The notes beneath the pieces were generated by a model, which was not told the origin of the DNA, searched no databases, and saw nothing but the letters and a program-made list of their open reading frames with translations. From Candidatus Poribacteria bacterium (GTDB lineage Bacteria > Poribacteria > WGA-4E > WGA-3G), in contig OZ243938.1 of assembly GCA_965214095.1 (NCBI GenBank), forward strand, positions 3,744,001 to 3,808,000: DNA of 64,000 bases, read 5' to 3'. The number at the start of each line of letters is the position of its first letter. Position 1 is the stretch's first letter. The position numbers and the translations under genes were made by a program. Positions 1 to 64,000 of the stretch are shown here, one piece after another.

Positions 1-6
1 GGAGAA

Positions 7-1185
7 ATGTTTATGGACTATGGTATCCCGCGCGCTGTCCCAGAAGAAGTCGGTATGTCAGCCGCGCGGTTGGAAAAAATTGCCCCCGTTATGCAACGGT
101 GGGTAGACGATGGGAAAATCCCTGGTGCATTGACGATGATTGCGCGAGAAGGTAAACTCGTCCATCTTGAAAAAGTCGGATTGCAGGACACCGCAACTGC
201 AACACCGATAGAATTTGATACGATCTTCCGCATCTATTCAATGACAAAACCGATAACCAGTGTTGCCGTTATGATGCTGTATGAGGAAGGACATTATCAA
301 CTCAATTCACCAGTATCGGACTTTATTCCAGCATTCAAGGACATGAAGGTCTACGCTAATCACGGAGATGCAATCGTTGATGCAGAACGGGAGATGACCA
401 TCAAACATCTCCTTACGCATACATCTGGACTCATCTATGGTGGCGATTGGGTGCACCCGATAAATGATCGATACAGAGAAGCAACTTTTTTCGAGGGTGA
501 TCTTGAACACATGGTTAATGAACTCGGTAAAATACCTCTCTTACACCATCCGGGTGATGCATGGAATTACGGTATGTCTACTGATGTGCTCGGATATCTT
601 GTGGAAGTTGTTTCAGGAATGCCGTTTGCAGAGTTTTTGAATAAACGCATTCTTGAGCCTTTAGGTATGGTTGATACAGACTTCTCAGTTCCAGAAGAAA
701 AATCAGACCGCTATGCGACTCTATATGAACCGACTGAAGATGGTGGTATCCAAGTGCTTGAGAACCCACCTGTCTCAACAGGACCACTTAGTTTTTTCCA
801 TGCAGGTGGCGCAGGACTGCAGTCTACCGCAGCAGATTATCTCCGTTTTTGCCAAATGATGTTGAACGAAGGAGAATTGAACGGGAACCGTCTGCTTGGA
901 AGAAAAACCGTTGAACTGATACGGATGAATCATATAGCGGAAGATTGGCAACCACTATGGAGAACGGGAAGCGGTTTCGGTTTAGGATTTGCAGTTATAA
1001 CCAACGTCGCTGATACGCACAGTCTCGGTTCGGTGGGTACCTATAGTTGGGGTGGTCTTGCAAGTACAACATTTTGGATTGATCCAGTGGAAGATTTGGT
1101 CGCTATTTTTATGACACAATTAATTGGTGATTCTCCATTCCACCCCCAATTCCGAGTGCTCACATATCAGGCAATAGTTGATTAG
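7..1185 (+). CDS. Serine hydrolase, beta-lactamase (class C-like)/esterase family
   Basis: FRIYSMTK (SxxK), HLLTHTSGL, WNYG and SWGG motifs; 392 aa. Confidence 0.9.
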   Translation: MFMDYGIPRAVPEEVGMSAARLEKIAPVMQRWVDDGKIPGALTMIAREGKLVHLEKVGLQDTATATPIEFDTIFRIYSMTKPITSVAVMMLYEEGHYQLNSPVSDFIPAFKDMKVYANHGDAIVDAEREMTIKHLLTHTSGLIYGGDWVHPINDRYREATFFEGDLEHMVNELGKIPLLHHPGDAWNYGMSTDVLGYLVEVVSGMPFAEFLNKRILEPLGMVDTDFSVPEEKSDRYATLYEPTEDGGIQVLENPPVSTGPLSFFHAGGAGLQSTAADYLRFCQMMLNEGELNGNRLLGRKTVELIRMNHIAEDWQPLWRTGSGFGLGFAVITNVADTHSLGSVGTYSWGGLASTTFWIDPVEDLVAIFMTQLIGDSPFHPQFRVLTYQAIVD

Positions 1186-1254
1186 AGAGTCTTTTTACTA
1201 TTTAGTGATAGGTTAATAATTTCCAACCGATTCCAGGCAAACTTGGATAAAACA

Positions 1255-2178
1255 ATGAATCTGATTCAGTTAGAAAATGTCCGCAAACAATTTGGCTATT
1301 TCACTGCTGTTGACGACATCTCATTTAGCATTGAGAAAGGTTCTATATACGGATTGCTCGGACCCAACGGTGCTGGTAAAACGACGACGCTTCGCATGAT
1401 AATGGACATTATCGCACCAGATTCCGGCAAGATTACGTTTAGTGAAAACCGACAGATCAAAAACTTCTTGGACAGTATCGGGTATCTCCCGGAAGAGCGC
1501 GGACTTTACCGAAAAATGAAGGTACGCGATGTCGTTCTTTTTATTGCAGAATTGAAAGGCATGCGTAAACATGAGGCTATAACTGAGATAGAAAAGTGGT
1601 TTGTGCTTATGCAACTAAACGAATGGGGAGACAAGCGAGTTGATCAACTCTCAAAAGGTATGGCACAGAAGATTCAGTTCATCACAACTGTAATGCATAA
1701 ACCAGAGTTGATCATTTTGGACGAACCATTTTCTGGACTTGACCCGATTAACATGACGCTTCTCAAAGATTTGATGCTTGAACTGCGAGACAACGGTGCT
1801 ACGATAATTTTCTCAACACACGTGATGGAGCAAGTTGAAAAATTGTGTGATCACATCTGTCTTATCAATAAAGGCAGCATTTTGCTTGAGGGTGAACTCC
1901 GCACAATTAAGCAGAGTTTCGGAAAGAGTTCGGTGGAAATTGAATACATCGGTAGCATTGAACCTATTCGTAACTCCTCTTGGATCAAAGACTGTAATGA
2001 TTTTGGTCAGTACGCTGAGGTGAAGCTTAAGACACCTGAGGACTATCGTCCATTTCTACGTGAACTGGTTGATAACAAGGTTGATGTAACACGGTTTGAA
2101 TTAATGGAACCGACACTGCACGATATTTTCGTCCGTAGTGTTGAAGCACACAAAGGGACGGTAGAAGATGCCGAATAA
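1255..2178 (+). CDS. ABC transporter ATP-binding protein (NatA/YhaQ-like)
   Basis: Walker A GPNGAGKTT, LSKGM signature, LIILDEP Walker B, STH; ATG at 1255 chosen over TTG at 1243. Confidence 0.92.
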   Translation: MNLIQLENVRKQFGYFTAVDDISFSIEKGSIYGLLGPNGAGKTTTLRMIMDIIAPDSGKITFSENRQIKNFLDSIGYLPEERGLYRKMKVRDVVLFIAELKGMRKHEAITEIEKWFVLMQLNEWGDKRVDQLSKGMAQKIQFITTVMHKPELIILDEPFSGLDPINMTLLKDLMLELRDNGATIIFSTHVMEQVEKLCDHICLINKGSILLEGELRTIKQSFGKSSVEIEYIGSIEPIRNSSWIKDCNDFGQYAEVKLKTPEDYRPFLRELVDNKVDVTRFELMEPTLHDIFVRSVEAHKGTVEDAE

Positions 2179-3499
2179 AGTTCTCACCGTCATCAAACGT
2201 GAATACATGACGCGTATTAAATCAAAGACGTTTCTCTTTTCTTTATTTCTTATGCCACTGTTGATGTGCGGAATGGTGTTCTTGTCTGCTTTTCTCACGA
2301 CCATGCAATCCAAACCCAAAGAGATGAGAAAACTCGTGGTTATAGACGAGACAGGGGAAATCTTTGCACCTATGCAAGCAGCTATCGCGGACCATCGGAC
2401 ATTTCAACATAAAGGAAAACTTGTCTATCAACTGCAAGAGAAGTCTGCTACGACGGAAGAAGCAATAATCGCACTCAGGAAGCGTGTTGACAAAAAAGAT
2501 CTCTATGCATACATTGTAATACCACAGGATATTTTTGAAAACGGTGAGGTTAAATTATATTCAAGAACAACAACGAATTTTGAGGTGCAAAGTGCGTTCC
2601 GAAGTGTCATCTCAAGAATCGTTCGTGACAAACGGTTTGCTGAGAGTGGTTATAATCAAAGGGAAGTCAGCCGACTCATGCGCTCTATCAGATTCAACGC
2701 TTTCGCTATTAAAAGTAGCAAAGGAAAAACTGGCGAAACAGAAGTTGAAAATCCATTTGAAACGGGAGCACGGATCGGACTCGGATACATACTCGTTATT
2801 GTGCTTTACATGTTTGTCCTCATCTATGCAAGCTCAATCATGCGGAGTGTGTTAGAAGAAAAAACGACACGAATTGTTGAGGTAATCGTTTCGTCAATAA
2901 AACCGCATCAACTTTTACTCGGCAAACTCGTCGGTGTTTGCTCTGTTTGTATTACAATGTTCGCTGTCTGGGTGTTGTTCGGTGTCCTATTGGTAATGAA
3001 CATAGATCCGCTACTCGGAATCTTTGGCATTGATAGTCTACCAACGCAGCTTGTTGAAGCGATTGGAACCCTCAAAGAGAGTAGCGGTGGGGTGCTTACA
3101 TACTTTTTCATTTATTTCATCGTCGGTTTCTTTATGTATTCAACACTATTTGCAGTTGTCGGTGCAATTTGCAACAGTGAAGAGGAAGCACAACAAACAA
3201 TGGGACCACTCACACTACTTATAATTTTACCGTTTATCATGATGTTTCATTTATTTAGAATTCCCGATTCGGCATTAAGTATACTGCTCTCGCACATCCC
3301 GTTTTTCTCGCCGATACTAATGTTCATGCGCATCAACGTGCTGATGCCACCCTTTTGGGAAATTGCACTTAATATCTTGCTGATGTGTGCGACTGTCTTG
3401 CTTGTTACATTTTTCAGCGGAAAAATCTATCGGGTTGGCATTCTAATGTACGGTAAACGTCCGACGTTAAGAGAATTATGGCAGTGGAGCAGGTATTAA
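2168..3499 (+). CDS. ABC-2 type transporter permease (NatB/YhaP-like)
   Basis: Overlaps the ATPase gene; N-terminal TM, large extracytoplasmic loop, EEKTTRIVEV motif, several C-terminal TMs, KIYRVGILMYGKRP end. Confidence 0.9.
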   Translation: MPNKVLTVIKREYMTRIKSKTFLFSLFLMPLLMCGMVFLSAFLTTMQSKPKEMRKLVVIDETGEIFAPMQAAIADHRTFQHKGKLVYQLQEKSATTEEAIIALRKRVDKKDLYAYIVIPQDIFENGEVKLYSRTTTNFEVQSAFRSVISRIVRDKRFAESGYNQREVSRLMRSIRFNAFAIKSSKGKTGETEVENPFETGARIGLGYILVIVLYMFVLIYASSIMRSVLEEKTTRIVEVIVSSIKPHQLLLGKLVGVCSVCITMFAVWVLFGVLLVMNIDPLLGIFGIDSLPTQLVEAIGTLKESSGGVLTYFFIYFIVGFFMYSTLFAVVGAICNSEEEAQQTMGPLTLLIILPFIMMFHLFRIPDSALSILLSHIPFFSPILMFMRINVLMPPFWEIALNILLMCATVLLVTFFSGKIYRVGILMYGKRPTLRELWQWSRY

Positions 3500-3573
3500 A
3501 TGTTCAAGACATCTTCAGATAACTAAGAAACTCGTTTCTATGCTTAGAGCCGTTCACAGTAAGGAGACTAAAT

Positions 3574-4194
3574 ATGATGCAGATTGCTGTCGTAACAGGA
3601 GAGCACGGTTTTCGCGAAAAAGATTTTGACGCAGTTTTTCAAAGTATGGAAAACATAACGTTTGTCAGAGAAGATTTAGATGACTTTGTGGATAATCCAA
3701 AGCAGAATGAATATGACACCGTTGTCTTTTACAACTTTCACCGTCCATATCCATCAGAGGCACAGGCAAAATCTATTTTGAGATTGACTGAAAAAGGACA
3801 AGGAATTGTCATCCTTCACCATGCTATTCTCGCATTTCCAGAGTGGGATGCTTTCTCTGATATGTGCGGCATTGATGAACGTGCTGAGTTTGACTACTTT
3901 CCAAAACAGACATTCCAAGTGCAAATCATTGATAAGACCCACCCCATTACCGAAGGACTTGCCGATTGGGAAATGGGTGATGAAACCTATACGATGACAT
4001 CAGCAGATGAAGATAGCACTATCCTGCTAACAACCAATCATCCAGACAGTATGGACGTGTTAGGTTGGGTGCGTGAATATGGGAATTCGCGTATTTTCTG
4101 TCTCCAGAGTGGACACGACAACGTTACCTATTCAAATCCAAACTTCCGTGAGGTATTGCAGCGCGGTATTCAGTGGTGTGGAAAAAATAGTTGA
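3574..4194 (+). CDS. ThuA-like (class I glutamine amidotransferase fold) protein
   Basis: VTGEH, GIVILHH, HPITEGL, DETY, W.REYG.SRIF...GHD, QRGIQW; SD AAGGAG upstream. Confidence 0.8.
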   Translation: MMQIAVVTGEHGFREKDFDAVFQSMENITFVREDLDDFVDNPKQNEYDTVVFYNFHRPYPSEAQAKSILRLTEKGQGIVILHHAILAFPEWDAFSDMCGIDERAEFDYFPKQTFQVQIIDKTHPITEGLADWEMGDETYTMTSADEDSTILLTTNHPDSMDVLGWVREYGNSRIFCLQSGHDNVTYSNPNFREVLQRGIQWCGKNS

Positions 4195-4205
4195 GAGAAA
4201 AAGCA

Positions 4206-5312
4206 ATGAAGTTTAACACCTTCTCTATTCTCCTTCTCCTCTGTCTTGGAACAGTTTGTGTTATTCTGTTACTTTCAAAAACACTTGTAAACGCTGATAA
4301 AGGTAAAACGATGCCACAAACAACTTATATAGCAGGACATTCACACCAGTCAGACGGTTATGACATCTATTCCATAGAACAAAAGGGTATAGCCGTTGCT
4401 GAAATTGTTCCTGCACTCGGAAATAATTGTTATTCTTTTATGGTAAGCGATGGACACTTTTGGTATAACTTGATAGATCCGCCACCTGATTTGAATACAT
4501 TGGCACAACGTCCAACTGCTTACGGCAATCCAATACTATTCCCGTTTCCCAACCGAATACGAAACGGCAAATGGGAATTTGAAGGAAAAACTTATCAGTT
4601 TGACAAGCAACCTGAATCTCCCACGACAATACACGGTCTGCTTTTGAATCGACCCTATAAAGTTGACAAACATACTGTCGATGAAAACGGGGCAACATTG
4701 GTATGTTCATTGAACTCACAAGAATTCCCAGATGTCATCCGACAATATCCCTTTCCATTCAAAATTGAAATTACCTATACAATCACAGATGGCGTATTGA
4801 CAATGGGTATTGTCATTAAGAATACGGGAGAGAGTAATATGCCGATGGGATTTGGTATACATCCTTATTTTAGTGTAGACATTTCCGCTAAAGCGGATGC
4901 GTCAAAAGCTGTAATAACTGTTCCTGCTAACAAGTATTGGGAATTGGATGATGTGCTTGTTCCAACAGGTAGACAACTTGATGTTGATGGAACGGTTGAT
5001 TTACGTTATGGACAACCGTTTGAAAAACTCAAACTTGATCATGTCTTCACAGATGTCGATTTTGTTGACGGTGTAAGTCGGTGTAGCATTGAAAATAAAG
5101 ATACAGGATACGGTATGGTGATGGAATCAGATGCACAATTTAGAGAATTAGTGGTTTATACTCCGCCAGATAGGGATGCTATCTGTTTTGAACCTTACAC
5201 TTGCCCGACAGATGCTATTAATTTAGAAGCAAAAGGTATTCCAGCAGGAGTGATTGTGCTTGCACCTGATGAGACATTTTCAGCAACCGTGCGGATATTT
5301 CTAACACATTAA
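4206..5312 (+). CDS. Aldose 1-epimerase family protein with N-terminal signal/anchor
   Basis: LFPFPNRI, IHGL, GFGIHPYF, ICFEP motifs; hydrophobic N-terminus. Confidence 0.88.
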   Translation: MKFNTFSILLLLCLGTVCVILLLSKTLVNADKGKTMPQTTYIAGHSHQSDGYDIYSIEQKGIAVAEIVPALGNNCYSFMVSDGHFWYNLIDPPPDLNTLAQRPTAYGNPILFPFPNRIRNGKWEFEGKTYQFDKQPESPTTIHGLLLNRPYKVDKHTVDENGATLVCSLNSQEFPDVIRQYPFPFKIEITYTITDGVLTMGIVIKNTGESNMPMGFGIHPYFSVDISAKADASKAVITVPANKYWELDDVLVPTGRQLDVDGTVDLRYGQPFEKLKLDHVFTDVDFVDGVSRCSIENKDTGYGMVMESDAQFRELVVYTPPDRDAICFEPYTCPTDAINLEAKGIPAGVIVLAPDETFSATVRIFLTH

Positions 5313-5317
5313 TCCAG

Positions 5318-6256
5318 ATGAACCAAACAATGAGATATGTTGTTCTACTATTCTTCTCGATTCTACTGATACTCTCGGAACCGTGTGATGCTATTTTTGA
5401 AGGTACTGCCAATGCGAACATCTTTATCAGAATTTACAAACAACGTGGAGACTTCGGTAGACTTGCTTTATGGCACGAAACAGCCGCAGAATGCCTTAAT
5501 CTAATCTCTGTTCCAATGAATAAAATCATACACAATTACTACAAAAGTAATGGATATGAAAAATGGACAGAACGAGCAGAAAAGGAAGCACATGAAATTC
5601 AGGAACAGAGACTGTTTCACCTTGAAAAGGCTAAGGATGCATGGAAAAAGTCAAAAACTGCTGAGAATGTCCTAAAAACTGAACGTGAAAAGATCGCTAA
5701 ATTTATGAATACGTGGTTGCCACATTATCCAGACAGGTTCTATAATTTTGGTGTATATGTCACCTTTTTTAAAGAACAGCAAGAACGCGCTGAACTGAGA
5801 AAGGATTATAGAAGAGTCCTAAAACTTGAAGCAGATGCAGCTGAAATGTGCGCTATGCAATACGATAAAATACCAATTGCCAATGGATTGAAAGAATATG
5901 TTGAAAAACGCGATGCATATCTGCGACACACAACTTTACTCAGAACACTTGCGAAACCAACACTCAAAAAATTACCAACAGGAATAGAAATAGGTAAAAA
6001 CGGACAACTACAGAAACCAATCAAGACAAATGTTCACCAGAAAACAGAGGATACAATACTTCACATTGCTAAAACCAATCTACGTATTAAGAGCTTAATA
6101 TCGGACCATAAGGGTGTTCGTGAATATGCATGGTTTCAAGGTTTTGCATGGACAGTCAGCTTCTATAACCACGGTTGGGGTAATCTGGCAATTGCAGTTA
6201 TTGACGACAAGACAGGGAAAATAACTGACATTTTAGAAGGTGAACAACAGGAATAG
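5318..6256 (+). CDS. Hypothetical exported helical protein
   Basis: 312-aa ORF with signal peptide, tightly packed between neighbours; no family recognised with confidence. Confidence 0.7.
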   Translation: MNQTMRYVVLLFFSILLILSEPCDAIFEGTANANIFIRIYKQRGDFGRLALWHETAAECLNLISVPMNKIIHNYYKSNGYEKWTERAEKEAHEIQEQRLFHLEKAKDAWKKSKTAENVLKTEREKIAKFMNTWLPHYPDRFYNFGVYVTFFKEQQERAELRKDYRRVLKLEADAAEMCAMQYDKIPIANGLKEYVEKRDAYLRHTTLLRTLAKPTLKKLPTGIEIGKNGQLQKPIKTNVHQKTEDTILHIAKTNLRIKSLISDHKGVREYAWFQGFAWTVSFYNHGWGNLAIAVIDDKTGKITDILEGEQQE

Positions 6257-6262
6257 TATCGT

Positions 6263-9200
6263 ATGAATCAACAGCACTCAACAGTAATTCTTCATCTATC
6301 AGTTTTCCTAATAGTCGGAATTATCTATTGTTATACTACTAACAACGGGAATGCCGCAACACCTGAAATTACGCCAGGAGAGTTATTAATTCGACTCACT
6401 CCCGAAGCTGCAACAGAACTACATCAATTGCGATCCAAAGCTGCTATAACAGAACTGTTTCTAAAGCACAATGTAGAATCACAAAGGCGTATTTTCCCAA
6501 TTACTACTCGTTCATCAGATCTACAGAGAGCATATCTTCTAAGATTTTCAATCACCGCAAACATGGAAGAAGTTAAGAGATCGTTTGAAGAGAGCAATCT
6601 TATTGAAGAGGTGTCATATAACTACTTGCGTCCAACATTAGCAGATACAATTGTTCCTAACGATCCACAATATCCAGAACAGTGGAGTTTGCCGTTGATA
6701 AAATTACCAGAAACTTGGGCAGTTGAGAAAGGAAATAAGGATGTAATTATTGCCATCATAGACTCTGGGATCGATTATAGACATGAAGACTTGAAACAGA
6801 AAATCTGGATGAATCCTGGTGAGATAGCGGAGAATGGATTAGACGATGATGGCAATGGTTACATTGATGACATACACGGTTGGGATTTCACAGATGCCCC
6901 TAATGTACAAGCAGAAGGAGATTTCACAGATGGAGACAATGAACCGATTGATGAATCTGGACACGGAACACATGTTGCTGGGATAGCAGGTGCAATGCCA
7001 GACAACGGTATCGGTATCGCAGGCGTGGCATGGAATTGTCCATTGATGGCAGTTCGTGCAGGACTCTCACTTGGAGGCAGTTCACGCATGCAGGATGATG
7101 ATTCTGCGGCAGCCATAGTCTACGCTACAGATAATGGGGCACGCATCATCAATATGAGTTGGGGAAGTAATCAACACTCCTTTGTCATTCAGGATGCTAT
7201 CAATTATGCTCATGCACAAGGTGTGTTATTAATCGGAGCTGCCGGGAATTCAAAGGAATCTGAGAGTTTTTTTCCTGCTGCATATCAAAAAGTCATCTCA
7301 GTAGCATCAACAACCCAACACAAACAACGTTTCCACAGAAGCAATTTCGGTGCTTCAGTAGACATCGGGGCACCCGGCAATGCTATTCTAAGTACACAAA
7401 TCAACAACAACTATCGCATTTTAACTGGTACTTCTATGGCAGCACCCCATGTTGCAGGTGTTGCTGCATTGATGCTTTCAAAACGTCCTGCACTCACACA
7501 CGAAGAGATCAGGCAAATCCTCATCCAGTCCTCTGATATTATTCTCCAAGAAGATAGTGATGAACTCGATCCAAAACTTGTAGGTGCTGGAACACTTAAT
7601 GCGGAACGTGCTTTGCTATCAAGTGGAGTTATGCATGCCCGAATTCATCTGCCGCAAACAAACAGTGGTGGATCGAATTCAATCACTTTTATCGGCACTG
7701 TGGGAGGCTATAAATTTGATCGTTGGCAGCTCCTGTATGGTAGTTCTACTGTTCCAACTTCATTCGAACCTTTCACCGAACACGTAACAACGCCGAAAGT
7801 AGGTGAACACTTAGCTACTTGGGATACTACAACTATACCCGAAGATGTCTACACAGTCCGTCTTGTCGTCACTGGGAGAGATGGAACACAGATACACGAT
7901 CAGGTTGTGGTTACGGTAGACCGATCACCGCCAGATATTTTCTCCATTTACGTCACTGAAACGTTATATGGTAACAGTACTACAAGTGTTTTTTCTTGGG
8001 CAACAGATGATATAACCCGTTGTACTTTCTATTATAGACAAAGCGATAGAATCTCATCCTTCGTTCCGATTGAGGAGAGGGCACTTGGTAAAGAACATCT
8101 ATTTTCTCTTGATTTGACATCAGGAAAATACCAATTCTATATTACCGCATTGAATACTGTCGGATTAGAAACGATTAATGATAACAATGGGAAATATTAT
8201 ACAATTGATGTTATCGGTAGTGCAATATCTCCAAACGGTTTTATAGACACAAGGCTCAGTATTTCAGCACTACAAATTGCAAATACAGTTGCAGATTTTG
8301 ATAAAGACGGATTGCCAGAACTTGTTGCAACACCACTGTCTGATCCATCTCCAAAAAGTCTCATAGTACCTAAAAGTCTTGTCATATATGAACGTTCACC
8401 AGAAGGAAAATTTAACTTGGTACACGCACTTACTCAAAATGCAAGTGTTGCTGACTCTGTTGTCAGTCAGAATACAGAGATTGATTTAGCGACATTTAAA
8501 CCGTGGTCGGTTGGAGATACGGACTCAGATGGATTGTTGGAAGTTCTTGCCAGTGATACAGAGCGCACTTTTTTGTTAGAGAGCAAAACACCAAATGGAT
8601 ACCCGAACCAAATTGTCTGGGAGACACCTTTCATCTCAGGTGGAAAAAGTGCTGATCTTGATGGTGATGGAAAAATTGAAATTATTGGGGTTGATAACAA
8701 TAATAACCGAATTCTTATCTTTGAGAATAGAGGAAATGACCAGTTTGACATAACTGCTGAATTAACTGATGAAACAGAAGGAAAAAACATCTTTGCCCAA
8801 CAGATTGCAATTGATGACTTCAATGCAGATGGAAATACTGATATAGTGTTTGGGGATAGTGATGGGGATCTGTTCGTATACTCCGGTTTGGCAAATGACA
8901 GTTTCAATCTACAGTGGCAAACGAATCTCAATGTAGATGATGTTAAGTTATTAACTACCGGAGATTTAACAAGAGATGGCATACCAGAATTAGTTGTGGG
9001 TGGCACATTTTCACCACCAGATATTACTTCCGCATCACTTTTCTGGAAGTTCCTTGTTTATACATACATTTCTGGTAAATATAGATTGCTATGGGAACAA
9101 ACGATAGCACCATATCGGATGAATGGTAACAGCATTGCCATTGCGGAAATCAATGGGGATGGATATAACGAACTTATATTGCATACCTTTCCTCATCTAT

Positions 9201-10294
9201 ACATTCTGGCATGGGATGGAACGACGTTTGTACCGACATTTCACAAAAAAGTTACTGAAACACCTTTCCTTCTCTCAGCTGACTTGAATCAGAATGGTTT
9301 TGATGAACTCTATATCAACGTTGATGATAGATTAAATATCATTGAATCCGTTACTGCTACAAATAGCAATGCAGTTGATGTCCTAATACCGTGGGACATT
9401 GATGCTACTCCAATATCAGAAAAGGTTGTTCAGATTAAATGGAAGGCAATAGAAGCAACAGATGTTCCAATAGGTTTCACTTTGTATCGTGCACTTGGAG
9501 AAAAAGGAAAAGCACCGGACGACTCCAAGTTTGAAGTGATGGTACAGAACCACACTTCCACCAGATATTTGGATAGAACAGTAAAGAGAGATCAGACCTA
9601 TTGGTACGCTGTCACGACGAAGGGAGAAAACGGCACTGAAACAGATCGTAGTGAAGCAGTTTCAGTTACACCACGCACAGCACCCAAAATTGTCAATACT
9701 AACTATCAGGTTCCGAATTGGATAATTGTTACCTTTGACAGACAGATGAGTTCAACCATAAGCGATGAACGACGGTATCTTTTGAGGATAAAGAACCAGT
9801 TGGCAGGTCTTTTGCCAATATCCGCTATCCGAGACAGAATGGGAACACGTGCACTCTTAACATTCAATCCAGAGAAATTACAAGCACTCACAAATGATAC
9901 AACGAATCAATATGAGATTGCAATTAACAATCTAACTGATATTGATGAAAACCCGGTTCGTGTAGGAACAAGTCCCATTAAATTTCAACAGAATCAAGAT
10001 CCTTCTGAAGTAAGAGATTTCACCAAAGTAAGGGTCTATCCGAATCCTGTCCGTCCGAATATATCAGACAAAGCTGCGATCACCTTTGATAGAATACCTA
10101 TAGGTACCCTGATCCAATTATTTACACCAAAGGGTGAACTTCTTGAGCATTTGAACGTTACAGAAAGCGATGGCAACAGCAAAGAATGGTGGTTGACAAA
10201 TGGTAAAATCGGTGATGTGGCAACCGGAATCTATATCTATATACTTGAATTTGAGGAACAAAAGAAGGTTGGCAAAATTGCAGTAATAAAGTAA
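6263..10294 (+). CDS. Secreted S8 (subtilisin-like) serine protease with FG-GAP-like repeats, FN3-like region and C-terminal sorting-type domain
   Basis: Catalytic motifs IIDSG, HGTHVAG, GTSMAAPHVAG; repeated DxDxDGxxE/D motifs; C-terminal VYPNP...GIYIY. Confidence 0.9.
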   Translation: MNQQHSTVILHLSVFLIVGIIYCYTTNNGNAATPEITPGELLIRLTPEAATELHQLRSKAAITELFLKHNVESQRRIFPITTRSSDLQRAYLLRFSITANMEEVKRSFEESNLIEEVSYNYLRPTLADTIVPNDPQYPEQWSLPLIKLPETWAVEKGNKDVIIAIIDSGIDYRHEDLKQKIWMNPGEIAENGLDDDGNGYIDDIHGWDFTDAPNVQAEGDFTDGDNEPIDESGHGTHVAGIAGAMPDNGIGIAGVAWNCPLMAVRAGLSLGGSSRMQDDDSAAAIVYATDNGARIINMSWGSNQHSFVIQDAINYAHAQGVLLIGAAGNSKESESFFPAAYQKVISVASTTQHKQRFHRSNFGASVDIGAPGNAILSTQINNNYRILTGTSMAAPHVAGVAALMLSKRPALTHEEIRQILIQSSDIILQEDSDELDPKLVGAGTLNAERALLSSGVMHARIHLPQTNSGGSNSITFIGTVGGYKFDRWQLLYGSSTVPTSFEPFTEHVTTPKVGEHLATWDTTTIPEDVYTVRLVVTGRDGTQIHDQVVVTVDRSPPDIFSIYVTETLYGNSTTSVFSWATDDITRCTFYYRQSDRISSFVPIEERALGKEHLFSLDLTSGKYQFYITALNTVGLETINDNNGKYYTIDVIGSAISPNGFIDTRLSISALQIANTVADFDKDGLPELVATPLSDPSPKSLIVPKSLVIYERSPEGKFNLVHALTQNASVADSVVSQNTEIDLATFKPWSVGDTDSDGLLEVLASDTERTFLLESKTPNGYPNQIVWETPFISGGKSADLDGDGKIEIIGVDNNNNRILIFENRGNDQFDITAELTDETEGKNIFAQQIAIDDFNADGNTDIVFGDSDGDLFVYSGLANDSFNLQWQTNLNVDDVKLLTTGDLTRDGIPELVVGGTFSPPDITSASLFWKFLVYTYISGKYRLLWEQTIAPYRMNGNSIAIAEINGDGYNELILHTFPHLYILAWDGTTFVPTFHKKVTETPFLLSADLNQNGFDELYINVDDRLNIIESVTATNSNAVDVLIPWDIDATPISEKVVQIKWKAIEATDVPIGFTLYRALGEKGKAPDDSKFEVMVQNHTSTRYLDRTVKRDQTYWYAVTTKGENGTETDRSEAVSVTPRTAPKIVNTNYQVPNWIIVTFDRQMSSTISDERRYLLRIKNQLAGLLPISAIRDRMGTRALLTFNPEKLQALTNDTTNQYEIAINNLTDIDENPVRVGTSPIKFQQNQDPSEVRDFTKVRVYPNPVRPNISDKAAITFDRIPIGTLIQLFTPKGELLEHLNVTESDGNSKEWWLTNGKIGDVATGIYIYILEFEEQKKVGKIAVIK

Positions 10295-10342
10295 CATCTT
10301 ATTATCAACATCTTCTTAGCATAATCAGCATAGGATTGTATT

Positions 10343-11239
10343 ATGGACGAATACATACTCATCGCAAACCCAATTTCTGGTAAAGGTAAAGGCAAACCAG
10401 TTGCCGAACAAGCGCACAAGGCATTGACATCTGCCGGTCGTAAAGGTGAGTTAAAACTAACTACCGGAATGGGTGATGTCAAACGTTTTACCGAGGAAGC
10501 GATTTCAAACGGTATCAAATGGATATTTGCCTGTGGTGGTGACGGAACACTACACGAAGTCGTCAATACGATTGCAGGCAATACTGATATTACTTTAGGA
10601 GTTCTTCCATGTGGACGTGGCAATGACTTAGCAACTGCTATGAACATTTCACGAAAACCCCAGCAAGCCATTCAAACCTTGTTAACTGGCACCACCAAAA
10701 GTATGGATTTAGGGCATGTCCGTTCAGAAAAAGGGAGTGAACACTATTTTACCACGATAGCCACGTGTGGGTACGATACTGAAGTAAGTCGTCTTGCGGC
10801 ATCTCGCGCTACCCCTTTTGCAGGAACTGCATCATACATTTACGCTGCAATAGTCACACTGAAAGACTACGAATGTCCATCTGTTCGTATTGAAGGAGAC
10901 TTTGGGATATATGAAAGTCCAATTCTACTCACCGCAACAGGTAATACAAGTAGTTATGGCGGAGGATTTAAAATCGTACCGAATGCTCGTTTTGACGATG
11001 GACTATTTGATGTTTGTATCATTCGTTCAGTTTCATCTTTCACTGTGCTCGGGTTGATGGTTACGCTGTTTTGGGGTGGACATACATTTCATCCAGCAGT
11101 GGAAATACATCAAACCCGTAGTTTAAAAATTGAAACCAATCCGCCTGTGATGCTTTATGCCGATGGAGAACCGATGTGTGAAACCCCTGCTACGATAGAG
11201 ATTATCAAGAATGGACTCAATGTCCTTGTCTCATCTTAA
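10343..11239 (+). CDS. Diacylglycerol/lipid kinase family (YegS/DagK-like)
   Basis: NPISGKG, GGDGTLHEV, LPCGRGNDLA, DDGLFDV, ADGE. Confidence 0.9.
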   Translation: MDEYILIANPISGKGKGKPVAEQAHKALTSAGRKGELKLTTGMGDVKRFTEEAISNGIKWIFACGGDGTLHEVVNTIAGNTDITLGVLPCGRGNDLATAMNISRKPQQAIQTLLTGTTKSMDLGHVRSEKGSEHYFTTIATCGYDTEVSRLAASRATPFAGTASYIYAAIVTLKDYECPSVRIEGDFGIYESPILLTATGNTSSYGGGFKIVPNARFDDGLFDVCIIRSVSSFTVLGLMVTLFWGGHTFHPAVEIHQTRSLKIETNPPVMLYADGEPMCETPATIEIIKNGLNVLVSS

Positions 11240-11326
11240 AGAAAATAAACCGAATGAGTAATATCGTTGTCATATAAAATTAAATTTATTAAATATTAGC
11301 ACCTAAAATAAATTGATATTTCCCCA

Positions 11327-11354
11327 CGGTAGACGAGGTTTTCTAACCTCGCCG
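11327..11354 (+). repeat. GTAG-type REP-like hairpin (family A variant)
   Basis: CGGTAGACGAGGTTTTCTAACCTCGCCG; same GTAG + GGTT(T)(T/C)CTAACC architecture as copies at 25.3, 37.9 and 41.4 kb. Confidence 0.65.
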
Positions 11355-11418
11355 ATGCATTGTGTCTAATTATTTTTAAGACTTACCATAAATTGGAGAA
11401 AACTGACTATCAAGAATT

Positions 11419-12543
11419 ATGAATGCAATAGAACTAACCAAAAAGCTTATTGGATACAACACAGTAAGTCCAAAGAGTAACGTTGAAGTCATGGACTTCT
11501 TAACAATAACATTAGAATCAATCGGATGTGAAGTTGAGAGAGTTGAATATAATGATCCAGCAGGTGTCCTAAAAGTAAATCTGATTGGAAGGAAAGGACC
11601 TGATAATGGAAAACGTGGATTAGGACTTCTCGGTCACATAGACACCGTTCCTGCCATTGGATGGTCGGAGGATCCCTTTGAAGCACGGATCGTTGATGGA
11701 AAAATGTATGGACGTGGCAGCTGCGATATGAAAGGCAGTGTCGCATGCATGATTGAGACTGCTTCACGTTACGATGCTGCTGACCTACATGCACCGCTCT
11801 ATGTAGTTATCACTGCTGATGAAGAGGTAGGTTATTTCGGGGCAACTGCTGTCGCTGAAAAATCCGAAATGTTTAAAGAACACGGATTCCCGCAATACGG
11901 GGTCGTTGGTGAACCGACTGAACTAAAGGCTGTTTATGCACATAAAGGAGCAGTCCGATTTTCAGTAACCGCGTATGGACGCGCAGCGCATAGCAGCACA
12001 GGTGAAGGTGACAACGCAAACCTTAAACTCATTCCATTTCTTTCAGAAATGAGGGATATTTATGAAGAATTGATGTCCGATCCGCAATATTATAACGTTG
12101 AGTTCACGCCACCCTATACAGATTGGAATATCACATTAAGTGATGGAGAGTGCACTGCCAACATCACCTCACCGCGAAGTGTATGTAATATCAACTACCG
12201 TCCGATGCCGGGTGATGATATCCAATATTGGATCGATCGTGGACGAAATGCAGCAGAGAAATATGGACTGGAATTTGACCTATTCATCAATGCCGGACCT
12301 GTTCGCACACCACCCGATGCAGAGATCATCAAAGCAGCACTTGAAATTACGGGAGACACAAAACCGCATACTGTGGCATACGGCACAGATGCTGCGGAAT
12401 TTGCCAATCACATGGAAACTGTCATAATAGGTCCTGGAAGTATTCTACAGGCACATACTGTTGATGAATGGATGGCAATAGATCAGTTTGAGAAGGGAAC
12501 AGATATTTTTTGTCAGTTTGTTGATAGGTTCTGCGTTGGTTAA
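11419..12543 (+). CDS. M20 family metallo-amidohydrolase (ArgE/DapE-like)
   Basis: GHIDTVP, GRGSCDMKG, DEE, GEPT, AHSS, QAHTVDE. Confidence 0.9.
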   Translation: MNAIELTKKLIGYNTVSPKSNVEVMDFLTITLESIGCEVERVEYNDPAGVLKVNLIGRKGPDNGKRGLGLLGHIDTVPAIGWSEDPFEARIVDGKMYGRGSCDMKGSVACMIETASRYDAADLHAPLYVVITADEEVGYFGATAVAEKSEMFKEHGFPQYGVVGEPTELKAVYAHKGAVRFSVTAYGRAAHSSTGEGDNANLKLIPFLSEMRDIYEELMSDPQYYNVEFTPPYTDWNITLSDGECTANITSPRSVCNINYRPMPGDDIQYWIDRGRNAAEKYGLEFDLFINAGPVRTPPDAEIIKAALEITGDTKPHTVAYGTDAAEFANHMETVIIGPGSILQAHTVDEWMAIDQFEKGTDIFCQFVDRFCVG

Positions 12544-12613
12544 GAGGCGCAATGAATTGCGCGACTACGAACACCTATTTTGATAATGACAAGTTATCTT
12601 TTGGAAATGGTAT
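12544..12613 (-). repeat. REP family B hairpin with partial MITE end
   Basis: Reverse complement of GTAGTCGCGCAATTCATTGCGCCTC directly after the M20 stop, then GAAATGGTAT at 12604-12613. Confidence 0.7.
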
Positions 12614-12648
12614 TATCAGGTGACTGATGACTGAAAATCGACTGCCAA

Positions 12649-13092
12649 TTACGTGTGTTCAGGAAGTTCTTCAAAAAACACAGCATCCGGTTTCACCCAT
12701 TCGGCATCGCCATCCTCCCACACCTCGCGTTTCCAGATAGGTACAATCTGTTTCAGACGGTTCATCGCATACTGACATGCTTCAAACCCATCTTTACGAT
12801 GTGGAGAGGCAACGGCTACAGCCACACTCACTTCGCCTATTTCTAACTTACCGATGCGATGTATCATAGCGACTCGATGTACACCCCATTTATCCGCAAT
12901 CTCATCAGCAATTTCCGCCATCTTTTTTTCTGCCATCGGTGGATATGCCTCATATTCAAGGTATTTTGTCGGTCTATCATCTGTGTTATTCCGAACAGTG
13001 CCAAAGAACAGAATCACTGCGCCAGCATCAGGTGCTTCCACAGCTTCCCGCACCTCTGCACCAGTTATAACATCAGCAGTAATCTTGAACAT
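12649..13092 (-). CDS. moaE: Molybdopterin synthase catalytic subunit
   Basis: GAVILFFGTVRN, LEYEAY..MA, HRIG.LEIGE, SPHR, LKQIVPIWKRE. Confidence 0.95.
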   Translation of the reverse strand: MFKITADVITGAEVREAVEAPDAGAVILFFGTVRNNTDDRPTKYLEYEAYPPMAEKKMAEIADEIADKWGVHRVAMIHRIGKLEIGEVSVAVAVASPHRKDGFEACQYAMNRLKQIVPIWKREVWEDGDAEWVKPDAVFFEELPEHT

Positions 13093-13339
13093 CTCTTCCC
13101 CCCGTCACAGGTGGTATCAACGCCACTTCATCACCATCTACAAGTTCTGTCTCTTCGGTAGCATATTCCCAATTAACAGCCATCTGCATCACTTCGTAGA
13201 ACTCCGCAATTTCTGGCCATTCTTCTTCAAGTTGCTTTAATATCGTATTGACAGTGGAACCTTCAGGAAGTTGCATCTCTTCTTCGGATCTATTCAACAT
13301 CTCGTGGCATACGGCAAAGTATTTGACTGTAACCTTCAT
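13073..13339 (-). CDS. moaD: Molybdopterin synthase sulfur carrier subunit
   Basis: VKYFA, AVNWEY, DGDEVALIPPVTGG; the GG is followed by 7 extra residues (RDVQDYC) overlapping moaE. Confidence 0.9.
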   Translation of the reverse strand: MKVTVKYFAVCHEMLNRSEEEMQLPEGSTVNTILKQLEEEWPEIAEFYEVMQMAVNWEYATEETELVDGDEVALIPPVTGGRDVQDYC

Positions 13340-13386
13340 TCGAACTCCTTCTCTTTTCTATTTTCAGTAAGTATGTTATTAATAAG

Positions 13387-13415
13387 AGTATATCATAACA
13401 GATAAAGTGTGTCAA
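13387..13415 (-). promoter_or_regulatory. Sigma70-type promoter for moaDE
   Basis: Minus strand TTGACA-17 nt-TATACT. Confidence 0.7.
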
Positions 13416-13431
13416 TTTCGGATTGTATTAT

Positions 13432-13598
13432 TGGTGTGTAAAGTTTTGGGCAAAATGGACGCAGACATCCTGTAGGAGCGATCTCCGCATCGCGATTTCT
13501 TCCATTGTCCGAGCGATCTCCGAATCGCGAACTGTCGGGAATCAGAGATTGCTCTGACAGGTCTTTTGATCATATTTTGTCAATAAATTTACACGCCA
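13432..13598. mobile_element. MITE-like element with internal GTAG REP doublet (left border of defence island)
   Basis: Terminal inverted repeats TGGTGTGTAAA...TTTACACGCCA; internal GTAGGAGCGATCTCCGCATCGCGA repeated and followed by a degenerate inverted copy; non-coding. Confidence 0.6.
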
Positions 13599-13614
13599 CT
13601 CGGAAAATATCTGA

Positions 13615-13643
13615 TTGACTACATCGTGCTGCTGTTGTATAAT
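13615..13643 (+). promoter_or_regulatory. Sigma70-type promoter for the Type ISP gene
   Basis: TTGACT-17 nt-TATAAT, ending 48 nt before the ATG. Confidence 0.7.
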
Positions 13644-13690
13644 CTCATACAAGAAGCCTTGACTATTTGCAAAGAAAGTGATAAACCGAT

Positions 13691-16600
13691 ATGCCTCAAG
13701 CAACACAAATGCCTTTACCATTCGGAAACGAAGAATCAGATAACGGATTCTACGATGCACTCAACTACATCCGACAAAACGCCAACACACAATTCGGAAA
13801 AGGTAGGCTATTCGAACGGTTAATAAGGGCATATCTGCTTGAAGACCCATTTTACCAAAAGCGATTTTCAGAGGTATATCTATGGGGAGAATGGGCAGAA
13901 AATCAACCCGGATTTGACCTTGTAGACCGTGGTATAGATCTCGTTGCCATAGAACGTACGGGTGGTATCTGCGCTATCCAGTGCAAATGTTACGCAGAAG
14001 ACAAACGTATATCAAAATCTGATATTGATACCTTCATATCAGAATCCAATCGGCAACCGTTCACCGCACGGATCTTTGTTGACACTGGCAAAAGCTGGAG
14101 TGCAAACCTCATCAAAGCCATTGATGGATTAGAACCGCCATGCCAACGGATAAGCGCAGCAGACCTCGCAAGTCGACCTGTTCAGTGGCCCGACCTAAGC
14201 CTACAAGAACCAGACCACCTAAACTATCAACTGGAAAGTTTCAGCCTACGCGAACATCAACAAAATGCGTTTGACGATGTTGTCAAAGGATTCAAAGAGT
14301 CTGACCGCGGCAAAATGATTATGGCGTGCGGCACAGGGAAAACATTCACCGCACTCCGTATCGCAGAGGAAATCGCTGGTGTGGGTGGACGGGTGTTATA
14401 TCTCGTGCCATCCATCGGACTGTTTGCACAAGCGATGCGTGAATGGGCAGAACAGCAGAAAGTGCCACATCGCTACATCGGAATATGCTCCGATACAAAG
14501 GCAGGTAGAACAGACGAGGACGCATCCCTCTATGAACTGGAATTCCCTGTTACCACCGATGAAACTGTCATCTCCGAAGCATTACAATCTTCTAACAGTG
14601 CTGGAGACGAAGACACCATGCGCGTCGTATTCTCCACCTATCAGTCACTCCCAAAAGTCGCGGAAGCACAAGATGCCGGTGCTCCACCTTTTGATATTAT
14701 TTTTTGCGATGAAGGTCACAGAACCACCGGCATTGACAGACCCGATGATAAGACCTCACCTTTCGTTCTCGTCCACGATACTGAACGTATCCGTGCCAAC
14801 AAACGACTCTATATGACCGCGACACCCCGTCTGTATACGCAAAGCGCGAAAACAAAAGCAGCAAAACACGATATTGAAGTGTTCTCTATGGACGATCCAA
14901 ACACTTATGGTCCCGAATTCCACCGACTCCCATTCTCAAAAGCAGTGGCGCAAGACCTACTCTCTGATTATAAGGTTGTCGTGCTCGCAATGTCCGAACA
15001 AGGTGTGCAGGATACGTTACACAACTATCTCAGCAATGGTGGCAGTGAGGTTAACATCAGCGATGCAGCTAAGATTGTCGGCTGTTGGCGTGCACTACAG
15101 AACCCCGAAAGGAAATCACCAGACGACAGGACAATCAAACCCCTCACACGCGCCATTGCATTCACAAACACCATCAAGTCATCACAGAACCTTGTGAACC
15201 ATTGGAACGGTATTATAGAGAGTGCCGTTGAACGGACATCGGAAGACCAACGTCCTGACGATTTCACATGCGAAACCGCACACGTCGACGGAACAAAGAA
15301 CGCCCTTGATAGAAAAAGACTTATTGAATGGCTAAAAGGCGATACGGATGATGTTTGTCGTATCCTCTCCAATGCCCGATGCCTGTCCGAAGGGATTGAT
15401 GTCCCTGCGCTTGATGCTGTGCTGTTCATGTCACCGCGCAACTCACACGTTGACATCGTGCAGGCAGTTGGTCGTGTGATGCGCAAAGCACCCGGTAAGC
15501 AATACGGCTATATCGTGTTGCCAGTCGCTATTCCGCCAGATGTTGACCCTGTCGACGCACTCAACGATAACGAAAGGTTCGCGACCGTGTGGGGTGTCCT
15601 CCGCGCACTCCGTTCACACGATGATAGACTCAATGCCGAAATCAATAAAATTGACCTTAACAACGATCCAGGTGATATTATTATCATTGATGATCATTTA
15701 GGTGAAGGCAAAGGTGGAAATGGAGATGGAACTATCGACCCTAAGCAGTTACTGCTGCCCTTTGGTATTCCTGCCGATGCAATTTATGCCAAAATCGTGG
15801 AGAAATGTGGTGATAGAAAATACTGGGAAAGTTGGGCAAAGGATGTCGCAGATATCTTCAAACGACTCGTCGGACGCATTGAAAATCTGCTGGAGAATCC
15901 TGATAATAGCGCGCTGCAAATGTGGTTTGACGATTTTCACAACGAGTTAAAGGAGACAATCAACGACTCAATCACCCGTGAAAGTGCTATTGATATGATG
16001 GCACAACACATTATCACACGACCCGTCTTTGAAGCACTCTTTGATAACTACGATTTTGCGTCCGGCAACCCGGTGGCAAACGCACTCAATAAACTCCAAA
16101 ACGATTTTGGTGAATTCGGTCTGGAAAACGAAACGCGTGATCTGGAAGGTTTCTACGAAAGTGTCCGCATGCGCGCACAAGGACTTGACAATAGCGAAGC
16201 ACGTCAACGCGTTTTGTTGGAACTCTATGAGAAGTTTTTTGTTACCGCATTGAAAAAGGAGGTAGAACGGCTTGGTATCGTCTACACACCGATTGAAGTT
16301 GTGGATTTCATACTCCATAGTGCCAACGAGGTGCTGCAAGATGAATTCGGACGTTGTCTCAGTGATGAAGGCGTGCATGTGCTGGATCCGTTCACCGGCA
16401 CCGGTATATTTCTCACACGCCTGCTGCAGTCCGATATTATCCAAGATGCTGACCTTGAACGCAAATATCGAGAAGAACTCCACGCAAACGAGATCGTCCT
16501 ATTGGCATACTACATTGCTACCGTCAACATAGAGGAGACATTCCGCGGACGGCGCGGCGTTGACAAAGGATATGAACCGTTCAACGGCATTGTCCTAACC

Positions 16601-18511
16601 GATACCTTCAATCTCAACAAAAAAGATGACCCTACGCTTTTTCCCAAAGAATGGCTGCCAGATAACAACAAACGCGCCGAACGCCAACAGAAACTTCCAA
16701 TCCAAGTCATCGTCGGTAATCCTCCATATTCCGCAGGACAACGAAGTTCCACAGATGACAATCCGAATGTGGAATACCCAACTCTTGCAGAACGTGTTAG
16801 TAAAACGTATGTTGAACGTGTAAAAACAACATTAAAACGGACTCTCTATGATACATATAAGATGGCAATCCGTTGGGCATCCGACAGGATTGATAAACAA
16901 GGGGTTGTAGCCTTTGTCACCAATGGTTCTTGGATTGACGGGAACGCCGATGCAGGGATTCGAGCATGTTTGGCGGAAGAGTTTAGTTCAGCCCATATCC
17001 TGCACTTACGAGGAGATGCATATACATCTGGAGAGCGTCGACGTGCTGAAGGGGGAAATGTGTTCGGTAGTGGTTCACGTACACCTGTCGCTGTCATGAT
17101 CCTCGTCAAGAACCCTAACGCTACACATGAGGGTTGCAAAATCCAATACCGTGATATTGGCGACTATCTCACACGCGAGGCGAAACTGGAAGTACTGCGT
17201 GAGGCGGAATCTATTAAAAAGATTAGTGATTGGAAGACGGTCATACCAGATCAACATCACGATTGGATTGGACAACGAAGCCAAGAATTTACAAAATTCT
17301 ATCCACTTGGTACAAAAGAAATGAAAGCGGGAAAAATCGAAAATGCAATATTTCAATTATATTCGTTGGGATTGTCAACAAACAGAAATGCCTACGTATA
17401 TAATTTTTCACGAGATACATGTGCACAGAAAGCTTTGTTGATGACTCAGGATTATCTCGCAGCTGTTTCCGATCTTGAAAAAAATCCGGGTCTTAATGTA
17501 AAAGAGGTAACGCGTCACAATTCCATAAATATTAAGTGGGATGACACACTCAAGAATAGACTAAAACAAAAGAAAAAATCGAGATTTAATGATGATTACA
17601 TTCGAAAGGTTATCTATCGCCCCTTTGTTGCCACCAATTGTTATGGTGACTATACTTTCATTACCAGAAAGGGACAAATGGATAAGATTTTCCCAGACAG
17701 TTCCAGCGAGAATTGGGTAATCTGTGCAACGGGTATCGGATCAAAAATACCTTTTTCTGCTTTTATGACCAATATACTGCCAGATCTTGAACTAATTTCT
17801 AAAGGACAATGCTTCCCCCGCTACCGATATCCCACACCATCGGATACACCAGACGCATCAGAAACGCTTCTTGATGTTGACGACTCACCTGATCGTATTG
17901 ACAATATATCAGATATCGCACTAAAAGCATTCCAAGAACATTACAGCGATGACTCTATCACAAAGGATGACATCTTTTATTATGTCTACGGCATCCTCCA
18001 CGCTCCAAGTTACCGAGAACAGTTCGCTAACGACTTATCCAAGATGCTCCCGCGTATCCCTTATGCGCCAGATTTCCGCGCATTCGCAGAAGCAGGTAAA
18101 AAGTTGGCAGACCTCCATCTCAACTACGAGACGTGCGAACAGTATCCACTCACAGTAGAGTATCCAAATATGTCCTCACCACCAACAGACCCGAACATTT
18201 TCCGGCTAACGGAAAGAGCCATGCGTTTTGGAGATATTGAAAGAAGATCGCTTCTCATCAACGAACCTGTCCACCTAACAGGTATTCCCGAAGATGCTCA
18301 TCGCTATGTCGTCAACGGCAGATCGCCGCTGGAGTGGTTTATTGATAGGTATTATATTAAGACTGATAAGGATAGTGGTATTGTCAACGACCCAAACGGT
18401 TGGTTTGCTGACCCACGGGATATTGTTGGTGCTATTCGGCGGATTGTTTATGTGAGTGTGAAGTCTGCTCGGATTGTTGATGGACTGCCTGGGGAGATAA
18501 CAGATGGGTAA
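13691..18511 (+). CDS. Type ISP restriction-modification enzyme (LlaGI/LlaBIII-like): Mrr-type nuclease, SF2 helicase, N6-adenine MTase, TRD
   Basis: GIDLVA...AIQCKCY nuclease; MACGTGKT, DEGHRT, MTATP, QAVGRVMRK helicase motifs; YTP.EVVDFI, DPFTGTG, GNPPY MTase motifs; 1606 aa. Confidence 0.95.
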   Translation: MPQATQMPLPFGNEESDNGFYDALNYIRQNANTQFGKGRLFERLIRAYLLEDPFYQKRFSEVYLWGEWAENQPGFDLVDRGIDLVAIERTGGICAIQCKCYAEDKRISKSDIDTFISESNRQPFTARIFVDTGKSWSANLIKAIDGLEPPCQRISAADLASRPVQWPDLSLQEPDHLNYQLESFSLREHQQNAFDDVVKGFKESDRGKMIMACGTGKTFTALRIAEEIAGVGGRVLYLVPSIGLFAQAMREWAEQQKVPHRYIGICSDTKAGRTDEDASLYELEFPVTTDETVISEALQSSNSAGDEDTMRVVFSTYQSLPKVAEAQDAGAPPFDIIFCDEGHRTTGIDRPDDKTSPFVLVHDTERIRANKRLYMTATPRLYTQSAKTKAAKHDIEVFSMDDPNTYGPEFHRLPFSKAVAQDLLSDYKVVVLAMSEQGVQDTLHNYLSNGGSEVNISDAAKIVGCWRALQNPERKSPDDRTIKPLTRAIAFTNTIKSSQNLVNHWNGIIESAVERTSEDQRPDDFTCETAHVDGTKNALDRKRLIEWLKGDTDDVCRILSNARCLSEGIDVPALDAVLFMSPRNSHVDIVQAVGRVMRKAPGKQYGYIVLPVAIPPDVDPVDALNDNERFATVWGVLRALRSHDDRLNAEINKIDLNNDPGDIIIIDDHLGEGKGGNGDGTIDPKQLLLPFGIPADAIYAKIVEKCGDRKYWESWAKDVADIFKRLVGRIENLLENPDNSALQMWFDDFHNELKETINDSITRESAIDMMAQHIITRPVFEALFDNYDFASGNPVANALNKLQNDFGEFGLENETRDLEGFYESVRMRAQGLDNSEARQRVLLELYEKFFVTALKKEVERLGIVYTPIEVVDFILHSANEVLQDEFGRCLSDEGVHVLDPFTGTGIFLTRLLQSDIIQDADLERKYREELHANEIVLLAYYIATVNIEETFRGRRGVDKGYEPFNGIVLTDTFNLNKKDDPTLFPKEWLPDNNKRAERQQKLPIQVIVGNPPYSAGQRSSTDDNPNVEYPTLAERVSKTYVERVKTTLKRTLYDTYKMAIRWASDRIDKQGVVAFVTNGSWIDGNADAGIRACLAEEFSSAHILHLRGDAYTSGERRRAEGGNVFGSGSRTPVAVMILVKNPNATHEGCKIQYRDIGDYLTREAKLEVLREAESIKKISDWKTVIPDQHHDWIGQRSQEFTKFYPLGTKEMKAGKIENAIFQLYSLGLSTNRNAYVYNFSRDTCAQKALLMTQDYLAAVSDLEKNPGLNVKEVTRHNSINIKWDDTLKNRLKQKKKSRFNDDYIRKVIYRPFVATNCYGDYTFITRKGQMDKIFPDSSSENWVICATGIGSKIPFSAFMTNILPDLELISKGQCFPRYRYPTPSDTPDASETLLDVDDSPDRIDNISDIALKAFQEHYSDDSITKDDIFYYVYGILHAPSYREQFANDLSKMLPRIPYAPDFRAFAEAGKKLADLHLNYETCEQYPLTVEYPNMSSPPTDPNIFRLTERAMRFGDIERRSLLINEPVHLTGIPEDAHRYVVNGRSPLEWFIDRYYIKTDKDSGIVNDPNGWFADPRDIVGAIRRIVYVSVKSARIVDGLPGEITDG

Positions 18512-18551
18512 AGTGTCTGTTTATTGAGTTAAGTATATTCGTCACTTTTCC

Positions 18552-18581
18552 TTGACAAGACGTGAGAGAATGTGTTAATAT
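18552..18581 (+). promoter_or_regulatory. Putative sigma70 promoter downstream of the ISP gene
   Basis: TTGACA-18 nt-TAATAT with TG upstream of the -10. Confidence 0.5.
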
Positions 18582-18878
18582 ACTATTATGAATCATTACG
18601 ACTCTGCAAACGTCAAATGATTCAACGATCCATGGCAGACACTCATATTTACTAAACGTGAATTTATGAGTGTCGGAACGCCTTTCGTGTTTCTCCTGAT
18701 AGCATGTATGTTCGGAACGCTTATCCAAGAGACTCTGTTTAATGACACAGGTCTCTTTAATGCCACTTCTAAGGCTCTCAGTAGCCTTCATACAAACATG
18801 TTGACTAACATGATGTCAACTGAACTAACAAAATGGGTGGTTCAAAAATCCCATTTTTATATATTAGGAGGTATTTTT

Positions 18879-18977
18879 ATGTTAGGAAATTTCAGAAAAA
18901 ATTTGGCAAGGTATATAAACCTAATATCCGCAAACAACCCTAAAGGGGACACGGAAGAAGTTCGTGAGTGGGTTTAA
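18879..18977 (+). CDS. Possible 32-aa small peptide (MLGNFRKNLARY...)
   Basis: Strong SD AGGAGG before ATG; followed by an AGGGGGAC/GTCCCCCT hairpin at 18994-19018; in frame with the 18666 ORF. Confidence 0.35.
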   Translation: MLGNFRKNLARYINLISANNPKGDTEEVREWV

Positions 18978-19134
18978 ATACTCACATAGAAGTAGGGGGA
19001 CATATAAGAAGTCCCCCTTGGATGTGCATGCAATAACCCTTCTTGAGTTACCTCCTACCTTTTCAAATTTCCCATAAGTTCAGTTATCGTCTACTGATAG
19101 TCAATCTAGCTTTTGGAATACCTTATACGTTATT

Positions 19135-21888
19135 ATGTTCACTAATCCCTATTCCATTTACATAGATAAACGCCCGATGAGGATCGTGTTCCTTGTGAGT
19201 CCTTCACAGGACAGCATTGAGATAGTCGATAAAATAATAAATTACAACAGGGGATTGTGGGGTGGTCGATACAACCCAATTATTCTAACTGATGGAAAAG
19301 CAATCGAAGATAATTGGTGGAAGTTTCTACGCGACCTTGACCCAGATGTTATCAAACCTTTAGTGCCTCTGAGCAATGAACTCATAGAAAAATTTGAAAA
19401 CTTCCTCTCTCCTTTGACAATTGAAGAGTTTCGAGAAGATGACAATTCAAGATTAGAAGTAGGTACCCGCATTTCTCCTGCACGTGTAAATCCTAAATCA
19501 ATAAATTCCCGTGAATCTTTGGTCTTGTTTAGAGAACCAATACTTGGGCTTTTTAATGTAGATGAGATGGACTCCGGCGTAGATAAACTTTTCATTGACC
19601 GCAATTTTGGAGTATCTGCAGACGGAAGACATCATTACGGTTGGGATGCATTTGATATTCCGATATCGCTTGAGACAGCATTGTCGCGCGGAGAAGTTCC
19701 TCAAGAGATACATGAAGGATTTATAAAAAAAGGACTTGAAGAAAAAGGTATACCTTTTTCTCAGGAAGTTTTCAGTAAAGAATCAGTGCAAGAACCTGGA
19801 AATTGGGCAATAATAGATAGGGAAAATAATGGTATACACTACATTGAACGTAGGGATGGAAGATTATGTGTTCTTCCTTATAGGAAAAGTAAGATTCTCA
19901 ACTCTGATGAAAATGAGATTGAGAAAAATATCTACTTAACGGTTGATCGGGAAAGTCTCGTTGATGCTTTATCAGAACTCGCTAAAACTAATAATATGAT
20001 ATACCGTGATCAAATTTGTGCTTTTCCGAATACAGAACGAGATGTTGAAAAACAAGAACAAGATCGTTTTCAAGTTATTGTAGGTGATACTATAGAAGAT
20101 CTTGTCTATTTTTGGAACAGACCTTGGTTGATAAGTCGATGGAAACGGCAGTATATGCATCAGTTATGGCTTCCCACTGCCTTAGCTACTGATCCAGATA
20201 TGGAAGATGCGCTCTGTGCTTGGATAAACAAGAATTCTTGGATTGAGCGTGAAAATTCCAAAGCAATCCAGTTTGTTAGCTTCAGCACTGAAGAAGAGGA
20301 TCTTAAGAATATAGCAAGTAGGTTCCGGAATAAACTAAGGTTTTCTACTAACGTAAAATGTTACGATGAACCACAAACACCTAATTTTCGTTCTGAAGAT
20401 CCATTATTCTCCTTGCGTCAAAATCCATTTACCGATAGAGATAGTAATATTGAACTTCATAGGGGACAAGGTAATACAAACATACTTGAATTAACCGAAC
20501 CTAATGGAATTGCCCAACGCGATCTGGACGGACATTGGATGGCAGATTTTTATATTGAGTTTACAAGTGATATGTACAATAATCATGATGCACCAATAAT
20601 AAGAATAAGAAACCAATTTTCCTTTTGGCAGTTTCCAAACCGCAACCATTTGACGCGCAACATGTTTGATAGATTTTGCAGAATCCGACAGAACGGTTTC
20701 CCAACCGCCCTGATGAAACGAGGAGAAAAAGTATTAAGGTTCACGCTTGAAAATCCTGAGGTTGTAGTAGCTTCACTATTTTATGGTAATAATCGTTTTG
20801 AGTATGTTGATAGCGATCCACGGACTCAGGTTGCGATTGCCCCATACTATTACTCAAAAATATCAGATAAAGGAAAATATCTTCAAGGTGTACTCGAACT
20901 GTTTGGTAATCTGACCTATGCTTACGAAATATTCAGGAACCCGTATTGGCGGGCAATGTTTGATCTCTTGTGCAAAAACACTCGCGCAGAACAGAATGCG
21001 AAAAAGTTAGTCGAGGACAAATTGAGAAAACTAATCAATAGGTCGGAACCGTTGACATCTTCTAACCAAAATGCTATTGAGGCACTTGCCACACAAGCTG
21101 TAGACATCGCAAAAAAACTAAAATTAAAACAGAAAGAAGTTCCTTTCAAAGCATTTGAAGTAGAAGCAGAGATAAGGCGAGATACCTTTATTGAAGGCGT
21201 AAAATCAACAGGTAACTACTCCGAAAGGGACCTAATGGGTTTTGGTTTTAGACCCGAAGATGTGAAAGATGCTCTTTCACAATTAACAGAGAGGAATATT
21301 ATCCAGATTGGTGTAAACCCACGATGCCCTAATTGCGGTATAACAACATGGTTTCATGTAGACGACATCGGACAACAATTAACATGTCAAGGATGTAGGA
21401 GACCATTTCCTCTTCATCCACAACTTACTTGGCAATATAGATTGAATAATCTCGCCCATGCTGCTCATGCCCAACATGGAACTACGCCTCTAATTTTAGT
21501 TTTGGGACAATTGTTCAATGAAAGCAGATGTTCTTTTCTCTATTCTCCTAATTTAAATTTATGTGCTGAACAGCAGGACAACTCGTCTGTAGACTTAGAC
21601 TTAGATTCAATTGCAGAAGTCGATATCGCATGCATTCAGGATAGTAAATTCATTATTGGTGAAGTCAAGCAGTCAATGAGTCTTTTCAGTAAAAAGGATT
21701 TTGATGATATGGCAGAGATTGCCAAGAGAGTAAAACCAGATAAGGTTTTATTTTCATGTATAGATAAACAACAACCAACTCAAAACATAACTAACCACAT
21801 TGAAAGAATCAAAAAGGAACTATGTCCACTTGAAATTGATGTTATATGGTACGAATTGGAATCTTTGGATTATTCATATAGTGTGTAG
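19135..21888 (+). CDS. Large hypothetical protein with C-terminal Zn ribbon and PD-(D/E)XK-like nuclease motif (candidate defence protein)
   Basis: 917-aa AT-rich ORF; CPNC...CQGC; EVDIACIQDSKFIIGEVKQS fits D-x(n)-E-x-K. Confidence 0.75.
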   Translation: MFTNPYSIYIDKRPMRIVFLVSPSQDSIEIVDKIINYNRGLWGGRYNPIILTDGKAIEDNWWKFLRDLDPDVIKPLVPLSNELIEKFENFLSPLTIEEFREDDNSRLEVGTRISPARVNPKSINSRESLVLFREPILGLFNVDEMDSGVDKLFIDRNFGVSADGRHHYGWDAFDIPISLETALSRGEVPQEIHEGFIKKGLEEKGIPFSQEVFSKESVQEPGNWAIIDRENNGIHYIERRDGRLCVLPYRKSKILNSDENEIEKNIYLTVDRESLVDALSELAKTNNMIYRDQICAFPNTERDVEKQEQDRFQVIVGDTIEDLVYFWNRPWLISRWKRQYMHQLWLPTALATDPDMEDALCAWINKNSWIERENSKAIQFVSFSTEEEDLKNIASRFRNKLRFSTNVKCYDEPQTPNFRSEDPLFSLRQNPFTDRDSNIELHRGQGNTNILELTEPNGIAQRDLDGHWMADFYIEFTSDMYNNHDAPIIRIRNQFSFWQFPNRNHLTRNMFDRFCRIRQNGFPTALMKRGEKVLRFTLENPEVVVASLFYGNNRFEYVDSDPRTQVAIAPYYYSKISDKGKYLQGVLELFGNLTYAYEIFRNPYWRAMFDLLCKNTRAEQNAKKLVEDKLRKLINRSEPLTSSNQNAIEALATQAVDIAKKLKLKQKEVPFKAFEVEAEIRRDTFIEGVKSTGNYSERDLMGFGFRPEDVKDALSQLTERNIIQIGVNPRCPNCGITTWFHVDDIGQQLTCQGCRRPFPLHPQLTWQYRLNNLAHAAHAQHGTTPLILVLGQLFNESRCSFLYSPNLNLCAEQQDNSSVDLDLDSIAEVDIACIQDSKFIIGEVKQSMSLFSKKDFDDMAEIAKRVKPDKVLFSCIDKQQPTQNITNHIERIKKELCPLEIDVIWYELESLDYSYSV

Positions 21889-22054
21889 TGTGAAATAGAT
21901 TTATAGCGATGATACTAAATTAATGCGGACAAGTCAAGAAGGCACTTTGTCTCTGAACCTGAACGAAATGCAGACAATTCAGTCCCATTTGCAACGCTAC
22001 AATGCAATCCAACTGATGTAGAGTTTGAGACTTTTCCGCGCGGTTTGGTTTAGG

Positions 22055-22135
22055 GCAATTAAATGTATTGTTTATGTGAGTGTGGAATCTGCTTGCATTA
22101 TTGATAATCTGCCCGCTGAAATAACTGCGGAATAA
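22055..22135 (+). pseudogene. Orphan 3' tail of a Type ISP gene (copy 2)
   Basis: Translates AIKCIVYVSVESACIIDNLPAEITAE*; 17/26 aa identical to the ISP C-terminus AIRRIVYVSVKSARIVDGLPGEITDG*. Confidence 0.88.
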
Positions 22136-22265
22136 GGTTCCCCTGTACTTTTTGAATTGGAATTGAAGAAACTGTTATAGAATAAAATGAACACAGAAAT
22201 TATAAGATGGTTGGACACTCAGTTGCAACAAATTCCAAGACCATCTTTTTTCTAAAGGTAGATCA

Positions 22266-23480
22266 ATGTATACTAACCGAACCGAACTCATAGAAAAAAT
22301 ATTTCTTGGTGAAGACACAACAATTGAATTCAAAAGAGAGATGCCTCACAGAAACAGTTTGGCAGACGAGATTGCTGCTTTTGCAAACGCCCAAGGCGGC
22401 GTAATACTTATCGGCGTTGACGACTATAGGGAAATTGTTGGCCTTGAACTGCCGGAGCTGGATAGGATAGAAAAAACGGTTGTTGAAATATGCAATGACT
22501 GGATTGAACCTACCGTTCCCATCTTCACAGAAAAATTAAGGTTTGATGGTAAAAACCTACTAAAAATTGATGTGTCGCGTAGTCTTTTTGTTCATAAAAC
22601 GTCTAACGGTTATTTCACCCGTAAAGAAAGATGCAAGAAAGAGATGTCAACACAACAGTTAGCCCGACTGTTTCAAACCCGTTCACAGCCGCGCAAAATT
22701 CACTTTGACACACTACCTGTCCCAAACACACATAGAAGAACATTAAGGGAATCGTTATATCGACGATGCATCACAGAAAACGTCTCTGAAGATGAGATAG
22801 AAGACCTACTCTTGAAAAGAAGTTTACTTGTTAAAGAAGGACAGACGACCCGTGCTACTGTTGCTGGCGTTTTAATGTGTCACGATACACCTGATGATTT
22901 TCTCTATAACAGTTTTATTCAAGCCGTTTATTATAGCGGCAAAGTAAAAGATGCGAACTACCAAATTGATGCAAAAGATTTTAGAGGACCACTTGACCAA
23001 CAGATTATAGATGCCTTTAAGTTTGTCCAAAAACACAATGAGGTATCAGCGCGTAAGGACATTGGTAGGATAGACCGACCTCAATACAGCATGCGCGCCG
23101 TTTTCGAGGCAATCGTTAACGCAGTTGTACATAGAGATTATTCTAAAGACGAGTCAAGAATTCGTCTTTTCATGTTTGCTGATCGACTGGAACTATATTC
23201 TCCCGGTGCATTAGCAAATACTGTAACAATTGAAAAATTACCCTATAACCAAGCTACCCGTAATGAACTCTTAGCACGTTTACTTTCGGAAATTAATTTA
23301 GATGATGATGTTGGAGGAGAAGTGAAGCGGAGACACTTTTTAGAGGGACGTGGTGAAGGTGTAGGTATCATCCTGAACGAAAGTGAACAATTGAGTGGAA
23401 AAATACCTGTCTATGAACTATTTAACGAAGAATTGTGCTTAACAATTTTCGCCGCAAAATCCCTTCAAGAAACAGTATAA
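22266..23480 (+). CDS. AlbA_2 (Schlafen-like) domain plus HATPase_c_4/RecG-C-type protein
   Basis: GEDTTIEFK, IAAFANAQGGVILIGVDD; EAIVNAVVHRDYS, ELYSPG, RN.LLA, EGRGEGV. Confidence 0.88.
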   Translation: MYTNRTELIEKIFLGEDTTIEFKREMPHRNSLADEIAAFANAQGGVILIGVDDYREIVGLELPELDRIEKTVVEICNDWIEPTVPIFTEKLRFDGKNLLKIDVSRSLFVHKTSNGYFTRKERCKKEMSTQQLARLFQTRSQPRKIHFDTLPVPNTHRRTLRESLYRRCITENVSEDEIEDLLLKRSLLVKEGQTTRATVAGVLMCHDTPDDFLYNSFIQAVYYSGKVKDANYQIDAKDFRGPLDQQIIDAFKFVQKHNEVSARKDIGRIDRPQYSMRAVFEAIVNAVVHRDYSKDESRIRLFMFADRLELYSPGALANTVTIEKLPYNQATRNELLARLLSEINLDDDVGGEVKRRHFLEGRGEGVGIILNESEQLSGKIPVYELFNEELCLTIFAAKSLQETV

Positions 23481-23596
23481 ACGATTGGTTTTCAGATCCA
23501 TACGATATTATTGAAGCAATCAAGCGGATTGTTTATGTGAGTGTAGAATCTACGCGAATTATTGATGGGCTGCCTAATGAGATAACTACTGACTAA
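23480..23596 (+). pseudogene. Orphan 3' tail of a Type ISP gene (copy 3)
   Basis: Translates NDWFSDPYDIIEAIKRIVYVSVESTRIIDGLPNEITTD*; 26/38 aa identical to ISP 18395-18511 with no gaps; begins at the stop codon of the preceding gene. Confidence 0.92.
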
Positions 23597-23635
23597 TGTA
23601 ATCACCACGCACTATCGTCAAATCTTTTATAAGAA

Positions 23636-23725
23636 TGTACTGCCAGCGGATACTCTTTTCAGTTAGAGTGTTATTATACCGTAATCTGGGTTTAGACTGT
23701 GGACACAATTTCCGATGGCAGTACA
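23636..23725. repeat. 15-bp inverted repeat with 60-nt spacer between convergent units
   Basis: TGTACTGCCAGCGGA ... TCCGATGGCAGTACA (14/15 complementary). Confidence 0.6.
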
Positions 23726-23782
23726 GTTTTTCTGATATGTATTGCATTGCTATAGAACAAAGATGAGGAAATTCAGTAGATT

Positions 23783-24757
23783 TTATTCAAGAGAATCCTC
23801 AAGCTCCATTAACATCTTTGGAACTTGTAGCATCATTTTATATTGCTTCTGAAGTGAATTCTGATGAGATGAAATCCAAGAAAGGGCATTAGCAACATCA
23901 TAGATATTTTCTGCAGGTTGTGCTCCAGGCACATTACCTTCCAAAGAAATTCTAATCATATAACAATCTTTTTTTTCTTCAGTTTTTTTGTCTTTGAATC
24001 TTGTGATCTTTGCATCTTGTCCTGTTTCCAGAATACTATATACTCTTTCAGCATTCCTGCGTCCCCACTTATCAGAGACTATAGTGTCAATCCAGTTCTG
24101 TAGTATTTCTGCATCTGTATCAGCATTTAGTTCTTTCTGTTTCCATTTTGTATATACTTCTTTTTCTCGTTGAATTTTTGAGATGTTTTCATTTAGATAT
24201 TCAATCAGTAATCCAGGATTTAAAGACCTTGTATGTCGTTTACTAAATCTACTTTCTGTGTCTAAACACATAAGCCCGTTCAAACAAACAAGTCTGTACC
24301 AAGATAACTCAAAAGCTAATTGAGCATTTCCATCTACAGAGTTCCTAACATGCAACTGAGGTATGAGTATATGGCCATCTCCTGGATCAAATATATATCC
24401 TTTCAAGAATTGTATTTTCAACCACATACGCTCGCCGTATTCTGTTAAATACAAGTTGCATTCGGTTTCATCTATGTTATATCCCAGATTTTCAAATGCT
24501 TTAGTAATAATTTCAAGTATCTCAGAATGTTGAACAAGAGAATATGATTTAGATACTGTTGCGACAGGTATGCCACCATGTGAAGTATTTACGATTACAT
24601 CAAAATGTTTATTCTCCAATCCGCCTACTTCAAAAGGCTGCTTCCTAAAAACAGATATATAATCTGCAATTTCTACAAGATTTCCTTTATGTTCATTAAC
24701 TAATCTACTGTCCCATTCTAAATTATTTAGGTGGTATGTATTCTCTAAGGTGTTCAT
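23783..24757 (-). CDS. DUF932-like domain protein
   Basis: VATVSKSYSLVQH, GERM, RNSVDG, YRLVCLNGL, KRHT motifs typical of the DUF932/YafZ-like group. Confidence 0.75.
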   Translation of the reverse strand: MNTLENTYHLNNLEWDSRLVNEHKGNLVEIADYISVFRKQPFEVGGLENKHFDVIVNTSHGGIPVATVSKSYSLVQHSEILEIITKAFENLGYNIDETECNLYLTEYGERMWLKIQFLKGYIFDPGDGHILIPQLHVRNSVDGNAQLAFELSWYRLVCLNGLMCLDTESRFSKRHTRSLNPGLLIEYLNENISKIQREKEVYTKWKQKELNADTDAEILQNWIDTIVSDKWGRRNAERVYSILETGQDAKITRFKDKKTEEKKDCYMIRISLEGNVPGAQPAENIYDVANALSWISSHQNSLQKQYKMMLQVPKMLMELEDSLE

Positions 24758-25037
24758 GGTAATTTCCGTGTTCTAATTTATTAGCTTTTCTAGCTGAGAT
24801 TATGCGAATTACATTTCCCCGTTCAGTATGAATAACAACCAGCAATCTGTTTTTAACAGAATATCCAGTAGTTTTATATCTTTCTTCATCTTGTGAGTGT
24901 AGATCATCGTTCTCTGTTAATGATAGAGAAGATGAGAATACTGTCATTGCTTCATGAAAAGTTACTTTATGTTTTTTTACATTGTTTGTTTGCTTGTTCT
25001 CGTCCCACTCAAATTTAAGGTTATCATTGAATTCCAC
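24723..25037 (-). CDS. brnT: BrnT family toxin (RelE-like ribonuclease)
   Basis: FEWDENK...N..KH.V.F.EA, EERY..TG, LLVVIHTERG..IRIISARKA; GTG start. Confidence 0.88.
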   Translation of the reverse strand: MEFNDNLKFEWDENKQTNNVKKHKVTFHEAMTVFSSSLSLTENDDLHSQDEERYKTTGYSVKNRLLVVIHTERGNVIRIISARKANKLEHGNYHEHLREYIPPK

Positions 25038-25107
25038 GTACCCATCTCTGCCCCGCAGGAAATTGCTTTATGCAATCTCTAATAATCTATTTTGTGATGT
25101 GAAATCT

Positions 25108-25136
25108 ATGATAACATATTTCTTAGAGCTTGTCAA
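25108..25136 (-). promoter_or_regulatory. Sigma70-type promoter for brnT-DUF932
   Basis: Minus strand TTGACA-17 nt-TATCAT. Confidence 0.65.
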
Positions 25137-25152
25137 GAAATTGCTTTAACTG

Positions 25153-25514
25153 GGGTGTGTGAAGTTTTTGGCACAGAGATACACGCTTCTGTTTTCTTTA
25201 GTCCCGTAGGGACAGAATGTTTGTAGAAACCGAGTAGCATTCAACTCTTTAGTCCCGTATGAAGATTAAGAAATAAATTGGGTAATTTCCTTGAGAAGTC
25301 CGGTGCGGTTAGGAAACCGCACTATAGGCATCAATTTAGTGTTAATTATGCATTTTCCCCAAGACGGTAGGTTCGGTTTCCTAACCGAACCGGATCCTAC
25401 GGTAGAACCTCTATGAAGGTATTTGGCACAAAGCCGGTGCGGTTAGGAAACCGAACCTACCGGCACTTGGAAGGACGCTAAATTGACACCTATGGTGAAA
25501 AACTTTACATACCC
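25153..25514. mobile_element. Compound MITE-like element (right border of defence island) with REP hairpins and a nested MITE
   Basis: Outer TIRs GGGTGTGTGAAGTTTT...AAAACTTTACATACCC; the left end matches 13433 at 19/22 nt; family A REPs at 25301, 25365 and 25434; GTCCCGTAGGGAC palindrome at 25201. Confidence 0.65.
25327..25490. mobile_element. Nested MITE flanked by TA, carrying an inverted REP pair
   Basis: TA|GGCATCAATTTAGTGT ... ACGCTAAATTGACACC|TA. Confidence 0.6.
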
Positions 25515-25580
25515 TTGTATTTTCATCATTCATCTGGTAAAATAGATATAGAAATAAACTACGAAGAAACACAACAAAAC

Positions 25581-25940
25581 ATGGACAATATCATCATAAA
25601 AGGTATAAGATTTCACGGACATCACGGTGTTCCTGAAGCAGAACGTCAAGTCGGTGGACACTATGAAGTTGATGCCACGTTGAGTTGTCCGCTGATAGAT
25701 GCAGGCAAGTCCGACACACTTGAAGACACAATTGATTATGCAAGTGTTGTTGATCTAATCATTGATATTGGCACACAAAGATCTTTTCAGCTGATAGAAG
25801 CATTAGCAGAGACAATAGCAACAGAGATCTTACAGCAGTATCCAATAGATTCTGTCCACCTTAAAGTCAAGAAACTCAAACCTCCAATAGAGCAACCCAT
25901 CACCTACTTTGCAGTTGAAATCTGTCGTCCAAAGGAGTGA
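25581..25940 (+). CDS. folB: Dihydroneopterin aldolase
   Basis: FHGHHGV.EAER..G, SDTLEDTIDY, LIEALAE, VKKLKPP; ATG at 25581. Confidence 0.93.
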   Translation: MDNIIIKGIRFHGHHGVPEAERQVGGHYEVDATLSCPLIDAGKSDTLEDTIDYASVVDLIIDIGTQRSFQLIEALAETIATEILQQYPIDSVHLKVKKLKPPIEQPITYFAVEICRPKE

Positions 25941-27145
25941 ACATGCGTTTTTGTAGAAGAATATGCATCGTTATTTTTTTGCTATGTCTAACAAATACTA
26001 TTACTTACGCAGGTGGCAAAAAAACACAACTCTTTGTTGACCTGTCAACAGGTCTCAACATCTACCGTTACGACTGGGATAAGGAAACTTGCATCCTATA
26101 TGTTGCTGAGATTTCTCGGAAAGAACCAACCCTACATTTTGAGGTCGGACTCGCAAATTCACAAGTTCTTGGCAAAGAGACTGTCCGATCTATTGCCCAA
26201 CGTCATACACAAAAGAATGACCGCCGCGTTGTCGTCGCTGTAAACGGAGGCTTCGGTGTTCTCGGTGATATGCGAGGTTACGGTGGTGTATTAGAAAGTC
26301 TACATATACAAGATGGTGAACTGATCACTCAACCAACGGACACTGATGCCTGCTTCGGAGTCACTGATACCGGTGATTTCCTCAGCACTCCCGTGCAAAT
26401 GAAAGCAACTATACAAATAGGTTCACATACATTAGATATCGGATGTATCAATCAGCGAAGACTTGATGGATGTAAGGTAATACTCTATACGCCACGTCTT
26501 GGGGACTCTACTCACACCAACCGCCGCAGAGGAAAGGAAATAATACTTAGTGGACTCACACTACCATTGACACCAAACTACACGCAATCATACAATGTTC
26601 AGGCAGTTTCCACCGCCGGTAACACTGCAATCCCTAAAGACAGTGCCGTTCTCTGGATAAGTTCACAGGTTAAAGACACAGCAATTTCTCAGTTCAAAGC
26701 GGGAGCAAAGGGGAAAATCAATGTCTCACTCACACCGCCTGAATGGAATAAGGTAAAACACGCACTCGGTGGAAGATTACGATTGCTCAAGAATGGAAAG
26801 ATAAACCAGATGCTTGTTGATATGCACAATAAAGAGAAAAAGCATGTCCCCGGTAAACGTAATCAAGTGCTCAATCTGAGTCATGAACCCAGAACAGCAC
26901 TCGCTTATAATGCCGATACACTTTTTTTGGTTGTCGCTGATGGCAGGCAACCAAAATATAGTATGGGATTAACTCTCTACGAACTTGCTGACATTCTTAT
27001 TGAACTGGGAGCAACTGAAGCGATCAATCTTGATGGGGGTTCTTCAAGCACTTTTGTTGTCAATGATGAAGTTATCAACAAACCTTCAGGAAATAGAGAA
27101 CGGGAAGTTCTTAATGCAGTGTTAATTACAAAGGATGTAGAATAA
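25937..27145 (+). CDS. Phosphodiester glycosidase (NAGPA-like) family exported protein
   Basis: AVNGGF, EPRTALA, VADGRQ, AINLDGGSS, REVLNA. Confidence 0.85.
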   Translation: MNMRFCRRICIVIFLLCLTNTITYAGGKKTQLFVDLSTGLNIYRYDWDKETCILYVAEISRKEPTLHFEVGLANSQVLGKETVRSIAQRHTQKNDRRVVVAVNGGFGVLGDMRGYGGVLESLHIQDGELITQPTDTDACFGVTDTGDFLSTPVQMKATIQIGSHTLDIGCINQRRLDGCKVILYTPRLGDSTHTNRRRGKEIILSGLTLPLTPNYTQSYNVQAVSTAGNTAIPKDSAVLWISSQVKDTAISQFKAGAKGKINVSLTPPEWNKVKHALGGRLRLLKNGKINQMLVDMHNKEKKHVPGKRNQVLNLSHEPRTALAYNADTLFLVVADGRQPKYSMGLTLYELADILIELGATEAINLDGGSSSTFVVNDEVINKPSGNREREVLNAVLITKDVE

Positions 27146-27166
27146 TTCTAATTTTGGAGGCACACC

Positions 27167-28210
27167 GTGAAGACTTATATATCGTTACTATGTATTCTGT
27201 TTCTATTCTATTTTGTATCATCAAGCCAGCAAGCTGAGGAAACACCGCAATTATTGAAAGTAATTCCACTTTCACAAACAGCAATTCAACTCCAATATGA
27301 TGGTGAGTTGCTGCAGGAAACCGCTGAAGATACCTCAATTTATGAGATAACACCAGATGTCAAAATCGATTTCGCGCTACTTGATGATAGGTTGAACCGT
27401 GTCATGCTCTTCACATCTCCATTAGAGATAGGGAAAACATATAAATTCTCTTTAAAAAACACGCAGACAGCAATTGAAGTGACATTACCAGAGGAAAACG
27501 AAATCACCTTCGGAAGTGGTAACGCAGTTACATTTTCAGGCGGATTACAAGATACTAGTCTGATTGTCAATAAAGACCGTAAGACAAGAAACAACAATTC
27601 TGGTGCTGAATCTACACTTCTCTGTAATCCAGCTGGCACTGTCTTTTTTGTTGCTTTTGACCTCTTTGATGCCTTTGAAGATATGAATATCAGAGAACCG
27701 AAACAAGTCTTAGATGTAACTTTTAGTCTCCATGTTGAGAAATCTGAGGACGAGACTGCTCAGACAGTGATACTGCGACGTGTTTTGTTGCCTTGGAAAG
27801 AAGGCAGAGGAAAAGCCGAACGCGCAAAAGAGGACGAACTTACATACAACAGTCCATTACATCGCAACATGCCGTGGAATAAACCTCCGGCACAAGCGAT
27901 GTTAGCAGGAATTGATGGTGATAACGAAAGTGATTTCAACGGATCGGAGGATGTCGCGCATCGTATTGATGGATCTTATGAAATTCAAGAAACTGGAAAA
28001 CGTTATATCTTCAAGAGCGAATTAATCACCGATGCTGTCCGATTCTGGGTTAAAAATCCTGATTACAACTACGGCTATCTGTTCGCTTTGCGCGATGGCA
28101 GTGCTCCCATAACTTTCTCTTCAAAAGAAGCAGCTGATGAAAGCCTACGTCCAACATTAACTATACGTTACCAGACAAAATCTGATACTGAAATCATCCC
28201 TATTCGCTAA
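27167..28210 (+). CDS. Exported protein with Ig-like and DNRLRE/disaggregatase-like domains
   Basis: Signal peptide; PWKEG, W..NP..NYG, FSSKEA...RPTLTIRY pattern. Confidence 0.6.
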   Translation: MKTYISLLCILFLFYFVSSSQQAEETPQLLKVIPLSQTAIQLQYDGELLQETAEDTSIYEITPDVKIDFALLDDRLNRVMLFTSPLEIGKTYKFSLKNTQTAIEVTLPEENEITFGSGNAVTFSGGLQDTSLIVNKDRKTRNNNSGAESTLLCNPAGTVFFVAFDLFDAFEDMNIREPKQVLDVTFSLHVEKSEDETAQTVILRRVLLPWKEGRGKAERAKEDELTYNSPLHRNMPWNKPPAQAMLAGIDGDNESDFNGSEDVAHRIDGSYEIQETGKRYIFKSELITDAVRFWVKNPDYNYGYLFALRDGSAPITFSSKEAADESLRPTLTIRYQTKSDTEIIPIR

Positions 28211-28257
28211 CCGTTCTTTTCACTGGCATTGATGTCCCAAACAAACCCGCTTATTTT

Positions 28258-28627
28258 GCAGGATTAGCTGTTTTAGGAAACTTGAAATATGACCATCAAA
28301 CAATTATTGATTTAATTTCGGAGGAAACCGTGCAAGAATCCCCTCTCGTTCAATACCTAACAGAAAAAGCTACGCTTGAAGCCAGACAAGAAGGTATACA
28401 GCAAGGAAAACAAGAAGGTATACAACAGGGTGAAAAGTTACGTGCACTTGAAGATATTCTTGATGTCTTGGAAGTACGTTTGCAACCAGACGCAGCAAAT
28501 GCCTTCAAACCTGAACTTGTTGAAATTGATGATCTTCCATCTCAAGGTATTACTTCGTGCTGCAAGCCTTGCTGATACTCCAGAAGATTTCCAGAAGGCT
28601 TTGGATTCAAATGGAATCAAACAATAA
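28258..28627 (+). pseudogene. C-terminal remnant of an Rpn-type (PD-(D/E)XK nuclease/transposase-like) gene, frameshifted
   Basis: QESPLVQY, EARQEGIQQGKQEGIQQG repeats; frame change near 28537 joins DDL to HLKVLLRAASLADTPEDF; no N-terminal nuclease domain. Confidence 0.7.
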
Positions 28628-28648
28628 CAGACACTTGCCTTAGAAAGT

Positions 28649-29935
28649 TTAGATATATTGTCGCAAATGTCTTAGTGTCCGTTCCACCGCGCCGAGATTA
28701 TCCTCTATCACTTGCCTACTAATCTTCCCGGTAATAATTCGTTCTTCTTTATTATCCAACCAGTCAGAAATAGCTGATGTCATCTGTTGAGGTGTATGCA
28801 CTACTTTGGCGGCTCCCTTCTCCAATAATAGAGAAGCTTCATAAGCATTCTGTATTGTTGGACCAACAATTATCGGTTTACCCATTGCTGCAGGTTCCAT
28901 CACATTATGCACACTCCCATGGAAACTCCCACCAACAAACGCAACATCTGCTAACTGATACAACTTTGCTAAAATCCCTACAGTATCAACGATAAGGACT
29001 TCTATGTCACTGAAATTAGTTTCACCGTTGAGTTCTGAATAACTTATGTGTGATATTTCCCGTTTATCCAATTCAACCTGAATTTCAACAACCCGATCAG
29101 AAGTCGGTTCATGTGGCACTAAAATCAGATGTGGAGTTGGTTCAGGTGAGGTGTCCCGTAAAATCTGATACGTTTCAAAAATCACTTTTTCATCATCTGC
29201 ATAAGTGCTACCCGCAATGAAAATAGGATGTTTAAAAGTCGTCTGTCCAGGAAAAAACGCAGTGTCAGGTTCAACTGAAATTGCACGTTGATAAACCCGT
29301 TCATATCGTGTATCACCTGTAACAACAACCTGATTATCTGAAACACAGAGCTGCTGAAATCGTGTTGCATCCTCATCTGAAATAGCACAATGTAGCGCAA
29401 TAAACCGATGCACACTTCTAAAAAACGACTTGCCAATTATTCCAAGTCGTTTGGACCGAGGATGAAGAGTACCCGCAATAATAACTATTGGAATCTCGTT
29501 CTTTGCAGTCTTCCAGACAAGGTTGGGCCATATATCATATCTGGAAAAAATTAGACACGTAGGTTTGATCAGGTTAATCAAACGTTTTGCATTGTAGGAG
29601 GTATCAAAAGGAAGAAAAATGGATGCATCAGCGTAAGGATAGGATTCTACATTAGGCGCAACCGAAGGAGAGAAATAGGTTAGTATAATACGGGTTTCTG
29701 TGTAAATCGCTTCAATCAGTGGTTTTGCTTGCTCAAATTCTCCTACAGAAGTAAAGTGAAACCATGCTGTTTTCTCTAAATTCCTGGCATCATTGAGTTG
29801 ACGTTTCAATTTCTCAAAAACCTGTTGGCGTCCGACAATCCCCTCACGAATTTTGCGATTAAACATACCAGCAAAATAGAAACTGATGAAGATTATAGGC
29901 AGCGCGAAGGCATTGTAAACAAATCGCCAAAACAT
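28649..29935 (-). CDS. waaA: 3-deoxy-D-manno-octulosonic acid (Kdo) transferase
   Basis: WFH..SVGE, LPFD, DIWPN, GDTRYE, AGST, VPHEP, DTVGILA.LY, FVGGSF, HNVMEPA; start placed at MFWRF. Confidence 0.9.
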   Translation of the reverse strand: MFWRFVYNAFALPIIFISFYFAGMFNRKIREGIVGRQQVFEKLKRQLNDARNLEKTAWFHFTSVGEFEQAKPLIEAIYTETRIILTYFSPSVAPNVESYPYADASIFLPFDTSYNAKRLINLIKPTCLIFSRYDIWPNLVWKTAKNEIPIVIIAGTLHPRSKRLGIIGKSFFRSVHRFIALHCAISDEDATRFQQLCVSDNQVVVTGDTRYERVYQRAISVEPDTAFFPGQTTFKHPIFIAGSTYADDEKVIFETYQILRDTSPEPTPHLILVPHEPTSDRVVEIQVELDKREISHISYSELNGETNFSDIEVLIVDTVGILAKLYQLADVAFVGGSFHGSVHNVMEPAAMGKPIIVGPTIQNAYEASLLLEKGAAKVVHTPQQMTSAISDWLDNKEERIITGKISRQVIEDNLGAVERTLRHLRQYI

Positions 29936-30039
29936 AGCGTCCTGATATAGAATAGAACATAGAAAAGGCACACAACTATCTATAGAAGCGCGCCGAAGCA
30001 AGGCTGCCCCGGCTCTCCAACTTCTACATACAGATGGTA

Positions 30040-30369
30040 TTATAGAGCATCCAAAATCTTTTTCTTGAGTGCTTCTTTGTTCATAGCACCGACAATTTGA
30101 CCCGCTACTTCCCCATCTTTGAAAACGAGCAATGTTGGAATGCTACGCACACTATATTTCATTGCTGTTTGACGGTTGTCGTCCACATTGACCTTCCCAA
30201 CCTTGAATGTATCCGCATTTTCTGCGGCAAGCTCATCCAAAATAGGTGCAATCATTTTGCACGGACCACACCATTCTGCCCAAAAGTCAACAACGACAGG
30301 CGTATCGGATTCAATTACCGTTCCTTCAAATGTGTCGTCGGTGATTTCAAAAGTATTCTCAGCCATCAT
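30040..30369 (-). CDS. trxA: Thioredoxin
   Basis: VDFWAEWCGPCKM, VRSIPTL. Confidence 0.97.
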   Translation of the reverse strand: MMAENTFEITDDTFEGTVIESDTPVVVDFWAEWCGPCKMIAPILDELAAENADTFKVGKVNVDDNRQTAMKYSVRSIPTLLVFKDGEVAGQIVGAMNKEALKKKILDAL

Positions 30370-30673
30370 GACTCCTTATGAAAATAAAAATTAGGTATAT
30401 TACCCACCACGGTTATCAATCTTTGTGGTAATCTTGCTTTATTTATATGAGAAATCCATCGTTTTGATTAATTGGATTGATAGATATTCTCTCTTTGATG
30501 AAATGCTTAAATATGTTACCTTAATCTGAAATTAAATGCCAACCAATTATCAACAAATTTTTTGTTGATAAAAAAAGTAGTACGTGATATATTCTTCTCA
30601 ACCTGATAGAACATATAAGTTACCTTAGGCATTATAGATTTAATCGGATTTTCTAAGGCGAAGGAGGGAAAGT

Positions 30674-31315
30674 ATGTCAGAGAAAGATAAAGAGAAGAAA
30701 CAGGGTAAGAATATTTCTCGACGGAGTTTTATCAAAGGGGTAGGAACAGGTACAGTCGCAGCAACCGTTGCCCCCGCCATATTAGTCGGTGATGAGAAAG
30801 CAGCAGAAGCACAAACTGACGAAGCCGTTGCATCAGCAAAAATTCAATTGAATATCAATGAAGAGGTCACCGAAATTGAGGTTGAAGCACGCACCACTTT
30901 ACTATCCGTACTGCGCGATGGAATTGATACAACCGGAAACAACGTTGATCTCACAGGGGCAAAACTCATTTGTGACAAAGGTGAATGTGGTGGATGCACC
31001 GTGCTCGTTGATGGCAAACCAGTATACGCCTGTATGATGCTTGCAATGGACGCACAGGGAAAACAGATTACCACCGTGGAAGGCATCGCAAACGGAGCTG
31101 ACTTACATCCAGTGCAGGAAGCATTCATTCAACACGATGCACTGATGTGTGGATTCTGCACACCCGGTTTTGTCGTCTCATCCGTAGCACTCTTGAATGA
31201 AAACAACAAACCTACGATCGCAGAGATCAAGGAAGGCTTATCGGGCAACACTTGTCGTTGCGGCACTTACCCGTTTATATTTGACGCTGTTGAAACTGCA
31301 TCTCAAAAAATGTAG
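30674..31315 (+). CDS. 2Fe-2S subunit of aldehyde oxidoreductase/xanthine dehydrogenase family with Tat signal (PaoA-like)
   Basis: SRRSFIK twin-arginine motif; CDKGECGGC, CGFCTPG, CRC. Confidence 0.92.
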   Translation: MSEKDKEKKQGKNISRRSFIKGVGTGTVAATVAPAILVGDEKAAEAQTDEAVASAKIQLNINEEVTEIEVEARTTLLSVLRDGIDTTGNNVDLTGAKLICDKGECGGCTVLVDGKPVYACMMLAMDAQGKQITTVEGIANGADLHPVQEAFIQHDALMCGFCTPGFVVSSVALLNENNKPTIAEIKEGLSGNTCRCGTYPFIFDAVETASQKM

Positions 31316-31382
31316 TGATTACTTACCTTTTCCTATAAGGTAGTCAATGTAAACGCGTAATTTATTGAGAAGGAGAAAAAAT

Positions 31383-33503
31383 ATGGCATCATGGGGAGAA
31401 GCAAGCCAGTCAAGACTTATTGGTAAGCGGATTACCCGTTTGTCCGGTAAGGATAAAGTTACTGGAAAAGCAAAATATACTTATGATATCAATCGTCCGG
31501 GTATGCTGTATGCAAGGATTCTGCGGTCTGATGTTGCACATGCAAACGTGATAGATATAGATTTATCTCGTGCCGAAGAACTGCCGGGTGTAAAAGCTGT
31601 CCTGCCAATAATTGAAGTTGGCAAGAAACTTCGCTATCAAGGACAGGAGATCGCCGCAGTCGCTGCAGAAACTGACGAGATTGCGAAAGACGCACTCAGA
31701 TTGATATTTGTTGACTTGGAAGAGTTACCCTACGTTGTAACAGAAGAAGATGCATTGGCAGAAGGGGCACCAGAGATCCGAGATGATTGGAAAGGGAATA
31801 AGAGTAATCCCGGCAAGAATGAAGAAGGTGATGTAGATGCAGCTTTCAATGAAGCAGCCGTTACAGTAGAAGCAACATACCATACACCTGTTCAAACCCA
31901 CGTATGTTTAGAAACACACGGACACGTCGTAGAATGGACAGATGATCAGAACCTAACCGTCTGGGCATCTACACAAGCGGTTTTTGGTGTCAGAGATGAT
32001 TTTGCCCGGCGTTTTGAACTACCTGCAAACCAGGTCAGAGTTATCACGGAACACATGGGTGGTGGATTTGGAAGCAAATTCGGCCCTGGTGTTGAAGGAC
32101 ATACTGCAGCACAACTGTCTAAAATCACTGGCAGACCCGTAAAATTAATGTTGACAAGGAGGGCTGAACACCTCGTCGCTGGAAACAGACCCTCAATGAC
32201 ACAACAAGTCAAGGCAGGTGCATCCAGCGATGGTCGTCTCATTGCGTATGACATGCAAGGATATGGCACAGGAGGAATATCCAGTGGAGCTGGTTTCACC
32301 GGTCCTTATGTATACCATGTTGAAAATCAAAGAACAGAACGGTTCAACGTAGTTACCAATGCTGGCAACCAACGCGCCATGCGTGCACCCGGACACCCAC
32401 AAGGTGCTTTTGCAATGGATTCCTTGATGGATGAGCTTGCAGAAAAACTGGGAATGAACCCACTTGAGTTTAGACGTATAAACGACTCAAGCGAAGTCCG
32501 TCAAGCACAATATACCCTCGGTGCACAAGAAATCGGATGGCACAGACGCAACACCATTCCCGGTTCCGGCACAGGTGTGAAAAAACGCGGTATAGGTGTC
32601 GGTAGTGGTCAATGGGGCGGTGGCGGCGGAAGAGGCACACAAGCACGCGTTACCATCAATGCGGATGGCACCGTTGAAGCAGTCACTGGAACACAAGACC
32701 TCGGAACTGGTATCCGAACGGCTATCGCTATCATCGTCGCTGAAGAGTTCGGACTACAACCTACCGATATTTCCGTAAAGATTGGAGACAGTGGTCCTGG
32801 TCTTCGATCAGGTGGTAGTGGCGGAAGTCAAACAACTGCATCCGTTGCGCCTGTTATCAAAACAGCAGCCGAAACAGCAAAACAGAAACTGTTTGCACAC
32901 GTAGCACCTCTACTTCAAGCACCCGTTGACGACCTACGCGTTGGCAATGGCATTATCTATGTCGCATCTGACAGAACAAAGACAGTCACTTGGCATCAGG
33001 CTACAGGTCTGCTCGGAATGGAAAGCATCAGTGAAGGTGGCAGTTGGGATCAAGAACTTCGTAAAGGTGGTGCTGCTGGCACTCAATTCGCTGAGGTAGA
33101 AGTGGATACCGAAACGGGGAATGTTCAAGTCATAAAGATTGTCGCTGTCCAAGATTGTGGATTAGCAATCAACAGATTAACCACCGAAAGCCAAATTAAT
33201 GGTGGTGTTATCATGGGATTAGGACAAACCCTATTAGAAGAACGAATTATGGATCCACTTACCGGACGAATGCTCAACGCTAACCTTGAAGATTACAAAG
33301 TCCCCGGCACTTACGAAATACCGGAAATCAAATCTATCGTTTTTGATACACACCGGAAAGTCACTGGTGTCGGTGAACCACCGTGTATACCTACACTCGG
33401 GGCAATCGCAAATGCTGTCTATAACGCAATCGGTGTCCGCATCCGCGAACTCCCGATTACTCCCGACAAAGTTCTCACAGCACTCACTGAGAAGAAAGCA
33501 TAA
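31383..33503 (+). CDS. Molybdopterin-binding subunit, xanthine dehydrogenase family (PaoC-like)
   Basis: KVTG.AKY, GGGFGSK, MRAPG, QDLGTG, SGGSQT, GVGEP; SD AAGGAG before ATG 31383. Confidence 0.92.
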   Translation: MASWGEASQSRLIGKRITRLSGKDKVTGKAKYTYDINRPGMLYARILRSDVAHANVIDIDLSRAEELPGVKAVLPIIEVGKKLRYQGQEIAAVAAETDEIAKDALRLIFVDLEELPYVVTEEDALAEGAPEIRDDWKGNKSNPGKNEEGDVDAAFNEAAVTVEATYHTPVQTHVCLETHGHVVEWTDDQNLTVWASTQAVFGVRDDFARRFELPANQVRVITEHMGGGFGSKFGPGVEGHTAAQLSKITGRPVKLMLTRRAEHLVAGNRPSMTQQVKAGASSDGRLIAYDMQGYGTGGISSGAGFTGPYVYHVENQRTERFNVVTNAGNQRAMRAPGHPQGAFAMDSLMDELAEKLGMNPLEFRRINDSSEVRQAQYTLGAQEIGWHRRNTIPGSGTGVKKRGIGVGSGQWGGGGGRGTQARVTINADGTVEAVTGTQDLGTGIRTAIAIIVAEEFGLQPTDISVKIGDSGPGLRSGGSGGSQTTASVAPVIKTAAETAKQKLFAHVAPLLQAPVDDLRVGNGIIYVASDRTKTVTWHQATGLLGMESISEGGSWDQELRKGGAAGTQFAEVEVDTETGNVQVIKIVAVQDCGLAINRLTTESQINGGVIMGLGQTLLEERIMDPLTGRMLNANLEDYKVPGTYEIPEIKSIVFDTHRKVTGVGEPPCIPTLGAIANAVYNAIGVRIRELPITPDKVLTALTEKKA

Positions 33504-33514
33504 GGAGGTAAGCA

Positions 33515-34495
33515 ATGGATAAATTTAGTTATGTCAACGCAACAAGTCTGAAACAGGTTACCTCGTTATTGAGCGATAGCGGATGGGGTGAAGTGATGCT
33601 AATAGCAGGTGGAACTGACCTACTCAGCGAACTGAAGGAATACATTGAAACACCAAAAACGCTGATTAATCTCAAGACATTGCCTGATATGGATGGTATA
33701 TCAGCAGACGCAAATGGATTAACTATCGGTGCATTAACGACAGTTGCTGATATTGCTATGCACCCGACTATTCAGCACCATTACACCGTGCTTGCACAAG
33801 CTGCAGCGTCTGTCGCTACGCCGCAGATTCGTAACGTCGGCACAATAGGCGGAAACCTATGCCAACGTCCGCGCTGCTGGTACTACCGTGATGAAACCGT
33901 CAATTGCATCAAAAAAGGTGGAGACCTATGCTATGCAGTTGATGGACTCAGCAAATACCACGCTATTCTCGGTGGGGATCCGGTCTATATCGTGCATCCT
34001 TCAGACATTGCACCTGCATTGATTGCACTCGACGCATCAATGAAAATCACTGGTCCAGAAGGTGAGAAAACTATGAAAGTTGAGGAGTTCTTTACCTTAC
34101 CATCAGATAATCCGTTTCGTGAAAATGTGCTTCAACCGAACGAAATCGTCGTTGAAATTCAGATACCAAATCCGAAACTGAATACAAAGAGTTTCTATCT
34201 GAAGGCACGTGAGAAAGGTGCACCCGACTTCGCTTTAGCAAGTGTAGCAGGTGTCTTTGAGATGGCAGGACGCACATGTCAATCCGCAAACATCGTTCTC
34301 GGAGGTGTTGCTCCAAAACCTTGGCGTTCTACTGAAGCGGAAACTGTTCTCACTGGTACTATGGTAGACAAAGCAGTTAGCATGAAGGCAGGTGAGGAAG
34401 CGGTCCAAAAAGCACGTCCCTTGAACGATAACGAATACAAGGTGACACTCACCCAAAATCTCATCAGCCGTGCCGCGATGATGGCAGTGAGTTAA
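33515..34495 (+). CDS. FAD-binding subunit, xanthine dehydrogenase family (PaoB-like)
   Basis: AGGTDLL, QIRNVGTIGGNLCQRPRCWYYR, HPSDIAPAL. Confidence 0.92.
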   Translation: MDKFSYVNATSLKQVTSLLSDSGWGEVMLIAGGTDLLSELKEYIETPKTLINLKTLPDMDGISADANGLTIGALTTVADIAMHPTIQHHYTVLAQAAASVATPQIRNVGTIGGNLCQRPRCWYYRDETVNCIKKGGDLCYAVDGLSKYHAILGGDPVYIVHPSDIAPALIALDASMKITGPEGEKTMKVEEFFTLPSDNPFRENVLQPNEIVVEIQIPNPKLNTKSFYLKAREKGAPDFALASVAGVFEMAGRTCQSANIVLGGVAPKPWRSTEAETVLTGTMVDKAVSMKAGEEAVQKARPLNDNEYKVTLTQNLISRAAMMAVS

Positions 34496-34506
34496 GGAGG
34501 AATAAT

Positions 34507-34746
34507 ATGTTAGAGGAAAAAACACTTCCAATGTACAATCGCACAGTATGTCAAAATCTGCGGACAAAAGCACTCTATATTCCAGGTGGCAACCTGCAAA
34601 ACCTTGTTGAAGAAAATCCAGGAACACACTATTGGTGCAACTGTACAATGCAGGTCGTCGGACCAGATGATCAGTTTGTTTCACCAAACGCATGCAAACA
34701 ATCACGTTCCTGTTTCAATCCTGTCGGCGCAAAACCGATAGTCTAA
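34507..34746 (+). CDS. Small Cys-rich protein at the end of the Pao-like operon
   Basis: SD AAGGAGG; 79 aa with CQNL, YWCNCT, C..SRSCF. Confidence 0.7.
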   Translation: MLEEKTLPMYNRTVCQNLRTKALYIPGGNLQNLVEENPGTHYWCNCTMQVVGPDDQFVSPNACKQSRSCFNPVGAKPIV

Positions 34747-34821
34747 TCACGCAAATGTAGTTATCGGTTATCAGCATACTCTTTCTGATAACCGATAACT
34801 TGTCTGCTTTCCATTCTATAT

Positions 34822-35283
34822 GTGACAATGTTCCTAAAACCTTTCGTCCAATGGGTGCATGTCGGTTCTGTCGTCCTCATGATTGGTGGTTTCTTCTTCT
34901 TCCGCGTCGTTCTCATCCCAATTGCTAACCGTTTCCCCGAACCAAAAAACATAATATTATCCGCATTAAGACGTTTTAGTAGAGTCGTTTGGATTACATT
35001 ATTGACTGTGCTAATTTCTGGCGTATATAATTTTATATCATTCCTCAGAACTGCACGTGTCACCGCACAAGAAACTGAAGTAGATTACTCGCTTTACATA
35101 CTTATATTAGGTATCAAGTTCTTTATCGTATTTCTGATATATACAGTTGCAGTTGTGCTGACGTTTCCGTATCCAGTATTTGAAGGATTTCAGAAAAAAC
35201 CGACACCATGGCTGAACATCATCATCGTTTTGGGACTGATAATCATATTCTTATCATCGTTTTTACGTAGACTATCGTTTTAA
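34822..35283 (+). CDS. Four-TM membrane protein (CopD-like)
   Basis: W.HV.....MIGG..F, LISG.YN, LGIK; four hydrophobic segments. Confidence 0.65.
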   Translation: MTMFLKPFVQWVHVGSVVLMIGGFFFFRVVLIPIANRFPEPKNIILSALRRFSRVVWITLLTVLISGVYNFISFLRTARVTAQETEVDYSLYILILGIKFFIVFLIYTVAVVLTFPYPVFEGFQKKPTPWLNIIIVLGLIIIFLSSFLRRLSF

Positions 35284-35317
35284 CACGAGAAATAAATGTA
35301 CAGAAAGGAGCAAACAG

Positions 35318-36136
35318 ATGGCAGTATTAAACAAAGAAGATCGGACATTTTGGAAAGAAAAAGGTTATGTCATTATCAAGAATGCGGCACCACCAGAATT
35401 AATCCAAAACGCAGAAAACGCCGTTTGGGATTTCCTCGAAATGGATGCTAACACACCAGAGAATTGGTACACTGATCCGCCTCGTGGCATTATGGTAGAA
35501 ATCTATCAACATCCTGCATTATGGGCAACGCGTCAATACCCACGTGTCCACCAAGCTTTCGCAGAAATCTGGGGAAACGAGAAACTATGGGTCAGTTTTG
35601 ACAGAGCAAGTATGAGTCCTCCAAATCTACCCGGCAAATATGAACGAACCAGCGTTGGACTGCATTGGGATATGTCCATAGACCTACCAATCCGCTTTCA
35701 TGTGCAAGGTGTCCTTTACTTAACAGATACCGCAGAGAACCAAGGCGCATTTGTTTGTGTCCCCGGTTTCCACAACAAAATTGAGGAGTGGATAAAGAGT
35801 CTACCCAAAGATGCAGACCCACGTCAACAAAATTTGGAAGCATTAGGCATGATTCCTGTACCTGCCAACGCAGGGGATCTGATTATTTGGCATAGTGCAT
35901 TACCACATAGTGCTGGTATCAATACTGCTGATGTACCGCGCGTTGCGCAATACATCACGATGACCCCAACAGGTGAAGCAAATCAAGAAGCGAGAGAACG
36001 TCGCATCAACGCATGGAAAAATAGAATGGCAGGTTTTGGTGGTGAACGCGCAGAAAAAGAACATGAGACAGGAAAAACAGCAGAATTATCCGACCTTGGA
36101 AAGAAATTGTTAGGTCTTGAACTGTGGGGAAGTTAA
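35318..36136 (+). CDS. Phytanoyl-CoA dioxygenase (PhyH) family Fe/2OG dioxygenase
   Basis: GYVII, LHWD, VPGFH, GDLIIWHSALPH, R.AQY. Confidence 0.9.
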   Translation: MAVLNKEDRTFWKEKGYVIIKNAAPPELIQNAENAVWDFLEMDANTPENWYTDPPRGIMVEIYQHPALWATRQYPRVHQAFAEIWGNEKLWVSFDRASMSPPNLPGKYERTSVGLHWDMSIDLPIRFHVQGVLYLTDTAENQGAFVCVPGFHNKIEEWIKSLPKDADPRQQNLEALGMIPVPANAGDLIIWHSALPHSAGINTADVPRVAQYITMTPTGEANQEARERRINAWKNRMAGFGGERAEKEHETGKTAELSDLGKKLLGLELWGS

Positions 36137-37140
36137 TCGTTTAGATTTCTACCAAGAACCGGATACGCAGGGTCGTTATATCCTTTTCCTGTGTGTTCCC
36201 CAGGCGGTACTAATGCATCAATTGCCGTTTCATTTTCCTCTGTGATAGTGCAGTCTAAACAACCCAAATTATCCTCTAACTGTTCCATCGTGCGAGGACC
36301 GATGATAACAGATGTTATCGTGGGATTTGCTAACACCCATGCCAACGCGAATTGTGTCAAAGTCTTCCCGTGTGCATCTGCTAAAGGTTTTAGTTGCTGT
36401 GCAACATCAAAACTCTCGTCGCGAAGTTCAGTCTGTCCAATCCGTCGATCTTTACGTGCAGCCCTTGATCCCTTCGGAGGTTTTTCTCCTGTCAAATACT
36501 TACCCGACAAGACACCCCGAGCCAACGGACTATACGGAACGACACCGACTCCATACTTAGCACAGAATGGCAGCAACTCCACTTCTGCATCCCGATTCAC
36601 AATATTATAGAGTGGTTGAACACACGCAAATTCCTCTAATCCTAATTTCTCACTTGTCCAGAGTGCTTCACAAACGCGCCATGTTTCAAAGTTAGAACAT
36701 GCAATGTAACGAACCTTACCTTGACGCACGCAATCGTCAAGTGCCCTTAATGATTCCGAAATTCGAGTAGATGCATCCCATCGGTGTAAGTAGTACACAT
36801 CAATATGGTCAGTGCCAAGCCGTTTCAAACTCTCTTCAACTGCCGACATAATGTGAAATCTGTGGGAACCGCTCTCATTGACATCATCTCCCATAGTCCC
36901 GTGAACCTTCGTTGCGATTACCCACTTATCCCGATTCTCACGCACTGCTTTACCGATAACCCGTTCAGACTCACCGCCGTTATACACATTCGCAGTATCA
37001 AGAAAGTTAATCCCCGCATCCATTGCATGATGCATAATTCGGATGGAATCCTTTTCATTCGTCGGTCCACCAAACATCATTGTCCCAAGGCAGAGCTGCG
37101 ATACTTTCACACCTGCCTGTCCAAGTGTCCTATATTCCAT
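36133..37140 (-). CDS. Aldo/keto reductase
   Basis: MEYRTLG, LCLGTM, DTANVY, SLKRLGTDHID, YSPLARG; start placed at 37140. Confidence 0.93.
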   Translation of the reverse strand: MEYRTLGQAGVKVSQLCLGTMMFGGPTNEKDSIRIMHHAMDAGINFLDTANVYNGGESERVIGKAVRENRDKWVIATKVHGTMGDDVNESGSHRFHIMSAVEESLKRLGTDHIDVYYLHRWDASTRISESLRALDDCVRQGKVRYIACSNFETWRVCEALWTSEKLGLEEFACVQPLYNIVNRDAEVELLPFCAKYGVGVVPYSPLARGVLSGKYLTGEKPPKGSRAARKDRRIGQTELRDESFDVAQQLKPLADAHGKTLTQFALAWVLANPTITSVIIGPRTMEQLEDNLGCLDCTITEENETAIDALVPPGEHTGKGYNDPAYPVLGRNLND

Positions 37141-37162
37141 TGCCAATTTCCTTTCAAATATA

Positions 37163-37894
37163 CTAACCCATTCGAATACCACCATTAACATCAAGAGTCG
37201 CACCAGTGATATATTGTCCCTCATCCGAAGCCAGAAAAACGATAGCACTTGCAATCTCCGATGGATCTGCAACGCGTCCCAACGGAATCTGATCTGTCAT
37301 ATCAGGATGATTCTTTGCCATCTCTGTCGCAGCAATACCCGGTGCTATTGAGTTCACCGTAATCCCATATTCACCTAAGACTCGTGCAAACGATTTCGTC
37401 AGACACATGACTCCCGCTTTTGACGTAGAATAAGGTGCGGACGCAACCAGACCACCCACCTGTCCCGCCAAAGAACCGAGATTGATTATCCTCCCAAATT
37501 TCTGTTCCTTCATCGTTTCCATGACTGCCTGCGAACAGAGAAAAGGACCTTTGAGGTTAACAGCCATCATCCTATCCCATTCTTCTTCGCTACATGCATC
37601 AATACGTGTATAACTGAAAATTCCCGCGTTATTGACTAAAATATCAATCCGACCGAGTTCTTCAAGTGTCCTGTTAACCATCGCACGCACGGATTCACCA
37701 TCGGCAACATCCGTTTCAACCACCAAACACCTTCTACCGAGAGCCGTAATTTTTTCAGACACTGCCGTAGCATTCGTCATATTCACTTCGGGGATAACAA
37801 TATCTGCCCCTTCCTGAGCAAAAGCAATACATGTTGCCTTACCAATACCGCCGCCGCCACCCGTCACTATCGCAACGCGCCCATTCAAACGCAT
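37163..37894 (-). CDS. SDR family oxidoreductase (FabG-like)
   Basis: TGGGGGIG, NNAG, YSTSK. Confidence 0.93.
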   Translation of the reverse strand: MRLNGRVAIVTGGGGGIGKATCIAFAQEGADIVIPEVNMTNATAVSEKITALGRRCLVVETDVADGESVRAMVNRTLEELGRIDILVNNAGIFSYTRIDACSEEEWDRMMAVNLKGPFLCSQAVMETMKEQKFGRIINLGSLAGQVGGLVASAPYSTSKAGVMCLTKSFARVLGEYGITVNSIAPGIAATEMAKNHPDMTDQIPLGRVADPSEIASAIVFLASDEGQYITGATLDVNGGIRMG

Positions 37895-37909
37895 CTCTGT
37901 TCTCCTAAA

Positions 37910-38073
37910 TATAGTAAATCATAATTATTTACACACTACGGTAGGTTCGGTTTCCTAACCGAACCGGTGTATGTTCAGTGTTATAGTCAAGCAGAATGCG
38001 CGTATGGCATTCTGCATTGGTTAGGAAACCGCATCTACCGTGGAGTGTGCACGTATTTTTACATTTCACTATA
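37910..38073. mobile_element. MITE-like element with TATAGT...ACTATA ends, inverted REP pair and a hairpin insert
   Basis: Near-identical to the reverse complement of 41401-41538 apart from a ~30-nt insert GCAGAATGC-N7-GCATTCTGC. Confidence 0.75.
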
Positions 38074-38255
38074 AGTTGTTATTGTAGATTTATCCTGTTT
38101 CTATTCATACATTACGTCATTTAAACTTGAATTCTTTATGTGTTTAATAGTAACATATAGACATTATCACACGTATTCTTTAAAGAGTCAACATTGCTAA
38201 TGACATAGAATTACATTCATACATCTTATTGCAAATTACATTAGGAGCATACATC

Positions 38256-39284
38256 TTGAAAAAGTCTGCATTGATTCAATCCCTAACAACACTAATTGTG
38301 TTGCTATTTTTTTCTACATTTCCAATGATAGTGACAGCACAAAACTATTACCCCGCAGAAATCGGTAATGAGTGGATCTTGGATAGCACTGACGGAAAAG
38401 AACGTCAAACGTACACACTTGAAGTACCTGAAGATGATGCCGATAGCCATCTTATCCTCCTAAAAATTGTAACTGAAAACCTTAACAATGACAAAGTTAT
38501 TGATACAGACAAATACTTTTTGACAGATGAACCTGATGGAATTAAACTTCACAAAACTATCCTAGAACAACAAGCTCTTAATATGAAAGAGACTGTTACT
38601 GCGAATTTTCAAACACCAGTAACATTCTTTCCAAAGGAATTAAAACTAGGGAACAAGTGGGATATCGCGGCAGACACAGAAGTCCTTAATCTTCCAATTA
38701 GAAGTACTACCAATTTAGAGGTGGTTGATTTTGAAAACATAGTAACCTCAGTTGGTACATTCCAGAACTGTGCAAAAATTGAGCTAAAATTGGAAGTAGA
38801 TTTTTTGACTGTTGAGATTAACATTGATCTATCATCAACATCATATCAATGGTTAGCACCCGGGGTAGGTCCTGTAAAGTTTCAGAATGACGATGGCGAT
38901 GTATATGAAATCACAAGTTTCAAAAGAAGTCCGCCTGAAATTATTGCCCAGAATCCTCCCGTATGGCAATCACTACCTCAAAATATTACTGTCACTGGAA
39001 CACGTCTCGGTGGAATTCTCAACGCCAAAATACTTGAAAATGTTGAAGATTTTGTGTCAGAGCCAGATAAATTATTGAATTTGGGAATAGTATCCGTATC
39101 TGGAAATATCGTTCCGCCGGGTGATGGAACAGGTTTCGCAACAAACCTACAACGAAAACAAGACCTATGGGTTGCTGGACGGTTTGAAAATGCCCCAATC
39201 ATAGGGACAATTAGACTTTTTGCAGAAAACAGCAAAGGTAGAACTGAACGAATTATTAATGTAACAATAAATACAAGTCAGTAG
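38256..39284 (+). CDS. Exported protein, paralog 1 (shared YYPxxxGNxW beta-rich domain plus unique C-terminus)
   Basis: SD AGGAG before TTG 38256; AQNYYPAEIGNEW, VGTFQNC, QWLAPGVGPVKF. Confidence 0.8.
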   Translation: MKKSALIQSLTTLIVLLFFSTFPMIVTAQNYYPAEIGNEWILDSTDGKERQTYTLEVPEDDADSHLILLKIVTENLNNDKVIDTDKYFLTDEPDGIKLHKTILEQQALNMKETVTANFQTPVTFFPKELKLGNKWDIAADTEVLNLPIRSTTNLEVVDFENIVTSVGTFQNCAKIELKLEVDFLTVEINIDLSSTSYQWLAPGVGPVKFQNDDGDVYEITSFKRSPPEIIAQNPPVWQSLPQNITVTGTRLGGILNAKILENVEDFVSEPDKLLNLGIVSVSGNIVPPGDGTGFATNLQRKQDLWVAGRFENAPIIGTIRLFAENSKGRTERIINVTINTSQ

Positions 39285-39308
39285 GTCGAATTATTTGGAA
39301 AAGCCACT

Positions 39309-39560
39309 ATGGTAAATTGGAAAGTGGTATTAATTGTTTTAGCCATCGCAATTTTACTAATGGCAATCGGAATGTGGTTAGGATACCGATACATATCAGA
39401 ACAAGATGATATCCACTATGAAGCACACAATATGAACGCTGTCGTAGGATACACTTTTGGCATTCGCATCCACTTGTTTGGAAATATCAGTCAATGTAAT
39501 GTCTATGACTTCTCACTTAAGTTTTATTTTGAAAAGGAGACAATATATGAAGATGATTAA
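39309..39560 (+). CDS. Possible small single-TM protein
   Basis: 83-aa ORF with hydrophobic N-terminus; weak SD; overlaps the next start. Confidence 0.35.
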   Translation: MVNWKVVLIVLAIAILLMAIGMWLGYRYISEQDDIHYEAHNMNAVVGYTFGIRIHLFGNISQCNVYDFSLKFYFEKETIYEDD

Positions 39561-41280
39561 CTACATATCATCGTTCAAAACTATTTTAGTGTTAACCCTA
39601 ATATGTGGTTTTGCACTCACCGCATCAGCACAAGATTATTATCCAACAGAAATCGGCAATACTTGGGTTTTCTTAAGTACCGATGGTGCTGAAAAACGCA
39701 CATATTCTATTGAAGAACCCGAAACTGATGAGGGTGAAGGTGTTTTTATCCTAAGAATCCTCACAGAAACCCTTGGCACAGAGGCAGTTGATAACGACGT
39801 TTATTTTATCTCTGATGATGCTGGCGACTTGAAGCTTCACCGAACAAGATTAGAAGAAGGCGCATTCGGTATTGCAGCCGCAATGCTTGATCCACCCGCG
39901 CTATTTTTCCCCGCAGATCTGCCGCTCGGACGCAAATGGGAACTCATTACCGTTACAGAACTAAACTTAGTCGGCACAGCAACGACAACAAGCACAATTG
40001 AAGTCGTTGAAATTAAGGATCTTGAAACTCCCCTTGGAACTATTAAGGACTGTGTCAAACTGGAAATAAGTAGAAAAATCGTCACAGCACTTACCACCCT
40101 TCGACAAACCTATTATCAATGGTTAGGACCTGACATAGGACCTGTCAAATTTCAAGACGATCAGGAAATAGTCTACGAAATCCAAAGTTATGACTTGGTT
40201 GAAGCAGCTGCTGAAGAACCTGAAACTCCTGAAGTGCCAGAAACTCCTGAAGTGCCAGAAACCCCAGAGGAACCTGTGGTGCCGGAAACCCCAGAGGAAC
40301 CTGTGGTGCCGGAAACCCCTGAAGAACCTGTGGTGCCGGAGATGCCAGAGGAACCGGAAGTAGCTGAATCCAGATTTAACATTCATCTTGCGTCAGGATT
40401 AAATCTCATCTCAATACCACTGATGCCAGAAGAGCCATACACTGCAAAATCTCTCGCTGAGAAATTAAGTGCAACGATTATCATCAGATTGGACGCAGAA
40501 AAACAAGCGTACGTCGGTTATTCAGCTGCAGAGGAAGGGGATGGATATGAGATAGATGGGAGTAGCGGATATATCGTAAATACGCCAGAAGGTGGAATGG
40601 CAACCTTCACAGGAACAGCATGGACAATGCAGTCAGAAGAAGCAGCTGCCGCACCAAAAGTTCCTACAATACAGAGTGCCTGGGCATTTGTCATCACAAG
40701 CAACTTGCAAGGCAAACAAGCAGAGGCATCCTACACAATGCTTGCTAAAAACCTACGTACAGGTGTTATAGCGAGTAAGAATGTCGAATCCGATAAAGGT
40801 CAAGTTTCGGCTGTGTGGGCGAACCTAAATCGCAAGAGTGTTATCCAAGTAAATGACAAAATTGAGTTCACACTCGTTGATGGAAAAGGCACTATCGTGT
40901 CCGGTCCCTACCAACGCGCCATAAATTCCTCAGATATAAACAATGCATATCTGAGCGTGCAGATGCGTGTCGGTGATGTCCATCTGAAGGAACCAATTCT
41001 TGCACAGAACTTCCCGAATCCGTTCAATCCAGAGACTTGGATCCCATTCCAACTGAATCGTGCAGCGAATGTAACAATCCAGATTTATGATGTTTCAGGT
41101 CATCCAGTGCGGACATTAAATCTCGGACATAAGTCAATCGGTTCATATATGACAACTTCAAACGCGGCTTATTGGGACGGCAAAAATAAGACGGGAGAAA
41201 CTGTGTCGAGTGGTGTATATTTCTATACACTACAAACAAACGATTTCTCTGCAACCCGCCGAATGGTCATACTGAAATAA
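39547..41280 (+). CDS. Exported protein, paralog 2, with Pro/Glu linker and C-terminal FlgD-Ig/T9SS-like sorting domain
   Basis: SD AAGGAG; AQDYYPTEIGNTW...QWLGPDIGPVKF; QNFPNPFNPETWIPFQL...YWDGKN..GE.VSSGVYFYTL...RRMVILK. Confidence 0.85.
   Translation: MKMINYISSFKTILVLTLICGFALTASAQDYYPTEIGNTWVFLSTDGAEKRTYSIEEPETDEGEGVFILRILTETLGTEAVDNDVYFISDDAGDLKLHRTRLEEGAFGIAAAMLDPPALFFPADLPLGRKWELITVTELNLVGTATTTSTIEVVEIKDLETPLGTIKDCVKLEISRKIVTALTTLRQTYYQWLGPDIGPVKFQDDQEIVYEIQSYDLVEAAAEEPETPEVPETPEVPETPEEPVVPETPEEPVVPETPEEPVVPEMPEEPEVAESRFNIHLASGLNLISIPLMPEEPYTAKSLAEKLSATIIIRLDAEKQAYVGYSAAEEGDGYEIDGSSGYIVNTPEGGMATFTGTAWTMQSEEAAAAPKVPTIQSAWAFVITSNLQGKQAEASYTMLAKNLRTGVIASKNVESDKGQVSAVWANLNRKSVIQVNDKIEFTLVDGKGTIVSGPYQRAINSSDINNAYLSVQMRVGDVHLKEPILAQNFPNPFNPETWIPFQLNRAANVTIQIYDVSGHPVRTLNLGHKSIGSYMTTSNAAYWDGKNKTGETVSSGVYFYTLQTNDFSATRRMVILK
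40213..40360 (+). repeat. Intragenic tandem repeats (18-bp ETPEVP x2, 27-bp ETPEEPVVP x3)
   Basis: GAAACTCCTGAAGTGCCA and GAAACCCCAGAGGAACCTGTGGTGCCG units read directly. Confidence 0.9.
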
Positions 41281-41298
41281 GCTGACAATGAACCTTGT

Positions 41299-41371
41299 AA
41301 AAACGCCTTGATACCACAAGCAATCTAATAACTTAATAGATCGCTTGAAATGTCAAAATCAAGGCGTTTTT
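41299..41371. terminator. Long two-stem hairpin after paralog 2 (terminator or stability element)
   Basis: Outer stem AAAAACGCCTTGAT/ATCAAGGCGTTTTT; inner stem CAAGCAATCTA/TAGATCGCTTG. Confidence 0.6.
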
Positions 41372-41400
41372 CTATGATATATAATCTTATAGACATCTAT

Positions 41401-41538
41401 TATAGTGAAATGTAAAAACACGTACACATTCCGCGGTAGATGTGGTTTCCTAACCGCATCTATAACACTGAACAAACACCGGTTCGGTTAGGAAACCGAA
41501 CCTACCGTAGTGTATAAATAATTATGGTTTTTACTATA
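41401..41538. mobile_element. MITE-like element, inverted copy of 37910-38073
   Basis: TATAGTGAAA...TTTTACTATA ends; GTAGATGTGGTTTCCTAACCGCATC and GGTTCGGTTAGGAAACCGAACCTAC hairpins. Confidence 0.75.
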
Positions 41539-41558
41539 AGATATGAAATAGACCGTTT

Positions 41559-41588
41559 GTAGTCGCGCAATTCATTGCGCCTCGGACA
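41559..41588 (+). repeat. REP family B
   Basis: GTAGTCGCGCAATTCATTGCGCCTCGGACA. Confidence 0.75.
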
Positions 41589-41652
41589 TGCCAACTCAAA
41601 AGGGTTATATTATATTCAATTGATATTATACCTTTTCAGTTGAGGAGAAAAA

Positions 41653-42492
41653 ATGAAAAGAAACAACATATCTGTATTTCTAATCGTTACCATATTCATC
41701 TTGGTCAACGTTGCTATCGCAAGTGCACAGATATATTATCCAACAGATCTTGGCAACGAGTGGGTATTGGAAAGCGAGGATAGAGCTGAAAGAATTACTT
41801 ACACAATTGAAGCATCTGAAGAAACCATCAACGATATTAATCTCTCACTACTGAAAATTCAGCATGAGACTGTAGGTACAGATTCAATCACGGCTGAGAG
41901 ATATTTTGTGGATTTTGACGAGGAAGGTATTAAACTTTATAAATATGAAGTGGAACTCGGTGACCCTTTCGGAGTCGCAACTGGCTTATTATACCCACCG
42001 ATCCTCTTTTACCCGTTGACTCTGGAAGTCGGTGACACATGGGAATTTTCAACTGAAACAGAAGTCATCTTAGTCGGACCGGTCCTATTCACAAGTATCA
42101 GTAAAGTTGTTGACAAAGAAGATGTTGAAACACCTGCGGGGATATTTAAAGATTGTCCAAAAATTACGATACGCACAATAAATGAGATTGCGTTATCAAG
42201 AACGCGTTCAACTTCTCACCTGTGGCTTGCTCCGGACTTCGGTCCAGTCAAATTTGAGAATAGTCAAGATATCGTTTATACATTAGTTAGCTCCAACCTG
42301 CTGCCAAATATCTCAGACTATGATGTGACAGGAGATGGTGTCATCAACATCTTAGACCTCGTATATGTAGCTGCTCGCTTCGGTGAGGATACTGATGAAG
42401 GGGATGTTAACAACGATGGGAAGGTTAATATTCTGGATTTAACGCTAGTCGCCAAGTATTTCGGAAAAGAAACCGATGCAGAATCAGACTAA
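41653..42492 (+). CDS. Exported protein, paralog 3, with C-terminal dockerin type I domain
   Basis: AQIYYPTDLGNEW...TPAGIFKDC...WLAPDFGPVKF; DVTGDGVINILDL and DVNNDGKVNILDL. Confidence 0.85.
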   Translation: MKRNNISVFLIVTIFILVNVAIASAQIYYPTDLGNEWVLESEDRAERITYTIEASEETINDINLSLLKIQHETVGTDSITAERYFVDFDEEGIKLYKYEVELGDPFGVATGLLYPPILFYPLTLEVGDTWEFSTETEVILVGPVLFTSISKVVDKEDVETPAGIFKDCPKITIRTINEIALSRTRSTSHLWLAPDFGPVKFENSQDIVYTLVSSNLLPNISDYDVTGDGVINILDLVYVAARFGEDTDEGDVNNDGKVNILDLTLVAKYFGKETDAESD

Positions 42493-42496
42493 TATT

Positions 42497-44092
42497 CTAT
42501 AATCTCCGCTGTTGCATTTCGTTCGCTTCAAGCGTCTCCTCAAACCATTGACTGTCTTCAATAGTCTTGCATTCTACATCTAACTGTAAATGTGCTTGCC
42601 AAGAGAATTTGAGCGGTGAATCACCACTATTATAGAAGATTACTTCAACCTTTTCTTCCTCATCAACTATAGGTCTTACCAAAGAAAGTAGAGTTGATGG
42701 ATTCTGATTCGTCCCATCTTCCTTTCTAATTGTAATTAACGGGGAGACCTTACCCAAGATCTCGCGAGAGCCAAGAATTAGAGGACCATAGCAAGCGGTG
42801 ACTGCACCTTGTCCCCAATTACGACCATGTCCCGCTGCAACGGAACAAACCGCACCACCCATATCCGCATGTTCTCTGCCACCTCGTAGGACGCGCCGTG
42901 CCATAGTCAGACGCGTTGCGGCATTTTTCAAGGCACGTAACGCATATCCAATTTCTCCTGTTATCTGATATGCAAGCGTTAGTGTCGCAGTTGTTGGTTC
43001 CTGAATCGGTTTCACAGAACCATCATCCGACCATTCACCCCAATAAGCCATATCCGCGCGTTTACCGACACCCGGTTCTCTGCGACGGTATTGCTCAGGA
43101 AATACAAGGGCAAGTAGTTCAGGTGGAGTAGATGGAAGCTGATGCAAACCTTCTACTATAGCATCATCATAACATGTATCGTTAAATATCCAACGATAAT
43201 AACTCAAGGCTGCGGCTGCAGGATCATTAAATGGATCGTTCAGTGATGGGATAAGTGGTTCAACAATACGTTTCGCAGCAGATTGAAAAATCTCATCTCC
43301 CGACAAGAGAAACAAGTCACCCAACGCATAGATGGCACCAGATGCAAGTAGAACTTCAATCCCTGCCAAAGGATCACCCGGTATGTGATGTGAACTCGCG
43401 ACTAATCGGTGTAGATTCTTTGTGTTAACCTCTTCTTCACTCAAACCGTTTCCATCCAAATCCCACAACAACGGCATCGGATTCGGTGCTTCAATGATAC
43501 GTTCAGCACGTTTTCGTCCATAGCGCAATCCCCACTCTACATATCGCTTCTCTCCAGAATAACGATATGCCGCAAGGGCAATGTGAATAAAACGGAAGTG
43601 TTCCGCAAGTTGATATGCGTTCCTGTCATCGTTCTCAACATATTCCGTGCCGATATTATACCCGATAAAGACATCGCGTGTATAGTCGTACCACGGTGGC
43701 ACATCCGGCACCCAATTGCCGATATGTTCGGCAGCATCTGTTAGGAGTGCTATCGTTTCAGAATCATCAGGTTTGAGACCGATATAACGAGGTAGGAAAA
43801 GCAGGAAAGGTTCAGGTCCGTGGTGTGCTTCTGCTTTCGGCTCATACCCATGCACACAATCACGTTCTATCCAACCAGCGAGTTCAGATTTGAGCACATC
43901 AAAGTGTCGCAGAACGGTCGGATCACCAGTGATTAAATAGTGTGGAAACCAAGAGAGTGCGTAGTTTGCCTCATCCTCACCACCCTTGTTTGGTCCAGGT
44001 GGGTCGAGAAGCATGCTCTGTTGAAGCCAACGTCCCATCTCAGATCTCAGGGAATCGAAAGCGTTGTAACATTTGTGGATTTCATATTTCAT
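42497..44092 (-). CDS. Hypothetical protein (probable alpha/alpha-barrel enzyme)
   Basis: 531-aa ORF; repeated Y/F-xx-TG/SG-D/E motifs; ATGA overlap with the upstream epimerase. Confidence 0.7.
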   Translation of the reverse strand: MKYEIHKCYNAFDSLRSEMGRWLQQSMLLDPPGPNKGGEDEANYALSWFPHYLITGDPTVLRHFDVLKSELAGWIERDCVHGYEPKAEAHHGPEPFLLFLPRYIGLKPDDSETIALLTDAAEHIGNWVPDVPPWYDYTRDVFIGYNIGTEYVENDDRNAYQLAEHFRFIHIALAAYRYSGEKRYVEWGLRYGRKRAERIIEAPNPMPLLWDLDGNGLSEEEVNTKNLHRLVASSHHIPGDPLAGIEVLLASGAIYALGDLFLLSGDEIFQSAAKRIVEPLIPSLNDPFNDPAAAALSYYRWIFNDTCYDDAIVEGLHQLPSTPPELLALVFPEQYRRREPGVGKRADMAYWGEWSDDGSVKPIQEPTTATLTLAYQITGEIGYALRALKNAATRLTMARRVLRGGREHADMGGAVCSVAAGHGRNWGQGAVTACYGPLILGSREILGKVSPLITIRKEDGTNQNPSTLLSLVRPIVDEEEKVEVIFYNSGDSPLKFSWQAHLQLDVECKTIEDSQWFEETLEANEMQQRRL

Positions 44093-44898
44093 AATAGAGT
44101 ATTCAAAAAGTCAATGCTCTTGCTTGCGATGGTCTTTGGATCTGGTTTGAAATCAAACACCTCTGTTGAGAGATAACCGCTATAGTCAATTTCTTTCAAC
44201 GCGTCAATTATCGGCTGGTAATCCACATTTCCAGAACCGGGCAGATAACCATTATCGTCATTGGAGTGGAAATGAGCAACGTGTTTGGCACAGTTACGAA
44301 TCTGTGTCGGCATATCCAATCCTTCTTTAGCCGTACTACACACATCCAAAATCATCTGAAAGTTAGGATGATTCACTGCCTCAACCATTTCAACCGCTTT
44401 GTCAGGATGTGAGATAAAATTTGTTTGATCACTGGATAACGGTTCCATGCACAATATGACACCTCTTTCACCAGCAAGTTCCGCGCCTGCCGTAAAGGTA
44501 TCCTGTGCATAACCCCAAGCTTGTTCAAAACTGAGGGGTTCCATAACGTTCCGTTGTTGCGGAGAACCAAAAACCAATATCTTGCCATCCAAATCCGCAC
44601 AGAGATTGATAAGAGCAAGTAAGTAGTCTCTCGTTTCGTTCCGGATGTCTTCTTCAGGATGGTTGATGTAGAGTCCTGGTGGCGACACAAGCAGCCAATG
44701 CAGTCCAGCAATTTCTATCTTAGCATCTTGAGCAGCCTTTCGTATCTGTGTTCGTTCTGTTTCACTGATATCCAAAACAGAATCTGCCAATGTAAAAGGA
44801 GCTATTTCAACCGCATCATAACCCAATTCTGCAGCGTAAGTGAATACATCTTCTATCTTCCAATTTTCAAACATTTCGTTGCATATCGCAAGTTTCAT
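44089..44898 (-). CDS. Sugar phosphate isomerase/epimerase (xylose isomerase-like TIM barrel)
   Basis: GYDAVEIAP, VFGSP, CMEPL, HFHSND, PGSG, GYLSTE. Confidence 0.9.
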   Translation of the reverse strand: MKLAICNEMFENWKIEDVFTYAAELGYDAVEIAPFTLADSVLDISETERTQIRKAAQDAKIEIAGLHWLLVSPPGLYINHPEEDIRNETRDYLLALINLCADLDGKILVFGSPQQRNVMEPLSFEQAWGYAQDTFTAGAELAGERGVILCMEPLSSDQTNFISHPDKAVEMVEAVNHPNFQMILDVCSTAKEGLDMPTQIRNCAKHVAHFHSNDDNGYLPGSGNVDYQPIIDALKEIDYSGYLSTEVFDFKPDPKTIASKSIDFLNTLL

Positions 44899-44927
44899 TC
44901 TTATCTCCATTCCAATTTTTTTTATGA

Positions 44928-44956
44928 ATTCTACTTGATTATTGGAATTTTGTCAA
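44928..44956 (-). promoter_or_regulatory. Sigma70-type promoter
   Basis: Minus strand TTGACA-17 nt-TAGAAT. Confidence 0.65.
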
Positions 44957-45125
44957 GTTCTTGCTTTCACTCCTATAGATTCTATAGAAGTTGCTGGAAG
45001 GCTAAATTTGTAATTCTAATACTAATCTGATATACTTATATTATCTGGTTTTAGACTATATCCAATTACGCCTTTTAACTCCAAGATATCAATAGATTAA
45101 CACAGCAGTTGGTGCGTGAACAATC

Positions 45126-46058
45126 ATGAATACAGACACATTAACTAATACAATTATCGTTGCAGATGCAACGAAGGTATTACCTAAACTCATCAAGGCA
45201 AAAAAGCAATACGATGTGATTATTGCCGATCCACCATACAACATTGGCAAAGACTTTGGGGATCACACTGAAGTCATGCCGATTGACGATTATGTTGAGT
45301 GGACGGAAGCATGGATAAAGGAATGTCTTCAACTATTGACAGATGACGGTTTGCTTTACTTGTATGGATTTCCAGAAATTATTGCAAGAATATCGGTGCA
45401 TTTCCCTATTCACGAGCAACGCTGGCTGGTATGGCACTATACTAATAAAACGGTACCTTCATTGAAATTCTGGCAAAGGTCACACGAAACGATATTATGT
45501 CTTTGGAAACCGAATACACCTCGCACTGATTTGGAAATAGACCAAATCAGGGAACCGTATACCAAAAGTTTCCTAAAGAACGCAGCAGGTAAAGTACGAA
45601 AGGACACGCCTTCGCGGTACGGATCAGTTGGAAAAACGACAATCTATAATGCACACAAGAACGGTGCCTTACCGAGAGATGTTATAAAAATTCCTGCCTT
45701 AGCGGGTGGTGCAGGTCGATCTGAAAGATGGTTTCTTTGTAAGACGTGCGGTTCTCAGGTTTATCCTCCTGCCGAACTATCTGTACATCGTGAACACGAT
45801 ATATTAAAGCATCCCACTCAAAAACCGATGGAATTAACGAGACGACTCATCTTGTCTCGTATCAATGGAAATAACGGTAAGGTACTTATTCCATTTGCAG
45901 GCTCTGGTTCAGAGTGTGTTGTAGCACAGACACTGGGGATTGAATTTCTTGGTATAGAGATAAACCCTGAGTTTTCAGACTTTGCTGAAAAATGGATTGA
46001 ATATGAACGTGAAAATTCACCAAAGATGTTGCTCTTTGGAGACATAAATGAAATATGA
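45126..46058 (+). CDS. Orphan N4/N6 DNA methyltransferase (beta class)
   Basis: IADPPYNIGKDF precedes HPTQKP and PFAGSGS, GIEIN; no adjacent nuclease gene. Confidence 0.9.
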   Translation: MNTDTLTNTIIVADATKVLPKLIKAKKQYDVIIADPPYNIGKDFGDHTEVMPIDDYVEWTEAWIKECLQLLTDDGLLYLYGFPEIIARISVHFPIHEQRWLVWHYTNKTVPSLKFWQRSHETILCLWKPNTPRTDLEIDQIREPYTKSFLKNAAGKVRKDTPSRYGSVGKTTIYNAHKNGALPRDVIKIPALAGGAGRSERWFLCKTCGSQVYPPAELSVHREHDILKHPTQKPMELTRRLILSRINGNNGKVLIPFAGSGSECVVAQTLGIEFLGIEINPEFSDFAEKWIEYERENSPKMLLFGDINEI

Positions 46059-46225
46059 GAGAAAGATGTACAGGTTAGCAGTGAAATGGATTGGTTAATA
46101 CTTAATCGTACTATTGTATATGTAGGATCACTTAAGATTGAAGGTAAGAATTATAACTGTAATCCCCAAAATTTAAAATCCTTTCAATGAAGTCATAAAA
46201 CAACTTGACTACAACGAAATCTAAA

Positions 46226-47062
46226 CTAATCCATCAATGCCCCACCCGCAACAGGAATAGACAACCCCGTCAAATACGCAGCTTCATCCGAAGCAAGAAA
46301 CGCTGCCATCTTCGCAACATCCGCACCCGTTGCAAGTCGTCCTAACGGTACAGACTGCTCAGATCGCTGAACAAATTCTGCACGTTGTTCCTCAGCAGAA
46401 AGGTCTTTTGACATAAGTGCTGATGCCAAATGCGACACACGTTCTGTATCTACAAGACTCGGACACAACGCATTGACATTAATCTGATAAGGTGCAAGTT
46501 CGTGTGCTAAGGATTGCGTCAATCCGATGACTGCGAATTTTGATGCACTATATGCACCATAACTTGCCGCACCTTGTTTTCCTCTAAGTGATGAAAGATT
46601 GATTATTTTTCCACCAGTTCCTTGTGCAATAAGATGACGCGCCACCGCTCGACAGCAGAGAAACACACCTTTCACATTCACACGCTGCACTCTATCCCAG
46701 TCCTCTTCGGTAAGGTCAACCACAGGAACACGATCCTTTCCGGCTTTTGTTCCAGCATTGTTGACAAGGATATCAATGCTACCGAAATGAGAAACGGTCT
46801 TATCCACCATCTTCTCTACCTGCTTTGCATCCGAAACATCAGCGACAACACTAATTGCCCGCCGGTTCATCGCTTCTATTTCCGTAACAACATCCGATAA
46901 ACCACCCCAAGCCGTATCATCAGCAGCATAAGGATTTTCAGCGATATCGTTGACAGCAACATCTGCCCCTTCCTTAGCTAAACGCAATGCGATAGCGCGT
47001 CCGATGCCGTTCCTGCCTCCCGACCCTGTAACCAATGCCACTTTGCCGTTTAGATTATACAT
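46226..47062 (-). CDS. SDR family oxidoreductase
   Basis: TGSGGRNGIG, NNAG, YSASK. Confidence 0.92.
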   Translation of the reverse strand: MYNLNGKVALVTGSGGRNGIGRAIALRLAKEGADVAVNDIAENPYAADDTAWGGLSDVVTEIEAMNRRAISVVADVSDAKQVEKMVDKTVSHFGSIDILVNNAGTKAGKDRVPVVDLTEEDWDRVQRVNVKGVFLCCRAVARHLIAQGTGGKIINLSSLRGKQGAASYGAYSASKFAVIGLTQSLAHELAPYQINVNALCPSLVDTERVSHLASALMSKDLSAEEQRAEFVQRSEQSVPLGRLATGADVAKMAAFLASDEAAYLTGLSIPVAGGALMD

Positions 47063-47130
47063 TGGGAGAGCAACTCCTTATCATTAAACCGTTTCTACAT
47101 GATTACCTTTAGATGCCATAAAACTGGTTC

Positions 47131-47199
47131 GCAGTCGCGCAATTCATTGCGCCTCGGACATTCAAGTTCAAATGAGAAAATCATTAATAGAATTGGTAT
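47131..47199 (+). repeat. REP family B with MITE end
   Basis: GCAGTCGCGCAATTCATTGCGCCTCGGACA ... GAATTGGTAT. Confidence 0.7.
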
Positions 47200-47241
47200 C
47201 ACATAGAAGTAGAAGGGAATACGGATAGGAAAACAAATGAT

Positions 47242-48036
47242 TTAGATCGACTGCTTGAGTGCACCCCATGTCAACGCAAGTTTACCGGTAGGTTCAACAT
47301 CCAAAAACTCTTTGTCAAAAGTCAGGTCACCGTAAGCCACTGGATCCCATGCCTGACCTGGCATCCATCCAGCCTGAAGTTCCCGACTGCCATTTTCACA
47401 ATCATTGTAATGGAAACTCAAACCGATAGTTAACCCATCTTTTGCTTTGAAGTTATTGCCTTTCGTCGCGTTACCCGGATTCGGTCCACGTGCTGCTGAT
47501 GCATCTATTGCAATTTCATAGATGTAATTATTACCATCCACAACCAATTCCCATTCCGTATTCGCCTTTGATGCAGCCGCAGAAAGATCTTCACCATTCG
47601 CACCAAGTGTCCATTGAACAAGTGAATCTCTTATAATATCGTTGTCAAAATCAAACATCAATTCAACACTATCGTCCTGCCACCAGTTACTGTCCGGTGG
47701 GTTGATGTCCTGTAGTTTATCATCTGTGATTTCAACAAGAAAATAGATACGAGTGGGGTCGGATGCACTCCAAGCAACGCGTCCTTGTCCCTCAAAATCT
47801 TTGGCATTGGGCAATGCACCACCCACATCCTTTACTTCGTCAAAGGCAACTATCTCTGCCCGTTCCCATTCGCCAATCTTACCGTCTATCTTGAGATTAG
47901 AAATCTGTTTTGCCACATATTCTTTATCACGTTTTGCAGCATAAGTTATGTCCGTCAGAAATATTATTAGTAGAAGTCCTATGAAGACTACAACTATACG
48001 CTTAATGTCCATAATAAACCTTACTTTATTAATCAT
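47242..48036 (-). CDS. Exported CBM9-like sugar-binding protein with C-terminal KLALTWGALK motif
   Basis: IDG..GEW, IYF.VEITDD, WQDDSVEL.FD, YEIAI; signal peptide. Confidence 0.7.
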   Translation of the reverse strand: MINKVRFIMDIKRIVVVFIGLLLIIFLTDITYAAKRDKEYVAKQISNLKIDGKIGEWERAEIVAFDEVKDVGGALPNAKDFEGQGRVAWSASDPTRIYFLVEITDDKLQDINPPDSNWWQDDSVELMFDFDNDIIRDSLVQWTLGANGEDLSAAASKANTEWELVVDGNNYIYEIAIDASAARGPNPGNATKGNNFKAKDGLTIGLSFHYNDCENGSRELQAGWMPGQAWDPVAYGDLTFDKEFLDVEPTGKLALTWGALKQSI

Positions 48037-48060
48037 GTGTACTCTCCTTTATTAGTAGTG

Positions 48061-48090
48061 TTAGTCCTGTAGGGACGATATGTTTATAGA
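48061..48090 (+). repeat. GTCC(C/T)GTAGGGAC palindromic repeat
   Basis: TTAGTCCTGTAGGGACGATATGTTTATAG resembles TTAGTCCCGTAGGGACAGAATGTTTGTAG at 25198. Confidence 0.55.
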
Positions 48091-48290
48091 TAAAATGTTT
48101 CGCAACCTATTGAGTTCTGTAGAAATGATATGTGTATAATTACAATAATATGTCCAGAATCAGTTATAATGTCATTCTTTTCTCTCTAAGAATAGTGGAG
48201 TGTCGATTCGGACAAGATTAGTGTAGACAGAACAATAGTTGTAATTTGAAAAAATATTATAGGTAGCAACTTAGGTTTCAATATAAAGTT

Positions 48291-48339
48291 ATTCTCAAGA
48301 TAATGGACGGATATTGGATCCGTCCATTATCTTGAGAAT
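48291..48339. terminator. Perfect 22-bp stem hairpin downstream of the LamG gene
   Basis: ATTCTCAAGATAATGGACGGAT-attgg-ATCCGTCCATTATCTTGAGAAT. Confidence 0.75.
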
Positions 48340-48373
48340 CAGGAAAGTAATTTACTATGAGAAATACTTAACG

Positions 48374-49129
48374 CTACTTTTTTATATTACCCCATGTAGT
48401 AGCTAGTTTTGCTTTTGGGTCAACAGCAGTGACATTTGTTACCAAACCGTTATTCATGACATCTTGAACATCCCCTTCATCCAAGAATGCATCAAAAATC
48501 ACAAATTCATCTATCAAACCTTGCCACTGTCGGCTACCACCCCAGTCACCAATTCTACCGGGGTCAAGAACACCAGGGTTACCACCCCAATCGCTCTCTA
48601 CATCAAGTTCTCCATTGATAAAAAACCTGATCTTTTTCTCAGTTGCACTGTAAGCTGTTGCAACATGAACCCATTTATTCATTTCTCCCGATGTAAATGC
48701 AAAGTCTGCAAACGCATCATTACCACCGGTATTACCATTAATCGAAAACTCTACTTTGTTATTTGGATGCAATTGATAATGGATATCCCCTGCCTTCCAA
48801 CCTGTGTTGTTGAAGAAAGTACGCCAGCCATTTAACCGACCAGTGCAATTAACCCAGTGAGTGAAAGTTAGTTCCTCAAATGAACCTATCCTTTTAGGAA
48901 TATTAACCCATTCATTTGAACCGTTCAATTGGATTGCCTTGCCGAATTTTCCATCAACATAACTACCGCCTTGTGCATCACCGTCAAAGCCGTTATCCGA
49001 AAAATCCTCTGCATTGCCATCAAATAACCACGCTGCGGCAACCATATCTAACGACACTTCTGCAGATATGGGTAGACAAACGAGTATTAGGATCAATGCA
49101 CCCAAAATGCTTGTTGTTAATTTGAACAA
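48374..49129 (-). CDS. Exported LamG/concanavalin A-like domain protein
   Basis: WLFDG, GKFGKA, W.HVA, FFINGE, GLIDEF; C-terminal AVDPKAKLATTWGNIKK. Confidence 0.88.
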   Translation of the reverse strand: MFKLTTSILGALILILVCLPISAEVSLDMVAAAWLFDGNAEDFSDNGFDGDAQGGSYVDGKFGKAIQLNGSNEWVNIPKRIGSFEELTFTHWVNCTGRLNGWRTFFNNTGWKAGDIHYQLHPNNKVEFSINGNTGGNDAFADFAFTSGEMNKWVHVATAYSATEKKIRFFINGELDVESDWGGNPGVLDPGRIGDWGGSRQWQGLIDEFVIFDAFLDEGDVQDVMNNGLVTNVTAVDPKAKLATTWGNIKK

Positions 49130-49297
49130 AATGTATCTCCTTTATATTAGTCAGAAATTACTCATATACGGTATGCGTGCTTTGTAAGCGCGCTGGATAC
49201 TCAGAATTTTGCCGAAAATTATACACTATTTGTGTTAGAATTGTTGAATAAATTGCTAATAATGACTACATCCTATTCGTGAAAAAATAGATGTTTT

Positions 49298-50049
49298 CTA
49301 TTTCTTGAGACTACCCCAGGTGACTGTGACCTTCTCCTTAGGATCAATAGCAAGACCACTTTCCAACCCATCGTTCATGACAGAATTTATGTCATCTTCA
49401 CTCAATACGGTATTGAAGATGACAAATTCATCAATGAGACCTTGCCACTGTCGGCTGTCACCCCAGTCACCAATTCTACCAGGGTCAAGAACACCAGGAT
49501 TTCCACCCCAATCGTTCTCGGCATCAAGTTCACCGTTGATATAAAATCTTATCTTTTTTCTATTGCACTGTAAGCCGTTGCAATATGAATCCATTTATTC
49601 AATTCCTCACCTGTAACGCGAAAAGTAGCAAACTGATCATTTCCACCAGGATTGCCGTTGATGGAAAATTCCACTCTATTGTCATGGTGCAATTGGTAGT
49701 GAATGTCACCACCTTTCCAACCAGTAACATTGTAGAATGTCCGCCAAGCTCCATCTCTACCAGTGCATTTGACCCAATGCGCGAAGGTAATCTCTTCAAA
49801 TGAACCCATTTTTTTACTAATGGTAACCCATTCAGTTGTTCCGTTGAGTTCAATCGCTTGACCTATTTTGCCCTCAACATATTTACCACCTACAGCTTCA
49901 CCATCAAAACCATTTGCTGACATATCTTTGGCATCGCCATCAAAGAGCCATGCCCCAACAATCATATCTTCCGAGATCTCTGCCACACCGGACATATTCA
50001 GACACAGTATTAGCAGCAGAACCATCGCATAAGTGAATATTCTTAACAA
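49298..50049 (-). pseudogene. Tandem LamG paralog split by a 1-nt frameshift in an A run
   Basis: GAA AAA AGA TAA where the paralog reads EKKIRF; adding one A fuses the 166-aa and 98-aa ORFs. Confidence 0.82.
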
Positions 50050-50174
50050 AATGGACCTCCTATGTAAAAACAGAAAATAGAGAACAGAAAAAGTTCCCTT
50101 ACTTTGAATTTCTATACTAAAACCTACGTATTTTTTATATTATCACGAAAACAGATTAAATACAATGAACAGTG

Positions 50175-51056
50175 TTAAATTGACCTATGCTTAGCCACAC
50201 CGCTTGGGTTTTCAAACGCATCCACCCACAGATGACACCATTCCGCGTGATCCTTCAATACAGAATCAGGATTCTTTCGACTGCGAACAACAAAATCAGG
50301 ATGAGAAGTTCTACCAGTATGATGTCCTGTCGTTTGGAAACGCAAGTCTAATGACCAACGGCATCTATCTGACTTATTCGGTTGCGAACGGTGTGGTGCA
50401 AAACGACTGAATAAGATAATATCCCCACGATAACACTCAAGCATTATCGGTTCAAAATCTGGCATCAAATCAGGCACTATCATGGTACCACCCTCTTTCT
50501 GATGTGTCAGGTATCCAATATCATCGGTAACACCGGGTAACGCTTCCAGGCACCCCATTTCAATGGTGCTATCACCTAACGGTAGCCAACATGTAACTAC
50601 ATTTGAACTTTCAGCTTCTTCCATCATAACACCTGCATCCTGATGCCACGGCACACCACCTGCCCAACTTGCATTTCCATCAATAACAGGCGGTTTGGCA
50701 CGCACATGTTGAATCGGATTGCATGTGATTTCAGGTCCAACAACCCCTTCAATGACATCCAGCAGGTTGTCGTTTCTCATGAACTCAAAAATTGCCGTAC
50801 CCCGATAGTGCATAATGTCCATTCCACCGCCAATCTCTCCTGATTGAGCAAGGAGTTTGCCAAAACGTCTATCAAAAGGTTCATCCTCATACAAATTCTC
50901 AATTTTACCATGTTGGTGTAATTCATCCGCACGTTCAGAAATCCAATCCGATATTTCATCAATAACAGGTTGAGTATCTTCATCTGTCAAAGCATTTTTG
51001 ACTAACAGAACACCTTGTGTTTGATATGTTTTCTTCTGTTCAGGTGTAAGTTGCAT
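50175..51056 (-). CDS. Phytanoyl-CoA dioxygenase (PhyH) family
   Basis: PWHQD, CWLPL, GCL..LPG, GD...FS...PH.S..N, RWSLDLRF. Confidence 0.9.
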   Translation of the reverse strand: MQLTPEQKKTYQTQGVLLVKNALTDEDTQPVIDEISDWISERADELHQHGKIENLYEDEPFDRRFGKLLAQSGEIGGGMDIMHYRGTAIFEFMRNDNLLDVIEGVVGPEITCNPIQHVRAKPPVIDGNASWAGGVPWHQDAGVMMEEAESSNVVTCWLPLGDSTIEMGCLEALPGVTDDIGYLTHQKEGGTMIVPDLMPDFEPIMLECYRGDIILFSRFAPHRSQPNKSDRCRWSLDLRFQTTGHHTGRTSHPDFVVRSRKNPDSVLKDHAEWCHLWVDAFENPSGVAKHRSI

Positions 51057-51208
51057 ATACTTTCTCCTAAAATCTCAAGTTAGTGTATATAATATCATTA
51101 ACGCTAATGATAGACAAGTGGAAATAGCGAGTGTGCACAAATGAATTGAATTTTCTCAATATAGATGTTATAATTTAAAAAACGAAAATAGGAGGACAGA
51201 CTAATCTA

Positions 51209-52453
51209 ATGAAAAAGTTCCTAATTATAGTAATAGGACTAACACTGATTACCCCGTATGTACAAGCAGAAATTACTTATAGCGATGACATTGCACCGAT
51301 AATCCAACGGGAGTGTCAATCATGCCACAGGCAGGGTGAAGTTGCCCCGTTTGCACTCACTGACTACCAAGATGCAAAAGCGTGGGCAACGGAGATAGCA
51401 GAATACACGAAAGCCCGTCTGATGCCGCCTTGGAAACCGGCAGAGGGATTCGGTCATTTCAAGAATGAACGTCGTTTGACCGAAAAAGAGATACAGATGC
51501 TTACCGATTGGGCAGAAGCAGGCGCGCCAGCAGGTGACTTGTCCAAAACACCGCCAAATCCAAAGTTCCATGATGGTTGGAAACTCGGTGACCCTGACCA
51601 TATCGTTGAAATGCCAGTGGAATATGAGATTGAACCAGAAGGCGAGGACGAATATCGCCACTTCATCATACCTACAGACTTTGACACAGACATGTATGTA
51701 CAGGCAGTAGATGTGCAGCCGGGCAATCGTAAGACGGTACACCATGTCATTCTCTATTTAGACACGCAAGGACAAGGACGTGCACGTGCAGCGAAAGACC
51801 CGAAACCAGGATATGTGACAGAAGGCACAGGTCCAGGTATTGACATAGCAGGTTCACTCGGTGGATGGGCACCCGGTCTTCAACCTTATGTATTGCCAGA
51901 AGGTGTTGGGTATCTGTTGCCGAAGGGTGCTGATATTGTGATGCAGGTGCACTACTACCGCACCGGACACATTGAGCGTGACCAATCGCGTGTTGGTTTA
52001 TACTTCAATAAGACCGAGAAGACAGCACCGCTACTGATTGCTTCAGCGATTAATAGCAAATTCATAATTCCTGCAGGTGAGAAGAAATTTACCGTTCAAG
52101 CTTCCAGACGTGTGAAAAGGGATGCTTATCTGTTGGCTACGATGCCGCATATGCATCTGTTGGGACGTGATATGAAGATTATAGCAACGCCACCGACGGG
52201 TGATCCGATTGACCTTATTTGGATTCAGGATTGGGATTTCAATTGGCAGGACATTTACTACTTCCAAAAGCCGATTTTCTTACCGGCTGGTACAAATGTG
52301 TCGCTTGTTGCGCACTTTGACAATTCCGCAAGCAATCCCGCAAATCCGCATAATCCGCCAGTCCCAGTAGGATGGGGTGACAAAACGACGGATGAGATGT
52401 GTATTGGGTTTTTGTATTTAGTTGATGCGAATGAGTATCAACCGGTGGAGTAG
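51209..52453 (+). CDS. Exported c-type heme plus copper type II ascorbate-dependent monooxygenase-like protein
   Basis: CQSCH heme motif; VHH, QVHY, PHMH, DEMC copper-ligand motifs. Confidence 0.82.
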   Translation: MKKFLIIVIGLTLITPYVQAEITYSDDIAPIIQRECQSCHRQGEVAPFALTDYQDAKAWATEIAEYTKARLMPPWKPAEGFGHFKNERRLTEKEIQMLTDWAEAGAPAGDLSKTPPNPKFHDGWKLGDPDHIVEMPVEYEIEPEGEDEYRHFIIPTDFDTDMYVQAVDVQPGNRKTVHHVILYLDTQGQGRARAAKDPKPGYVTEGTGPGIDIAGSLGGWAPGLQPYVLPEGVGYLLPKGADIVMQVHYYRTGHIERDQSRVGLYFNKTEKTAPLLIASAINSKFIIPAGEKKFTVQASRRVKRDAYLLATMPHMHLLGRDMKIIATPPTGDPIDLIWIQDWDFNWQDIYYFQKPIFLPAGTNVSLVAHFDNSASNPANPHNPPVPVGWGDKTTDEMCIGFLYLVDANEYQPVE

Positions 52454-52503
52454 TGGATAATTTTGTAGGCGCGCATTGTGAGCGTGCCTACAAGATGGTC
52501 CTA

Positions 52504-53187
52504 TCATCCCATCTTCCTTCCAACAAAATAAACCGCAGAAGCTAAGATATGCGAATGTGGATGCAACATCAACAATGAATCTAACCACACCAATGGAAAC
52601 GTCAACCACCCAACGAAGAGAGAGATAGCCTTCGCAAGCAATAGACTCCCAAAAGAGCAGACAAGACCGACATACTCACGGAAAATCCAATGAAGCGCAG
52701 CAGTTGGTCCAGCACATGCCCCACTTTCAACTTCATCAAACTGAGAGAATAACGCAGCAAATCCTGTTGTCGTCCACCGTTGATAATCGTGTGGAGAGGC
52801 GTGGTAACCTTGTAGAAACGGAACGGCAGCACAGACATATCCATCCGGTTTCAGCACACGATGTACCTCCGCGACGACTTGTTGCGGATTGCTAACATGT
52901 TCCAGTACTGCTTCAGAGATGACCGCATCCAAAGAGTTATCAGCGAAAGGCAGGTTGTGTCCATCACCGACGATGTCTACTGTGGGGGTTGGTTCAATTT
53001 CAAGGTTGATAACATTCGGGGCGCGACGGTGCATGCCAGAACCGAGATCCAGAATCTTCGCTTCTGGACCAAGTTCTCGTATAATGCGTTTGACAGATTT
53101 ATTCCAATGAGGAGCGGGATAAGGGCATCCCATTAGGGGGGCTAAAAATCTGTGTTGTCGTAATCGGTTTTTGATCCGATCAATCAT
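52504..53187 (-). CDS. Class I SAM-dependent methyltransferase
   Basis: ILDLGSG, LPF, VLEHV, RVLKPDG, PHDYQRWT. Confidence 0.88.
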   Translation of the reverse strand: MIDRIKNRLRQHRFLAPLMGCPYPAPHWNKSVKRIIRELGPEAKILDLGSGMHRRAPNVINLEIEPTPTVDIVGDGHNLPFADNSLDAVISEAVLEHVSNPQQVVAEVHRVLKPDGYVCAAVPFLQGYHASPHDYQRWTTTGFAALFSQFDEVESGACAGPTAALHWIFREYVGLVCSFGSLLLAKAISLFVGWLTFPLVWLDSLLMLHPHSHILASAVYFVGRKMG

Positions 53188-53242
53188 GGTTAATGTCTAA
53201 CTACAACAAAGACAGGGTCAATACGTTGACCGCCATCACTGC

Positions 53243-53785
53243 TTAGGTTTGTGGAAATTGGACATTCGCTTCATCCGCTGCATTTACCAAATCTCTCACG
53301 ATCAGCATAGTAAGTTGTGCTACTTTCCGAGAAAATTCCGCATCGGAAATCGTCCGATAGCGGCCGGGTTGTGCGGAAGTCAGTCGTTCATTCGCTATTG
53401 TCAACGCGCCTGTGACAAGTTCCCATGAAGCATCAATCTGTTCAATACTTTCTTGTGCTTCAATAATATCTACGTCAATACTCTCTTGATTCTCATCGTC
53501 TGCTGTGGTTAGATCACCTGTCAAAAGACGTTGGCGATTTTCATTGATTGCATCAAGCACTTGTTTTGCAGCGAACTGATGAGCCCCTTTCTTCGCACCG
53601 GGAATCGGGTCAATCGTTTCGTGAATTCTGTCTCCGTAATGCACAGTCACCTTCCAACTGGGTGCGTCAGGTGTGCCGTGTCGAGTTTCAGTGAAGCGCG
53701 GTTGACTCAATCCGCGTTCTTGGCAGTATTGTATTAAGAGTCCTTTATAGTTACCATCAGGTTCCACAACGTCCTGAACGGTCAT
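53243..53785 (-). CDS. Stand-alone double-stranded RNA-binding domain protein
   Basis: NYKGLL.QYCQ.RG...P.F, G.PDAP.W.VTV, KKGAHQ.AAK resemble the dsRBD of RNase III; no nuclease domain. Confidence 0.7.
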   Translation of the reverse strand: MTVQDVVEPDGNYKGLLIQYCQERGLSQPRFTETRHGTPDAPSWKVTVHYGDRIHETIDPIPGAKKGAHQFAAKQVLDAINENRQRLLTGDLTTADDENQESIDVDIIEAQESIEQIDASWELVTGALTIANERLTSAQPGRYRTISDAEFSRKVAQLTMLIVRDLVNAADEANVQFPQT

Positions 53786-53806
53786 ATTCTTCCTCCTAGA
53801 ACTGCT

Positions 53807-54034
53807 CTATCTGCTGTTGTCGTAGCGGGGACGGTATTCTGTTGTTCTGGGTTTGACCTTACGTTGACGTTTCAGTTCAATTCTACGCCGTTTTTCACTC
53901 GGTTTTTCATAAAAACTGCGTTTCTTAATTTCCGTAACAACTCCCGCTTTACCACACATTTTTTTAAATCTTGCAAGTGCTCTATCAAAAGATTCCTCTG
54001 AAGAAACAGTAACTTCTACTTGTACCATTTTCAT
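53807..54034 (-). CDS. rpsU: 30S ribosomal protein S21
   Basis: ESFDRALARFKK, KKRSFYEKPSEKRRR. Confidence 0.93.
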   Translation of the reverse strand: MKMVQVEVTVSSEESFDRALARFKKMCGKAGVVTEIKKRSFYEKPSEKRRRIELKRQRKVKPRTTEYRPRYDNSR

Positions 54035-54061
54035 ATCCTCCTAATGTATAATTGCTACAAT

Positions 54062-54090
54062 ATTATAGCATGTCCGAGGCTGGATGTCAA
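54062..54090 (-). promoter_or_regulatory. Consensus sigma70 promoter for rpsU
   Basis: Minus strand TTGACA-17 nt-TATAAT with TG extension. Confidence 0.85.
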
Positions 54091-54121
54091 CTTTTTTTGG
54101 CAACTTTGGCAACTACCAGAC

Positions 54122-54151
54122 TTGACACGGTATATACCCTCATGCTAAAAT
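54122..54151 (+). promoter_or_regulatory. Sigma70 promoter for rimI (probably leaderless mRNA)
   Basis: TTGACA-18 nt-TAAAAT, then 6 nt to the ATG; no SD. Confidence 0.65.
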
Positions 54152-54157
54152 GCCGTA

Positions 54158-54622
54158 ATGATGATAGATAAGCCAATGCCTGATGTATTTATTGAACGGA
54201 TGCAATCTAAAGACTTAAAACAGGTGATGAAAATAGAGACAGAGGCATTTCCTGATCCGTGGCACGTGTCCTTTTTCAAGAGACAACTGCATCCTCGGAA
54301 GAAACACATGCATCTATATGTTGCGCGGTTATCTGAAAAAGTTATTGGGTATATTGTGTTTTACATTAATTTCGGTGAAGCACATATAATGAATATCGCA
54401 GTGGATAAAACGTATAGGCGGCAGGGTGTGGCAAAATATCTGTTTGACTATGCTTTTGAGATCATCAAGACGAACGCTGCAGAAGTGATATTCCTTGAAG
54501 TCGCTGACAATAACACCGCGGCACTGCAACTTTATCGGCAATACGGTTTTGAGGTATACGGCAAACGAAAAAGATATTATCGCAACGGTGGAGATGCTTA
54601 CGTGATGCGAAAGGAAATCTAA
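54158..54622 (+). CDS. rimI: Ribosomal protein S18 alanine N-acetyltransferase
   Basis: IE..AF.DPW, EAHIMNIAV..YRRQG, LEV..N..A..LY...GF, RKRYY, DA.VM. Confidence 0.88.
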   Translation: MMIDKPMPDVFIERMQSKDLKQVMKIETEAFPDPWHVSFFKRQLHPRKKHMHLYVARLSEKVIGYIVFYINFGEAHIMNIAVDKTYRRQGVAKYLFDYAFEIIKTNAAEVIFLEVADNNTAALQLYRQYGFEVYGKRKRYYRNGGDAYVMRKEI

Positions 54623-54706
54623 AAGTTATCATATAAATCTGATGTTAGGACGGTAATAATGGATGGACACAGAGACCCATCCCAACAATGATGGAGGTAT
54701 GAATCT

Positions 54707-55498
54707 ATGATATTTGATATTGCACGAAACGCTTTTCATGCGACACCTAACGGACAGACGCTTTCTCTTTCAATACGGAGACAGGAGGCGCGGACTGTCG
54801 GTAGACACGGATGGCGAATTATTGAGGAGGAAGTGGACTGGCAAACAGATGAAACTGCTATTATTGTGGTGGACATGTGGAATAAACATTGGTCGTGGGG
54901 AGCAACTGAACGGGTGAACATTATGGCACCTCGGATGAACATTGTGCTGCAACGTGCCAGACAGCGTGGTGTGCAGATAATCCATGCCCCGTCTGATACG
55001 ATGGATTTCTACGAGGAGCATCCCGCACGCATCGCCATGCAGCAGTTTCCACATGCTGACCCACCTGAGCAACGTGAAATGCCCGATCCCCCACAACCTG
55101 TTGATGCCTCTGATGGCGGTTCAGACACTGGTGAAGCGAACAGTTACAAAGCATGGCACCGGCAACACCCAGCCATAGAAATTGATGACGGTGATGTGAT
55201 CAGTGATAACGGTCAGGAGGTATATAACTTACTTGCTGATAAAGGCATTCAGAACCTGATATTTATGGGAGTTCATACGAATATGTGTGTGTTGGGTCGT
55301 TCCTTTGCTATTAAGCCGATGGTAAAGTGGGGTTTCAACGTGGTCCTAGCCCGTGATCTGACAGATGCGATGTATAATCCATTCAAACCGCCTTATGTTA
55401 GTCATGAAGACGGAACGCGTCTCATCATTGAATATATTGAAAAGTTCTGGTGTCCTACGATATTGAGCGGTGACCTTACTACACCTGAGCCGGAATAA
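54707..55498 (+). CDS. Isochorismatase-like cysteine hydrolase
   Basis: IIVVDMW, IIHAPS, GVHTNMCV, RDLTD. Confidence 0.8.
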   Translation: MIFDIARNAFHATPNGQTLSLSIRRQEARTVGRHGWRIIEEEVDWQTDETAIIVVDMWNKHWSWGATERVNIMAPRMNIVLQRARQRGVQIIHAPSDTMDFYEEHPARIAMQQFPHADPPEQREMPDPPQPVDASDGGSDTGEANSYKAWHRQHPAIEIDDGDVISDNGQEVYNLLADKGIQNLIFMGVHTNMCVLGRSFAIKPMVKWGFNVVLARDLTDAMYNPFKPPYVSHEDGTRLIIEYIEKFWCPTILSGDLTTPEPE

Positions 55499-55816
55499 TC
55501 TATTCTCTCGTTTTAGTTCTACACACCCTAACGCAAAATATACTGGTAAATACGGGAATCTTCTAACACTGTCTGAACCAGGATTTTCAGGATTACTTGG
55601 TGAATGTCGGACGCGCATTTACGAAGTGCAATTCATCGTGCCTCGGACATTCACAACGACTAACAAAGCTCCAAATTCGACTTTAACTTTTAGAGTCGGT
55701 CTCACATAATATCCTAGCAGACTATTTGACTCAACCTTATTGAAATAAATCTGTCAAAAACAACGCGCAATTTCGTGAACATTATATCCTAAAATATAGA
55801 GTATTTGCTGTAGCGT

Positions 55817-55933
55817 ATACCATTTCCATTAATGATATTCTCTCTTGAAAAGGCTTTAAGAGGCATAATGAATTGTGCCACTACGAACGGTCTATTTCGT
55901 AAAAGGAAGATATTCAGAGAAATGATGTTGTAT
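55817..55933. mobile_element. ATACCA-ended MITE-like element containing REP family B
   Basis: ATACCATTTCC left end, GAGGCATAATGAATTGTGCCACTAC inside, degenerate right end; another degenerate REP B near 55625. Confidence 0.55.
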
Positions 55934-55960
55934 TCCATATTGAAATAGATAGAGAAGAGA

Positions 55961-57331
55961 ATGTCCAAAAAAGGGAATCACCAACTAAGAAACTTTGGGT
56001 TCGCACTGCTTCAAGGCACCTTCATGCGTATCAACCTTGCTTTTGTGGATGCGTCAACGGTGCTTTCTGCTTTCGTGCATAAACTCACCGGATCCAATTT
56101 CCTTGTGGGGCTGACTGGCTCAATGATGACAGCCGGTTGGATGTGGCCACAGCTGTTGGTATCTAATCTGCTGGAACATCGTCAGCGTAAGATGCCATAT
56201 TATGCAATCGGGATGGGTATGCGTGTGTTCGCGTGGCTGGCTATATTCTTTTGCACTGTAAGAATTGGCGCGCAAAATCCGATTCTACTCGTAGCCTGCT
56301 TTTTAGGATTCTACTTTTTATCTTCCTCAGCTATGGGTGTTTCAACGCTCCCCTATATGGACATCATCTCTAAATCTATAGCACCAAATCGGCGTGCACG
56401 CTTTTTCAGCCTAAGACAAGTATGCGGTGGATTTTTTGGTATATGGGTAGGATTTTTTGTGCGTGCCGTGCTTGTGAAAGAGGATGAATTTAATGGTGTT
56501 TTTGGATGGATTACACAAAGTTTCAGAACAATAACGATGTATGTCATCAGTTCCATCTTTCAGATAGAGACTGAACTTGTGTTCCCATCAAATTACTCTG
56601 TCCTCTTTATCTGTTCTGTGCTTGCAGCCTTTCTATCTTTTGTCAGTTTCTTGGGAATACGTGAACCCATTCATCCTGTTAATGCGAAGCGTATACCTAT
56701 GTGGGAGCACTTAAAACAGGGACCTCATTTCTTACGGACAGATAAGAATTATCGTAGGTTTATATTTTTCCGCATCGGATTGCACCTTGCTGGCATGGGA
56801 ATCCCTTTCTACACACCGTATGCCTTGTATGTATTAGGTGTTCCCGAGTCAACTATTGGTTTTTTCATCGTATGTTCTGCTTTTAGCGGTGTTGTTTCAA
56901 ATGCCATGTGGGGTTATATCGGAGAAAGATACGGCGTGCGATGGTTGCTGATTATCACTGCTGGTTTGATGGCGTTTCCGCCAGCAATCGGGTTCTTTTC
57001 AGGTATAGTTCCAAAGACCTTTATATTACCTGCTTTTTTCTTCCTTTTTGCAATAAGTGGTGTATTGTCAAACGGTATGATGGTTGGATTCATGGCGTAT
57101 ATGTTAAACATAGCACCCCCGCGCAGTCGTCCGAGTTATATCGGTTTTATGAATACTTTGTTATTACCTGCCAGTTTCGCATCTACGATTGGTGGATTAC
57201 TCGTACCGCTTATCGGTCATCAAGGGTTGTTTGCATTATGTTTTTGTATTTGTCTTGTTGCCTTCCGCATTGCTACTGGACTACAGGAGATTATGCATGA
57301 GGATGAGTTTGATGATGCTAGTGAGACGTAG
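55961..57331 (+). CDS. MFS transporter
   Basis: About 12 TMs; W.WPQL, RRARFFS.R, WGYIGERYG, APPRSRPSY. Confidence 0.88.
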   Translation: MSKKGNHQLRNFGFALLQGTFMRINLAFVDASTVLSAFVHKLTGSNFLVGLTGSMMTAGWMWPQLLVSNLLEHRQRKMPYYAIGMGMRVFAWLAIFFCTVRIGAQNPILLVACFLGFYFLSSSAMGVSTLPYMDIISKSIAPNRRARFFSLRQVCGGFFGIWVGFFVRAVLVKEDEFNGVFGWITQSFRTITMYVISSIFQIETELVFPSNYSVLFICSVLAAFLSFVSFLGIREPIHPVNAKRIPMWEHLKQGPHFLRTDKNYRRFIFFRIGLHLAGMGIPFYTPYALYVLGVPESTIGFFIVCSAFSGVVSNAMWGYIGERYGVRWLLIITAGLMAFPPAIGFFSGIVPKTFILPAFFFLFAISGVLSNGMMVGFMAYMLNIAPPRSRPSYIGFMNTLLLPASFASTIGGLLVPLIGHQGLFALCFCICLVAFRIATGLQEIMHEDEFDDASET

Positions 57332-57457
57332 AATTGGGTGCCTAAATGTATATCGTTGCCATCGTTTGATATTTATGGTATTATTATGAAGTAGGTTAAC
57401 ATCGGTAGTGATAGGCACGAGAACCAGATAAATGTATAACAATAGGGATAAGACAAC

Positions 57458-58177
57458 ATGGAAAAGAAAATTGAAAAGTGGAAAAAGTGGTTGAAACATA
57501 TCCGTGATGATGTTGAAATGCTCTCCGAACATCAGAAGATCTTCTCGGACATAAGAGAAATCGTAAGTGATAATCAATATCTCAAAGACCAGAAGGAGAA
57601 TCCATTTGTTAGATTCTTATGGAATACCTATGTCGGGAACACTGCAATCACATTGCGCAGACAAATCAAAAGACACCAAGATAACTCTCTTGTTCAACTG
57701 TTGTATGAAATAAGAAATGACCCCCAATTGCTATCAAGAAAGCATTTTGTGGCTTTATTTTCTTCCACTGAACGTGCTGTAGCAGATACCGTTTTTTCAC
57801 AGGAGTTCTCAGGATTAGATAAGGATCATATTAATCCAGAAGGAGTTGAAAACGATCTATATAAGATAAAAACACTTGGTAAAAAAGTTGAGGATGTCGC
57901 TGACAAGAGGGTCGATCATTACGACGTGCAACCACCGAAAAACGAGCCCAATTTAAGAGATGTGGATGAATGTATTGGCTACCTTGTAGAACTAACAAGA
58001 AAATACTGGTTCTTATTCACGGGTGAAAGGTTACAAAGTGACTTGCTATCTCTTTCTGATGATTGGCAAGAGATATTCCGAGAACCATGGATACCTACTG
58101 ATGACATGTCAAGTATTGATCCTACTGAGTGGTGGAACACTGAGGGGGACAAGGAGTGGGATGAATGGTCTCCGTGA
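57458..58177 (+). CDS. HEPN-like (AbiU2-type) protein with acidic Trp-rich C-terminal tail
   Basis: Helical protein with LRR...SL..LL and ADKRVDH (HEPN-like); tail DPTEWWNTEGDKEWDEWSP overlaps the pemK start. Confidence 0.6.
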   Translation: MEKKIEKWKKWLKHIRDDVEMLSEHQKIFSDIREIVSDNQYLKDQKENPFVRFLWNTYVGNTAITLRRQIKRHQDNSLVQLLYEIRNDPQLLSRKHFVALFSSTERAVADTVFSQEFSGLDKDHINPEGVENDLYKIKTLGKKVEDVADKRVDHYDVQPPKNEPNLRDVDECIGYLVELTRKYWFLFTGERLQSDLLSLSDDWQEIFREPWIPTDDMSSIDPTEWWNTEGDKEWDEWSP

Positions 58178-58499
58178 AACCAGCAGATGTCGTGATTGCT
58201 GATTTTCCGGGAGTCACAGGGGTTAAGAGACGTCCCGCTGTTGTTCTCTCTACAATAAATTACCATGCTTCCACAGAGACGTAATTCTTGGAGTTATTAC
58301 CACGAATTTGGCTGTTGCGACAACACCTACAGACCATGTAATTGCGGATTGGACAAGAGCAGGACTACGAAGACCGAGTGCGTTCAGAACATTCGTTGTG
58401 ACACTTCCACAGAGAGAACTGATAGTAGTAATTGGACACTTATCAGATTTGGACTGGACTGCTGTAGAAGAGTGTGTACGGAAAGCGATTGCAGTATGA
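58165..58499 (+). pseudogene. PemK/MazF family toxin, frameshifted
   Basis: MVSVKPADVVIADFPGVTGVKRRPAVVLS... stops at 58284; a second frame continues RDVILGVITT...DWTRAGLRRPS...IGHLS..DW. Confidence 0.82.
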
Positions 58500-58546
58500 G
58501 TATCTACAAACTAAATTGAATGAAAATTAGCATAGGTTTTCATGCT

Positions 58547-58654
58547 ATACCAATTCTGAAAGTTAAAGTCGCATTAGGATCTTTGTTAGTCATTGTAAAT
58601 GTAAATCGTGCAATGAATTGCGCGACTTAGAACCAGCTATTTCTATAATGGTAT
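58547..58654. mobile_element. ATACCA-ended MITE-like element containing REP family B
   Basis: ATACCAATTC ... GCAATGAATTGCGCGACT ... ATGGTAT. Confidence 0.6.
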
Positions 58655-58702
58655 GTTCTCAATTAAGAATAGTATTACTTAGAAACAATGAATTAAAACA
58701 CC

Positions 58703-60106
58703 ATGCCTGCAAACCAACCCAACATTCTCCTCATCATGTCTGATGAACATGCACCGATGTTTAGTGGACCTTATGGACATCCTCTTGTTCAAACACCACA
58801 CATGGATAGACTTGCCGATGATGGGGTAACCTTCACAAATGCCTACTGCAATTCTCCACTCTGCATGCCGTCTCGGATGTCTTTCATGACAGGACAATAT
58901 ATCCATCATATTGGTGCGTGGGACAATGCAGCTCCTTTGCGACCCGATGCTGTCACTTGGGCACATTTATTACGTGATGTTGGTTATGACGTTATGCTCT
59001 CAGGCAAACAGCATTTCGGCGGAATGGATCAGCTGCACGGGTTTCGTGCACAACTTGCACGAGACCTACATGCAGAAAGACAACACGGACTTACGGATTG
59101 GGACAAAGGCACACCGCCGGCTGCACGTCCTTGGCAAGGATTGGTACAAGCAGGACCTGGAACAACCACGGAGATTGAAGTTGATGACCTCGCAGAGGAA
59201 GCGGCACTCACATATCTCCGAGATTCAGCACGGCAGGAACAACCGTGGGCACTCAACGTATCGTTCATTGCACCCCATTTCCCTCTCGTTGTTCCGCAAC
59301 GTTTTTGGGATCTGTATCCACTTGATGAGATTGACCTCCCCAATATACCTGAAGGACACCTTGACAATCAGCATCCAGTCTATCAACGAATGCGTAGCAT
59401 GTTTGGTTGTGTCGATTTTCCGGTGGATTTGGTCCGACGTGCACGTGCAGGATATTATGGGTTGATCACCTATCTTGATGAGAAAATCGGCAATCTACTT
59501 CTAACACTTGAGGAGACAGGGCAGTTGGAGAATACCGTTGTCATCTATACCAGCGACCACGGTGAGATGAACGGTGAACACAGTATGTGGCGTAAATCAA
59601 ATTTTTATGAAGCATCGGCTCGGATTCCACTACAGATTATGTTTCCTGATGGGATATCCGTAGGTAAGCGAACGGATGAAGTTGTTTCACTTGTTGACCT
59701 GACGGCAACGTTGGTTGACATTGCTGGTGGACAGTCTATCGGCAATTTTGATGGCGATAGCCTGATTCCTTTGATAGAAGGCGATGCGACTGATTGGAAA
59801 GATTATGCATTCTCTGAGTATCTTGCGCACGGTGTCCAACGACCGATGGCTATGCTACGAAAGGGACGATACAAATTCAACTACAGTCTCGGTGATCCAC
59901 CAGAACTTTACGATATAAATGAAGATCCGGGTGAATTTCACAATCTTGCGAATGAACCGAAATATCAAGATGTCTGTAGTGAATTGGAAACGCAATTATT
60001 AGCAGAATGGGATCCCGTAGAAATAGAAAAACAGGTGCGTGAGAGTCAGAAGGCACGTATTCTCATTAATAGCGTCACTGATGGAAAATGGAGAAAACTT
60101 GTTTAA
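58703..60106 (+). CDS. Sulfatase (choline-sulfatase-like)
   Basis: NILLIMSDEH, CMPSR formylglycine motif, GKQH, SDHGEM. Confidence 0.93.
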   Translation: MPANQPNILLIMSDEHAPMFSGPYGHPLVQTPHMDRLADDGVTFTNAYCNSPLCMPSRMSFMTGQYIHHIGAWDNAAPLRPDAVTWAHLLRDVGYDVMLSGKQHFGGMDQLHGFRAQLARDLHAERQHGLTDWDKGTPPAARPWQGLVQAGPGTTTEIEVDDLAEEAALTYLRDSARQEQPWALNVSFIAPHFPLVVPQRFWDLYPLDEIDLPNIPEGHLDNQHPVYQRMRSMFGCVDFPVDLVRRARAGYYGLITYLDEKIGNLLLTLEETGQLENTVVIYTSDHGEMNGEHSMWRKSNFYEASARIPLQIMFPDGISVGKRTDEVVSLVDLTATLVDIAGGQSIGNFDGDSLIPLIEGDATDWKDYAFSEYLAHGVQRPMAMLRKGRYKFNYSLGDPPELYDINEDPGEFHNLANEPKYQDVCSELETQLLAEWDPVEIEKQVRESQKARILINSVTDGKWRKLV

Positions 60107-60133
60107 CTGACCGAATCATTAAAGGAATATTAT

Positions 60134-61552
60134 ATGGCATTATCAGAGAAACATCCAAACCTTATCTATGTTTTTGCAGATCAACTTCGTTATCAAGCAT
60201 GTGGCTATGCTGGAGATACGCGTGCGCACACACCGAACATTGATAAACTTGCTACAGAAGGTGTGGACTTCTGTAATGCAGTTTCTGGTAGTCCGATGTG
60301 TGCACCGTATCGTGCCTCACTCTTCACTGGGAAATATGCCAGTAGCACTGGTATGGCAATCAACGAACTCCGCATGAATCCGAACCATGATTGCTTTGGA
60401 CACGTTTTACACCGGAACGGATATCGGACAAGTTATATCGGCAAATGGCATCTATGGGCAAAGCAGTTGGGTAATCATCACGATCCTCAGAATTCGTATA
60501 TCCCACCTGGACCACATCGTCTCGGTTTTGATAGAGAATGGTCTGCATACAATTTTCATCACACCTATTTTGATACGTATTACCATAAAGACAGTCCAGA
60601 AAAGATTACGATTCCCGGTTATGAGCCAGATGGACAGACAGATTTAGCTATTGAATATCTACAACGGGCATCAAAGGAAGACGATCCATTTGCACTTTTC
60701 CTGTCAATCGGTACACCGCATGACCCTTGGACACAGAATAACGTTCCTGAAGAATACTATGAGACTTTCAGGGATATTGATTTTCCTTTACCACCTAACT
60801 ATAAAGAAGAAAACGATCCTTATGGTGATGCGTGGGCAATGATGAATATGAAAATGCGTGAAAACCTACCAGAATGGATGCGTGTCTATTATGCGATGAC
60901 GACTAACTTGGACTGGAATATCGGTAGATTGATGGGTGCTGTTGATGAACTCGGTTTGAGCGATGATACTATTTTCGTTTTCACATCTGATCATGGTGAG
61001 ATGTTCGGTGCACAGGGACGTAAGGCAAAAAACATCTTTTACGAAGAGGCAGTGCGTATCCCGTTTATTGTCCGATGGTCTAATCAAATTCCAGAAAGTC
61101 ATGTTGCTGATACATGCTTGAATACGCCTGATATTATGCCGACACTTCTGTCAATGATGCATCTGCCGATACCAGCAGATGTTGAGGGTTCAGATCTTAG
61201 TTCAGCTGCGTTTGCTCAACCATTTGATGAACCAGAGGCTGCATTTATGCAAGGTATGGGGTGTACTGCGAAATGGGAAGATGGACATGAATGGCGAGCA
61301 CTCCGATCAAAACAGTATACTTACGCTGTTCACCGTCCGGATGGACACGAGAAACTATTTGATAATGTGGCGGATCCATTCCAAACCCGTAATCTCATTG
61401 ATGAACCAACATCACAGACAGTCCGAGATGATTTCCGTGAGATGTTAAAGCAACGTATGGGTGCTCTGAACGATACTTTTGAGGCATGCACATGGTATCG
61501 GGATAATTGGACAGAAGATAGAGTTATTCTCAGAACAGCAACGTTGGGATAG
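60134..61552 (+). CDS. Sulfatase
   Basis: PNLIYVFADQ, CAPYR formylglycine motif, GKWH, PHDP, SDHGEM. Confidence 0.93.
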   Translation: MALSEKHPNLIYVFADQLRYQACGYAGDTRAHTPNIDKLATEGVDFCNAVSGSPMCAPYRASLFTGKYASSTGMAINELRMNPNHDCFGHVLHRNGYRTSYIGKWHLWAKQLGNHHDPQNSYIPPGPHRLGFDREWSAYNFHHTYFDTYYHKDSPEKITIPGYEPDGQTDLAIEYLQRASKEDDPFALFLSIGTPHDPWTQNNVPEEYYETFRDIDFPLPPNYKEENDPYGDAWAMMNMKMRENLPEWMRVYYAMTTNLDWNIGRLMGAVDELGLSDDTIFVFTSDHGEMFGAQGRKAKNIFYEEAVRIPFIVRWSNQIPESHVADTCLNTPDIMPTLLSMMHLPIPADVEGSDLSSAAFAQPFDEPEAAFMQGMGCTAKWEDGHEWRALRSKQYTYAVHRPDGHEKLFDNVADPFQTRNLIDEPTSQTVRDDFREMLKQRMGALNDTFEACTWYRDNWTEDRVILRTATLG

Positions 61553-61622
61553 TTCATCTATGTTTTCAATCATGTTTTTAATTACCCAATTTCACTGTGA
61601 AATCCATTTTTCCGAACATTTT

Positions 61623-61753
61623 ATACCATATCTAAGAATAAGACTTCATTATGAAATTATAGGTTCACCCTGAGATGAATGTAAGAGGCGCAATGAATTG
61701 CGCGACTACAAGCGTGTTTCTGGTTAATGAGAAGTGATAAATTAAAATGGAAT
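61623..61753. mobile_element. ATACCA-ended MITE-like element containing REP family B
   Basis: ATACCATATC left end; GAGGCGCAATGAATTGCGCGACTAC at 61685-61709; degenerate AAATGGAAT right end. Confidence 0.55.
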
Positions 61754-62718
61754 TAATACCACATTGACTTATCCACTACATTCAGTAGTGGTGTTCCTTC
61801 AGCGAAACGTCGTGCGTTTTCTAAAAACACTTCAAAATGACGTTCCGATATATTTTCTGCATCCTTGACTGCTATATGTGGTGTTATCAACACATTTGGC
61901 ATTTGCCACAACGGATTTTCTGCAGGCAAAGGTTCCATCTCAAATACATCTAAACCACACCCAGCAATAGTTCCCTGTTCAAGAGCTTCTATCAGATCAT
62001 CAAGTTTAGTTGTTTTACCCCTCCCAATGTTGATGAAGTATGCTGTGTTTTTCATTAGTGTGAAACGTTCTTTGTTCCACATTCCTTCGGTTTCCGGTGT
62101 ATGTGGTGTAGTTACTATGACAAAATCTGCAATTGGGATGAGTTTGTCTAAATCCGCGGGTTGATGTTTTTCCACAAAAGGCACGTCATATTCCCATCTA
62201 GCATCAATACCGATTACCTTCATGCCGAACTCTGTACAGAGACGTGCAGTTTCATGTCCGATTCCACCAACACCGACAATCACTGCAGTTGCCTTAGCAA
62301 GGTCAATGTATCCACTCTTTCTGGCATTGTTGTCCCAAATACCTTTGCTTTGTGCGTTCATATAGTAGGGTAATCCACGAGCAAGTGCAAGTACAAACAT
62401 CAGGATATGCTGTGCGATATGGTCATTGTAAATACCACGCATATTGCAGACAACTACCGGATGTTCAACTAATTCAGAATAATAGAAACCAGGGGATGGT
62501 CCGGCAGCAGGACTTTGTAACCATTGTAACTTTTTCGCGAAAGGTAGTTGTTCTGGTGATACCCAACCGTAAACAGCATCTGTATCGGGTAGATGTGTGT
62601 TAACCTCTTCATCTGTTTTCGGTAGGACAACGGTATATGTGGGTAGTTCGTCCTGAATATGTTCTGCCCATTTTTGTAATTCAGTGTTGTGTGGTGGCAT
62701 CATTAGCAGTTTTGGCAC
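61753..62718 (-). CDS. D-2-hydroxyacid dehydrogenase
   Basis: GVGGIG, PHTPET, NIGRG, LDVFE.EP, ITPHIA. Confidence 0.92.
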   Translation of the reverse strand: MPKLLMMPPHNTELQKWAEHIQDELPTYTVVLPKTDEEVNTHLPDTDAVYGWVSPEQLPFAKKLQWLQSPAAGPSPGFYYSELVEHPVVVCNMRGIYNDHIAQHILMFVLALARGLPYYMNAQSKGIWDNNARKSGYIDLAKATAVIVGVGGIGHETARLCTEFGMKVIGIDARWEYDVPFVEKHQPADLDKLIPIADFVIVTTPHTPETEGMWNKERFTLMKNTAYFINIGRGKTTKLDDLIEALEQGTIAGCGLDVFEMEPLPAENPLWQMPNVLITPHIAVKDAENISERHFEVFLENARRFAEGTPLLNVVDKSMWY

Positions 62719-62855
62719 GGATTCTTCCTCTGATGAAATTGATTATCACATTATCTTTATCATATCACGCCATGACATGTAAATCAAGGTATCTATGGCA
62801 ATGGGCATACAAATATTCATTGCATAGAATCCATAAAATATGATATGATAGGAAC

Positions 62856-64000
62856 ATGCATCCGAATGAACCAAGCACATTACAGGACGTTGAGAAATCT
62901 TCACCCCTTCGTTTTATTGTTGGTACGCTCCTCTTCGGTTCTATCCTCATTGTTCTTACATGTTATTGGATAATCTCAGCTGAGAACCGTGTTGTTTGGG
63001 AACTTACTGATTTTTCGATTTTTCCTACCGTTCTTTTTACCTTCTTTCTGTTGGCTGCTCTTGCCCCAATCCTGAGAAGAATATTAAAACGCGCTGCCCC
63101 TACGTCACGTGAACTTGCAATGACCTACATTATGGTTTCGGTGGCAACAGCTCTTGCTGGACACGACATCGTGCGGCAATTAGTGCCGATGATTGCTAAT
63201 GCAGGGTGGTTTGCTACACCAGAAAATGAATGGGCAGATATCTTCTTTCGCTTTCTACCAACGTGGTTGACAATTACTGATCGTAAGATATTACAAGGTT
63301 ATTTTGAAGCGGATGATTCATTTTGGCAGCCTCGTTATATGGAAGCATGGCTTTGGCCTATTGTCGCATGGAGTTTCTTGGTAATCGTTCTGCTCTTTAT
63401 GATGTTATGTATCAACATCATCATACGGAAACAGTGGATAGATCATGAGAAGTTGAGTTATCCATTGACAACACTTCCTGTTGAATTGCTTGGAAATACT
63501 TCTAATCTATTTCGTAACAAACTGATATGGCTTGGATTTGGGATTGCCTTTGGACTTGAGATCATGGCAGGTCTCAATTATCTTTTTCCTGTCATCCCTT
63601 CTTTGAAAATCAAGTATCTCCTATTTTTTGAAGATCGTCCTTGGAATGCAATGGGCCGTTTACCGATCTATGTATATCCATTTGCGATAGGACTTGGTTA
63701 TCTCATGCCGTTAGATTTAGCGTTGTCTTTCTGGGGATTTTACTTGTTCTGGGGCTTGCAGCGCGTTGCTTTTAGTGCCACGGGATGGACAACTGCTATC
63801 GGCTATCAAACAGAACAACGGACAGGTGCTTGGATCGGGATCGGACTACTTGCATTGGTAACAAGTAGGAGAGAAATATTAAGAGTCCTTGGTGGCGTTT
63901 TTTCATTCAGGTCAAAAGATGGTTTATATCAACTCGCTGTCTTTGGATTGATAATTGGCTTAGCAATTGTGTTAGTATTTTGGTATTTTGCGGGGTTATC
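62856..64000 (+). CDS. Multi-pass membrane protein, DUF6785-like (runs off the window end; not in the ORF track)
   Basis: Open frame from ATG 62856: MHPNEP...ELAMTYIMV...WFATPENEW...LPTWL...RKQWIDHEKLSYPL. Confidence 0.75.
   Translation, partial: MHPNEPSTLQDVEKSSPLRFIVGTLLFGSILIVLTCYWIISAENRVVWELTDFSIFPTVLFTFFLLAALAPILRRILKRAAPTSRELAMTYIMVSVATALAGHDIVRQLVPMIANAGWFATPENEWADIFFRFLPTWLTITDRKILQGYFEADDSFWQPRYMEAWLWPIVAWSFLVIVLLFMMLCINIIIRKQWIDHEKLSYPLTTLPVELLGNTSNLFRNKLIWLGFGIAFGLEIMAGLNYLFPVIPSLKIKYLLFFEDRPWNAMGRLPIYVYPFAIGLGYLMPLDLALSFWGFYLFWGLQRVAFSATGWTTAIGYQTEQRTGAWIGIGLLALVTSRREILRVLGGVFSFRSKDGLYQLAVFGLIIGLAIVLVFWYFAGL

Follow-up and report, generated by a model that had tools for sequence, protein, structure and literature searches.

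Orphan C-terminal toxin/immunity cassettes and 'C-terminal displacement' were reportedly described for Rhs and CDI loci by Jackson et al. in 2009 and Koskiniemi et al. in 2014. Such orphans carry a variable, function-determining toxin domain together with a short conserved 5' patch, and recombination with the main gene can therefore switch its function. In integrons, new cassettes presumably join the array on its anchor side. The enterobacterial immigration control region, said to have been treated by Sibley and Raleigh in 2004, offers another point of comparison. It is an example of the core-gene-flanked defence islands covered by a review (PMC12707154), in whose account of the region conserved anchor genes border a highly variable restriction and defence content and some strains have empty sites; leftover gene tails as cassette boundaries and duplicated anchor-gene fragments go unmentioned in that section. 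In Vibrio cholerae, T6SS effector-immunity modules form displacement arrays. According to extracts of Kirchberger et al. (2017; PMC5361080), the arrival of a new module pushes the resident 3' part and the gene next to it downstream, the array members match intact modules of other strains, and the mechanism proposed is homology-facilitated illegitimate recombination, with no integrase.

The initial annotation of the locus described here, a stack of short gene ends behind a Type ISP restriction-modification gene, drew a parallel to the Rhs/CDI cassettes, and C-terminal displacement in Rhs and T6SS loci does provide the closest one. With the former, the ISP stack shares same-orientation orphan 3' fragments downstream of a full-length gene, each with a partner gene; with the latter, as far as those extracts go, a conserved upstream gene part that acts as homology anchor. 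Unlike the T6SS arrays in the same extracts, its anchor is the gene of a restriction-modification enzyme, its remnants comprise only the conserved last 23-127 aa, and mosaic tails, together with the scar of a flanking core gene (purL), suggest that the remnants were sites of later exchange. Moreover, whereas T6SS immunity genes have an obvious selective reason to be kept, namely protection from the effector that was lost, the ISP cargo consists of independent anti-phage systems. Unlike Rhs/CDI orphans, ISP orphans are devoid of the variable target-recognition domain and so cannot bring in a new specificity. Integron cassettes are likewise ordered, in the same orientation and separated by a short repeated element, but in the ISP stack no integrase was found among the ORFs scanned, crossovers are not fixed and the repeat consists of coding sequence left over from the anchor gene. 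As in the immigration control region, anchor genes border the ISP loci: a PEP_hydrolase-like gene and purL in one case, moaD and folB in the other. Finally, the Type ISP enzymes LlaGI and LlaBIII share the single-chain order of Mrr nuclease, SF2 ATPase, coupler, methyltransferase and recognition domain; the abstracts surveyed make no mention of orphan 3' ends or linked cargo, and the lactococcal genes are plasmid-borne.

From the comparisons presented below, we consider it about 75% probable that the two extra ISP tails are scars left by one displacement after another in an ISP-anchored defence-gene hotspot. The window, i.e., the whole 64,000-nt stretch that was analysed, contains the following features.

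13430-25514, no strand: island of 12.1 kb inserted between moaE/moaD (ThiS family) and folB
13691-18511, + strand: intact Type ISP restriction-modification gene, 1606 aa (Pfam)
18395-18511, + strand: tail 1, the live ISP 3' end and reference copy
18512-19134, no strand: 624-nt spacer from tail 1 to the 917-aa gene, with small unsupported ORFs of 103 aa (+) and 119 aa (-)
19135-21888, + strand: 917-aa gene without a known family, found repeatedly to the right of ISP tails
21908-22035, + strand: purL' scar, a 5' fragment of purL (FGAM synthase gene), about codons 20-58
22036-22135, + strand: tail 2, an orphaned 3' end of ISP that adjoins purL' directly
22182-22265, + strand: c6 3' remnant, matching c6 3' ends in L046, L049 and L051 (blastn)
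22266-23480, + strand: AlbA_2 (Schlafen-type) and HATPase_c_4 gene, 404 aa (Pfam)
23479-23596, + strand: tail 3, an orphan ISP 3' end of 38 codons and TAA
23783-24757, - strand: DUF932 gene (Pfam)
24723-25037, - strand: BrnT-family toxin gene (Pfam)
25153-25497, no strand: REP/MITE-like palindromic repeats at the right island end, with hundreds of genomic copies
from 25515: FolB (Pfam), adjoining the right island end

Pfam and the ORFs agree with the gene layout first annotated (ISP with tail 1, 917-aa gene, tail 2, AlbA_2, tail 3, DUF932, brnT). The ISP gene carries Mrr_cat_2, ResIII, Helicase_C, ISP_coupler, N6_Mtase/Eco57I and Type_ISP_C domains (Pfam) and shares 61-87% identity along its entire length with ISP genes of relatives. 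The recurrence of its 3' end, twice downstream and in the same orientation, is borne out by a repeat search that grouped three direct copies into a single family: 18394-18514 (reference), 22018-22138 (61%) and 23479-23599 (74%). An exact 17-nt block is common to all three tails on the + strand (18443, 22067 and 23528) and had 0 matches in 100 dinucleotide-preserving shuffles. Against the whole 5.25-Mb genome, the 121-nt tail matched only these three places, with four other matches at E = 6.69. The translations are as first given: that of tail 1 ends in ...RRIVYVSVKSARIVDGLPGEITDG, and that of tail 3 reads NDWFSDPYDIIEAIKRIVYVSVESTRIIDGLPNEITTD, starting at the AlbA_2 stop codon as had been noted. 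Every copy had been described as keeping frame and TAA stop; the stop is present in all three, but tail 2 (...AIKCIVYVSVESACIIDNLPAEITAE*) has a frameshift close to its beginning, with the final 26 codons and TAA in frame. Its homology begins at 22036 rather than at 22055, directly after the purL fragment that had been missed.

The extra tails derive from other ISP alleles, as was first proposed, and are not decayed local duplicates: tail 2 shares 24 of 26 residues with the live ISP allele of G014. Insertion of cargo with a long target duplication of the ISP 3' end, followed by divergence of the copies in place, would also leave direct repeats of ~100-120 nt flanking cargo genes, and this geometry has been described for Helicobacter restriction-modification genes. 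However, identity to the live tail is no more than 61% and 74% for the two copies, compared with 91-96% between the flanking core genes and those of the nearest relatives, tail 2 is closer to the live allele of another species and is fused to purL sequence, and other species have these junctions next to different genes, all of which makes such a local duplication very improbable.

The purL' peptide (...EGTLSLNLNEMQTIQSH...) matches PurL N-termini, and the fragment has 83-84% nucleotide identity to the purL 5' ends in L045 and L049. It passes into tail 2 after PurL residue ~58 with a microhomology of 0-1 nt. This fusion is the scar of an illegitimate join, in line with the initial proposal that such a join pushed the old tail downstream. 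The junction is common to the window, G035, G014, G009 and G015, and these five members have five different downstream families and differ in their upstream genes as well. Since an intact purL 5' end is absent from the 20 kb fetched at each of the five loci, and the junction is absent from all four purL-adjacent loci probed, the join probably took place at an ISP locus that was not next to purL, or was later carried to one.

Because the genomes were assembled from metagenomes, in which assemblers may be misled by repeats of ~100 nt, the repeated tails might have caused a chimeric join of separate loci. Nevertheless, every junction is spanned in contigs from other runs. In runs X1, X3 and X4, which belong to one study and possibly include the source sample, positions 18200-22696 lie on a 9183-nt contig and 22669-24200 on a 2620-nt contig, both with 0 differences, and run X5, from another study, bridges the end of the 917-aa gene, the purL fragment and tail 2. 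These are short-read contigs, each junction being bridged and all three tails together lying on no single contig. As identical junctions were also found in separate assemblies of other species, the likelihood of an artefact is negligible.

Orphan tails are widespread in related genomes, and always short. At E ≤ 1, the 38-aa tail has matches in 51 of 61 related genomes, and in 35 of the 36 in the genus, live and orphan copies mixed. The count in relatives called for at the outset gave 26 orphans in 19 genomes, plus G008, for the fetched G loci. All fetched loci together hold 109 unique tails (68 with a full C-domain, 35 orphans, 2 intermediate remnants and 4 cut by contig ends), which are counts of loci and not of events, as kin share ancestry. 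The orphans measure 23-127 aa and the intermediate remnants 225 and 260 aa. Left junctions of the 35 orphans fall into 22 different families, an approximate number as clustering over 150 nt can lump independent deletions that have a common upstream gene (family J2). A 66-aa orphan in G035, 94% identical to the live tail of the window, sits behind an unrelated 1033-aa Type_ISP_C gene, with the first 16 ISP codons persisting upstream, and the orphan of G014, identical to its own resident tail at 31 of 32 residues, speaks for exchange at the tails.

Random illegitimate joins alone fail to explain why 35 of 37 complete remnants of a 1606-aa gene are ≤127 aa long. A remnant with a non-homologous target-recognition domain should be equally stable to recombination, so a further bias is needed, through selection or mechanism. 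The tails could have been retained for a function, their last ~75 nt carrying a promoter, 5' leader or translation signal for the cargo while deletion bias trims the rest; this would explain retention, not origin, and can be combined with displacement. The bimodal remnant sizes point in this direction, as do the short and constant spacing from tail stop to cargo start, the lack of any stop codon in the 20-codon core of 22 anchorable orphans, and the loci of G017, G022 and G008, where ISP is deleted from its very start and a tail of 25-48 aa is kept before the cargo. Against it, no promoter-like site lies in any window tail (sigma-70 consensus, a weak test for this phylum; 22 sites in the region vs. 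23.2 in shuffles), and tail 3 of the window has no same-strand gene downstream. Synonymous to non-synonymous differences number 90:74 in orphans vs. 78:47 in live tails, ratios that do not differ (Fisher p = 0.23; anchorable sequences, 22 of the 35 orphans and of the 68 live tails also 22), and conservation across tail, spacer and cargo gives no clear signal. A retained function is thus possible, though on the doubtful side.

Tail-plus-cargo units of the orphans occur behind intact ISP genes elsewhere: nine downstream sequence families stand behind both full ISP C-domains and orphan tails, the cargo beginning 8-60 nt past the tail stop. The c5-c6 type follows five full and three orphan tails, and the family of the 917-aa gene five full tails and one orphan. 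The 917-aa ORF itself was presented as nuclease-like, a label that its 0 matches in Pfam, NCBIfam and PADLOC do not sustain; the Atlas returned unnamed clusters and one weak Mrr_cat lead (0.88). The first 40 nt past the ISP stop recur behind an orphan tail in G025, with a homologue of the gene ~590 nt on, and in G028 an intact ISP gene precedes a 61-aa N-terminal remnant of it. The 103-aa spacer ORF has no match in Pfam. Intact ISP genes followed by the stack's downstream cargo, which had been predicted, exist in L127 (1598 aa, then an AlbA_2 homologue 74 nt on) and G004 (1613 aa, with DUF932-BrnT 1 kb beyond the first 18 nt past the stop, which are the same as behind tail 3). Segment 23782-25229 has 94% nucleotide identity to G035. 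No BrnA partner was noticed for the BrnT gene. Defence-related cargo identified comprises Ppl/TrlF, PDC-S11 (DUF4268), ThsB-type TIR and AlbA_2.

The AlbA_2 gene, which matches part of a pAgo-fusion model in PADLOC, does not seem to be the original partner of tail 2. The two had been read as a unit, but the c6 3' remnant lies between them, and homology to L052 (85%) and L053 (80%) is continuous from 22182/22186 into AlbA_2. Homologues with 75-82% amino acid identity stand behind Ppl/TrlF or c6 at eight related loci, the c5-c6 pair preceding AlbA_2 in G021 and G005, and the orders in relatives are tail-c5-c6-AlbA_2 or tail-ThsB-x-TIR-Ppl-AlbA_2. Exchange also reached into the tails. The AlbA_2/tail 3 junction is common to the window, G024 and G035, the window lacking ~30 nt present in the other two, and the last codons of tail 3 with the 18 nt past its stop agree with G004's live tail and not with the type seen in G024 and G035. 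Likewise, the purL'-junction member in G009 changes to the DUF4268-linked type within ~43 nt of tail. The last codons of a tail thus track the downstream cargo, which argues for crossovers inside tails. Tail 1 and the G035 orphan are homologous through the stop codon, with different cargo directly behind, so some exchange points lie outside. A strict order in which the newest unit lies closest to ISP, as first envisaged, is not supported: the cassettes to either side of identical junctions differ, which indicates that units were reshuffled by later exchange.

These exchange points within a ~43-nt stretch that includes the exact 17-nt block, and cassettes that begin within 8-60 nt of the tail stop, might also suggest that the tail is an attachment site at which a site-specific recombinase, encoded elsewhere or lost, inserts and excises cassettes, as in integrons or islands that rebuild a 3' end. 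However, the left junctions are variable, with remnants of many lengths, and the tail/purL junction shares 0-1 nt. Codon-level conservation among 22 live ISP genes is only a little higher for the tail (0.72, 22 columns) than the 0.64 for the rest of the C-terminal region (150 columns), so the exact block stems mostly from conserved residues and relatedness. Recombinase, integrase or transposase domains were found in none of the scanned island ORFs or hotspot flank genes (small ORFs partly covered), consistent with the early suggestion that no integrase is needed. An attachment site is therefore improbable.

The moaD-folB site is not where the array seems to have been built. Variable unit numbers had been expected between these flanks, yet the site is empty in eight relatives (G021, G024, G003, G020, G036, G010, G030 and G001, flanks adjacent with a gap ≤186 nt) and holds unrelated inserts in three. 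There the array is a 12.1-kb insert, and comparison with the empty site of G021 shows TTGTATT as a direct repeat of 7 nt on either side (13423-13429 and 25515-25521). To judge from the purL scar, the array originated at the hotspot beside purL: in other genomes this gene flanks the usual ISP hotspot, at least seven of them holding the ISP locus there, and the window genome has its own intact purL elsewhere (C1:4354091-4356478).

Of the displacement account as first put forward, the tails from other alleles, the illegitimate join and the tail-cargo units remain; the build site, the tail 2-AlbA_2 unit and the strict order do not. Read from end states in different species, the steps would be as follows. 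Incoming DNA would carry an ISP gene and a downstream defence gene, once also the start of purL, and pair with the resident ISP gene through homology on the left. Its right side would join illegitimately within the last ~25-130 codons of the resident gene, shifting the old tail and cargo downstream, as in homology-facilitated illegitimate recombination. To judge from the mosaic tails, tails of ~75-120 nt and the 130-190-nt purL fragment would later act as homology patches, at which homologous recombination could swap, delete or insert the cassettes lying between. The window array would be a later, partly deleted descendant that lost c5-c6 and the DUF4268 gene and was transferred, as a block of 12.1 kb, to the intergenic region between moaD and folB. 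The scars left in many related sponge-symbiont genomes would thus record how a defence cluster may be built and reshuffled without a dedicated mobile-element enzyme.

Type ISP enzymes are single polypeptides in which an Mrr-type nuclease, an SF2 helicase-like ATPase, a coupler, an N6-adenine methyltransferase and a C-terminal recognition domain follow one another in this order, and which carry out ATP-dependent translocation and cleavage as well as methylation of an asymmetric site. The ISP gene of the window fits this order (Pfam: Mrr_cat_2, residues 52-174; ResIII, 184-380; Helicase_C, 521-599; ISP_coupler, 711-836; N6_Mtase/Eco57I, 841-1106; Type_ISP_C, 1219-1577) and is predicted to encode an enzyme with all five expected domains. 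Its product ends in a conserved tail of about 40 residues (tail 1), and two further copies of this 3' end, devoid of an ISP gene body and hereafter called orphans, lie downstream (tails 2 and 3) within an inserted island that also contains a 917-aa gene, for whose function no family was found, and AlbA_2, DUF932 and BrnT genes.

Features of the locus (window positions)
13430-25514: inserted island, 12.1 kb, bounded by a 7-nt direct repeat, from alignment with the empty site of relative G021
13691-18511: Type ISP gene, 1606 aa, intact by its Pfam domains
21908-22035: purL' scar, a 128-nt fragment of the purL 5' end (83-84% identity) placed before tail 2
22018-22138: tail 2 repeat, same orientation as the ISP gene, 61% nucleotide identity to the live tail
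23479-23599: tail 3 repeat, same orientation as the ISP gene, 74% nucleotide identity to the live tail

All three copies share an exact 17-nt block, a result given by none of 100 shuffles, and the tail matches the 5.25-Mb genome in these three places only. Three more Type_ISP_C genes of this genome (G000:C1:991177, 1569503 and 4783794), with open frames of 1037-1091 aa and no nuclease-helicase part, have tails without a DNA-level match to the ISP tail. The BrnT toxin gene (24723-25037) overlaps the DUF932 start by 35 nt, and no BrnA antitoxin ORF was noticed adjacent to it. The initial annotation had named an assembly chimera among the outcomes that would refute its reading of the tails. Their layout is not an assembly artefact, because per-run contigs from three runs of one study bridge every tail junction with 0 differences and contigs of the X5 run, from a second study, connect the 917-aa gene with tail 2 and the sequence after it; no single contig covers all three tails. 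At window position 22065, an X5 contig matches from the core of tail 2 onward and differs before it, the differing sequence resembling the upstream side of an orphan in the relative G017. A further orphan variant thus probably exists in that sample.

The 38-aa tail was matched in 51 of 61 related genomes (E <= 1) and in 35 of 36 within the genus, live tails included, and 74 of the 79 loci with this tail in a named genome collection carry the title Candidatus Poribacteria. Tails were classified with a profile built on the C-terminal 484 residues of 22 live ISP genes and run on all frames of every fetched locus; the fetched loci are a subset of the tail matches listed, beside which stand 24 further weak matches. 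These loci hold 109 unique tails: 68 with a full C-domain, 35 orphans of 23-127 aa, two intermediate remnants (225 and 260 aa) and four cut by contig ends. Counted as full C-domains are also longer relics: in G003 an ISP 3' part of 891 aa, in G012 an internal deletion that joins ISP residues 1-188 head to tail with 1073-1606, and the relics of G035 and G026, where ISP interiors have been replaced by other genes. In G035 (locus L043, oriented positions 144-4676), the interior of a window-like ISP gene is swapped for a 267-aa gene and a 1033-aa Type_ISP_C gene, and what is left of the ISP gene is its 16 initial codons and a tail of 66 aa with 94% identity to tail 1; in G026, the interior is replaced by WD40 and trypsin-like genes. 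The orphan tails are real and general across a clade. Since the remnants of 23-127 aa exclude the recognition domain of about 360 aa, a role of orphans in specificity switching was rejected. A test for relaxed selection in orphans was not significant (p = 0.23), and the anchoring motif was matched by no more than 22 of the 68 live tails and 22 of the 35 orphans.

Tails of this kind could have arisen by duplication in place, a reading disfavoured both by their match to other alleles, tail 2 sharing 24 of 26 aa with the live ISP of G014, and by junctions common to other genomes. A site-specific or integron-like cassette system acting at the tails is likewise disfavoured. A Pfam scan of 30 proteins from the island and from relatives' loci, small ORFs and more distant genes excepted, gave no recombinase domain and no recombinase gene at the anchor. 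When the 35 orphans are grouped by their upstream 150 nt, approximately 22 left-junction families are obtained, and this diversity, together with varied remnant lengths, speaks against crossover at a fixed site. Constraint at the DNA level on the 17-nt core was considered as evidence of a recombinase site and rejected, as codon conservation in the 22 live ISP genes is only slightly higher in the tail (0.72) than elsewhere (0.64).

A purL scar precedes tail 2: the purL fragment breaks off behind PurL residue ~58 and meets the tail ahead of its PRD motif, the two sharing 0-1 nt. The same junction is found in G035, G014, G009 and G015, and in G015 the fragment is still preceded by the 3' end of c6, a cargo gene of relatives, and by the c6-purL spacer, exactly as in the native hotspot of G017. 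Such an arrangement would be expected at the right-hand end if incoming DNA with the order ISP-c5-c6-purL had been joined into the tail of a resident ISP gene. At none of the five loci with this junction do the 20 kb fetched include an intact 5' end of purL, and the junction is absent from all four purL-adjacent loci probed, which makes an ISP locus away from purL the probable recipient. Several ISP genes per genome are present in many of these relatives.

Gene content behind the tails follows a recurrent pattern. Cargo genes start 8-60 nt after the tail stop, and when the 300 nt after the stop are clustered into downstream families, nine families occur after both full and orphan tails. The c5-c6 type follows five full and three orphan tails, the 917-aa type five full and one orphan, and the DUF4268/PDC-S11 type no full tail and six orphans. 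The initial annotation had predicted intact ISP genes followed by the cargo of tails 2 and 3, and both predictions hold in part. For AlbA_2, the locus L127 has an intact 1598-aa ISP gene with an AlbA_2 homologue 74 nt on (77% identity over 271 nt), of which the ORF spans only 188 aa. For DUF932, the intact 1613-aa ISP gene of G004 is followed by the same 18 nt after the stop as tail 3, and DUF932 (84% amino acid identity) and BrnT lie ~1 kb further on. Two of the three tail-cargo pairings in the window are of secondary neighbours, after deletions. Tail 2 is separated from AlbA_2 by the last ~84 nt of c6, the order in G021 and G005 being tail-c5-c6-AlbA_2; the junction of AlbA_2 with tail 3 is common to the window, G024 and G035, and the DUF4268 gene that then follows in G024 and G035 is missing from the window.

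Cargo among relatives consists of stand-alone defence genes, namely Ppl/TrlF, PDC-S11, ThsB-type TIR and AlbA_2. The other recurrent cassettes are anti-phage candidates because they occupy the same slots as Ppl/TrlF, PDC-S11 and ThsB-type genes. The commonest cargo directly behind ISP tails is the pair c5 (about 195 aa) and c6 (about 540-590 aa), seen in L057 (6219-8391) and seven other loci. Neither gene has a Pfam or PADLOC match; NCBIfam gave none for c6 and, for c5, a single far-sub-threshold match to the yabG model (E = 0.0086, 15 bits vs a cut-off of 270). This pair is a candidate new defence pair. A five-gene block in L043, L044 and L056, and partly in L042 and L070, comprises a ThsB-type TIR gene, a 160-aa unknown, TIR_2, a Ppl/TrlF-family PHP-ATPase and AlbA_2+HATPase_c_4, the last two 3 nt apart; the block may be one composite defence system.

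Exchange appears to have taken place at several remnants after they were formed. First, the five members of the purL'-junction family have five different downstream families and differing upstream genes. Second, the last ~8 tail codons and the post-stop sequence track the cargo, P-[LV]-Q-I endings, for example, being followed by the DUF4268 gene, and a purL'-type tail in G009 switches to the P-[LV]-Q-I ending within about 43 nt. Third, tail 3 has a left junction of the G024/G035 type and a 3' end of the G004 type. Finally, an orphan of G014 is identical to its own live tail at 31 of 32 aa, which suggests conversion between the copies. In one pair, tail 1 and a G035 orphan, homology extends through the stop codon and the cargo is different right after, so that exchange points do not all fall within a tail. 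The tails would serve as short arms for ordinary homologous recombination, and the purL fragment probably likewise, as read from these end states. Taken together, the anchor-gene ends, the purL fragment and the mosaic tails point to illegitimate displacement, as the initial annotation had proposed for an ordered array built without an integrase, followed by exchange at short homologous remnants. A partial reading compatible with displacement, in which the tail supplies a promoter or leader for the cargo and deletion bias does the rest, would account for the short remnants, which random joins leave unexplained, but a sigma-70 scan found no promoter in the tails and a total for the region no higher than in shuffles, and profiles of conservation over tail, spacer and cargo, in which the start codons chosen were unreliable, gave no clear signal; we consider it rather unlikely.

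The island has a defined empty counterpart. The moaE/moaD and folB flanks adjoin (gap <= 186 nt) in G021, G024, G003, G020, G036, G010, G030 and G001 (two flank searches). As three relatives hold unrelated inserts there (5.9 kb in G005, L155; 2.5 kb in G022, L156; 1.75 kb in G032, L154), the moaD-folB site is, by comparison of these genomes, a second variable hotspot. In at least seven genomes (G024, G017, G021, G022, G030, G006 and G008), PhyH-sulfatase-PEP_hydrolase-like genes on one side and purL-purQ on the other flank an ISP locus or what remains of it, and this site in the window's own genome has only a WD40 gene directly before purL. The same flanks, varied content and empty sites are those of a core-gene-flanked defence hotspot. 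At the island ends (13423-13447 and 25499-25521), the 7-nt direct repeat TTGTATT is accompanied by an inverted match of 11 nt that lies a few bases inward from either end; together they may represent a target duplication and terminal inverted repeats, or they may be fortuitous in repeat-rich DNA. REP/MITE-like palindromic elements, very abundant in the genome, lie at 25153-25497 and 13433-13595. A blastn search of the genome with the two end stretches yielded 673 hits, nearly all of which belong to the right-end element, and the left-end repeat belongs to a second family of ~160 nt with roughly ten copies. The M20 peptidase gene and moaE are separated by an element of 73 nt (12541-12613) that is multi-copy here and in relatives (88-99% identity) and in which ARAGORN found no tRNA.

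A displacement model has been described for T6SS effector-immunity arrays, citing the 'C-terminal displacement' of Rhs (PMC5361080), and in the available portion of that source it is the closest known match to the ISP arrays, the shared elements being one-sided homology, an illegitimate join, an old 3' part pushed downstream with its neighbour, and no integrase. As in Rhs, CDI and T6SS arrays, the anchor gene is followed by co-oriented orphan copies of its 3' end, which match full-length 3' ends elsewhere and keep the following gene. Unlike in those arrays, the displaced ISP part has no variable function-determining domain or cognate protective partner, a restriction-modification gene acts as the anchor, entire defence systems make up the cargo, and a core-gene fragment (purL) is carried along as a scar. 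The architecture of the hotspot resembles that of the enterobacterial immigration control region, as far as the accessible text on the latter goes (PMC12707154). ISP displacement is thus a variation on a known mechanism and not a new category. The literature searched, most subscription journals and supplements being outside it, gave no description of orphaned 3' ends, whether of Type ISP genes or of any other restriction gene.

It is an open question by what route defence islands expand and are renewed at chromosomal hotspots without mobile-element genes, and this locus keeps legible scars of the process. The candidate new anti-phage genes it offers are c5-c6, the 917-aa gene, c18 (another recurrent cassette) and the ThsB-x-TIR-Ppl-AlbA_2 block, and orphan tails of large defence genes provide a practical marker to locate cassette boundaries. 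We give a probability of about 0.35 to the reading in which the tails, and likewise the purL fragment, serve as portable homology arms, or docking sites, of an integrase-free cassette exchange. Any defence gene between two tails could loop out as a circle and then, whether it stayed in its cell or was transferred to another, re-enter the genome at an ISP tail through ordinary RecA-type recombination, for which ~75-120 nt of homology would be available. If this is true, a restriction gene family would double as the docking site where sponge-symbiont Poribacteria trade and stack anti-phage genes.
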